DNA of 36,337 nt from Clostridia bacterium. Its GTDB lineage: Bacteria > Bacillota > Clostridia > Oscillospirales > CAG-272. Both the position numbers and the translations under genes were made by a program. This document shows positions 1-36,337 of the stretch, in pieces. The notes beneath the pieces are model-generated. The model made no database searches. It was not told the origin of the DNA and was given only the letters and a program-made list of their open reading frames with translations. Where the stretch lies: positions 1 through 36,337 of the forward strand of contig JAFSCG010000077.1 in the NCBI GenBank assembly GCA_017436885.1, read 5' to 3'. Positions within the stretch are counted from its first letter, which is position 1. Each line of letters begins with the position of its first letter.

Positions 1-1
1 A

Positions 2-2374
2 GCTTTCCGTGGTCCAAACCCATCCGTTTGCCTTTATGTGATTGATATAATCAAGGGTCTGCAGGCGGATGGCATCGTAATGCTCCGATATCGCGGAGGT
101 AATGCCGTTCACATGCCAATTCTCGTAATATCCGTTTATGAATATGGAGGACCATATCGGTATGCTGCTGCCTCCGCTGTACGCGGCGGGAGCCGTTTGC
201 GCAACAACGCCCTTTGCATTGGTGCTGTCCTCAAAATCCACGAGTATCTTCTGTATAACGCTTGAAAAATCGAAATTGAAGTTAAAGGAATCGAGGGAGA
301 AATTCACGTCGCCCGTCCAGCCGTTCTTCTCGTATACGGGTGTGTCGGTAAGCTTGCCCTGAAGATTGTTCATTACAGTGCGGAGCATCATCTCGTGCAT
401 GTAGTTGATGCGCTCGCTTCCCGTTTCAAACTCCGAGATATCGGTTATATCGTTTGCTATAAGATAGCACGCCACGTCCTCGGCGGTAAGCTTGCCCGGA
501 TAATTCTCTATCTGAATGTATTCGTAGCCCTTATAGGAATACTTCGGCTCGTAAACGTCTTTTCCGCCGCTTGTTATAAACTCGTCTATCTGCAGCAGAT
601 AACCGTTGACCGCCGTTTCCACAAAGCCGAGGGCATCAAGCTTTTCGCCGTAGGTGATCTTGATCCTCGTTCCCGCGGGGGCATTGAAGCTTATCCTCGC
701 CCAACCCGTTGTCATAACGGGATTCTTTATTACGTAAATGCCAGCGCCCTTATCTGTAACCGTGGGCACGAAGGTCTTAAGGCGGCGTACGGGCTCCATA
801 TTCTCAAAAACAAGCTCTCCCTCGGGTGCCTTGGCAAGCCTTGCGCTCTTCCATGCGCTATCGTCAAATTCGGCGCTTGTCCAGCCCTGTACCTCAAGCC
901 TTGCGTCATAGCCCTCGCCCATGTATACGTTATTGTAGATAACGGGACCGTACTCGTATCCCTTCCAGCTATCGTCCGTTGCAATTACTTCCTCACTTCC
1001 GTCGGAATACTTGACGTGCAGCTCCAACAGCAGCTTCGGCTCGTCGCGGTAAACGGCGGTATTCCAGTTCATCCAAGTGTAATAATCGCAATTATAGAAG
1101 TAGTTGCCAAGCTCCACGGCAATGGCGTTTTTGCCCGTACGCAGGGTGTTTGTTACGTCGTAAACGCGGTAATGCACCGTGTCCTCGTACTGGGTGTGTG
1201 CGGGATTGAGCACGCTGTCGTCGGGCAGCTTTCCGTTAACGTAAAGCTCGTAAAGACCGAGACCCGATACGTATATCCTTGCACTTTCTACCTGCTTGTC
1301 AATATCGAAGGACCTGCGTAGCATGGGCGCGGCACCGCCCACGTTTACCTGCATGGTCTTGGGCAGAACAACGTTTGAAGCCCACGCGCCGCTGCCGTAC
1401 GCTATTGCCTGATCGGGGGCAAGCCACGCGCTTTCGTTAACTCCGCCGATACGCTCCCAGCCCGACGTGGAGGTTACGGCCTTCGAGCATTTCCATCTCA
1501 TGTCCGTAACCACGGTGTCCACGGTGCCGTCGGTATAACGCACCTCTATCTTGGCAATAAAGCCCGCGCTTGAGCCCGTGTCTATGACCCTTGCGCCGAA
1601 AACGTTATCGCCCTTACTTACAAAGCGAGTGATATTTACGACCTTTGCGTTTTTCCACGCATTCGTTTCCTTATACACGTTCAGCACGCTTGAAGCGTTA
1701 ACGAAAAGGAAGCCGTAATCGTCCATGGTGGTAACGAGCAGGACCTCGTCCACCTCTTTGCTTTCGTCTACGGTAAAATGCCTTCTGAAATACGTAGTGG
1801 AGCCGCTTTCGCGCTTCAGCCATATCCATTTTGCACCGTCAAGGGTAATATCGCAGGGCACGGTATCGCCGTCGGTGATGCCTATCCACTTTGCGCTCCA
1901 TTCCTTATCGTCGAGGATGCCCGTTTCAAATTTCGAAACGTCGCTCCACGCGCTCTCGCCCTTCTCGTCCCATACCTGCACGGCAAAATAGTACTCCGTG
2001 CGGGAGGCAAGCGCATCTCCGCCGTAGACGATATCGTAATTGCAGCTTCCCTCTGTCTTGCCGCTGTCCCACACGTCGCCCTCGTGCTTTGTTGCCTTCT
2101 CCTCCGTGGAGGCAACAACGATACGGTACGCGCTTTGCGCCCTGCCGTAGCCATTCATTTCGTTTAACCAGCGGAAGGTAGGCACGGTGTCTATGCCCAT
2201 GGGCTCCGAAAGATTATTTACCTTAAGCTCTGTGATGTTCATATCTTTTTCCTCCGTATCTGTTGGGTCATCTGTGATCACGTCGGACGTGCTACCGTTC
2301 CCGTCCTGCGGTGTTCCGCAGCCCGCGACAAACAACATAAGCATTGCAAGGAAAAATGACAATATTTTTTTCAT
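2..2374 (-). CDS. Alpha-L-rhamnosidase (GH78) lipoprotein, 3' end beyond left edge of window
   Basis: Not in the ORF track because it has no stop in the window. Manual translation from ATG 2374 (GGAGG at 2380-2384): MKKILSFFLAMLMLFVAGC (lipobox), then ELKVNNLSEPMGID..F.W..QSAYRIVVAS..VWDSGK, APMLRRSF..ARIYVSGLGLYELYVNG, YMGEGYDAR, YSYKGYEYIQI, NNLQGKLTDTPVYEKNGWTGD (GH78 TDCP-RE-GWLGD-like motif). Lies directly downstream of rhaD. Confidence 0.9.
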   Translation of the reverse strand, partial: MKKILSFFLAMLMLFVAGCGTPQDGNGSTSDVITDDPTDTEEKDMNITELKVNNLSEPMGIDTVPTFRWLNEMNGYGRAQSAYRIVVASTEEKATKHEGDVWDSGKTEGSCNYDIVYGGDALASRTEYYFAVQVWDEKGESAWSDVSKFETGILDDKEWSAKWIGITDGDTVPCDITLDGAKWIWLKRESGSTTYFRRHFTVDESKEVDEVLLVTTMDDYGFLFVNASSVLNVYKETNAWKNAKVVNITRFVSKGDNVFGARVIDTGSSAGFIAKIEVRYTDGTVDTVVTDMRWKCSKAVTSTSGWERIGGVNESAWLAPDQAIAYGSGAWASNVVLPKTMQVNVGGAAPMLRRSFDIDKQVESARIYVSGLGLYELYVNGKLPDDSVLNPAHTQYEDTVHYRVYDVTNTLRTGKNAIAVELGNYFYNCDYYTWMNWNTAVYRDEPKLLLELHVKYSDGSEEVIATDDSWKGYEYGPVIYNNVYMGEGYDARLEVQGWTSAEFDDSAWKSARLAKAPEGELVFENMEPVRRLKTFVPTVTDKGAGIYVIKNPVMTTGWARISFNAPAGTRIKITYGEKLDALGFVETAVNGYLLQIDEFITSGGKDVYEPKYSYKGYEYIQIENYPGKLTAEDVACYLIANDITDISEFETGSERINYMHEMMLRTVMNNLQGKLTDTPVYEKNGWTGDVNFSLDSFNFNFDFSSVIQKILVDFEDSTNAKGVVAQTAPAAYSGGSSIPIWSSIFINGYYENWHVNGITSAISEHYDAIRLQTLDYINHIKANGWVWTTES

Positions 2375-2423
2375 AAGTACCTCCGACAAATTCCTTATCA
2401 TAGGTGGTCCAACGGATCAATGA

Positions 2424-3239
2424 TCATAAATTAAGAAAATCTTTCCTGTAATTTACGCCGAAATACTCAGCGAGCTCCACCATCTCGCTGTCCTTGATGG
2501 TGTTTATTCTGGGCAGATGGGCGGTAAGCATATATATCTGTGCCGCCTTTTCAACGGTCTCGATAAGACCGAAGGTCTCGTCCATATCCTTCCCTGCTCC
2601 ATAGATGCCGTGCATTCCCCAGATCACAAAGCGGAACTCCTCCATTTTTTTCGCAGTCGCCTCGCCTATTTCGTTGGTGCCGCAAAGCATCCACGGAAGC
2701 ACGCCAACACCGTCGGGAAAAACAACAATGCACTCGGTACACATCTCCCACAGGGTGTGGGTGAACTTTTTTTCGTCAAGCTCGTGAACGTAGTTCATTG
2801 CAAGGGTGTGGGTGGGGTGGGTGTGCATTACCACGCGGTTTTCCGGATCCACCGAAAGCCTTGCCATATGGCTCATAAGATGGGCGGGCAATTCCGATGT
2901 GGGTCTGCCGCCCTCGCGATATCCCCAAAGGAGCTCTGCCGTGATGCCGTCCTCGGCTATGCGGATAATTCCGAGATTTGCTTCCGGATCTTCCTGCACG
3001 TTCTTAAAATACTTTCCCGAGCCCGTAACGATAAAAATCTTTCCGATCAGCTTATCGGCGTTAAAGCCCGTATCAATAGTGCGGATGACCTTATCGAAAT
3101 CAAGATACTCCGCAACCTCATTTGCGTCAAGCATATAGCTGATATTGCCGCCATTTCTCTCGTCCCAGCCAAGGCGGTACATATTGGCAGTAACCTTTTT
3201 CATTTCCTCCACGAAGGGAGCGGTTAAAATATTCTTCAT
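2424..3239 (-). CDS. rhaD: Rhamnulose-1-phosphate aldolase
   Basis: GWDERNGGNIS, TGSGKYFKN, PTSELPAH, MHTHPT, WGMHG motifs. Start moved to ATG 3239, which overlaps the rhaA stop (ATGA). Confidence 0.95.
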   Translation of the reverse strand: MKNILTAPFVEEMKKVTANMYRLGWDERNGGNISYMLDANEVAEYLDFDKVIRTIDTGFNADKLIGKIFIVTGSGKYFKNVQEDPEANLGIIRIAEDGITAELLWGYREGGRPTSELPAHLMSHMARLSVDPENRVVMHTHPTHTLAMNYVHELDEKKFTHTLWEMCTECIVVFPDGVGVLPWMLCGTNEIGEATAKKMEEFRFVIWGMHGIYGAGKDMDETFGLIETVEKAAQIYMLTAHLPRINTIKDSEMVELAEYFGVNYRKDFLNL

Positions 3240-4465
3240 CTCTTGCTTAAAACCTCGTCCTCGTATTTCTTTACTGCCGAAAGGTAATCCGCTTCCACGT
3301 TTTCGCGGCGCAGGTATTCCTCCCACACAATGCCGAAGGGGGCGGTCTTAAGCTCCTCGCTTACCACCATAAGCTCCGTCATATCGCCGCTGTCCTGCAG
3401 CGCCTTCATTCTTTCGTTCGGAGAAAGCAGCGCGTAAAGCAACGCCTTCTGCACGCTGCGAACACCGGTAACGTATGCGCTTACGCGGTTTATGGACGCA
3501 TCGAAATAGTCCGTTGCAATGAAAACGCGATCAAGGGCGTCGTTACGCACTATCTCCTTCATTATCTCTTTTGTCTCGTCGTCAAGGATAACAACGTGGT
3601 CGCTGTCCCAACGCACCGCGCGGGTAACGTGGAGTGCGATCCTTTCATTGAACAGAAGAAGCGAGGAAATTTTATCCGAAACGACCTCGGTAGGATGATA
3701 GTGTCCGTTATCCATTAGGGGAGTTATTCCCTTGTAGTCGGAGTATGAAAGGCAAAATTCCGCAGAGCCTACGGTATAGCTTTCAAGCCCTATGCCGAAG
3801 ACCTTGGATTCCAGAGTAACGTATACTTTGGTCTTATCATATGGGATGGAAAGTATCTCGTCGAGAGCTTCCTTGAATCTTTTTCTCGGTCCAAGACGGT
3901 CAGCGGGAATATCCTTGTAGCCGTCGGGGATCCAAAAGTTGATAACGCAGGGCTCGCCCGTTTCGGTTGCGAAATATTCAGATATCCGCACGCATGCCTT
4001 GCCGTGATCTATCCAATACCTGCGCACTTCATCGTCGGGCGAGGAAAGGGTAAGTCCGTCCTTTACCATGGGGTGGGAAAAGAATGTGGGGTTAAAGTCG
4101 ATACCCATATTTCTTTGCTTTGCAAATTCCACCCATTTTGCAAAATGACAGGGCTCTATCTTATCTCTGCCAACGGGCTCGCCATCAAAGATGGCGTAGG
4201 ACGAATGTAGATTCAGCTTCTTTTTCCCCGGTATAAGAGAAAATGCCTTGTCAAGATCCGCCATCAGCTCCGCAGGCGTTGTGGCTCTGCCGGGGTAATT
4301 CCCTGTGGTCTGAATACCGCCGGAAAGACTTTCGCCGCAGTCGAAGCCTATAACGTCGTCTCCCTGCCAGCAATGGACGGAAACAGTAACGTTCTTAAGT
4401 GCCTCAATGGCTTTTTCGGTGTCTACACCGAGCTTTGCGTATGTTTGCTTTGCGTAATTATACAT
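3236..4465 (-). CDS. rhaA: L-rhamnose isomerase
   Basis: SVHCWQGDDV, GGIQTTGNYPG, DFNPTFFSHP, WIPDGYKD, ESKVFGIGLESYTVGS, GHYHPTE, VRWDSDHV, DYFDASINR. Confidence 0.97.
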   Translation of the reverse strand: MYNYAKQTYAKLGVDTEKAIEALKNVTVSVHCWQGDDVIGFDCGESLSGGIQTTGNYPGRATTPAELMADLDKAFSLIPGKKKLNLHSSYAIFDGEPVGRDKIEPCHFAKWVEFAKQRNMGIDFNPTFFSHPMVKDGLTLSSPDDEVRRYWIDHGKACVRISEYFATETGEPCVINFWIPDGYKDIPADRLGPRKRFKEALDEILSIPYDKTKVYVTLESKVFGIGLESYTVGSAEFCLSYSDYKGITPLMDNGHYHPTEVVSDKISSLLLFNERIALHVTRAVRWDSDHVVILDDETKEIMKEIVRNDALDRVFIATDYFDASINRVSAYVTGVRSVQKALLYALLSPNERMKALQDSGDMTELMVVSEELKTAPFGIVWEEYLRRENVEADYLSAVKKYEDEVLSKR

Positions 4466-5825
4466 ATTCCGCCTCCTTTATATCAAAGGATGATCTTATT
4501 TTCTCTCTGACCTCTGTAAGGGTAATTTTGTTATACCTCATTATCTGCGCGGCAATATTGCCCGTTGCAGTAGCTTCCTCCAGACCGACGATAACCCTTT
4601 TGCCCGTATACTTTGCAGTAAGGGTGTTAAGATACTTATCCTTGCTGCCGCCACCGACAATAAATATACTGTCAAGCTCCTTGGTCGTCAGCTTTTCCGC
4701 GCTTTCCGTGCATTTTGCGTACATCGACGCCAGCGAGTGGTAGATGCAGGAAAGTGTGTCTTCGACAGGCAGATCAGCATTGCCCGCAAGCGCATTTACC
4801 GCCTTTATCATATTTTCGGGGGCATTGAGGCTTGGGTGATTAACATCTATTATTTTTTTGCAGCTGCTATCCATGGCAAGGTGCATCATATCATCGTAGG
4901 AATATCTTTTCTCCAAGCTGCGTCGCACGTTCTGTAGCAGCCACATTCCCATAATGTTTTTAAGGAAGCGGAAGCGATACTCTACTCCGCCCTCGTTTGA
5001 AAAATTTGCTGCCATTGCCGCGTTGCTCGTTACGGGAAAAGTGTTTTCCGTGCCGAACAGACTCCAGGTACCCGAGGATATGTAGGCGCATTTACCGTCG
5101 ATGGGGCAGGCGGCAACTGCCGCGGCGGTATCGTGGGATGGAGCCGCAACAACGCACGCATTAAATCCGACCCGATCTGCTATCTCCGCGCTGAACGCTC
5201 CGATCTCCTCCCCCGGAAGGATAAGCGGGAGAAAGAGCGAAGGATCAACTCCTATGCATTCCGTTATCTCCTTATCCCACGTTTTCGTTTCCGCGTTCAC
5301 CATTGCGGTGGTGCTTGCTATGGTATATTCGTTTTTCATAACGCCCGTAAGCCTGTAAGCAAGATAATCGGGTATCATCAAAAAGTGCTTTGCCCTTTTC
5401 GCCTTGCCGCTCTTTGCGTCAAGGTAAAGCTGATACACCGTGTTGAATTTCAGGTACTGTATTCCCGTTTTTTCATAAAGCTCCTCGAAAGGGATGGGAA
5501 AATCGAGAACGTTGTCGAGCCTTGCGTTTCTGTATGCGTAAACGGGAAGCATTTCCTGTTTTTTTTCGTCGAGCAGAACGTAGTCAACGCCCCACGTGTC
5601 GATGGCTATAGAGGCAGGGATCTTGTCGATCTTCTTGCATTTTTCGATGCCGTTTACTACCTCCGAAAAAAGCGCATCCATATCCCATATAAGCCCATCG
5701 GGGCTGTTTTGCATGCCGTTTTCAAAACGGTAGATTTCCTCAAGCTTTATCTTGCCTTCTTCAATGCTTCCAAGAACATGCCTTCCCGAGGAAGCACCGA
5801 TATCTATTGCCAAAAAGTATGTCAT
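4458..5825 (-). CDS. rhaB: Rhamnulokinase (FGGY family)
   Basis: LAIDIGASSGR, IDTWGVDY, SHDTA, ISSGTWSL, NEGG, KNIMGMW, IVGGGS, EATATGN. First gene of rhaBAD. Confidence 0.95.
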   Translation of the reverse strand: MTYFLAIDIGASSGRHVLGSIEEGKIKLEEIYRFENGMQNSPDGLIWDMDALFSEVVNGIEKCKKIDKIPASIAIDTWGVDYVLLDEKKQEMLPVYAYRNARLDNVLDFPIPFEELYEKTGIQYLKFNTVYQLYLDAKSGKAKRAKHFLMIPDYLAYRLTGVMKNEYTIASTTAMVNAETKTWDKEITECIGVDPSLFLPLILPGEEIGAFSAEIADRVGFNACVVAAPSHDTAAAVAACPIDGKCAYISSGTWSLFGTENTFPVTSNAAMAANFSNEGGVEYRFRFLKNIMGMWLLQNVRRSLEKRYSYDDMMHLAMDSSCKKIIDVNHPSLNAPENMIKAVNALAGNADLPVEDTLSCIYHSLASMYAKCTESAEKLTTKELDSIFIVGGGSKDKYLNTLTAKYTGKRVIVGLEEATATGNIAAQIMRYNKITLTEVREKIRSSFDIKEAEYV

Positions 5826-5870
5826 GAACTACCTCAAAAAAATCATGCATCTCCAATTTGATACATCTTA

Positions 5871-5933
5871 ATGATAACACATCTCAAGAAAGAATCAAAC
5901 AACTTGATTTGTCTAAAAAAACGACCTGATTTG
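5871..5933 (-). promoter_or_regulatory. Putative rhaBAD promoter with upstream AraC-type direct repeats
   Basis: Minus strand TG-n-TATCAT (-10 at 5871-5876) with weak -35 TTTGAT (5894-5899). Direct repeat AC(T/C)TGATTTG at 5902-5911 and 5924-5933 (22-nt period) lies immediately upstream. Confidence 0.5.
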
Positions 5934-5936
5934 CAC

Positions 5937-5965
5937 TTGACGGCAATAGCTTTTTGGTATACAAT
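5937..5965 (+). promoter_or_regulatory. Sigma-A-like promoter of the AraC regulator
   Basis: TTGACG-N17-TACAAT, followed by SD AAGGAGGT before ATG 5987. Confidence 0.65.
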
Positions 5966-5986
5966 CTTACCTAAGGAGGTGGAAAA

Positions 5987-6961
5987 ATGAAAAACGAGAT
6001 CTTTGAAAGGCTCTCGGCCATAACCGCCGAAGAGCAGGAGATACTTGATGGTTCCCTCGTTATAGACCGTGCGCTGTATATGAAAAGCGAGAAAAACGTG
6101 ATAAACGCCCAAAAGCTTATCGACAGCGGCAAGCTTATCACCATTCGACCGCATACGAGGTTTATCCACTTTCCCGAGCACACCCACGACTATATTGAGA
6201 TAGTTTACATGTGCGAGGGTGTAACGACCCACATTATAAACGGAAATACGATAAAGCTCTCAAAGGGCGAAACGCTCATTCTCAACCAACACGCAACGCA
6301 GGAAATACTCCCCGCCGGAGCTGATGACATCGCAGTCAACTTCATCGTAATGCCTCAGTTTTTCAGCAAGGCACTCGAGATGATGGGCGAGGAGGAAACG
6401 CCGCTGCGACGCTTCATCATCGACTGTATTGCCGGAAGAGAGAGCACTAACGGTTATCTTCATTTCAAAACTGCAGAGATAGATCAAATACAGAATTTGT
6501 TTGAAAATCTTATCATTTCATTTACAGAAAAGACCCAAAACAAAAGAAGAACGGCCGAGCTGACCATGACCCTTATCCTGTTGGAGCTTATCAACCATAC
6601 CGACAAGCTCGATCCCGTAAATATTAAAAAAAGCATACTGATCGAAACCCTGAAATATATTGAGGAAAACTATCAAACGGCTTCTCTGTCGGAGATAGCA
6701 AACAGGCTCCACTATGATCTTTATTGGCTATCCCGCGAGATAAAAAGAAAGACGGGCAAGACCTTTACCGAGCTTCTGCAGGAGAAACGTCTTTTGCAGA
6801 CCGAATATCTGCTGGCAAATTCCAATATGAAGATATCGGACATTGCCTCAAGCGTCGGTTACAACAACACGAATTACTTTTTTACCATTTTTCAAAAGCA
6901 TTTCGGCGTGTCGCCGAAAAAATACAGAGATAAACTGAAAAGCAAGGCCTTGAACGGCTGA
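5987..6961 (+). CDS. AraC-family transcriptional regulator (cupin + HTH), probable rhamnose regulator
   Basis: FPEHTHDYIEIVYM cupin motif; C-terminal ISDIASSVGYNNTNYFFTIFQKHFGVSPKKYR; divergent from rhaBAD. Confidence 0.92.
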   Translation: MKNEIFERLSAITAEEQEILDGSLVIDRALYMKSEKNVINAQKLIDSGKLITIRPHTRFIHFPEHTHDYIEIVYMCEGVTTHIINGNTIKLSKGETLILNQHATQEILPAGADDIAVNFIVMPQFFSKALEMMGEEETPLRRFIIDCIAGRESTNGYLHFKTAEIDQIQNLFENLIISFTEKTQNKRRTAELTMTLILLELINHTDKLDPVNIKKSILIETLKYIEENYQTASLSEIANRLHYDLYWLSREIKRKTGKTFTELLQEKRLLQTEYLLANSNMKISDIASSVGYNNTNYFFTIFQKHFGVSPKKYRDKLKSKALNG

Positions 6962-6977
6962 TAAACGAGGTGTGAAA

Positions 6978-8624
6978 ATGAGCGTTATAACAAAGCAGAT
7001 ATCGAGTCTGGAAAAAATATACCCCGACCACACGGAGGACGTTAACGTCATTACGGAGACCACCGTCCTGCGCGGAGAGTGCTTTTCCTACCAGATAGCG
7101 GTCTTTCCCAAAAGCAACACGGAGCTTTCGGTAGAGGTGGTATCCCCTCTGAAGGAAAGCGTGAAGCTGTACTCTGTCAAAAACGCCGTGGCAGATTATC
7201 CCGTTTACGACACGGAGGACAGCGACTACATTACAAAAACGCCCTCTCTTATGCCCGACATACTGGTTCCGCTGGAGCAGGAAAAATGCTCCGCAAGATT
7301 TGCGAGCGGTGCGGGCGCGCTGTGGATAAGCGTTACCGTGCCCGAGGACGCTCCCGCGGGAAAGTGCCCCGTTACGGTGAAAATGACTGAGGCAAACGGA
7401 ACGCAGATCGAGGAGACCCTTTATCTCCACGTCATTGCCGCCACCGTTCCGAAGCAACGCACCCTGTTTACCCAATGGTTCCACGTGGATTGCATTGCCG
7501 ATATCCACAACGTGGAAATATACAGCGAGGAGCATTGGCGTTTGATAGACAAATATATGTCCCTTGCCTGCGAGCTGGGCATCAACATGCTGCTGACCCC
7601 CGTTATCACTCCGCCCCTTGACACTGCCGTGGGCACAAGACGACCCTGCACACAGCTGGTACGGATAGAAAAGCAAGGCGAAAAATACGTTTTTGATTTT
7701 TCCCTTCTCAAGCGGTGGATAGACCTTTGCCTGAAAAACGGGATCAAATATTTCGAGATCTCCCATCTCTTTTCCCAATGGGGACTTAAATGCGCTCCCA
7801 ACATAAAGATCACGGAAAACGGCGAGGAGCATTTTGCCTTTGGCTGGCACGTTGACGCAAGATCCGAGGAATACAAGGATTTTCTTGCTCAATTTTTGCC
7901 GACGCTCGTTGATTTTCTGGAAGCGCAGGGCGTAAAGGACCGCTGTTGGTTCCATATATCCGACGAGCCCTCCTCAAAGCATTTCGAGGCGTACGAATAT
8001 GCTCACGGCATAGTAGAACCCTTGATAAGAGGCTGCAGGACCTTGGATGCCATATCCGATTACGGCTTCTATGAAAAGGGACTGATTCCCAATCCCGTTA
8101 CCGCAATAAACAAAATGGAGCCGTTTATCCAAAACGACGCAAAAAACCGTTGGGCGTACTACTGTTGCTCCCAGTACAACAAGGTCAGCAACCGTTTTCT
8201 TGCCATGCCCGCATACAGGACAAGGATAATAGGTCTTCAGCTTTACAAATTCGATATTGTGGGCTTTTTGCATTGGGGATACAATTTCTATTACAACCAA
8301 TACTCCCGCAGGATGATAAATCCCTATATTACCACCTCCGCAGATAAGGCGTTCCCCTCGGGCGACCCGTTCTCCGTTTACCCCACGGCAGACGGAGCGA
8401 TCCCATCTCTCCGAGCCGTTGTATTCAAGGAGGCACTGATGGACGTGGAGATCTGCCGTATGCTTGAAGGCTATATCGGACGGGAGGCAGTTATCCGAAT
8501 GATCGACGATGCCGCAGGCATGGAGCTTACCTTCGCCGAATACCCGAGAAACAGCCAGTTCGTGCCTCAGCTGATTGAAAAAATGGTCAAGCTTATAGAG
8601 GACCACGCAGCTTGTGGGCTTTGA
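6978..8624 (+). CDS. DUF4091-domain protein (GH123-like putative glycoside hydrolase)
   Basis: FTQWFHVDCIA, FEISHLFSQWG, FHISDEP, WAYYCCSQ, NRFLAMP, GFLHWGYNFY, FPSGDPFSVYP, SLR. SD GAGGTG precedes ATG 6978. No signal peptide. Confidence 0.75.
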   Translation: MSVITKQISSLEKIYPDHTEDVNVITETTVLRGECFSYQIAVFPKSNTELSVEVVSPLKESVKLYSVKNAVADYPVYDTEDSDYITKTPSLMPDILVPLEQEKCSARFASGAGALWISVTVPEDAPAGKCPVTVKMTEANGTQIEETLYLHVIAATVPKQRTLFTQWFHVDCIADIHNVEIYSEEHWRLIDKYMSLACELGINMLLTPVITPPLDTAVGTRRPCTQLVRIEKQGEKYVFDFSLLKRWIDLCLKNGIKYFEISHLFSQWGLKCAPNIKITENGEEHFAFGWHVDARSEEYKDFLAQFLPTLVDFLEAQGVKDRCWFHISDEPSSKHFEAYEYAHGIVEPLIRGCRTLDAISDYGFYEKGLIPNPVTAINKMEPFIQNDAKNRWAYYCCSQYNKVSNRFLAMPAYRTRIIGLQLYKFDIVGFLHWGYNFYYNQYSRRMINPYITTSADKAFPSGDPFSVYPTADGAIPSLRAVVFKEALMDVEICRMLEGYIGREAVIRMIDDAAGMELTFAEYPRNSQFVPQLIEKMVKLIEDHAACGL

Positions 8625-8630
8625 TAACCG

Positions 8631-8790
8631 AATATGAGTCAAGACCACCAGTTGAACTGGTGGCTTGCAAAGCCCCTAGAAGGGGCTAATACGGACGTAG
8701 TCCCTAAAAGGGGCTCTGAAGTAGAACCGGGGGGTTATTTAGACTACCAACACGAACACCACCAAGGTTTTTCTTGGTGGTGTTTCTATC
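8631..8790. mobile_element. Non-autonomous palindrome-rich element, probable IS200/IS605-derived remnant (PATE/MITE-like)
   Basis: Four clustered hairpins: CCACCAGTT-G-AACTGGTGG (8645-8663, within GTCAAG..CTTG), AGCCCCT-AGA-AGGGGCT (8671-8687), AGTCCCT-AAA-AGGGGCT (8699-8715), AACACCACCAAG-N6-CTTGGTGGTGTT (8755-8784). No ORF. Resemblance to IS200/IS605 ends is from recall; the outer boundary may extend to ~8850. Confidence 0.55.
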
Positions 8791-8878
8791 GGCGGTAGCT
8801 TGCCAAGCCTTCCTCCGACGCTTTATATGCATGTTTTGAAATTCTACAAGTGCCCTATGTATTCCTTCTTCCCGCGTG

Positions 8879-8896
8879 GGTTAGCAACTGCTAACC
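8879..8896. promoter_or_regulatory. Perfect palindrome GGTTAGCA-AC-TGCTAACC (DtxR/MntR-type box) downstream of ybaN
   Basis: Nearly identical to the box at 13094-13110. No U-tract, so not a typical intrinsic terminator. Confidence 0.55.
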
Positions 8897-8903
8897 TATT
8901 TGC

Positions 8904-9326
8904 TTAAAATTGGCAATCGCTATTTTGCGATTGCCCGGTTTCTTCTTTTGGTATGTATTTCTTCACGCCGAAGATAAAGTACAGAATGTGGAACACCCAC
9001 ACACAAAACAGGATGTTACATGGAATGAAGATCGACCTTGCAAGCATCATACCAAAGCCAACCCCCATAAGAAGCGTAACGGTGATCATGATGCGAATCT
9101 TGGTTGCCCACGTCATGCCGCGCCCTGCAACGTAGCTTTCAAGATTTTTCTTATATAGCTTGGTGCCTATAAACCAAGTATGTAATTTCTCCGAGCTTTT
9201 GGCGAAGCTGACCGTCGCAAGAAGCAAAAACGGAAACGCGGGAAGCATGGGAACAACTGCGCCGACAGCACCAAGTCCTACGCCGATAAAGCCGAGTGTG
9301 AGCCACAATATCTTTTTAAATTTCAC
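8904..9326 (-). CDS. ybaN: YbaN/DUF454 family inner membrane protein
   Basis: LGFIGVGLGAVGAVVPMLPAFPFLLLA..FAKSSEKLHTW..GMTWATK signature. GTG start overlaps the stop of the upstream gene. Confidence 0.88.
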   Translation of the reverse strand: MKFKKILWLTLGFIGVGLGAVGAVVPMLPAFPFLLLATVSFAKSSEKLHTWFIGTKLYKKNLESYVAGRGMTWATKIRIMITVTLLMGVGFGMMLARSIFIPCNILFCVWVFHILYFIFGVKKYIPKEETGQSQNSDCQF

Positions 9327-9667
9327 TTTCTTTCTCCAATCTTTTTTTCTTTTTTACTTTCGATTACGTGGCTTACCGCCATGATCGGATGGCTGAATAT
9401 CATACGAGGCCCCGAAAAGCGCATGACCGCTCGGATCTTCTCGCACATTTCGGGCTTATAGCAATGCACGCGGCAGTTGGAGCAGAAGGTTTTCGTCTCC
9501 ATGAACGGACATTTGTCGCTCCGCATCATCGCGTACTCGGTCAGCGCCTCGCACTCGGGACAAAGGTTTTTCTTTGTCCCGTGCTTCTTTTTGCAGTAAA
9601 GGCGAATCATCAAGGCAACCGTACGTTTTTCCTGTTCACGCTTGGATTCAATTTTCTGTTTGCTCAT
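9323..9667 (-). CDS. ygbA: YgbA / nitrous oxide-stimulated promoter family Cys-rich protein
   Basis: REQEKRTVALMIRLYC..LCPEC..L..YA..R..KCPF..KTFCSNC.VHCYKP..IRAVMRFSGPRM..HP. Start set at MSKQ (ATG 9667). Confidence 0.88.
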   Translation of the reverse strand: MSKQKIESKREQEKRTVALMIRLYCKKKHGTKKNLCPECEALTEYAMMRSDKCPFMETKTFCSNCRVHCYKPEMCEKIRAVMRFSGPRMIFSHPIMAVSHVIESKKEKKIGERK

Positions 9668-11339
9668 ACATACGCCCTCCGTCAACACGATAGATACGAT
9701 CTGCGATCGCCATCGTAGACTCACGGTGGGATACGAGAATAATGCTCTTTTTGTTCTTTTGTTCCTTTAATGCTTTGAGAATAATTCCTTCGTTGATGCT
9801 ATCCACGTTGCTCGTCGGCTCATCAAGAAGGATCAGTTCGCTGCCGCGCAAAAATGCACGGGCAAGTCCGATACGCTGCTTTTCGCCTGCGGAAAGGTTA
9901 TCTCCGAGTGCTCCGACACGGGTTTTGTATCCGTCGGGGAGTGTGAGGATAAAGTCGTGAACCGATGCGAGCTTGCAGGCCGCCTCCATTTCTTCTTTCG
10001 TGGCATCGGGCTTTGCGATGCGGAGGTTATCTTCAATGGTTTCGTCAAAAAGATAAGTTACCTGACTTACCATCGTCACGTTATCAAGCAGGCTATCGGT
10101 ATCAAGATTGTCAATGTCAACTCCGCCAAATGCGATATTACCGTGGCTCTTTTGCCAGAAGCGCAGAAGAAGCTTTAAGAACGTGGATTTTCCGCATCCA
10201 CTCTCACCGACGATGCCGATGATCTCGCCCTTTTCGGCGTGCATACAAATATCTTGTAATACCTGTGTCTCGCCGTCATAAGAGAATGACAGGTCGCTGA
10301 CCTTGAGGTCATTAAATTCAATCTTTTCGCCGTTCTTCACGGGAGTTACAGCAGGTGTTTCCGCAAGGAGATTGAGAACTCTGTCGCCCGAAGCAAAGGT
10401 CTGCGTGAGGTTTCCGGGCAGAGCCGAGATAGCGATCACGGGGCCGAAGGAGGAAAAGACGGTGACAACGCCAACGATCATATAGCCTACGGTCAGCATA
10501 TCCTTTGCCACAAGCAAAATGCCAACTGCAAGCGTTACAATAATGGAGATTGAAACAGCAAGCTCGGTAAATGCCGCCGCCTTCGTGGTATCGTGCTTCA
10601 TTTTCTTGGTTTCACCAAGGAGAATATCGGAACGGCGGTCGACCTCTTTCTTGCGCTGCTCACCTGCACCCATAAGGACGATATCTTTGACACCTTTAAT
10701 GCTGTCAAGGAAGTATGCGTTGAAGCTTGCAAATTCAGCACGGTAACGAACACCCGATGCTTTGAGCTTTTTCGATGCAATCAGCGGCACGATAATGCCG
10801 ATCAGCAGATAGGCGAGAAGTGCCACAAGTGCGAGATACCAGCTCGACACAACTCCTACGAAAACGAGGACAGCGACCGAAACGATGACCGCAATGCAAA
10901 TGGGTGAGATGGTATGTGCGTAGAACACCTCCAAGGTTTCGATATCCGAGGTGATCATAGCGATGATCGATCCCTTTTCCTTGCTTTCAAGCTTTGCAGG
11001 GCATAGACGGCGGAGTGCGCCGAAGATCTTGTCTCGAAGTGTAGCGAGGAGCTTGAATGCGATATAGTGATTGGAATACTGCTCAAAATAACGGAGCAGA
11101 CCGCGCAGAACTCCGCAGCCGATAGCGAGTCCGATGATAAGTCCGTAAGAGAGCACCACGCTCTCTCCAAGAGCCTTGGCAACACCGAGCGCACCGAACA
11201 CGGTAACACCCATTGCCGACACAAAGCCGAGCGAGCCGTTGATCACGGCAAGGATCATAATATAGGCAAGGCTGCCGAGAAGGAGAATGAGATTCGCCAT
11301 GATAACGGCGCCGCTTCTGCGAAGTTTTTGCTTTTTCAT
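9648..11339 (-). CDS. ABC transporter fused permease/ATPase (CydC-like half transporter)
   Basis: N-terminal TM helices; GESGCGKST, LSAGEKQR, LLDEPTSN, LVSHR. Confidence 0.92.
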   Translation of the reverse strand: MKKQKLRRSGAVIMANLILLLGSLAYIMILAVINGSLGFVSAMGVTVFGALGVAKALGESVVLSYGLIIGLAIGCGVLRGLLRYFEQYSNHYIAFKLLATLRDKIFGALRRLCPAKLESKEKGSIIAMITSDIETLEVFYAHTISPICIAVIVSVAVLVFVGVVSSWYLALVALLAYLLIGIIVPLIASKKLKASGVRYRAEFASFNAYFLDSIKGVKDIVLMGAGEQRKKEVDRRSDILLGETKKMKHDTTKAAAFTELAVSISIIVTLAVGILLVAKDMLTVGYMIVGVVTVFSSFGPVIAISALPGNLTQTFASGDRVLNLLAETPAVTPVKNGEKIEFNDLKVSDLSFSYDGETQVLQDICMHAEKGEIIGIVGESGCGKSTFLKLLLRFWQKSHGNIAFGGVDIDNLDTDSLLDNVTMVSQVTYLFDETIEDNLRIAKPDATKEEMEAACKLASVHDFILTLPDGYKTRVGALGDNLSAGEKQRIGLARAFLRGSELILLDEPTSNVDSINEGIILKALKEQKNKKSIILVSHRESTMAIADRIYRVDGGRMYEQTEN

Positions 11340-13075
11340 TTTGTCACCTCCGCATATCCTTCTTCAAGTTTTTTCTGTGTGGTATAGAGCTTTGCGTAAC
11401 CGCCGCCCTTTGCCATCAGCTCGTCGTGCGTTCCGCTTTCCATAAGCTCTCCCGATTCCATATAGTAAATGAGATCGGACGGAACGACATTGGCAAGGCG
11501 GTGGGAAATCACGATAACCGATCTTGTTTTCGAAAGCTCCTTGATATTTGCCATAATAATGGCTTCGCTTTCAATATCAATGTTGCTCGTTGCTTCGTCA
11601 AATACGTAGATCGACTTATTTGCAACAAGAGAGACGGCAAGGGCAAGTCTTTGCTTCTGACCGCCCGAAATGTTTGCGGCATCCTCGCTTATCACTTTGT
11701 CAAGACCGCCGTTTTCACGAATAAAGTCTGCAAGATTGACCTTTTCAAGAGCCGTAAAGATCTCATCATCGGTGACGGAGGGCTTTGCAAGCTCGAAATT
11801 CTCACGCACGGTAGCGTGGAACACGTAGGTATTGTAGCTGACAACGGCGAGTCTTTCGTAATAGCTTTCTCTCGTCAGCGTTTCAAGTGCCTTACCACCA
11901 ACAGTAACAGTACCACTCTGCGGACGGTACGCGCCGAACAGCATATTGACCACCGTGGATTTTCCGCATCCCGATTCGCCAACGATAGAGGTCATACCTT
12001 TTTCTCCAAAGCTCATATTTACATTCTTTAGAACGTCGCGCTTGCCGTCGTAGGAGAAAGTGATATTCTGAAGCTCAATTTCGTTTCTGTCTGCCATTTC
12101 TTCACCCCAAACGGGATCGGGCTGTTCAAGAAGCGAGATGATCTTCTTTCCGGCAGATGCGCCGTTCATAGCAACGTGGAACGCCGAGCCAAAGGCACGC
12201 AGAGGCAAGAAGAAATCCACCGCCACAAGAATGAGGAACAGAGCCGCAATAGGAGAAAGATCCCAGAAAATCACCGAGAGGATCGCCATAGCAATACCGA
12301 GACCCGCGCCGCCGTATGCGACCAAGTCCATAATGGTGGTACTTGCAAGCTGCATCACGAGGACTTTCATGGTGATCTTGCGAAAATCCTCGCTCGTTTC
12401 GTTCATCTTGCCGTGTTGAGCTTCGTCGGCGCCAAAGATTTTGAGCTCCTTTAAGCCCTGAACGCTGTCGAGGAAGGAGTCACCCATAGACGTGTACTTG
12501 CCCCAATATTTCGCAAAGATCTTTTTTGCGTATTTTGAAACCGCAATAATGGATATGGGTATCATAGGCACACAGCAGAGCAGAACGAGAGCCACACGCC
12601 ATTCGATCCATACGGTAATGCCGAACAGAACAAAGGGCGCGAGCATCGCATAAAAGAACTGCGGAATGTATGAGGAATAGTAGAGATCAAGCTGTTCCAC
12701 TCCCTCCATAGATACCTGTGTCAGTCCTGCCATGCTCATACCGTCGGTCGAGCGAACGCCGAGACGGACGATTTTGTTATAAACCTTCTCGCGCAGATCC
12801 TTCTTTGCCTTTCTGCCGAGGGTGTCCTTCAGATCTCCCACAAGGCGAGAGGCAGTATATCTGATCGCAATTCCAATCACCGCACAAACGGCAGGCCATA
12901 GGAATATGATCGCGCCTCCGCTGTATTCATCGTAGTGAATGGCAAGATTGATTGCCCAGCAGATCGAGGCGGTGATGCCTACGTTTGCGAACAAGCCGAG
13001 CACCATCAGCCCCACGGCATAAAATATGTATTTCTTGTTGCTCCCAAGCAAGCTGAGCAGGTTTTTATCTATCAT
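11336..13075 (-). CDS. ABC transporter fused permease/ATPase (CydD-like half transporter)
   Basis: TM domain with FFLPLRAFGSAFH; GESGCGKST, ISGGQKQR, VFDEATSN, ISHRL. SD GGAGGT. Confidence 0.92.
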   Translation of the reverse strand: MIDKNLLSLLGSNKKYIFYAVGLMVLGLFANVGITASICWAINLAIHYDEYSGGAIIFLWPAVCAVIGIAIRYTASRLVGDLKDTLGRKAKKDLREKVYNKIVRLGVRSTDGMSMAGLTQVSMEGVEQLDLYYSSYIPQFFYAMLAPFVLFGITVWIEWRVALVLLCCVPMIPISIIAVSKYAKKIFAKYWGKYTSMGDSFLDSVQGLKELKIFGADEAQHGKMNETSEDFRKITMKVLVMQLASTTIMDLVAYGGAGLGIAMAILSVIFWDLSPIAALFLILVAVDFFLPLRAFGSAFHVAMNGASAGKKIISLLEQPDPVWGEEMADRNEIELQNITFSYDGKRDVLKNVNMSFGEKGMTSIVGESGCGKSTVVNMLFGAYRPQSGTVTVGGKALETLTRESYYERLAVVSYNTYVFHATVRENFELAKPSVTDDEIFTALEKVNLADFIRENGGLDKVISEDAANISGGQKQRLALAVSLVANKSIYVFDEATSNIDIESEAIIMANIKELSKTRSVIVISHRLANVVPSDLIYYMESGELMESGTHDELMAKGGGYAKLYTTQKKLEEGYAEVTK

Positions 13076-13093
13076 ACATTACCTCCGAAGGTA

Positions 13094-13157
13094 GTTAGCA
13101 ACAGCTAACCACAACCCCTATAATCAGCGAACGCTACGTCGGTTAGCGTTCGCTTAC
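13094..13157. promoter_or_regulatory. Tandem DtxR/MntR-type operator boxes and an 11-bp hairpin in the ABC operon leader
   Basis: GTTAGCAACAGCTAAC at 13094-13109; GTTAGCGTTCGCTTAC at 13142-13157; inverted repeat AGCGAACGCTA (13126-13136) / TAGCGTTCGCT (13144-13154). Confidence 0.65.
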
Positions 13158-13164
13158 TCATAGT

Positions 13165-13193
13165 ATTATATCATAAAATCTGAAAATTTACAA
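13165..13193 (-). promoter_or_regulatory. Sigma-A promoter of the ABC-ygbA-ybaN operon
   Basis: Minus strand TTGTAA-N17-TATAAT with extended TGn. Confidence 0.72.
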
Positions 13194-13360
13194 GATATAC
13201 GGAAGAAAAGTCACAAAATCTTCCTCAGTTTTTTTTCGGACAAGCCGAAAAGCCCATCCGTTTTTTCTTTGCGCAAAAATATTTCGTTCACGTCAGTCAA
13301 AACACAGCTTTCTAAAACCTTTAATGTGTGAAAAAGGAAATTCCAATGCCTGGCAGCTTG

Positions 13361-13729
13361 TCAATTCCTTCTTTCCGTAAAGGCCTTTATCGCCGCAAAG
13401 GATTCCTCGCTAATATCATGCTCTATCTTGCAGGCATCCACCCTTGCGACCTCCTCCGAAACACCGAGGCGGATAAGCAGCTCGCTGATAAGGGTGTGCC
13501 TCTCGTACATTCGGAAGGCTATCTCAAGTCCCGAGGCAGTCAAGGTTATGTAGCCTCCGCCGTCAACGTTGATAAAGCCGCCGTTTTTCAGAAGACCCAC
13601 AGCGCGGCTTACGCTGGGCTTGGAATATCCCATCTCCTGACATATATCTATGGAGCGCACGGGCTTTCCGGACTTTCCGAGCACGTATATTGTTTCGAGA
13701 TACATTTCGCCGGATTCCTGAATGTTCAT
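13361..13729 (-). CDS. DtxR/MntR-family metal-dependent transcriptional regulator
   Basis: ESGEMYLETIY, VRSIDI..MGYSKPSVSRAV, YERH..I, DACKIEHDISEE. No C-terminal FeoA domain. Confidence 0.93.
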   Translation of the reverse strand: MNIQESGEMYLETIYVLGKSGKPVRSIDICQEMGYSKPSVSRAVGLLKNGGFINVDGGGYITLTASGLEIAFRMYERHTLISELLIRLGVSEEVARVDACKIEHDISEESFAAIKAFTERRN

Positions 13730-13755
13730 TGCGTCCTCCGTTTTCCGTTTTTTTT

Positions 13756-13784
13756 AGTATAACACTCTTTTGCGCACTTTGCAA
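13756..13784 (-). promoter_or_regulatory. Sigma-A promoter of the DtxR/MntR gene
   Basis: Minus strand TTGCAA-N17-TATACT with extended TGn. Confidence 0.65.
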
Positions 13785-13792
13785 CCCGTAAT

Positions 13793-13826
13793 AAAAAATT
13801 GCCGAGGAGAACCTCGGCAAATTTTT
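13793..13826 (-). terminator. Intrinsic terminator after khpA
   Basis: Stem TTGCCGAGG-AGAA-CCTCGGCAA flanked by A and T tracts. Confidence 0.8.
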
Positions 13827-14064
13827 ATTCGATCTCAACCGTTACCTTCTCGTTAAGAGAGTTGGCGGCGGCCTTCATGATAAGGCGAATGGACTTTGCT
13901 ATCCTGCCATGCCTGCCAATGACCATACCCATATCGGCGGGAGCTACCTTGAGGGTAAGGAGAACTTCTCCGTTTTCCTTTCTTTCCTCTGTAACCTCAA
14001 CGCTTTCGGGATCGTCAACGATAGCCTTGGCAATGTCGGCAAGAACATCCTTGAGTATAATCAT
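13825..14064 (-). CDS. khpA: KH-domain RNA-binding protein KhpA (YlqC)
   Basis: IAKAIVDDPESV, LKVAPADMGMVIGRHGRIAKSIR; follows rpsP. Exact start uncertain. Confidence 0.9.
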   Translation of the reverse strand: MIILKDVLADIAKAIVDDPESVEVTEERKENGEVLLTLKVAPADMGMVIGRHGRIAKSIRLIMKAAANSLNEKVTVEIE

Positions 14065-14099
14065 TATGTTCCCAACTTTGCCGGACGGCAAATCCTTTC

Positions 14100-14345
14100 T
14101 TACTCGATAATGCCGCTCTTCTTAAGAAGTGCGCGAACAGTATCGGTGGGCTGAGCACCGTTCTTGATCCAGGTCTTAGCCTTGTCAGCGTCGATCTTTA
14201 CGGTCTCGGGATTGGTAAGGGGATCAAAGTAGCCGATCTCCTCGATGAAGCGACCGTCGCGGGGGCTGCGGCTGTCAGCAACGATAACTCTGTAGCTGGG
14301 AGCCTTCTTCTTTCCGATTCTGGTAAGTCTGATTTTTACTGCCAT
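14100..14345 (-). CDS. rpsP: 30S ribosomal protein S16
   Basis: [46 protein letters not shown]; SD GGAGG. Confidence 0.98.
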
Positions 14346-14403
14346 GGTTTTTTCCTCCAAAAAAATGTAAATGTTTTTTATTTTTTAATTTTATAAAAAT
14401 CCG

Positions 14404-15735
14404 TTAAAACGGCATTTTCATCATATTGCGGAATTTTTTACTGCCCTTGCCGGAGAACTGCTTTATCAGCTTGTTCATCTGCTCGAACTGCTTCAGAAGG
14501 CGGTTGATCTCCTCAACGGTGGTACCGCTGCCCGCCGCAATTCTCTTTTTGCGGGAGGAGTTGATGATCTCGGGCTTTTCCCTTTCTCTCGGCGTCATGG
14601 AAAGGATGATGGCCTTTGTGCGGTCCATTGCCTTTTCATCTATCTTTGCGTCCTTAAGGGCGCCCGCCTTCATACCGGGGATCATACCCGCTATCTGCTC
14701 AAGGCTTCCCATGTCCTTCAGCTGATCCAGCTGATCGAGATAATCGGTAAGGGTAAAGCGCGAGGAGCGGAGCTTTTGTTCAAGCTCTGCGGCCTTCTTC
14801 TCATCAAAAGCCTGCTCGGCCTTCTCGATAAGGGTAAGCACGTCGCCCATGCCGAGAATACGGGACGCAAGCCTGTCGGGATGGAAGGGCTCAAGCATAT
14901 CGAGCTTTTCGCCAACGCCGATGAACTTGATGGGCTTGCCCGTTATATAACGCACGGAGAGAGCCGCGCCGCCGCGGGTATCACCGTCCATTTTTGTAAG
15001 GATAACGCCGGTGATGTCAAGCCGCTCGTTGAAGCTTTTTGCAACGTTTACGGCGTCCTGACCGGTCATTGCGTCCACCACCAGCAGTATCTCCGTGGGA
15101 GTGGTGGCGGCCTTGATGTCCTCAAGCTCCTGCATGAGGGTATCGTCAACGTGAAGTCGACCTGCGGTGTCGATAAACACCATGTCGCAGCATTGCTTGC
15201 GGGCGTATTCCATTCCCGCACGGGCAATATCCACGGCAGGAATATCCGTTCCCATTGAGAACACGGGAACGCCCACTGCCTCGCCCACCGTTTTCAGCTG
15301 ATCCACAGCCGCGGGACGGTAGATATCGCAGGCAACGAGCAGGGGGCTTTTGCCCTTCTTTTTGAAGTAAGAGGCAAGCTTTGCGGTGTGGGTGGTTTTA
15401 CCCGCGCCCTGAAGTCCGCACATAAGCACCACCGTTGGGGGCTTAGGGGATATCTCAAGCTTGGAATTCTCACCGCCCATGATGGCGATAAGCTCCTCGT
15501 TGACTATTTTTACTATCTGCTGTGCGGGAAGCAGACTTTCAAGCACGTCCGCGCCTACCGCACGCTCGGTAACTCTGGAAACAAACTCGCGCACGACCTT
15601 GAAGTTAACGTCCGCCTCGAGAAGTGCGAGCTTTACCTCGCGCATACCCTCGCGCACGTCGGCTTCAGTCAACTTTCCCTTACTGCGGAATCGCTTGAAA
15701 GCGCCTGCGAGCTTATCGGTAAGACTTTGAAACAT
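14404..15735 (-). CDS. ffh: Signal recognition particle protein
   Basis: ALLEADVN, GLQGAGKTT, DTAGR, TKMDGDTRGGAALS, FHPDRLASRILGMGD, M-domain SRKKRIAAGSG. Confidence 0.98.
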   Translation of the reverse strand: MFQSLTDKLAGAFKRFRSKGKLTEADVREGMREVKLALLEADVNFKVVREFVSRVTERAVGADVLESLLPAQQIVKIVNEELIAIMGGENSKLEISPKPPTVVLMCGLQGAGKTTHTAKLASYFKKKGKSPLLVACDIYRPAAVDQLKTVGEAVGVPVFSMGTDIPAVDIARAGMEYARKQCCDMVFIDTAGRLHVDDTLMQELEDIKAATTPTEILLVVDAMTGQDAVNVAKSFNERLDITGVILTKMDGDTRGGAALSVRYITGKPIKFIGVGEKLDMLEPFHPDRLASRILGMGDVLTLIEKAEQAFDEKKAAELEQKLRSSRFTLTDYLDQLDQLKDMGSLEQIAGMIPGMKAGALKDAKIDEKAMDRTKAIILSMTPREREKPEIINSSRKKRIAAGSGTTVEEINRLLKQFEQMNKLIKQFSGKGSKKFRNMMKMPF

Positions 15736-15749
15736 ATCCTATCCTTTGC

Positions 15750-16118
15750 TTACTTTTGTGTATACGCCGCAAGGACCGCCTCGGCGGCACCGAGCAGCCT
15801 TTCGGCATTTTTGCCGTCGCCCTCCGCGGCAAGGTCCTCCGCAACGATGCGAATAGCTCCCACAGCCTCGGAAAGCGTCCTTTCCCTCTCCCGATGCTCG
15901 CCGCAAAGACCGAGCCGTTCCTCAAGGAAAAGCAGCTGCTTTTCCCCGCGCTTGATGGCGGCACGAACCCCCTGACGGGTAAGCCCGCGCCCCTCCGCTA
16001 TCTCGGCAAGAGAAAGATCCTCAAAATAATACGCGGTAAGAATATCCCGCTGATCCTCCGGCAGGGTACTGCCGTAAAAATCAAGCAGATATCCGATACC
16101 CAAGTCCTTCACATACAT
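15750..16118 (-). CDS. ylxM: YlxM/UPF0122 SRP-associated HTH protein
   Basis: LLDFYGSTL..Q...YYFEDLSLAEIAE..GLTRQGV..IKR...L...EERLGL; immediately upstream of ffh. Confidence 0.9.
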   Translation of the reverse strand: MYVKDLGIGYLLDFYGSTLPEDQRDILTAYYFEDLSLAEIAEGRGLTRQGVRAAIKRGEKQLLFLEERLGLCGEHRERERTLSEAVGAIRIVAEDLAAEGDGKNAERLLGAAEAVLAAYTQK

Positions 16119-16161
16119 CGGAAATCTCCGCAAAAACAACTGTAAACAGATTTGCTTTACA

Positions 16162-16190
16162 ATAATATCACAGACTTTTCCGTAAGTCAA
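16162..16190 (-). promoter_or_regulatory. Sigma-A promoter of ylxM-ffh-rpsP-khpA
   Basis: Minus strand TTGACT-N17-TATTAT with extended TGn. Confidence 0.7.
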
Positions 16191-16223
16191 TAGCTTTTTC
16201 AAAAAATATGTACCGAATATCCC

Positions 16224-16252
16224 TTGATTTCGCGGGTTTTATACTGTACAAT
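16224..16252 (+). promoter_or_regulatory. Sigma-A-like promoter of the DUF1538-PII operon
   Basis: TTGATT-N17-TACAAT. Confidence 0.55.
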
Positions 16253-16314
16253 GTATTTAGCATTATTCTATTATTGTAGAGTATCTGCCGAGTATTTTTA
16301 ACCACGGAGCCGCC

Positions 16315-17841
16315 ATGCTGAAAAACTTGATTCCAAAGCTTAAGGAAGCGCTTATTTCCGTGCTTCCCGTATCGCTGATAGTTCTGGTACTGGGTCTGAC
16401 CCCTTTGACGGGACTGACGGTTAAGGAAACGGTAGTATTTGCCGTGTCCTCCATTTTTCTTATTGCGGGCATCGGACTTTTCAATCTGGGTGCCGACCTT
16501 GCAATGACACCTATCGGAGAGCATACGGGCTCCGGTCTTACAAAAACGAGAAAAATGAACGTCCTGCTTTCCGTTTGCTTTATTATGGGACTGCTTATCA
16601 CGGTTGCGGAGCCGGACCTTTCCGTTCTTGCAAATCAGGTAAACGCCGTAATAGATCCCACGGCTCTCATTTTCACCGTCGGTATCGGAGTTGGACTTTT
16701 CCTTGTTTGCGCCGTTGCAAAGATAGCATACCGCAAGAACCTTTCCGCACTTCTGATGTTCTTTTACATGGTTCTGTTTGCGTTCTGCGCATTGCTGATA
16801 GAAAACGGAAAAAGCGAATTTCTGCCCCTTTCCTTTGATTCGGGCGGAGTTACCACCGGCCCCATTACCGTGCCCTTCATTATGGCGCTCGGCGTTGGTA
16901 TAGCTGCCACCATGGGAGGAAGCAACTCGAGCGAAAACAGCTTTGGTCTTGTTGCTCTCTGCTCTATCGGTCCCATGCTTGCGGTGGCTGTGCTTTCCCT
17001 TTCCGCAGGCGGCGAGCTTACGTATAAGCTGCCCGATTACTCTATCGCCGACAACGTTATGGGCACCGTTCTTTCCACTCTGACACACACGGCGGCAGAG
17101 GTCATCCGCGCCCTTGGACTCATCGTCGTGTTCTTCCTTATCCTGCAGTTTGCGGTACTTAAGCTGCCCAAGACCAAGATAATTCAGATACTCGTTGGCG
17201 TGGTATACACCTTTCTCGGCCTCGTTATCTTCCTTACCGCGGTAAACGTGGGCTTTATGCCCATCGGCTTCCGCCTCGGGCAGGAGATGGCAAAAACGGA
17301 CAAAGTTATCCTCGTGCTCTTCGGTCTTGCCATCGGTGCGGTAACGGTCCTTGCCGAGCCCGCCGTACACGTGCTTAACAAGCAGGTAGAGGAGATAACC
17401 GGCGGTACCGTATCCAAGCGCTCCATGCTTATCGCACTTTCCCTTGGTGTGGGCGTTTCCATCGGGCTTTCCGTTATCCGAATAATCTTTGATTTTTCCA
17501 TACTCTATTATCTCGTGCCCGGATATCTGATAGCGCTGGGGCTCTCGCTCTTTGTACCCGGCATCTATACCGCCATCGCCTTCGACTCCGGCGGAGTTGC
17601 AAGCGGACCCCTTACCTCCAGCTTCGTGCTTCCCCTGGCTGTCGGCGTGTGCAGCGTGCTTCAGGGCGAATCTGCTGTGCTGCACCTTGCCTTCGGCGTT
17701 GTGGCAATGGTAGCAATGACCCCCCTTATCACCATTCAGGCCCTCGGCTTCCGTGCCATTATGGCGCGCAAGGTACGCGAGCGCATAGCAATGAAGCGTA
17801 TCCTTGACGCAGAGGACGAGCAGATCATCTATTTTTCCTAA
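16315..17841 (+). CDS. DUF1538 polytopic membrane protein (two tandem domains)
   Basis: Internally duplicated motifs AEPDLSVL / AEPAVHVL, FDSGGVTTGPITVPF / FDSGGVASGPLTSSF, FGLVAL / FGVVAM. Confidence 0.88.
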   Translation: MLKNLIPKLKEALISVLPVSLIVLVLGLTPLTGLTVKETVVFAVSSIFLIAGIGLFNLGADLAMTPIGEHTGSGLTKTRKMNVLLSVCFIMGLLITVAEPDLSVLANQVNAVIDPTALIFTVGIGVGLFLVCAVAKIAYRKNLSALLMFFYMVLFAFCALLIENGKSEFLPLSFDSGGVTTGPITVPFIMALGVGIAATMGGSNSSENSFGLVALCSIGPMLAVAVLSLSAGGELTYKLPDYSIADNVMGTVLSTLTHTAAEVIRALGLIVVFFLILQFAVLKLPKTKIIQILVGVVYTFLGLVIFLTAVNVGFMPIGFRLGQEMAKTDKVILVLFGLAIGAVTVLAEPAVHVLNKQVEEITGGTVSKRSMLIALSLGVGVSIGLSVIRIIFDFSILYYLVPGYLIALGLSLFVPGIYTAIAFDSGGVASGPLTSSFVLPLAVGVCSVLQGESAVLHLAFGVVAMVAMTPLITIQALGFRAIMARKVRERIAMKRILDAEDEQIIYFS

Positions 17842-17851
17842 GGAGGACGCC

Positions 17852-18283
17852 ATGCCCGAAACCATAAAAAAAGGCTCTGCCGCGTTCCGCGGACAAAGAA
17901 AGCGCGCAACGCGCCCGGTACATAAAATAACCGAAAATAAGCTTGAGATACTTATTACCATAGTAAACAGGACCAAAGCCGAGTTTTTCGTGGATCTCAT
18001 CCAGTCCTTTGACGTAAATATGCAGTTCATTGCACTCGGCGAAGGAACCGCAGACGCAAAAATGCTCAATCTGTTAGGTCTCGCAAGCTCCGAAAAGGCG
18101 GTTATATTCAGCATTATCCGCTCGGACAATGCTGCCAAAGCCCTTGCAAAGATCGAAAAGACCTTCCGCTCCGTCAAAAACGCAAAGGGCATCGCCTACA
18201 CGGTTCCGATGTCCTCGCTTATCGGAGTTTCCGTTTTCGGATTTTTAAGCAATAACCGCATGACCGTCAAGGAGGAAAGATAA
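17852..18283 (+). CDS. PII-like protein (degenerate) with basic N-terminal extension
   Basis: LITIVNR..GEGTA..LLGL..SEKAVI..KGIAYTVP. SD AAGGAGG before ATG 17852. Confidence 0.75.
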   Translation: MPETIKKGSAAFRGQRKRATRPVHKITENKLEILITIVNRTKAEFFVDLIQSFDVNMQFIALGEGTADAKMLNLLGLASSEKAVIFSIIRSDNAAKALAKIEKTFRSVKNAKGIAYTVPMSSLIGVSVFGFLSNNRMTVKEER

Positions 18284-18636
18284 TGCAAAACGAAAATTAC
18301 GAAATGATAATGTGCATAGTAAACGCAGGCTGCACCGATACGGTAATGGATGCGGCAAGAGCTGCAGGTGCAGGCGGCGGCACCGTCATACACGGCAGAG
18401 GCACCGCAAACAAGGAGGCCGAAAAGCTGTTCAAAATATCCGTCCAGCCCGAAAAGGATATGGTAATGCTTATCGTTCCCGCCCGCATCAAGGACAAGGT
18501 GCTCCACGCCATATACAAAAACGCAGGACTTGAGTCCGAGGGTCAGGGCATTGCCTTCTCCGTTCCCGTCAACAACGCCGTTGGCCTTTCCCAGCACGAG
18601 CCCGACGCTGTCAAAGAAGTGGAAAGCGAGCGATAA
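18283..18636 (+). CDS. PII-family protein
   Basis: IVNAG..VMDAARAAGAGGGTVIHGRGT..PEKDMV..GQGIAFSVPV..AVGL. Confidence 0.88.
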   Translation: MQNENYEMIMCIVNAGCTDTVMDAARAAGAGGGTVIHGRGTANKEAEKLFKISVQPEKDMVMLIVPARIKDKVLHAIYKNAGLESEGQGIAFSVPVNNAVGLSQHEPDAVKEVESER

Positions 18637-18701
18637 AGGCAGGCGAAGGCGCGTAGATTGCGGCCATCGGCGAGATACCGCTCCAATACGAATAATAACG
18701 C

Positions 18702-18747
18702 AAAATACTGTGCTTTACGGAATGCTCCGTCGGGCACAGTATTTTTT
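18702..18747 (+). terminator. Intrinsic terminator after the PII genes
   Basis: AAAATACTGTGC...GCACAGTATTTTTT with inner ACGGA/TCCGT stem. Confidence 0.75.
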
Positions 18748-18768
18748 ATCAATGCTGTAACAAAATTA

Positions 18769-18797
18769 TTGATTTTTCTATATAAATATTGTATAAT
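18769..18797 (+). promoter_or_regulatory. Sigma-A-like promoter of the CotH array
   Basis: TTGATT-N17-TATAAT in an AT-rich stretch, 46 nt upstream of ATG 18844. Confidence 0.68.
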
Positions 18798-18843
18798 TGC
18801 ATTATTATGGGTTTTTGTAACCTATCGTAACGGAGTAGTTACT

Positions 18844-21021
18844 ATGAAAAAGAGATATTTATCTTTTTTTGCTGTCTTACTTGCAGTTTCATCGTTGCTT
18901 GCGGGTTGTGATAACGGAGCAAACACAACGCTCACCGAACCGATAGAAACGGAAAGCCTCTTCCCCGCGTCAGATACGGAGGAGATACTTACCGCCGACA
19001 AGATCGTTTACCCCAAGGAAGAGCTGCCAAAGATATATATAACCACCGAAAACGGCTTTCAGGTGATAAGCAAAGAAAAATACACCTCCTGTGGCGTGCG
19101 CTTTGAGCTCAGCGACAGATTTGCCGAATTTGAAAACACCTATACGGACGATAACGGCGGACTTGCCGAGATACGCTGCCGCGGTAACGCCTCCTATAAC
19201 AACAGCGAGATGCGCGCGGTAAACAAGTTTTCCTACAAGCTCAAGCTGGAAACAAAGGCAAACGTACTCGGTCTTGGAGAAAGCAGGCATTGGTATCTTA
19301 TAAACAACTGGCGCGATATCAGCGCAATGAGGCACAAGCTTGCATACGACTTTGCCCTCTCCATCGGTCTTTCCTCCGTGGATTCCACCTGGGTGACCCT
19401 TTACTACAACGGCGAATACCGCGGACTTTACCTGCTTACGGAAAGCGTGCGAATTGCCGAGGACAGAGTTAATACCACGAACTGGGAGGAATTTGCAAGC
19501 GACGTTGCAAAGGCATACGCCGCAAACAACGGCTTTAGCCCCGAGGATACGAAGCTCCTTGAGGAAAGCATGGAAAGGAACCTGAAGTGGATCTCCAACC
19601 AAAGTCATACCGCAAACCTCTCCTCCGGAAGCACGGTTATAGACCTTACGGGATATTTTGACCCCGACTCATTGGACCTCACCTCGGGATATCTTGTTGA
19701 GTACTGCACGGGCTTCGACACAAACGGAACCAAGTGGAAAACGACTGCGGGTATCCCCGTCGTTATGGATAGTCCCTTCTACCTTGCCACCAACTCAAAA
19801 ATGTACCAATACGTGCACACGCTGGTTCAGGATTTCGAGGATGCGATCCTCTCCCCCACCTACCACAACGCAAAGGGAAAGCACTACTCCGAGTACGTTG
19901 ACGTGGATTCTCTTGTGGATTATTGGATAATATGGAATCTGTTCCGCAATACGGAGTTCGGAAGCCGCTCCCTGTATTACTACATCGACCACGGCAAGAT
20001 AATATTCAGCCCCGTGTGGGATTTTGACGCCACTCTCGGCAACATCATCACTCTCTCCGCGGCAAGCGGCGTGCACGACAAATGGGTGCATGATGCCAAA
20101 AGCACTTGGTTCACAAAGCTGTTCGGCGACCCGTATTTTACTGCAAAATGTCAGGAAAGATGGTTTTCCATGCGCGAGGCCGTGGACGAGCTTTACCGCT
20201 CCATCGACGTCTACGTCAACTACATCGAGGAGGAGAATCTACGTTGCGTTGACAGAAACGGCATAAGGACCTTCAACGTTAAAAATCCCTTGAACGGCGG
20301 CGTGAGCTTCACTCCCGAAGAGGACTACGAATACATGAAAACGTGGTATAAAAACCGCGTTGAATGGATAGACGAGCATTTTTCCGTAATCGACCCCAAC
20401 GTTGATGGCGGCGGCTACGTTCGCAGCGACGAGATATTCCCGAAAACGCTTATAAACGGAAGCGAGCCAACGCCCGACAGGCTTACGGTATTCGGCGCTC
20501 CGGCGGACTATATCATAAGCCCCGATACCACGGGCACGGTGGAGATAAGCGCAACCACCACCTACGGCTCCAGCACCACCATGGAGGCATTCCTTAACGG
20601 AACCGTAGTGCTTGGCAAGCAGCCCTTCAGACGGGGCGATACCGCAAAATACGTTATCGACGTCTCAAGCCTTGACATGACCGAGGGCGCGGTGAATATC
20701 ATCTACCTCTGCGCCTTCCGCTCCAACGGAACGGTGCGCGGCGTTTCTTCCGTCGTTATCAAGGTAACGTCCATGGAGAACCCCAAGGAAAACGAAAGGC
20801 TCGTGGATCTCAACGGCACTCTTACCAAGGTCGAGGCAGGAAGCAGCTTTACTCTGCCCGAAATAACCGAGGTGCGTGATGGCTACGTTGCCGAGGGCTG
20901 GACCACGGGAGACGATAAGGTCTACGCCGCAGGCGATACCGTTACCGTCGATGAAAACACGTTTATGTTCATACGTTGGAAGCGCACAGACACGTTTTCG
21001 CGCTTTAATATGGAAAGATGA
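18844..21021 (+). CDS. CotH kinase-family lipoprotein, copy 1 (C-terminal InlB B-repeat-like domain)
   Basis: True start MKKRYL (SD GGAG), lipobox LAGC. CotH motifs RGNAS, SYKLKL, WYLINNWRD..MRHKLAYD, LYYNGEYRGLYLLTE, GYLVE, DVDSLVDY, PVWDFD. C-terminal FTLP..RDGY..GWT..Y..G..V..W. Confidence 0.88.
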   Translation: MKKRYLSFFAVLLAVSSLLAGCDNGANTTLTEPIETESLFPASDTEEILTADKIVYPKEELPKIYITTENGFQVISKEKYTSCGVRFELSDRFAEFENTYTDDNGGLAEIRCRGNASYNNSEMRAVNKFSYKLKLETKANVLGLGESRHWYLINNWRDISAMRHKLAYDFALSIGLSSVDSTWVTLYYNGEYRGLYLLTESVRIAEDRVNTTNWEEFASDVAKAYAANNGFSPEDTKLLEESMERNLKWISNQSHTANLSSGSTVIDLTGYFDPDSLDLTSGYLVEYCTGFDTNGTKWKTTAGIPVVMDSPFYLATNSKMYQYVHTLVQDFEDAILSPTYHNAKGKHYSEYVDVDSLVDYWIIWNLFRNTEFGSRSLYYYIDHGKIIFSPVWDFDATLGNIITLSAASGVHDKWVHDAKSTWFTKLFGDPYFTAKCQERWFSMREAVDELYRSIDVYVNYIEEENLRCVDRNGIRTFNVKNPLNGGVSFTPEEDYEYMKTWYKNRVEWIDEHFSVIDPNVDGGGYVRSDEIFPKTLINGSEPTPDRLTVFGAPADYIISPDTTGTVEISATTTYGSSTTMEAFLNGTVVLGKQPFRRGDTAKYVIDVSSLDMTEGAVNIIYLCAFRSNGTVRGVSSVVIKVTSMENPKENERLVDLNGTLTKVEAGSSFTLPEITEVRDGYVAEGWTTGDDKVYAAGDTVTVDENTFMFIRWKRTDTFSRFNMER

Positions 21022-21034
21022 CCGCATAGCGGCA
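21010..21034 (+). repeat. 25-nt junction repeat, copy A (end of CotH 1 into spacer)
   Basis: ATGGAAAGATGACCGCATAGCGGCA; 24/25 identical to 23205-23229. Confidence 0.8.
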
Positions 21035-21044
21035 TGGTGATGTT

Positions 21045-23216
21045 ATGAAATTCAGAAAATGGATCACGTCAATAATATCGTGCCTACTCGCTGCCTGCTC
21101 CATTTTCTGCGGCTGTGCACCTGCGCCGATAGACGATCTCACCGTGCCCGAAAACACCGCACCCCTGTTCGAGGAGGCAAAAACTCCGGAAAACACAGAT
21201 ATTCTCGACGTGGAGATACCCGTCATTCATATTTCCACAGCGGGAAACAGACAGATAAACAGCAAGGATTATTACCTGAACTGCACGGTACGCTTTGAAC
21301 TGACCGACGCGTTTTCCGCCTACCCGAACACCTACACCGACGAAAACGGCGGTTTGGCAAAGATACGCTGCAGGGGCAACGCATCCTTCACAAACCCCGA
21401 GGTGCAAAAGACCAACAAGTATTCCTACAAGATAAAGCTGGATACCAAGGCAGACCTTTTCGGCTTTGGCGAAAGCAAGCATTGGTATCTTATCAACAAC
21501 TGGCGCGACGTCAGTCAGCTGCGCAACAAGCTTTCCTACGATCTTGCCGCAACCCTCGGCATATCCACGGTGGACTGCACATGGGTCAGCTTGTACTATA
21601 ACGGTGAATACCGAGGTCTTTACCTGCTGACGGAGAGCGTGCGCATAGACGAGGGGCGCGTGGAGACCACCAACTGGGAGGAGTTTGCCGAGGACGTGGC
21701 CGAGCTGTGCGGGAGGGACATGGGCTTTGACGAAAGAAACGTTACCGTTCTTGCCGACGATATGATACGAGATCTGGGCTGGATAAGCACGGGACGTTTT
21801 TCCGCCGATATCCCCGCAGGCAAATTCGAGCTTGATCTGACGAAGTATTTCGACCCCGATTCCCTCGATCTTACCTCGGGCTATCTTATGGAGCTGTGCA
21901 ACAGCTACGATTCCACGGGAACAAAATGGCGCACAGCGCATAACGTTCCCATAATGGCTGACAACCCCATGTATCTCGCAACCAATAAAGAGATGTACTC
22001 CTTCGTTTCGGGTCTTGTACGTGATTTTGAGGAGGCGCTGGCATCACCCACATTCCACAACTCCAAGGGGAAGCACTACTCCGAATACGTGGACGTGGAC
22101 TCCATGGTGGACTATTGGATGCTTTTCAACCTTGTATGCAACACGGAGTTCGGATACCGCTCCAATTATTTCTATATTGAAAACGGCAAGATCGTTTTCG
22201 GTCCCGCTTGGGATTTTGATCGCACCTTCGGCAACATCACAAATATTGCACAGGGAGCGGGCACATATAACACTTGGGTGCCCGACGTAACCAAAACGTG
22301 GTTCCGCAATCTGTTTACAGATCCGTGGTTCGTAAACAAATGCCAGCAACGCTGGTTCTCCATCCGAGAGACGGTGGATCAGCTGGTGGTGTCCATGGAC
22401 CTGTACCGCGAGTACATTGCGGAGGAAGCGGAAAGCTGCTTTGAGCGCAACGGCATACGCAAAGCAAACATAGGAAACAAAAAGGCAAACAACGGCACAA
22501 GCTTTACCCCAACGCAGGACTACGAATATATGCGCGAATGGCTTATAAAGCGCATTGCGTGGATAGACGAAAGCTTCTCGGATATTGCGCCGAACGTTGA
22601 CTTAAGCGGCTTTGAGAGAAGCGAAAAGGTAAATATACAGCTGACGCACGAAGGAAATACCCTTGAACGCGACAAGCTGACGATACGCGGACCGCGTGCC
22701 GACTATCTGCTGTCGCCCGACGCAAAGGGCACGCTGGAGCTGCGCACAACCACGTCTCACACCAACGCGGCTTATACCAACGTATATGCCAACAGTGCAG
22801 TGAGCCTCGGCAAGGAAACACTTACCCGCAACACAGCCGCAAAATACTCCATAGACCTTTCCCTTCTTGATATGCGCGAGGGAGCGGTAAACGTGCTGTA
22901 TATTCCCGTTTTCAGAAGCGACGGAACACGCAGAGCTCTTACGTCCGTAGTGATAAAGGTTACCTCCTTGGAGAGTCCTGCGGAGGACGAATGCGTCATA
23001 GACCTGAACGGCACTCTGCATATCGTTAAAAAGGACACGGAATTCACTCTGCCGAAGGTAGGCTATACACGCGAGGGCTTCAAGCTTGCGGGCTGGACCG
23101 ACCTTGACGGCAAAGTATACGGCGAAAACACCTCATTCACAGTTAAAGCCAACACCTATCTTTACCCCAAGTGGGAACGCACAGATCTGTTTGCAAAAAT
23201 TCTAATGGAAAGATGA
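21045..23216 (+). CDS. CotH kinase-family lipoprotein, copy 2
   Basis: Signal peptide with LAAC/FCGC; same CotH motifs (RGNAS, YNGEYRGLYLLTE, GPAWDFD) and C-terminal B-repeat-like domain. Confidence 0.88.
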   Translation: MKFRKWITSIISCLLAACSIFCGCAPAPIDDLTVPENTAPLFEEAKTPENTDILDVEIPVIHISTAGNRQINSKDYYLNCTVRFELTDAFSAYPNTYTDENGGLAKIRCRGNASFTNPEVQKTNKYSYKIKLDTKADLFGFGESKHWYLINNWRDVSQLRNKLSYDLAATLGISTVDCTWVSLYYNGEYRGLYLLTESVRIDEGRVETTNWEEFAEDVAELCGRDMGFDERNVTVLADDMIRDLGWISTGRFSADIPAGKFELDLTKYFDPDSLDLTSGYLMELCNSYDSTGTKWRTAHNVPIMADNPMYLATNKEMYSFVSGLVRDFEEALASPTFHNSKGKHYSEYVDVDSMVDYWMLFNLVCNTEFGYRSNYFYIENGKIVFGPAWDFDRTFGNITNIAQGAGTYNTWVPDVTKTWFRNLFTDPWFVNKCQQRWFSIRETVDQLVVSMDLYREYIAEEAESCFERNGIRKANIGNKKANNGTSFTPTQDYEYMREWLIKRIAWIDESFSDIAPNVDLSGFERSEKVNIQLTHEGNTLERDKLTIRGPRADYLLSPDAKGTLELRTTTSHTNAAYTNVYANSAVSLGKETLTRNTAAKYSIDLSLLDMREGAVNVLYIPVFRSDGTRRALTSVVIKVTSLESPAEDECVIDLNGTLHIVKKDTEFTLPKVGYTREGFKLAGWTDLDGKVYGENTSFTVKANTYLYPKWERTDLFAKILMER

Positions 23217-23229
23217 CCGCATTGCGGCA
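23205..23229 (+). repeat. 25-nt junction repeat, copy B (end of CotH 2 into spacer)
   Basis: ATGGAAAGATGACCGCATTGCGGCA. Confidence 0.8.
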
Positions 23230-23237
23230 AGACGAAT

Positions 23238-25415
23238 ATGAAAAACAAAAGGTTTTTATTATCCGCCATATCAGCTTTGTTAACAGCCGTATTTCTGCTT
23301 GCATCCTGCGCGCCCGAAGGTCCCGCGACCTTTGATACGCAGGCCAGCACCTCTGCCCTTTTTCCCGATGAAGCACCCGAAGCGGGGCTTGACAGCATCG
23401 TGTACGGGGAAACGAAGGTGCCCGTTATACATATCGACACGGACGACGGCCAGCAGATAGTGAACAAAACGACGTACAGCCGCTGCAATATTCGCTTCGA
23501 GCTGAACGACATCTTTTCCGAGTACGAGAATACCTATACCGACGAAAACGGCGGACGTGCAGACATTCGCTGCCGCGGAAACTCCTCCTTTACCGAAGCG
23601 GATATGCGCGCAAAGAACAAGTATTCGTACCGCATAAAGCTTGATACCGCCGCAGACCTTTTCGGTCTTGGGGAAAGCAAGCATTGGTATCTTATTGCCA
23701 ACTGGTTTGACGTTTCCGCACTCAGAAACAAGCTTGCATACGATTTTTCCGGTGCTCTCGGACTTACCTACGTTCAAAACACCTGGGTGGAGCTGTACTA
23801 TAACGGCGAATACCGCGGGCTCTACCTGCTTGTAGAAAGCATACGAATAGACGAGGGCCGCGTTGAAACCGTCAACTGGAAGGAATTTGCCGAGGATATC
23901 GGCAAGGCTTATTCCGCTGCAAACTCCCTCTCCCCCGAAGAGGAGCTGACCATCTGCACCGCCCTTGAAAAGAATCTTGCTTGGATAACTACGGGAAAAG
24001 CTGAATTTGCCATAGACGGAAAGAGCGTGACCCTCGACCTTTCTCCCTATTTCGATCCGGAGGAGATAGACATAACCTCGGGCTATCTTATCGAATACGA
24101 CGACCGCATGGAGGGTGTGCGTACTAAATGGAAGACCGCAAAGGGAGTGCCCGTTTCCATAGATAACCCCGAGACCCTGAACACCAACGGCACCATGTAC
24201 AAATACGTACACGAGCTGCTGCGCGATTTTGAGAGAGCCGCTTTCTCCGACACCTTCTACAACGATAAGGGAAAGCACTATTCCGAATATCTTGACGTGG
24301 ATTCCATGGTGGACTTCTGGCTGGTGTGGAACCTGTTCAACAACTGGGAGTTCGGCTGCCATTCGCTTTATTATTACATCGACGGTGGAAAGATACATTT
24401 CGGACCCTGCTGGGATTTCGATTTTTCCTCCGGCAATATCGCCACTCTGAGGGAAAAGACCGTGGGATACACCAACTGGACCACCGACAGAAACGACGCG
24501 TGGTTCGTGGAGCTTTTGGGCGACCCGTACTTTTCTTCTCTCTGTCAGGAGAGGTGGTTTGAGGTACGGGAGCTACTGGACGACCTTGTGCGCTCCGTGG
24601 ACATCTACCGTGATTACATGGGAGACGAGGCTGCCAAATGCTTTGAAAGAAACGGACACCGCAAAAACTGGTATCTCAAGGACGTAAACGAAGGTCTGAG
24701 CATGACCTTCGAGGAGGACTGCGAGCATCTGAAGGAATGGTTCCAAAACCGCATACAGTGGATGAACGAGATGCTTGCCGTGCCCGACCCCAATATCGAC
24801 GACTGCGGATACACCCGCAGCAGTAAGATACTGACAAATCTCACCATAGGCGGCACCACACCCGAGCATGAGGTAATATATGAGCGCGGTGTGTTTGCCG
24901 ACTACGTTATCACCCCCGATACAAAGGGCGAGGTGGTGCTGAAGATATCCACCACCCACACCTCCGCCAGAACTGCCGCAGTGTATCTCAACGGTACCAC
25001 CCTTATCGGAGAGGGCAAGCTTACGGACTCCACCTCCCTTACATTGAGATTTGATGCTTCCCTCCTTGACATGAGCGAAAACGCACTTAACGTGCTGTAC
25101 ATACCCGCGTTCAGAAGTGACGGCACCCTGCGCTCCATGACTTCCATTCTTATTCGTGTAAGTTCCGTCAACACCCGCGCAGGCAATGAGAGAGTTCTTA
25201 TTTGCGGAGATGAAATAATCGTTGCAAATAAGGGCGAAAGCGTTACGCTTCCCGCCATCACCGAGGTGCGCGACGGCTTTGTATACGCGGGCTGGACCAC
25301 AGGCGACGACAAGGTATACCACCCCGGCAAGAGCTTTGAGCTTCAAGACGACACACGCATGTTTATCAGATGGATAAGAACGGATATATTCTCCGCAATG
25401 CTTCTTGAAAGGTAA
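23238..25415 (+). CDS. CotH kinase-family lipoprotein, copy 3
   Basis: Lipobox LASC; RGNSS, WYLIANWFDVSALRNKLAYD, VELYYNGEYRGLYLLVE, GPCWDFD; C-terminal B-repeat-like domain. Confidence 0.88.
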   Translation: MKNKRFLLSAISALLTAVFLLASCAPEGPATFDTQASTSALFPDEAPEAGLDSIVYGETKVPVIHIDTDDGQQIVNKTTYSRCNIRFELNDIFSEYENTYTDENGGRADIRCRGNSSFTEADMRAKNKYSYRIKLDTAADLFGLGESKHWYLIANWFDVSALRNKLAYDFSGALGLTYVQNTWVELYYNGEYRGLYLLVESIRIDEGRVETVNWKEFAEDIGKAYSAANSLSPEEELTICTALEKNLAWITTGKAEFAIDGKSVTLDLSPYFDPEEIDITSGYLIEYDDRMEGVRTKWKTAKGVPVSIDNPETLNTNGTMYKYVHELLRDFERAAFSDTFYNDKGKHYSEYLDVDSMVDFWLVWNLFNNWEFGCHSLYYYIDGGKIHFGPCWDFDFSSGNIATLREKTVGYTNWTTDRNDAWFVELLGDPYFSSLCQERWFEVRELLDDLVRSVDIYRDYMGDEAAKCFERNGHRKNWYLKDVNEGLSMTFEEDCEHLKEWFQNRIQWMNEMLAVPDPNIDDCGYTRSSKILTNLTIGGTTPEHEVIYERGVFADYVITPDTKGEVVLKISTTHTSARTAAVYLNGTTLIGEGKLTDSTSLTLRFDASLLDMSENALNVLYIPAFRSDGTLRSMTSILIRVSSVNTRAGNERVLICGDEIIVANKGESVTLPAITEVRDGFVYAGWTTGDDKVYHPGKSFELQDDTRMFIRWIRTDIFSAMLLER

Positions 25416-25421
25416 TATTGC

Positions 25422-27620
25422 ATGGATAGGAACAAAAGGTCAAGCGGAATTGCCGCGGCATTACGATTATCGGCTGCCGCCCTTGCTTCCCTGCTGATGT
25501 TTTCCTCCTGCACCGCATACGTCGAGGAAGCCGTAACCGCCCCCGCGGCTACCGCATCCGTATTTCCCGAGGATGCCGAGCCGTCTGTCGGCATTGACGA
25601 TATCGAATACACGGAAAAGACCGTTCCCGTTATACATATCACCACTTCAAACGGAAAGCAGGTAACCAGCAAAACGGATTACAGCTCCTGCAACGTACGC
25701 TTTGAGCTGAACGGCATCTTTGCAGAGTACGAGAACACCTACACCGACGAAAACGGCGGCAACGCAGAAATTCGGTGCCGCGGAAACTCCTCGTATACAC
25801 GCAAGGAGATGCGAGCAAAAAACAAGTATTCCTACAAGCTGAGGCTTGAAACGAAGGCGGACCTTTTCGGACTCGGAGAGAACAGGCATTGGTATCTTAT
25901 CAACAACTGGTTCGACGTTTCCGCACTCAGAAACAAGCTTGCATACGATTTTTCGGGGGCTCTCGGTCTTCCCTATACGGGAAACACTTGGGTGGAGCTT
26001 TACTATAACGGCGAATATCGCGGGCTTTATCTGCTTACGGAAAGCATCCGCATTGACGAAGGGCGCGTGGAGACCACGAATTGGGAAGAGTTTGCCGAGG
26101 ACGTGGGAAAGGCATACGCAAGTGCAAACGCCCTTTCTCCCGATGAGGAGGAAACGCTCTGCACCACTCTGAAAAACAACCTTCGCTGGATAACGACCGG
26201 CAATACGGGTATAACGAAAGACGGCAAGCTGATCACGTACGATCTCTCCCCGTATTTCGATAAGGACTCATTGGACCTTACCTCCGGCTATCTTATAGAG
26301 CTCGACGGTCGACTTGACGGCGACCGCACCACCTGGAAAACAAGGCGCGGTGCTCCCCTTGCCGTAGACTCTCCCGCAAGGCTTAATACCAATTCAAAAA
26401 TGATGCTTTACGTTTACAGATTGGTACAGGACTTCGAGGATGCATTGTTCTCCCCCACCTTCCATAATTCAGACGGAAAGCATTACAGCGAATACCTCGA
26501 CGTAGACTCCCTCGTTGACTACTGGCTTGTATGGAATCTGTTTAATAATCAGGAATTCGGTTATCTTTCCATGTACTGCTATATAGACGGCGGAAAGATT
26601 CATTTCGGTCACTGCTGGGATTTCGACTACACCGCAGGCAACATAATTACACAGCCAAAAAAGTGGATAAGCAACGAAAGATGGCTTACCGACAGAGGCG
26701 TTGGTTGGTATAAGGAGATATTGGGCGACCCGTATTTTTCCGTGCTTTGCCAGGAGCGATGGTTTGAGCTAAGAGAGCTGACAGACGATCTGCTCCGTTC
26801 CCTTGACATCTATTACGGCTACATGGCAGACGAGGCCGTGCGATGCAATGAAAGAAACGGAGATAGACCCAACTGGTCCCAAACGGACGTGAATAACGGC
26901 CACAGCTACGATTTTCAAACCGATTACGAGGTTCTTAAGTCTTGGCTTACCGGGCGCATCAAGTGGCTTAACGATATGATGTCCCTGCCCGACGCAAATA
27001 TCGACAAATCCGGCAATACAAGAAGCGTGAAGCTGTTTACCTCCCTTACCATAAACGGCGAAACGCCCGATTTTGAGATAGTAGACGGGCGCGGCGTTTA
27101 CGCCGACTACGTTATCTCCCCCGATACTGCGGGAGAAGTAACCGTAACGCTCAGCACCACACACACCACGTCGGTATCCTGCTCCCTTTATCTGAACGGA
27201 ACGAAGCATATCGGCGACAGCCCGCTCAACACCAAGGATAAGGTGCATTTCACCTTCAACGTATCGGATATGGACCTTTCGGAAAACGCAATAAACGTTC
27301 TGTATATCCCCACCTTCCGCACGGACGGCACCCTCCGCTCCATGACGTCCATTCTTATACGCGTCAGCTCCGTCAACGCCCTCTCTCCAAAGGAATGTGC
27401 CGTTATCCTCGGAAATACGGTACATAAAGCAATGAAGGGCGAGGAGTTCACCCTCCCCGAAATAACCGAGGTGCGAGATGGCTTCCTTGCCGCAGGCTGG
27501 ACCGACGGCACGGACACGGTGCTTCCCGCAGGCTCGGTAATTACCCCCAACGGCACCTGCGTATACTACGTGCGTTGGATACGCACGGAAATATTCTCCG
27601 CGATGAAAATGTACAATTAA
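25422..27620 (+). CDS. CotH kinase-family lipoprotein, copy 4
   Basis: Lipobox-like FSSC; RGNSS, VELYYNGEYRGLYLLTE, GHCWDFD; C-terminal B-repeat-like domain. Confidence 0.88.
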   Translation: MDRNKRSSGIAAALRLSAAALASLLMFSSCTAYVEEAVTAPAATASVFPEDAEPSVGIDDIEYTEKTVPVIHITTSNGKQVTSKTDYSSCNVRFELNGIFAEYENTYTDENGGNAEIRCRGNSSYTRKEMRAKNKYSYKLRLETKADLFGLGENRHWYLINNWFDVSALRNKLAYDFSGALGLPYTGNTWVELYYNGEYRGLYLLTESIRIDEGRVETTNWEEFAEDVGKAYASANALSPDEEETLCTTLKNNLRWITTGNTGITKDGKLITYDLSPYFDKDSLDLTSGYLIELDGRLDGDRTTWKTRRGAPLAVDSPARLNTNSKMMLYVYRLVQDFEDALFSPTFHNSDGKHYSEYLDVDSLVDYWLVWNLFNNQEFGYLSMYCYIDGGKIHFGHCWDFDYTAGNIITQPKKWISNERWLTDRGVGWYKEILGDPYFSVLCQERWFELRELTDDLLRSLDIYYGYMADEAVRCNERNGDRPNWSQTDVNNGHSYDFQTDYEVLKSWLTGRIKWLNDMMSLPDANIDKSGNTRSVKLFTSLTINGETPDFEIVDGRGVYADYVISPDTAGEVTVTLSTTHTTSVSCSLYLNGTKHIGDSPLNTKDKVHFTFNVSDMDLSENAINVLYIPTFRTDGTLRSMTSILIRVSSVNALSPKECAVILGNTVHKAMKGEEFTLPEITEVRDGFLAAGWTDGTDTVLPAGSVITPNGTCVYYVRWIRTEIFSAMKMYN

Positions 27621-27641
27621 CTGTAAAGGTACGGTACAAGT

Positions 27642-29822
27642 ATGAAAAGTAAAATTTTACTTTCCGCAATTTCCGCATTGCTCGCATTTACTGCCCTGCT
27701 CTCGTCCTGCGGGACCGTTCCCGTTGACGAGGTAACTGTACCCACGGAAACAGAGCCCCTGTTCCCCGACGATACAACGGCAGATATCCCCGAGGATAAC
27801 CACATCGTATATCCCGAGGGCGAGCTTCCCAAGCTGTATATAAACACCAACGACGGCAAGCAGGTAACAAGCAAGGATATATACAGCGCCTGCAACGTCC
27901 GTCTTGAGATGAACGGCGTGTATGAGAACTATCAGAACACCTACACCGATCAGAACGGCGGCGGGGCGCTGATACGCTGCCGCGGAAACATGACCTATAA
28001 CATCGCGGACGTAAAAAAGACCAATTCCTATTCCTATAAGCTTAAGCTGGATGCAAAGGCCGACCTTTTCGGCTTTGGCTCAAGCAAGCATTGGTATCTT
28101 ATCAACTGCTGGCGCGACACAAGCTACCTGCGCCACAAGCTTGCCTACGACCTCTCCGCCTCCCTCGGCATCGAGTACACGGACTGCACTTGGGTTTCCG
28201 TTTACTATAACGACGAATACCGCGGTCTGTATCTGATGACGGAAAGCATCCGCATAGCCGAGGACAGAATAGAAATGGAGAACTGGGAGGAGTTTGCCGA
28301 GGACGTCGCAGATGCTTACGCAACCGACAATTCCCTTGACGCAGACGACGCGTTGGTCCTTTCCGAGCTGATGGAGCATAATCTCAGCTGGCTCTCCACC
28401 GGTTACATCACGGCAAATCTGCCATCGGGCAAGCGCATAATCGACTTGAGCGTGTATTTTGACCCGGAGGAGCTGGACCTTACCTCCGGATATCTGATAG
28501 AGATATGTAACGGAATGGACACCTCAGGCTCCAAATGGAAAACGAACGCAGGATTCTTTATCGTGCTTGACAGCCCCTTCTATCTGCACTCCAACTCGGA
28601 GATGTACAACTACGTTCGCACCCTCATTCAGGATTTTGAGGACGCCATAATGTCGCCCGATTTCCATAACGCCAAGGGCAAGCATTACAGCGAATATATC
28701 GACGTGGATTCCATGGTCGATTATTGGATGGTATGGAACTTCTTCGTCAATACGGAGTTTGGTGCCCGCTCCATGTACTTCCACATCAAGGACGGCAAAA
28801 TGATCTTCGGTCCCAACTGGGACTTTGACGGAACCTCCGGCAACATTATGTCCACCACCAAAAGCGGCGGCGCATATAACAAATGGGTGCCCGACAGATC
28901 GAAAACCTGGTTTTATAACGCAATGAAGGATCCGTGGTTTACCGCAAAATGTCAGGAAAGATGGTATTCTCTCAGCGAGCTTCTTGACGACTTCATGACC
29001 TCCATGGATATATACGCAAGATACATCAAGGATGGCGCGGCACAAAGCTACGAGCGCACGGGACCGCGAAAAGAGATAGTCCGTCAGCCCGACGTCAACA
29101 ACGGTCATAGCTTTAACCCTTGGGAGGATTACGAATATCTGCGCACTTGGTTTGAGAACCGCATTATCTGGCTTGACGAGCATTTCGCAGCGCTTGACCC
29201 GAATATTGACGGCGCAGGCTACACAAGAAGCGAAAAAATCAAGACCGCTCTGACTCTTGATTCCAATACTATCGAAAAAGACCGCTCGTCAGTTTACGGT
29301 TTGAATGCCGACTATATTATCTCCACAAGCGACAGTGGAGTTATCGAGATAAAGCTGACCACCACCCACTCTAACATCGGGCATTTTGAGGTATATCTTA
29401 ATGGCACCGAATTTCTCGGCAGAGTGGAAAACACCGCCAGCGGCGGCTCCCTTCTTGTGGACACCTCAAAGCTTGACATGAGCGACGGCGCACTTAACGT
29501 TTTCTACATTATGTGCTATAAGAACACGGGCGCGTACCGCTCCATGTCCTCCGTCCTTATACGCGTAAGAAGCCTCGGAAATCCCGAAGCAATGAAGTGC
29601 ATCGTTCAGCTTGGCAATGAAATAGCACACGTAGACAGATTTGCCGAATACGCTCTCCCCGAGATAACCGAGGAGCATAACGGCTTTATCGCCGAGGGCT
29701 GGACCGACGGCAAGAACGTCTACGCTCCCGGCACCACCATCGAGATAAAGAACGACGTTCACCTCTATATTAAATGGAAGCGCACTTATATCTTCTCGAT
29801 AATGGAGTTTTTCCCACAATAA
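27642..29822 (+). CDS. CotH kinase-family lipoprotein, copy 5
   Basis: Lipobox LSSC; RGNMT, YYNDEYRGLYLMTE, GPNWDFD; C-terminal B-repeat-like domain. Confidence 0.88.
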   Translation: MKSKILLSAISALLAFTALLSSCGTVPVDEVTVPTETEPLFPDDTTADIPEDNHIVYPEGELPKLYINTNDGKQVTSKDIYSACNVRLEMNGVYENYQNTYTDQNGGGALIRCRGNMTYNIADVKKTNSYSYKLKLDAKADLFGFGSSKHWYLINCWRDTSYLRHKLAYDLSASLGIEYTDCTWVSVYYNDEYRGLYLMTESIRIAEDRIEMENWEEFAEDVADAYATDNSLDADDALVLSELMEHNLSWLSTGYITANLPSGKRIIDLSVYFDPEELDLTSGYLIEICNGMDTSGSKWKTNAGFFIVLDSPFYLHSNSEMYNYVRTLIQDFEDAIMSPDFHNAKGKHYSEYIDVDSMVDYWMVWNFFVNTEFGARSMYFHIKDGKMIFGPNWDFDGTSGNIMSTTKSGGAYNKWVPDRSKTWFYNAMKDPWFTAKCQERWYSLSELLDDFMTSMDIYARYIKDGAAQSYERTGPRKEIVRQPDVNNGHSFNPWEDYEYLRTWFENRIIWLDEHFAALDPNIDGAGYTRSEKIKTALTLDSNTIEKDRSSVYGLNADYIISTSDSGVIEIKLTTTHSNIGHFEVYLNGTEFLGRVENTASGGSLLVDTSKLDMSDGALNVFYIMCYKNTGAYRSMSSVLIRVRSLGNPEAMKCIVQLGNEIAHVDRFAEYALPEITEEHNGFIAEGWTDGKNVYAPGTTIEIKNDVHLYIKWKRTYIFSIMEFFPQ

Positions 29823-29840
29823 GCCTTATATAGCATAAAT

Positions 29841-29886
29841 AAATAGCCATGGTTTGTGCCGCCGCACAAACCATGGCTATTGTTTT
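29841..29886. terminator. Bidirectional terminator between the CotH array and spoIIIAH
   Basis: Perfect 18-bp stem AATAGCCATGGTTTGTGC-CGCC-GCACAAACCATGGCTATT with A-rich and T-rich flanks, between convergent genes. Confidence 0.88.
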
Positions 29887-30467
29887 TACATAGCTTTTTC
29901 TATTATCTTTACGTTAACGGGCTCCGTTCCCGTCTGCTCGTACACGATCTCCTTTATCTGCGCCACCTCACCGGGGAGAAGACCGTCGGTCTTTACGATA
30001 ACGTTTACCGTATTACCCGAAATAACGGCAATGCAATCGGCAAAGCCCTTGGATCTGACAAGGGTTTCGATATTCGACTCTCTCTCAATGTCCTTTGCGA
30101 TAACGGAAATATCCTCAAGTGCCTGTGTTTTTGTGGTATCGAGAGCCTCGGCAGAGGCAACTACGGTGCGAAGCACCTCTATTGCCTCATCTCTTGCGCG
30201 CTGTCTGTCCAGAGCCGTGGATGCAAAATAATTATCCAATCCCTCAGCGGAGGAATTGCTTGCCGCCACGTCGTCTGCGGTGTAGTTATCCGCCATATTT
30301 GAAGTACCGTAGGGTACGTCCGAGGCAGGAGAACCGAAGAGCAGAAAATTAAGATAGACCACGGCACCGATGCCGAACATACATAATATAAGCACAAGAT
30401 TGCGCTTTCCTACCCTTTCGGTAAATTTTTTTGCACCCGACCACAGCTTCCCAAAAAATTTTTTCAT
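29886..30467 (-). CDS. spoIIIAH: Stage III sporulation protein AH
   Basis: KRNLVL..AVVYLN TM segment, YFASTALDRQRARDE, ESNIETLVRSKGFADC, EVAQIKEIV; last gene of the spoIIIA cluster. Start set at MKKFF (SD GAGG). Confidence 0.92.
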   Translation of the reverse strand: MKKFFGKLWSGAKKFTERVGKRNLVLILCMFGIGAVVYLNFLLFGSPASDVPYGTSNMADNYTADDVAASNSSAEGLDNYFASTALDRQRARDEAIEVLRTVVASAEALDTTKTQALEDISVIAKDIERESNIETLVRSKGFADCIAVISGNTVNVIVKTDGLLPGEVAQIKEIVYEQTGTEPVNVKIIEKAM

Positions 30468-30518
30468 ATAATATCCTCGCTTCCTTTGCCGTATTGCGGC
30501 ATTCATATTTTCCGATAC

Positions 30519-30547
30519 ATCATATTCATCGACTTCTGATTATATTC
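30519..30547 (-). promoter_or_regulatory. Putative sigma-E-type internal promoter for spoIIIAH
   Basis: Minus strand GAATA-N16-AATATGAT; same architecture as the motif upstream of spoIIIAA. Confidence 0.55.
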
Positions 30548-30937
30548 CTATTTGCCCGAAACGGATATCTGTGATGCGGTAATGCCCAGTGCCGCCGATA
30601 AAAGCTCTGTCAGTTCCTTTTCTATTATCGGAACGTTGCCGCCCTTACATACCACCGCAACGCCGCAAACTCTCGGATAATGGGTGGCGCTTATGTTTCC
30701 TCGCGAGGAATATTCATATTCAAACCCCGTGGAAAACGTAAGAGCAACGCTACACTCCGACACCCCGCCAACCGAAGAGCAAAGCAACACAAGCTTCTCC
30801 TCCAGCTCCGCCGCGTATTTTTCCTCTGCGCTGACTTCTCCCTCTGTCTTTGGCGTGCCTCTGCTACCCAAAAGCATCAGCGCAATGCCGATCGCCGCCG
30901 CAAAAAATAACAACAGCAGCTTCGTTTTATCCTTCAT
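30548..30937 (-). CDS. spoIIIAG: Stage III sporulation protein AG (short form)
   Basis: N-terminal TM, YAAELEEKL..SSVGGV..VALT, PRVCGVAVVCKGG, LSAALGI...ISV; position in operon. Confidence 0.85.
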   Translation of the reverse strand: MKDKTKLLLLFFAAAIGIALMLLGSRGTPKTEGEVSAEEKYAAELEEKLVLLCSSVGGVSECSVALTFSTGFEYEYSSRGNISATHYPRVCGVAVVCKGGNVPIIEKELTELLSAALGITASQISVSGK

Positions 30938-31386
30938 CAGTCCACAAGCACCTCCACCTCACACCCAAGCAGGCTCTCCAGCTCAGTTTCTGCCTCGTGC
31001 ACGCCCCTGACAGCGTCCGTTCCCCTAAGATCCACGGTAACACGGCACAGCACTATGGCGTTTATATCCACGTCGTCCACGGTAACGCTTATTTTTGCTT
31101 CCGTCATTTCATATTTTGCGTTCAGATACTCGGAAACGCTCCTGCCTATCTCCTTTGCGCTTTGCTCCACAAGCCACTCGGCAGAGGAAAAACCGTTGTT
31201 CTCGATCTCGGGCAGCTCCGCAAAAAGCTGTACGTCAATGCCCGACACGGCAGAAAACACCACCGCAAGCATAACGAGGGAGATAACGAAGGAAACGAAT
31301 TTACCCATGCCGCCGTTGGGGCTTAACACACCAAGCAGAGAACAAAGGAGAGACGCGCCGCAAATTATGTAGATCGCATTTTTCAT
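30937..31386 (-). CDS. spoIIIAF: Stage III sporulation protein AF (short form)
   Basis: Two N-terminal TMs with LSPNGGMGKFVSFV; synteny between AE and AG. Start MKNAI overlaps the AE stop (TGATG). Confidence 0.75.
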   Translation of the reverse strand: MKNAIYIICGASLLCSLLGVLSPNGGMGKFVSFVISLVMLAVVFSAVSGIDVQLFAELPEIENNGFSSAEWLVEQSAKEIGRSVSEYLNAKYEMTEAKISVTVDDVDINAIVLCRVTVDLRGTDAVRGVHEAETELESLLGCEVEVLVD

Positions 31387-32522
31387 CACGCCACCGCCGT
31401 TTTTACAAATACGGTAACCGCAAGCAGGAACAGCACCGAGGATGCCGCCATCAGGGCACAAATAAGTCCGCAGACCGTTGCGGCACCGTCAAGCAATCTT
31501 GCCTCCGCTTGCAGGGAGCAAAGCCGTGCCGCCGCCGCGGCAAGCTCGAATGCCGTGCGGTAAAAAAGAGCAGAGATAAGGGGTGGCAGCAGCATAAGCA
31601 TCAGCACCGCACAGCTTGCCCACCCAACACCCGCTTTTATAACGGAAAGTCCCCCCGCAACCGTACGTAACGCCTCTCCCACCGCGCCGCCCACCACGGG
31701 AATAAAGCTGCCCGCCGCAAACCGCACCGTCCTCATGGCAACGCTGTCCCCTGCGGCGGCAATATGATTTCCGAAGGTGTACACCGCTGAATTTATCATC
31801 ATAAAAAACGCAATAGCGGTGGTAAAAAAGTCCTTCATTGCCTTCACTATGCCCGACATATCCATGGTACAAACAGACGCCGTAAGTATCACCGCAAGTA
31901 TGGTCCTTGCAAGGGGCAGGAGAAGATGCAGAAAAACGTTTTCTATAAGGGAGGTAAGCAAATACACGCCCGAGCTTGCATAAGCGGCGCACGCAACGTT
32001 GCCGCCCGCGGCATAAAGAGAGGTAAACAAGGGCAGAAGCCCAAGAACGAAGGCGTTTATCTCCTCTATCAGCGCCGCACCCGAATTAACGACTTTCTCC
32101 AAGGGGAAAAGCACGGCAACGCAAAAGCAAAGGGACGAGCAGAGGGTAAATGCCGAGGCAACGCCACCGCTTCTGACAGCCGCGGAAAGAGTCTTGAACA
32201 CCGCCGCCGCAACCACGAGAAAGATCAGGGAAAAGAACACCTGCAAGGGACCCGTTATCTCGTTTTTAACCGTTTTTATCAGCTCGGAGAATATAAAACG
32301 CCCGTCAAGCCCGCCTTTGCCGCCGTTTATTACCGTGTCTTTCGCCATATCCGCAACGCCGCTCATGCTCTCGGGCAATGCTTTTTCAAGCAGCTCTGCC
32401 GCCTCGCCCGTTACGTTATCCTGCCGCGGCTCATAGGTATAAGTACGTTCGGCGGCGGCAACGGGTATTGCCAAAGCAAGGGAGATATGCAGAAAAAGCA
32501 GAATTACAATTACTTTTTTCAT
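31386..32522 (-). CDS. spoIIIAE: Stage III sporulation protein AE
   Basis: Polytopic membrane protein; LLPLFTSLYAAGG, DSVAMRTVRFAAGSFIPVVGGAVGEA..IKAGVG. Confidence 0.92.
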   Translation of the reverse strand: MKKVIVILLFLHISLALAIPVAAAERTYTYEPRQDNVTGEAAELLEKALPESMSGVADMAKDTVINGGKGGLDGRFIFSELIKTVKNEITGPLQVFFSLIFLVVAAAVFKTLSAAVRSGGVASAFTLCSSLCFCVAVLFPLEKVVNSGAALIEEINAFVLGLLPLFTSLYAAGGNVACAAYASSGVYLLTSLIENVFLHLLLPLARTILAVILTASVCTMDMSGIVKAMKDFFTTAIAFFMMINSAVYTFGNHIAAAGDSVAMRTVRFAAGSFIPVVGGAVGEALRTVAGGLSVIKAGVGWASCAVLMLMLLPPLISALFYRTAFELAAAAARLCSLQAEARLLDGAATVCGLICALMAASSVLFLLAVTVFVKTAVA

Positions 32523-32737
32523 CCCGCAAGCTCCCGCGCAGCCAACAGCAGCTCCCGCGCAAGCGGAAGGGCAAGGGCCACTATCTCAAGCTTGCCCGCA
32601 AGCTCTATTTTTGAGGCTATTGCCGTTTGCCCCATATCCCTGCATATATCCGCCGCGATCTCGCACACAAACGCCACTCCAAGAGCTTTCAATATCACGG
32701 CGAAGGCATCGAGCAATGCGGGGTCAAGCAGGCTCAA
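32519..32737 (-). CDS. spoIIIAD: Stage III sporulation protein AD (C-terminal half only, 72 aa)
   Basis: ILKALGVAFVCEIAADICRDMGQTAIASKIELAGKLEI..LALP is the AD C-terminal signature. TTG start overlaps the AC stop (TTGA). Confidence 0.8.
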   Translation of the reverse strand: MSLLDPALLDAFAVILKALGVAFVCEIAADICRDMGQTAIASKIELAGKLEIVALALPLARELLLAARELAG

Positions 32738-32928
32738 AGGCCGAAGGCCGTACGAACGGCCTCAAACAGCTCGGCTATCTCGTAGACCAGCATCAACAGC
32801 ACCGTAACCACCCCCGCAAGAGTAACGAACATGGCGTGCTCGTCCCTGCCCGTTTTGGAAAGCACCTGATTTACCACACCCACAAGTATGCCCACCCCCG
32901 CTATCTTCATGATAAGTCCTATGTCCAT
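32734..32928 (-). CDS. spoIIIAC: Stage III sporulation protein AC
   Basis: MDIGLIMKIAGVGILVGVVNQVLSKTGRDEHA..TLAG..LFEAVRTAFGL. Confidence 0.95.
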   Translation of the reverse strand: MDIGLIMKIAGVGILVGVVNQVLSKTGRDEHAMFVTLAGVVTVLLMLVYEIAELFEAVRTAFGL

Positions 32929-32935
32929 TCTAACC

Positions 32936-33412
32936 TCACGCTAAAAACAGAACCGCCATAAGCGAAACGCAAAGAGATACCGCAAGGCGTGTCTTTTCCT
33001 CGGTGCTTGCGCCCTTTTCCAAGGTATCGGTGATCTTATTCAGCCTGTCTATACATTCAGAGCACCGTTCCGACTCCGCATCCACGTTGCCGCGCCCAAA
33101 GCCGTCGGCAAAGGAAAGCAGCACTTCCCTCTCCTCGTTTCCGTCAAGCAGCTTATCCATGTGCTTCCGGACGGCAAAGGGAAAGCCTTCCTTTTTTGCC
33201 CCATCGGCAAGCATACGCCCAACGGGTGATCTGCACCCCTCAAGAATATCCCAAAGAGGCAGGGCATGGCATTCCACCTGCATTTTCAGCTCGCATATCA
33301 GCTCCGTTACCGCCTTGCATCTGTTGATCCTTCTTTGCAATGCGCTACTTTTTATTTTGGAATATAATAGCGCCGCAAGCACGGTAATAGACGCGCCAAA
33401 CAGCTTCAGCAT
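32936..33412 (-). CDS. spoIIIAB: Stage III sporulation protein AB
   Basis: MLKLFGA N-terminal TM, EEREVLLSFADGFGRGNVD, C-terminal TM; synteny. Alternative GTG start at 33421. Confidence 0.82.
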   Translation of the reverse strand: MLKLFGASITVLAALLYSKIKSSALQRRINRCKAVTELICELKMQVECHALPLWDILEGCRSPVGRMLADGAKKEGFPFAVRKHMDKLLDGNEEREVLLSFADGFGRGNVDAESERCSECIDRLNKITDTLEKGASTEEKTRLAVSLCVSLMAVLFLA

Positions 33413-34317
33413 TCCGTCCACCGCCCTTCTGCATAACGCCGTATATCAAATTTCGGCGGTGCGCCGCGCTCCCGTGTGATACCGACAAGATAGGAAAACG
33501 CACCCGATGCAAAGCCGTCAAAAACGTTTTTGCGGGACAGCACCTCGGCAAAGCTCCCGCCGTGAAGGGTGGCAACAACGGGAACTCCGCAACGGGCGGC
33601 ATTGCATACCGCCGTTATATCCTCCTCTGCCAGCTCGTCCACGGCAATTATCTGGGGGGAAAGGGTGCGCAGGGCCCATTCCATTCCCGACGCGCGCTCA
33701 CAGCCGCATATAAGATCGACAAGACAGCTCTCGGGTATCCTGCCGTCGTCTATCTCTCCCCTGCAATCTATTACCGCCACGCGCATGGATAGCTCCTTGC
33801 CCGATAAGCCCACAACAAGATCGCGCAGGACCGTGGTCTTGCCAACGGCGGGCGGAGAGAACATAAGCATTCCGCCGGGGGAGCGGTGCATCAGCGCGGC
33901 AAGCCGCTTGCTTTGCCCCTCCGTGTGCACGGGGATACGGAACACCACGGAAAGCGGAACGCGCTCCCTGAGCATTTTTCCGTCCGAATAATGAACTGCC
34001 GTGTTCACGGCAACGCGCATACCGCCGCCTACGGGAACGTATCCCTCGCGCAGGTGGTGCTCGTAAGCGTAAACGGAGCCGCGGCACAGCCGCGACACAA
34101 CGTATTCCATGTCGGATGCCTCGCAAACACGCGGCACGCGCATATTCACTCTGTCAAGGGACAGGGATATCTGCATATCGCGGCGCAGGCGTATCTCGCT
34201 TATATCCGAAAGGCCGACACCACGCGCCTCTATTGCATCTCTGACCGCCAAAAACATTGCAGGCGGCAAATATTCCGCCACATGCAATACGGGCGACGGT
34301 TGAAGGTAGCTTACCGT
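33406..34317 (-). CDS. spoIIIAA: Stage III sporulation protein AA (ATPase)
   Basis: EIRLR, SVYAY..LREGY..GGMRV, SPPAVGKTTVLRDL, IDCRGEI, ALRTLSPQIIAVDEL, ATLHG. ORF track starts at TTG 34287; the SD points to an in-frame ACG at 34317 or ATT at 34320, so the start is uncertain. Confidence 0.9.
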   Translation of the reverse strand, partial: TVSYLQPSPVLHVAEYLPPAMFLAVRDAIEARGVGLSDISEIRLRRDMQISLSLDRVNMRVPRVCEASDMEYVVSRLCRGSVYAYEHHLREGYVPVGGGMRVAVNTAVHYSDGKMLRERVPLSVVFRIPVHTEGQSKRLAALMHRSPGGMLMFSPPAVGKTTVLRDLVVGLSGKELSMRVAVIDCRGEIDDGRIPESCLVDLICGCERASGMEWALRTLSPQIIAVDELAEEDITAVCNAARCGVPVVATLHGGSFAEVLSRKNVFDGFASGAFSYLVGITRERGAPPKFDIRRYAEGRWTEC

Positions 34318-34338
34318 AATATCACCTCCCGACAGTCA

Positions 34339-34367
34339 AATATATTGCTTTGGAAAGAAATATATTC
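34339..34367 (-). promoter_or_regulatory. Putative sigma-E-type promoter of the spoIIIA operon
   Basis: Minus strand GAATA-N16-AATATATT, 8 nt upstream of SD GGGAGGTGAT; resembles the sigma-E consensus ATA-N16/18-CATAcanT. Confidence 0.55.
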
Positions 34368-34393
34368 ATTTTTACGTTAATTTCGCAAATAAC

Positions 34394-34422
34394 TTGCGCT
34401 TTTTTTCCTTTTATGTTAGAAT
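34394..34422 (+). promoter_or_regulatory. Sigma-A promoter of holB-ricT
   Basis: TTGCGC-N17-TAGAAT with extended TGn. Confidence 0.65.
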
Positions 34423-34448
34423 AGCTATATATGTCTTTGGAGGTCAGC

Positions 34449-35474
34449 GTGAGTAATCTTTTTCCTCATTTATTGGGCAACGAGCATTTAAAGGAGCTTA
34501 TAGCCGCCGACATCCGTCGGGGGACCTTTTTGCACGCCTGCATCCTGGAATCGGAAAAGGGCAACGGCATAGAGGATTCGGCACTTGACATTGCCGCGGC
34601 CATAGCTTGCAAAAATAAGGAAAGCGATCTTTACAGTCTTCCCTGCGGAAGATGCCCAAGCTGTGAAAAGATCCTCAACCGCAATTGTATCGATATGATA
34701 ACGATCGATAAGGGAGACAAAGCATCTATAGGAGTTGACAGGATACGCGAGCTTAAGCAAAACACCGTGCTTTCCGCATCCGAGCTTGACTGCAAGATAT
34801 ATATGATACTTGAGGCCGACAAAATGACAGAGGAGGCGCAAAACGCCCTGCTTAAGATACTTGAGGAGCCTCCGATAGAGGAAACGTACTTTCTGCTGTG
34901 CACGGAAAACTCAGAGGCACTTCTTCCCACCGTACGAAGCCGCGCACCCGTTATGCGCCTCACCCCTCCGACAAGAAGTGTGACCGCCGCGATCATTGAA
35001 GCTGAGTTCGGCGTTGGCAGCGAGGAGGCGTACAGGGCGGCGACTGCGGCAGGCAACGGAATTGCCCTCGCACGGGAGATCATCCGCGGTACCGATGACG
35101 GTAAAGCACGCATAAAAGCATATGACCAAGCACGTGCTATCACAGAAATGTTGGCCACAAAGCGTTCAAAATCGGATATTATACTGTATATTTCCTCCCT
35201 ATCCTTAAAAAAAGAGGAGGCAACAGAGATATTGCGGTTGATTTATTCGGGACTTCGTGATATAATTGCAGTTAAAAGATGCAGGGATATCGCAACCGAT
35301 CTTTATCCAACGGCAGAGGAGGCACGCAAATATGCGGGCAGAATCACTGCACGGGGAGCAGTTGCTATCTCGGATGCGGTAAGCAATGCGCTTTCCTCAC
35401 TTGATAAAAACGCATCACCGAAAAACGTTATGCTTGCCTTTGCGGTAGAAGCGCACAACGCACTTTTCGGTTAA
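34449..35474 (+). CDS. holB: DNA polymerase III delta-prime subunit
   Basis: HACIL, zinc motif C..PCGRCPSC, SIGVDRIREL, EADKMTEEAQNALLKILEEPP, LLPTVRSR; degenerate Walker A. GTG 34449 follows SD GGAGG (alternative ATG 34431). Confidence 0.9.
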   Translation: MSNLFPHLLGNEHLKELIAADIRRGTFLHACILESEKGNGIEDSALDIAAAIACKNKESDLYSLPCGRCPSCEKILNRNCIDMITIDKGDKASIGVDRIRELKQNTVLSASELDCKIYMILEADKMTEEAQNALLKILEEPPIEETYFLLCTENSEALLPTVRSRAPVMRLTPPTRSVTAAIIEAEFGVGSEEAYRAATAAGNGIALAREIIRGTDDGKARIKAYDQARAITEMLATKRSKSDIILYISSLSLKKEEATEILRLIYSGLRDIIAVKRCRDIATDLYPTAEEARKYAGRITARGAVAISDAVSNALSSLDKNASPKNVMLAFAVEAHNALFG

Positions 35475-35487
35475 GAAAGGATAGATA

Positions 35488-36336
35488 ATGGAAAACGAGC
35501 TTGAAAAAACCGTTCCGGAGACGGAGGAGATAAGAGATCCCGAAGCACCCGTTGAGGTGGTGGGACTTAAATTCCGTCTTACGGGAAAAACATATTATTT
35601 CGACCCCTGCGGAATACAGATGGAGAGCGGCAAGTTTGCGATAGTGGAAACTGCCCGCGGCGTTGAGATCGGCGAATGTGTTGCCGCAAATCACAACGTT
35701 AAGGAGCGCGAGGTGGTACGTCCCCTGCGCCCCGTTATCCGCGTTGCCACCGAAAGCGACCTGCGCCACGATGCGGAAAACCGCGAGAAGGAGACCAAGG
35801 CCTGCGAGATCTGCCGCCAGAAGATCGCGGCTCTCGGTCTTGAGATGAGCCTTATAAATGCAGAATATACCTTTGATAACAACAAGCTGCTCTTTTACTT
35901 CACAGCCGAGGGACGCGTTGACTTCCGCGACCTTGTTAAGGAGCTTGCCTCCGTCTTCCGTACCCGCATCGAGCTGAGGCAGATCGGAATACGCGACGAG
36001 GCAAAGCTTATGGGCGGACTTGGCGTATGCGGCAGACCCTTCTGCTGCCACAGCTTCCTTTCCGACTTTGTGCAGGTATCCATCAAAATGGCAAAGGAGC
36101 AGAACTTCTCCCTTAACAGTGCAAAGATAAGCGGAGCCTGCGGTCGTCTTATGTGCTGCCTGCGCTACGAGCACGAGGCATACGACGAGGAGACAAAGAA
36201 AACTCCGGCAGTCGGCAGCCTTGTGGAAACGTCCAACGGCAACGGCATCATAACCGAAATAAATCCCCTTGCGGGTCTTGTGCGCGTTAAACTCACGGAC
36301 AAGCCCGAGGCACCCAAGTACTACCCCCGCGACGAG
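35488..36336 (+). CDS. ricT: PSP1-domain protein RicT/YaaT, 3' end beyond right edge
   Basis: Not in the ORF track (no stop in window). Manual translation from ATG 35488: GKTYYFDP, IVETARGVE, LLFYFTAEGRVDFRDLVKELASVFRTRIELRQIGIRDEAK..GGLGVCGRPFCC, KISGACGRLMCCLRYE. Follows holB as usual. Confidence 0.93.
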   Translation, partial: MENELEKTVPETEEIRDPEAPVEVVGLKFRLTGKTYYFDPCGIQMESGKFAIVETARGVEIGECVAANHNVKEREVVRPLRPVIRVATESDLRHDAENREKETKACEICRQKIAALGLEMSLINAEYTFDNNKLLFYFTAEGRVDFRDLVKELASVFRTRIELRQIGIRDEAKLMGGLGVCGRPFCCHSFLSDFVQVSIKMAKEQNFSLNSAKISGACGRLMCCLRYEHEAYDEETKKTPAVGSLVETSNGNGIITEINPLAGLVRVKLTDKPEAPKYYPRDE

Positions 36337-36337
36337 G

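Follow-up and report, generated by a model that had tools for sequence, protein, structure and literature searches.

Five tandem CotH-family genes encoding predicted lipoproteins with a variant catalytic loop in a Clostridia bacterium: candidate surface phosphotransferases

The spore coat protein CotH of Bacillus (B. subtilis; B. cereus, structures 5JD9 and 5JDA) is a protein of about 360 amino acids without a signal peptide, which is produced in the mother cell from a sigma-K promoter and acts on CotB and CotG (PMC7821199). The B. subtilis enzyme is inactivated by the substitution D228Q, and the residue roles used below are taken from the same work (PMC7821199). Fam20C-type kinases have a distantly related kinase-like fold and work outside the cytosol (PMC7821199), but they are eukaryotic Golgi enzymes that receive ATP via transporters.

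CotH proteins are also known outside the spore context. In VTC-DUF4956-CotH operons, among them accessory genes of Gram-positive Pel loci (S. intermedius SIR_1592-1594, C. perfringens NELoc-2), a single operonic CotH with N-x-D and WDxN motifs is secreted or membrane-anchored. The accessible part of PMC7112168 places secreted CotH, a polyphosphate polymerase and DUF4956 next to Pel loci, and that of PMC12345266 describes S. intermedius mutants in the gene of a secreted CotH homologue with changed Pel levels and reduced aggregation. Mucorales possess a multigene extracellular CotH family (the invasins CotH2, CotH3 and CotH7), some members of which are lipid-anchored via GPI (PMC9973265, in the sections available); these proteins are eukaryotic, encoded by dispersed genes, and serve as host-receptor ligands. 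Extracellular CotH-dockerin proteins occur in the cellulosomes of fibre-degrading gut microbes, both anaerobic bacteria and fungi (PMC12484212, in the sections available). In the literature searched, no account of an array of lipoprotein CotH genes, or of the function of VTC-DUF4956-CotH operons, was found.

The window analysed here is the whole 36,337-nucleotide stretch of contig JAFSCG010000077.1 from a Clostridia bacterium (assembly GCA_017436885.1). It carries five intact paralogous genes on the + strand between positions 18844 and 29822, with products of 723–732 amino acids. Gene 1 (orthogroup A, 725 aa, 18844–21021) starts at an ATG preceded by GGAG at 18832–18835; its mechanically called reading frame opens upstream, at TTG 18658. 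Gene 2 (723 aa, 21045–23216) is a long-branch sister of orthogroup A and an extra copy in this genome. Orthogroup B is represented by gene 3 (725 aa, 23238–25415) and by a second copy, gene 4 (732 aa, 25422–27620), and orthogroup C by gene 5 (726 aa, 27642–29822). The assignments rest on Pfam and the tree and, for gene 1, also on a structural model. The spacers are 23, 21, 6 and 21 nt in gene order, and protein identity to gene 1 is 52% for gene 2, 49% for genes 3 and 4, and 50% for gene 5. The head-to-tail order of five intact paralogues with spacers of 6–23 nt, noted in a sequence-only reading of this DNA, agrees with these coordinates. The span given there, 18769–29886, includes all five genes, but its first position is that of a −35 hexamer and not of a gene start.

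This hexamer belongs to a sigma-A/sigma-70-type promoter, TTGATT-17-TATAAT (18769–18797, + strand), with 10 of 12 consensus matches. Both hexamers are unchanged in four of four aligned species, while the flanking sequence diverges. The promoter scan by itself is without significance (8 promoter-like sites versus 12.6 ± 3.0 in shuffled sequences). A strong bidirectional intrinsic terminator with an 18-bp stem and eight GC pairs (29842–29881, unstranded) has gene 5 on one side and convergent spoIIIAH on the other, and it separates the array from the spoIIIA operon. One transcription unit of five genes is the best explanation of this layout, and the single sigma-A-like promoter and single terminator proposed earlier are thus retained. 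The housekeeping-type promoter and the separation from spoIIIA fit vegetative rather than coat-kinase biology, as had been suggested, and the array would be expressed in vegetative cells, its timing being judged from promoter sequence only. In one study, two RNA libraries (X11, X20) yielded contigs that overlap parts of genes 1, 3/4 and 5. Their depth over the array is low and similar to that over ffh and spoIIIA, and DNA carry-over is possible, so neither transcription nor its timing can be read from them.

Upstream of the array, the + strand carries a DUF1538 gene (16315–17841) and a P-II-like gene (18283–18636). The latter is followed by a short hairpin with a T-run (18723–18746, + strand; stem 18723–18736, tail CAGTATTTTT), which likely ends the DUF1538/P-II transcription unit; a hairpin with a T-run occupies the equivalent place at the related loci L011, L012 and L013. 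Two minus-strand reading frames, of 674 aa (16168–18192) and 133 aa (18196–18597), were considered as partner genes and rejected, since they have no Pfam hit and are antisense to the real + strand genes. In the contig of sequencing run X4, from a close strain, 1504 extra letters stand between 18619 and 18648, where relatives have a GH43 gene; that the insert is GH43 is a guess.

Such a GH43 lipoprotein gene is found immediately upstream of the array in three of five related loci, and giant DUF4185+LRR proteins flank three divergent arrays of the same genus. Genes for GH89, GH125, GH2 and a GtaA-like protein each occur at single CotH loci only, and several other CotH loci have housekeeping neighbours only. 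The glycoside hydrolases give no more than a hint of a link to glycans, since these genomes are rich in such genes. In a genome of the same genus, divergent arrays adjoin cohesin and dockerin proteins; the array described here differs from the cellulosomal CotH proteins by its lack of dockerin, its lipid anchoring and its tandem arrangement.

All five proteins pass the Pfam cut-off for CotH (PF08757, 23.8 bits) with 100.6–122.2 bits (E 1e-28 to 1e-35), and none of the five matches an NCBIfam family. A search of the PDB with a single sequence gave a weak match to 5JD9 (E 4.1e-4), which rose to E 5.9e-12 in a profile search. The PDB searches listed only 5JD9 and 5JDA, and no match to Fam20C at the sequence level. 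The AlphaFold (AF2) model of gene 1 (pLDDT 90.8, pTM 0.87) matches B. cereus CotH 5JDA in Foldseek with E 3.2e-12, and in VIA-align it superposes with Z 29.7 and an rmsd of 2.9 over 329 of 359 residues, within the model range 59–519. In the model, the atypical protein-kinase-like fold known from B. cereus CotH is present, and the CotH domain proposed from sequence is confirmed by both the profile and the fold. The array proteins differ from spore CotH in having an insert of about 90 residues within this fold and two additional C-terminal domains.

The gene 1 product consists of a signal peptide with lipobox (residues 1–22), an acidic linker (23–58), the CotH fold (59–519), an Ig/FN3-like domain (528–645, Z about 8) and a B-repeat-like region (about 650–716). 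The Ig/FN3-like domain corresponds to the β-rich middle domain of about 120 residues that had been anticipated. The proposed B-repeat-like character of the C-terminus has a mixed outcome: the Flg_new profile (PF09479) stays below its cut-off of 27 bits and is seen in only two of the five proteins (16.8 and 18.5 bits), but when the last 86 residues were modelled and compared with 48,161 chains, the InlB B-repeat 2y5p_A came first. In that superposition, Z is 7.3 (values below 8 are not decisive alone), with an rmsd of 2.0 over 65 of 72 residues and 26% identity.

A lipoprotein signal peptide with a positive n-region, a hydrophobic h-region and a lipobox cysteine was read from the sequence in all five proteins (LAGC, LAAC or FCGC, LASC, FSSC and LSSC). 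Lgt (228.6 bits) and LspA (137.4 bits) are encoded in the genome. The lipobox pattern recurs in 42 of the 63 closest relatives, with ...P[GAS]C in 12 more. Lipoprotein anchoring implies an extracytoplasmic location, and the outward-facing, membrane-anchored placement suggested by the sequence-only reading is supported. These signals and the TTGATT-17-TATAAT promoter set the array apart from the spore-coat class of CotH, i.e., mother-cell proteins without a signal peptide and with a late sporulation promoter. The linker is indeed acidic (7–11 D+E versus 0–2 K+R per 40 residues) and carries the shared motif (L/V)F(P/E), with T36 and F40 invariant. An LF[PEDS] motif is found in just 16 of the 63 closest relatives, so the linker motif does not define the family. 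Among the five paralogues, the nucleotide-binding N-lobe is best conserved (identity 0.65, versus 0.40–0.43 for the two C-terminal domains).

The array proteins share with spore CotH the RG(N/A) loop, the core Lys, Arg, Asn and Glu residues and the WDxD metal site. The catalytic loop of gene 1, N369-T-E371-F-G-S-R-S376, is encoded at 19948–19971 (+ strand) and was placed by profile alignment to 5JD9, column counts and alignment with spore-type CotH (L020, L022). The metal-binding W392-D393-F-D395 (20017–20028, + strand) is equivalent by alignment to B. subtilis D251. Sequence alignments place Glu, in all five proteins, where spore CotH has its catalytic Asp (D228 in B. subtilis), and Ser where it has the loop Asn. 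The earlier proposal of an ecto-kinase holds for family membership, and the kinase activity is putative, the catalytic Asp itself being absent in all five.

This position is always acidic in the aligned relatives (E in 31 of 50, D in 19 of 50). R113, G114, W150, R163, N189, G194, Y196, G282, E286, P311, S376, W392, D393 and D395 are invariant in all 50. The spacing of 23 residues between the catalytic-loop acid and WDxD is shared with the spore type. Among the 150 best representatives at 50% identity, the pattern E/S/DxD was counted at least 59 times and D/S/DxD 55 times. The Glu form thus represents a large, conserved subfamily rather than decay within a single lineage, and judged by these alignments the Asp-to-Glu change is a conservative one common to that subfamily. 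The array proteins may well be active phosphotransferases, with the variant loop N-x-E-x4-S in place of N-x-D-x4-N and an intact WDxD site.

In the tree, SH-aLRT values of 98–100 support orthogroups A, B and C. The gene order A-B-C is identical in the window, L011 and L012; at L013 it is A-B-B, followed by a fourth copy that the end of the contig truncates. The array goes back to an ancestral A-B-C triad, the order of which is kept in four species (L013 showing A-B-B up to the end of its contig), and it has expanded here to five genes. The three orthologue groups in fixed order bear out the view that long-diverged paralogues have been maintained. Protein divergence reaches 35–50% among paralogues and orthologues, at which synonymous sites would be saturated for dN/dS. 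Arrays recur with 2 to 5 copies between relatives, including divergent same-genus arrays with 2 or 4, and with 4 to 5 between close strains. In the contig of run X4, position 25160 is followed directly by 27366 (+ strand), a loss of 2205 nt, or 735 codons, in frame. Residues 1–641 of gene 3 are thereby fused to gene 4 from residue 649, leaving a four-gene array. Around the joint, 82 of 120 nt are identical. Unequal recombination is the best explanation for such changes of copy number between strains. Seventeen positions are fixed within orthogroups and different between them, and 16 of these lie in the CotH fold with its insert.

A genome-wide link of non-spore CotH to VTC/DUF4956, absent from the sequence-only reading, was also observed. 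Among 301 sampled Bacillota genomes, VTC is present in 38 of 45 CotH-positive and 10 of 256 CotH-negative ones (raw counts, uncorrected for shared ancestry), and in 31 of the 38 double-positive genomes the CotH and VTC hits are at most about 2.5 kb apart. Four of the seven CotH-only genomes carry the spore type of roughly 360–370 aa. For 41 relatives the figures are 23 of 25 versus 8 of 16 (raw counts, kinship ignored), and among the named control genomes VTC and DUF4956 occur exactly in the three non-Bacillus CotH-positive ones. Like the hosts of the VTC-DUF4956-CotH operons, this genome possesses a VTC polyphosphate-polymerase gene and DUF4956. Its operon, conserved in genome G007, has a Cthe_2159-type lipoprotein in place of CotH and is located on contig C20, whereas the array is on contig C62. 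No VTC gene stands beside the array, and in this genus array and VTC are always found on different contigs. The array also differs from those operons in its five tandem copies, its N-x-E...S loop and its WDxD site.

The favoured explanation, with a probability of roughly 0.45, is that the array encodes surface phosphotransferases of vegetative cells, not coat kinases, with polyphosphate as a candidate donor. The housekeeping-type promoter would drive the five genes as a single transcription unit, the A-B-C triad being ancestral and expanded to five here. The host, a monoderm spore-forming gut member of Clostridia, would carry the products on the outside of its cytoplasmic membrane, held there by a lipid anchor; in each, an Ig/FN3-like spacer and an InlB-B-repeat-like module come after a compact CotH fold. 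Phosphotransfer could be performed by the variant catalytic loop and the intact WDxD metal site, and each paralogue could have an extracytoplasmic acceptor of its own, the likeliest being a glycan or cell-envelope polymer, not a coat protein. Since little ATP is available outside the cell, polyphosphate made and exported by VTC-DUF4956 would be the most likely donor; extracellular ATP could serve otherwise. A more specific version, in which the enzymes are ATP-independent, VTC-DUF4956 threads polyphosphate across the membrane, A, B and C each modify a different glycan or envelope polymer, and the Glu/Ser loop is adapted to the donor, is unlikely in its entirety.

The same loop substitutions and the same scarcity of ATP could also be expected of non-catalytic surface binders or adhesins, in which the CotH fold would be a scaffold for ligands (glycans, host or plant polymers, cells) with five specificities. 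Mucorales, with 15–17 CotH genes, some GPI-anchored, which act as GRP78 and integrin ligands (PMC9973265, as far as its available sections go), provide a model for this, and the Ig-like and B-repeat modules of the array are both adhesin-typical and its most variable parts. However, pseudoenzymes usually lose several catalytic residues. Here all 50 relatives keep the WDxD motif, the RGN loop and other core residues unchanged, an acidic residue always stands at the substituted position, and the N-lobe is the most conserved part of the protein. The Mucorales GRP78-binding motif containing QTNDGAY, as given in the available sections of PMC9973265, is found in none of the five proteins. Inert binding is doubtful, though it is a reading to be taken seriously. 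The paralogues could also assemble into a hetero-oligomeric surface complex, the A-B-C triad acting as one machine and the extra copies as exchangeable subunits, which is compatible with either catalysis or binding. The fixed order of the three orthogroups, the tight spacing and predicted co-transcription of the genes and the concentration of group-specific positions in the CotH fold and its insert speak for such a complex, but a copy number that varies even between close strains would be unusual for an obligate one, and same-genus arrays with two or four copies do not suit it either; it is considered improbable.

Still less can be said for spore-envelope proteins, which would be made during sporulation and anchored on the cortex side of the forespore or mother-cell membrane. 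Like Bacillus CotH in the coat, they would act as kinases on components of the coat or cortex; lipoproteins are known among germination and sporulation proteins. The spoIIIA operon lies directly downstream, and the layout ffh...array...spoIIIA is found at L011 as well, but spoIIIA is convergent and behind the bidirectional terminator, and the arrays at L012, L014 and L015 have no sporulation neighbours. Sporulation sigma factors use a CATA-type −10 element, and none was seen when 18640–18843 was read by eye against the consensus; the array has TTGATT-17-TATAAT. The spore coat is the only proven place of CotH action (PMC7821199), but non-spore-formers also carry secreted CotH genes, as stated in the accessible part of PMC7112168 and seen in the control genomes. 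This explanation is very improbable.

A search of 1.84 billion representative proteins found 9,627 clusters related to the array protein (E ≤ 0.001). The nearest 150 of these, judged by length and matched range, are mostly large multi-domain proteins, far longer than the spore type of about 360 aa. The A-B-C triad with its expansion, the Glu/Ser catalytic-loop variant and the co-occurrence of CotH with VTC are new here. CotH has so far been understood solely as the kinase of the spore coat, and the array offers a clean test case for extracellular CotH, with five diverged lipid-anchored copies, an intact metal site, a conserved Glu-for-Asp variant, a fixed A-B-C order and VTC genes in the same genome. 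If the proteins merely bind ligands, they would be a bacterial counterpart of the fungal CotH adhesins. If they pass phosphate to a glycan or envelope polymer, with polyphosphate or ATP as the donor, gut anaerobes would possess an extracellular modification system that is new, and in the case of polyphosphate a general function could be assigned both to bacterial VTC genes and to the secreted bacterial CotH proteins, which number in the thousands.

The array most likely encodes lipid-anchored, extracytoplasmic CotH-fold enzymes; it is built on a conserved triad to which recombination adds, and from which it removes, copies, and it is expressed from what is probably a housekeeping-type promoter. 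Its genes lie head-to-tail on the plus strand: gene 1 (18844–21021, 725 aa), gene 2 (21045–23216, 723 aa), gene 3 (23238–25415, 725 aa), gene 4 (25422–27620, 732 aa) and gene 5 (27642–29822, 726 aa), with spacers of 23, 21, 6 and 21 nt. Gene 1 was started at the ATG following GGAG (18832–18835) instead of the TTG farther upstream, where the mechanical ORF begins. Proteins 2–5 are 49–52% identical to protein 1. Each of the five scores above the Pfam CotH threshold (E 1.6e-28 to 4.2e-35); a search of NCBIfam returned no family name for any of them. As read from sequence, every N-terminus has a charged n-region that leads through a hydrophobic stretch to a lipobox (LAGC, LAAC/FCGC, LASC, FSSC and LSSC for genes 1–5), and both Lgt and LspA are encoded in the genome. 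The following linker is acidic (7–11 acidic versus 0–2 basic residues), carries an (L/V)F(P/E) motif and is predicted to be disordered (pLDDT <50 at residues 22–45 of the gene 1 model). The sequence-only reading, which had described five intact tandem paralogs of 723–732 aa with 6–23 nt spacers, a signal peptide, a lipobox, an acidic linker with a shared motif and a CotH domain, is thus borne out by ORF coordinates, N-termini, linker composition and HMM matches.

The AlphaFold2 model of gene 1, built with 50 relatives as input, has a mean pLDDT of 90.8 and a pTM of 0.87. Residues 59–519 match B. cereus CotH (structure 5JDA) with a Foldseek E of 3.2e-12 and superpose on it in VIA-align with Z 29.7 and rmsd 2.9 over 329/359 residues. 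Residues 528–645 are modeled as an Ig/FN3-like sandwich (Z about 8); its matches are generic, as such modules occur widely in carbohydrate-active enzymes and adhesins. For the last 86 residues, modeled separately (pLDDT 78.1), the best of 48,161 chains is an InlB B-repeat (Z 7.3, rmsd 2.0, 65/72 residues, 26% identity), with which the sub-threshold Flg_new HMM matches of the array proteins are consistent. Since these matches correspond to a CotH domain, a beta-rich middle domain and a B-repeat-like C-terminal domain, the layout proposed earlier appears correct in the models. Beyond the B-repeat-like domain comes a conserved C-terminal tail, W-(K/I/E)-R-T-(D/E/Y)-(I/L/T)-F-(S/A)-x-(M/F/I), encoded at 20989–21018 in gene 1 and at the equivalent ends of genes 2–5; it is recognizable in 18/18 aligned array proteins and may serve in packing or sorting.

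Residue correspondence was obtained by aligning the profile of 50 relatives to B. cereus CotH (5JD9). In this alignment N-F-D-G-F-V-H-N, the loop of spore CotH, is paired with N369-T-E371-F-G-S-R-S376 of gene 1, and W-D-Y-D with W392-D393-F-D395; spore-type CotH from two Bacillus-like genomes gives the identical correspondence. The 23-residue spacing in spore-type genes matches D228 and D251 of B. subtilis CotH, whose D228Q and D251A variants are reported to be inactive (PMC7821199). Unlike spore CotH, gene 1 would therefore have Glu (E371) at the catalytic Asp position and Ser (S376) in place of the loop Asn. In the 50-sequence alignment the catalytic-Asp position holds E in 31 sequences and D in the other 19, and S376, W392, D393, D395, R113, G114, R163, N189, G194 and Y196 are invariant. 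A pattern search of the nearest 150 representatives from 50%-identity clustering assigned 59 to E/S/DxD and 55 to D/S/DxD; the others are different combinations or pattern failures, six of them without any match. Because 31/50 aligned relatives and 59/150 representatives carry it, the Glu form is a large, conserved flavor of secreted CotH rather than a product of decay. A sixth CotH lipoprotein gene of the same genome (contig C44, L037:7648–9909, plus strand, equal to L001:397–2658; lipobox ICGC) encodes a protein with about 330 additional residues N-terminal to the CotH domain and the same active-site variant as the array (N-x-E...S...WDLD); its convergent neighbor is a GtaA-like six-hairpin glycosidase-type gene.

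Upstream of the array on the plus strand lie a DUF1538 gene (16315–17841), a small gene with only a weak, sub-threshold PTS-HPr match (17804–18283) and a P-II-like gene (18283–18636). Two minus-strand ORFs without family matches, 16168–18192 (674 aa, antisense to the DUF1538 gene) and 18196–18597 (133 aa, antisense to the P-II-like gene), were rejected as spurious. A short hairpin with a T-run (18723–18746, plus strand) precedes the promoter-like TTGATT-17-TATAAT (18769–18797, plus strand). The promoter scan alone constitutes no evidence (8 promoter-like sites versus 12.6 +/- 3.0 expected). In a four-species alignment of the sequence preceding the first array gene, however, both hexamers are invariant while their flanks have diverged, each species has its own hairpin and T-run 5' of the promoter, and the hexamers are kept even where the upstream neighbor is a GH43 gene and not the P-II-like gene. 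A bidirectional terminator with an 18-bp stem (29842–29881) separates gene 5 from the convergent spoIIIA operon (29886–34287, minus strand; AH, a 129-aa ORF without Pfam assignment, AF, AE, AB and AA). The conserved hexamers, the upstream hairpin and the downstream terminator argue for an independent transcription unit with a housekeeping-type promoter, in agreement with the single sigma-A-like promoter and terminator predicted earlier. Contigs from two RNA libraries touch the array, but spoIIIA and ffh equally, and so do not bear on its expression. The related locus L011 has the same ffh...array...spoIIIA layout. A rhamnose-utilization cluster lies at 2–8624 (GH78 alpha-L-rhamnosidase, class II aldolase, RhaA isomerase, FGGY kinase, divergent AraC regulator and GH123 glycosidase); the source organism is a glycan degrader.

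The homolog search gave 229 matches at E <= 0.001 among 7,997 scored candidates; among the matches listed, the only names are "CotH kinase family protein" or "hypothetical" and the only sources uncultured Clostridia, Oscillospiraceae or "Ruminococcaceae" MAGs. At 50% clustering the entire clade, a narrow one, collapses into one representative, the next cluster being 39% identical. Whether arrays recur and vary in copy number had been posed as a check, and they do: same-genus genomes carry three tandem copies (G002, G007), at least four on one contig with further copies on others (G004) and, in divergent arrays, four (G006) or two (G001, G003), and a close strain has four genes. The divergent arrays (L025, G006:C41; L026, G003:C19; L027, G001:C76), whose 2–4 copies share about 33% identity with the window proteins, are followed 3' by a 1300–1570 aa protein with BspA-type LRR and DUF4185 domains; that of G006 adjoins cohesin and dockerin proteins.

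Three orthogroups emerge from a maximum-likelihood tree of 22 proteins: A, formed by the first gene (SH-aLRT 98), B, by the middle genes (99), and C, by the last gene (100). The order A-B-C is identical in the window and in the related loci L011 and L012; L013 reads A-B-B, followed by a fourth copy that is truncated where the contig stops. In the window, gene 2 is a long-branch sister of A, and B is duplicated as genes 3 and 4. This constant order, with extra copies in the window, makes the ancestral unit a triad A-B-C. In the contig representing the close strain (run X4; 17.9 kb, about 97% identical), position 25160 is followed directly by 27366, within a stretch of local conservation. The missing 2205 nt (735 codons, in frame) leave a chimera of genes 3 and 4 and an array of four genes; copy number is thus still changing. 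Between 18619 and 18648, shortly before the array promoter, this contig also carries an additional 1504 letters; in L011, L012 and L013 a GH43 lipoprotein gene occupies this place.

ATP is scarce outside the cell, where monoderm lipoproteins face. Polyphosphate genes were sought on the strength of published Gram-positive Pel loci in which secreted CotH neighbors a polyphosphate polymerase and DUF4956 (PMC7112168, PMC12345266), for example C. perfringens NELoc-2 (PMC11677781). The window's genome has one polyphosphate-polymerase (VTC) gene and one DUF4956 gene. These two, the latter encoding a membrane protein, share an operon on contig C20 (L018:2263–5361, minus strand) with a gene for a Cthe_2159-type lipoprotein (589 aa, beta-helix, carbohydrate-binding type), and a GH127 gene adjoins it; the operon is conserved in G007 (L039), the lipoprotein being 58% identical. 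Uncorrected for relatedness, VTC occurs in 23/25 CotH-positive versus 8/16 CotH-negative genomes among 41 relatives (the two CotH-positive exceptions are 72% and 82% complete), and in 38/45 versus 10/256 among 301 evenly sampled Bacillota genomes. In 31 of these 38 the two matches are no more than about 2.5 kb apart, in VTC-DUF4956-CotH operons, and 4/7 CotH-only genomes carry the spore type of roughly 360–370 aa. Among named control genomes, B. thetaiotaomicron, C. glutamicum and M. acetivorans have VTC and DUF4956, exactly the CotH-positive controls except B. subtilis. Two examples of the VTC-DUF4956-CotH type, canonical three-gene operons (L023, G208:C1; L024, G279:C11), have two-component regulator genes upstream and encode CotH of 574–611 aa with a C-terminal hydrophobic anchor and a third active-site flavor (N-F-D...H-N and WD(F/Y)N). 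VTC was not found adjacent to any array in the window's genus; its link to this array is therefore indirect. Among the listed papers that mention DUF4956, none is a functional study of it, judging by title or abstract.

Sequence identity across the five paralogs is highest in the nucleotide-binding N-lobe (0.65) and lowest in the two C-terminal domains (0.43 and 0.40), which, together with the invariant residues, is read as selection on the predicted active site while the accessory modules diverge. That the proteins are non-catalytic adhesins, as in Mucorales, is considered unlikely, and their assembly into a hetero-oligomeric complex is a still more doubtful proposal. A spore-envelope role is regarded as highly improbable.

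For anchored CotH-fold enzymes, the most likely mechanism would be phosphotransfer to extracellular acceptors, possibly a different one for each paralog, with polyphosphate exported by VTC-DUF4956 or extracellular ATP as the putative donor. A glycan or envelope component as acceptor is weakly suggested by GH43, DUF4185/LRR, cohesin-dockerin and other glycoside-hydrolase neighbors at some loci and by the Pel literature. The literature search found no description of such arrays. The CotH lipoprotein array is real, and it is a new variant within a family that is known but functionally obscure.
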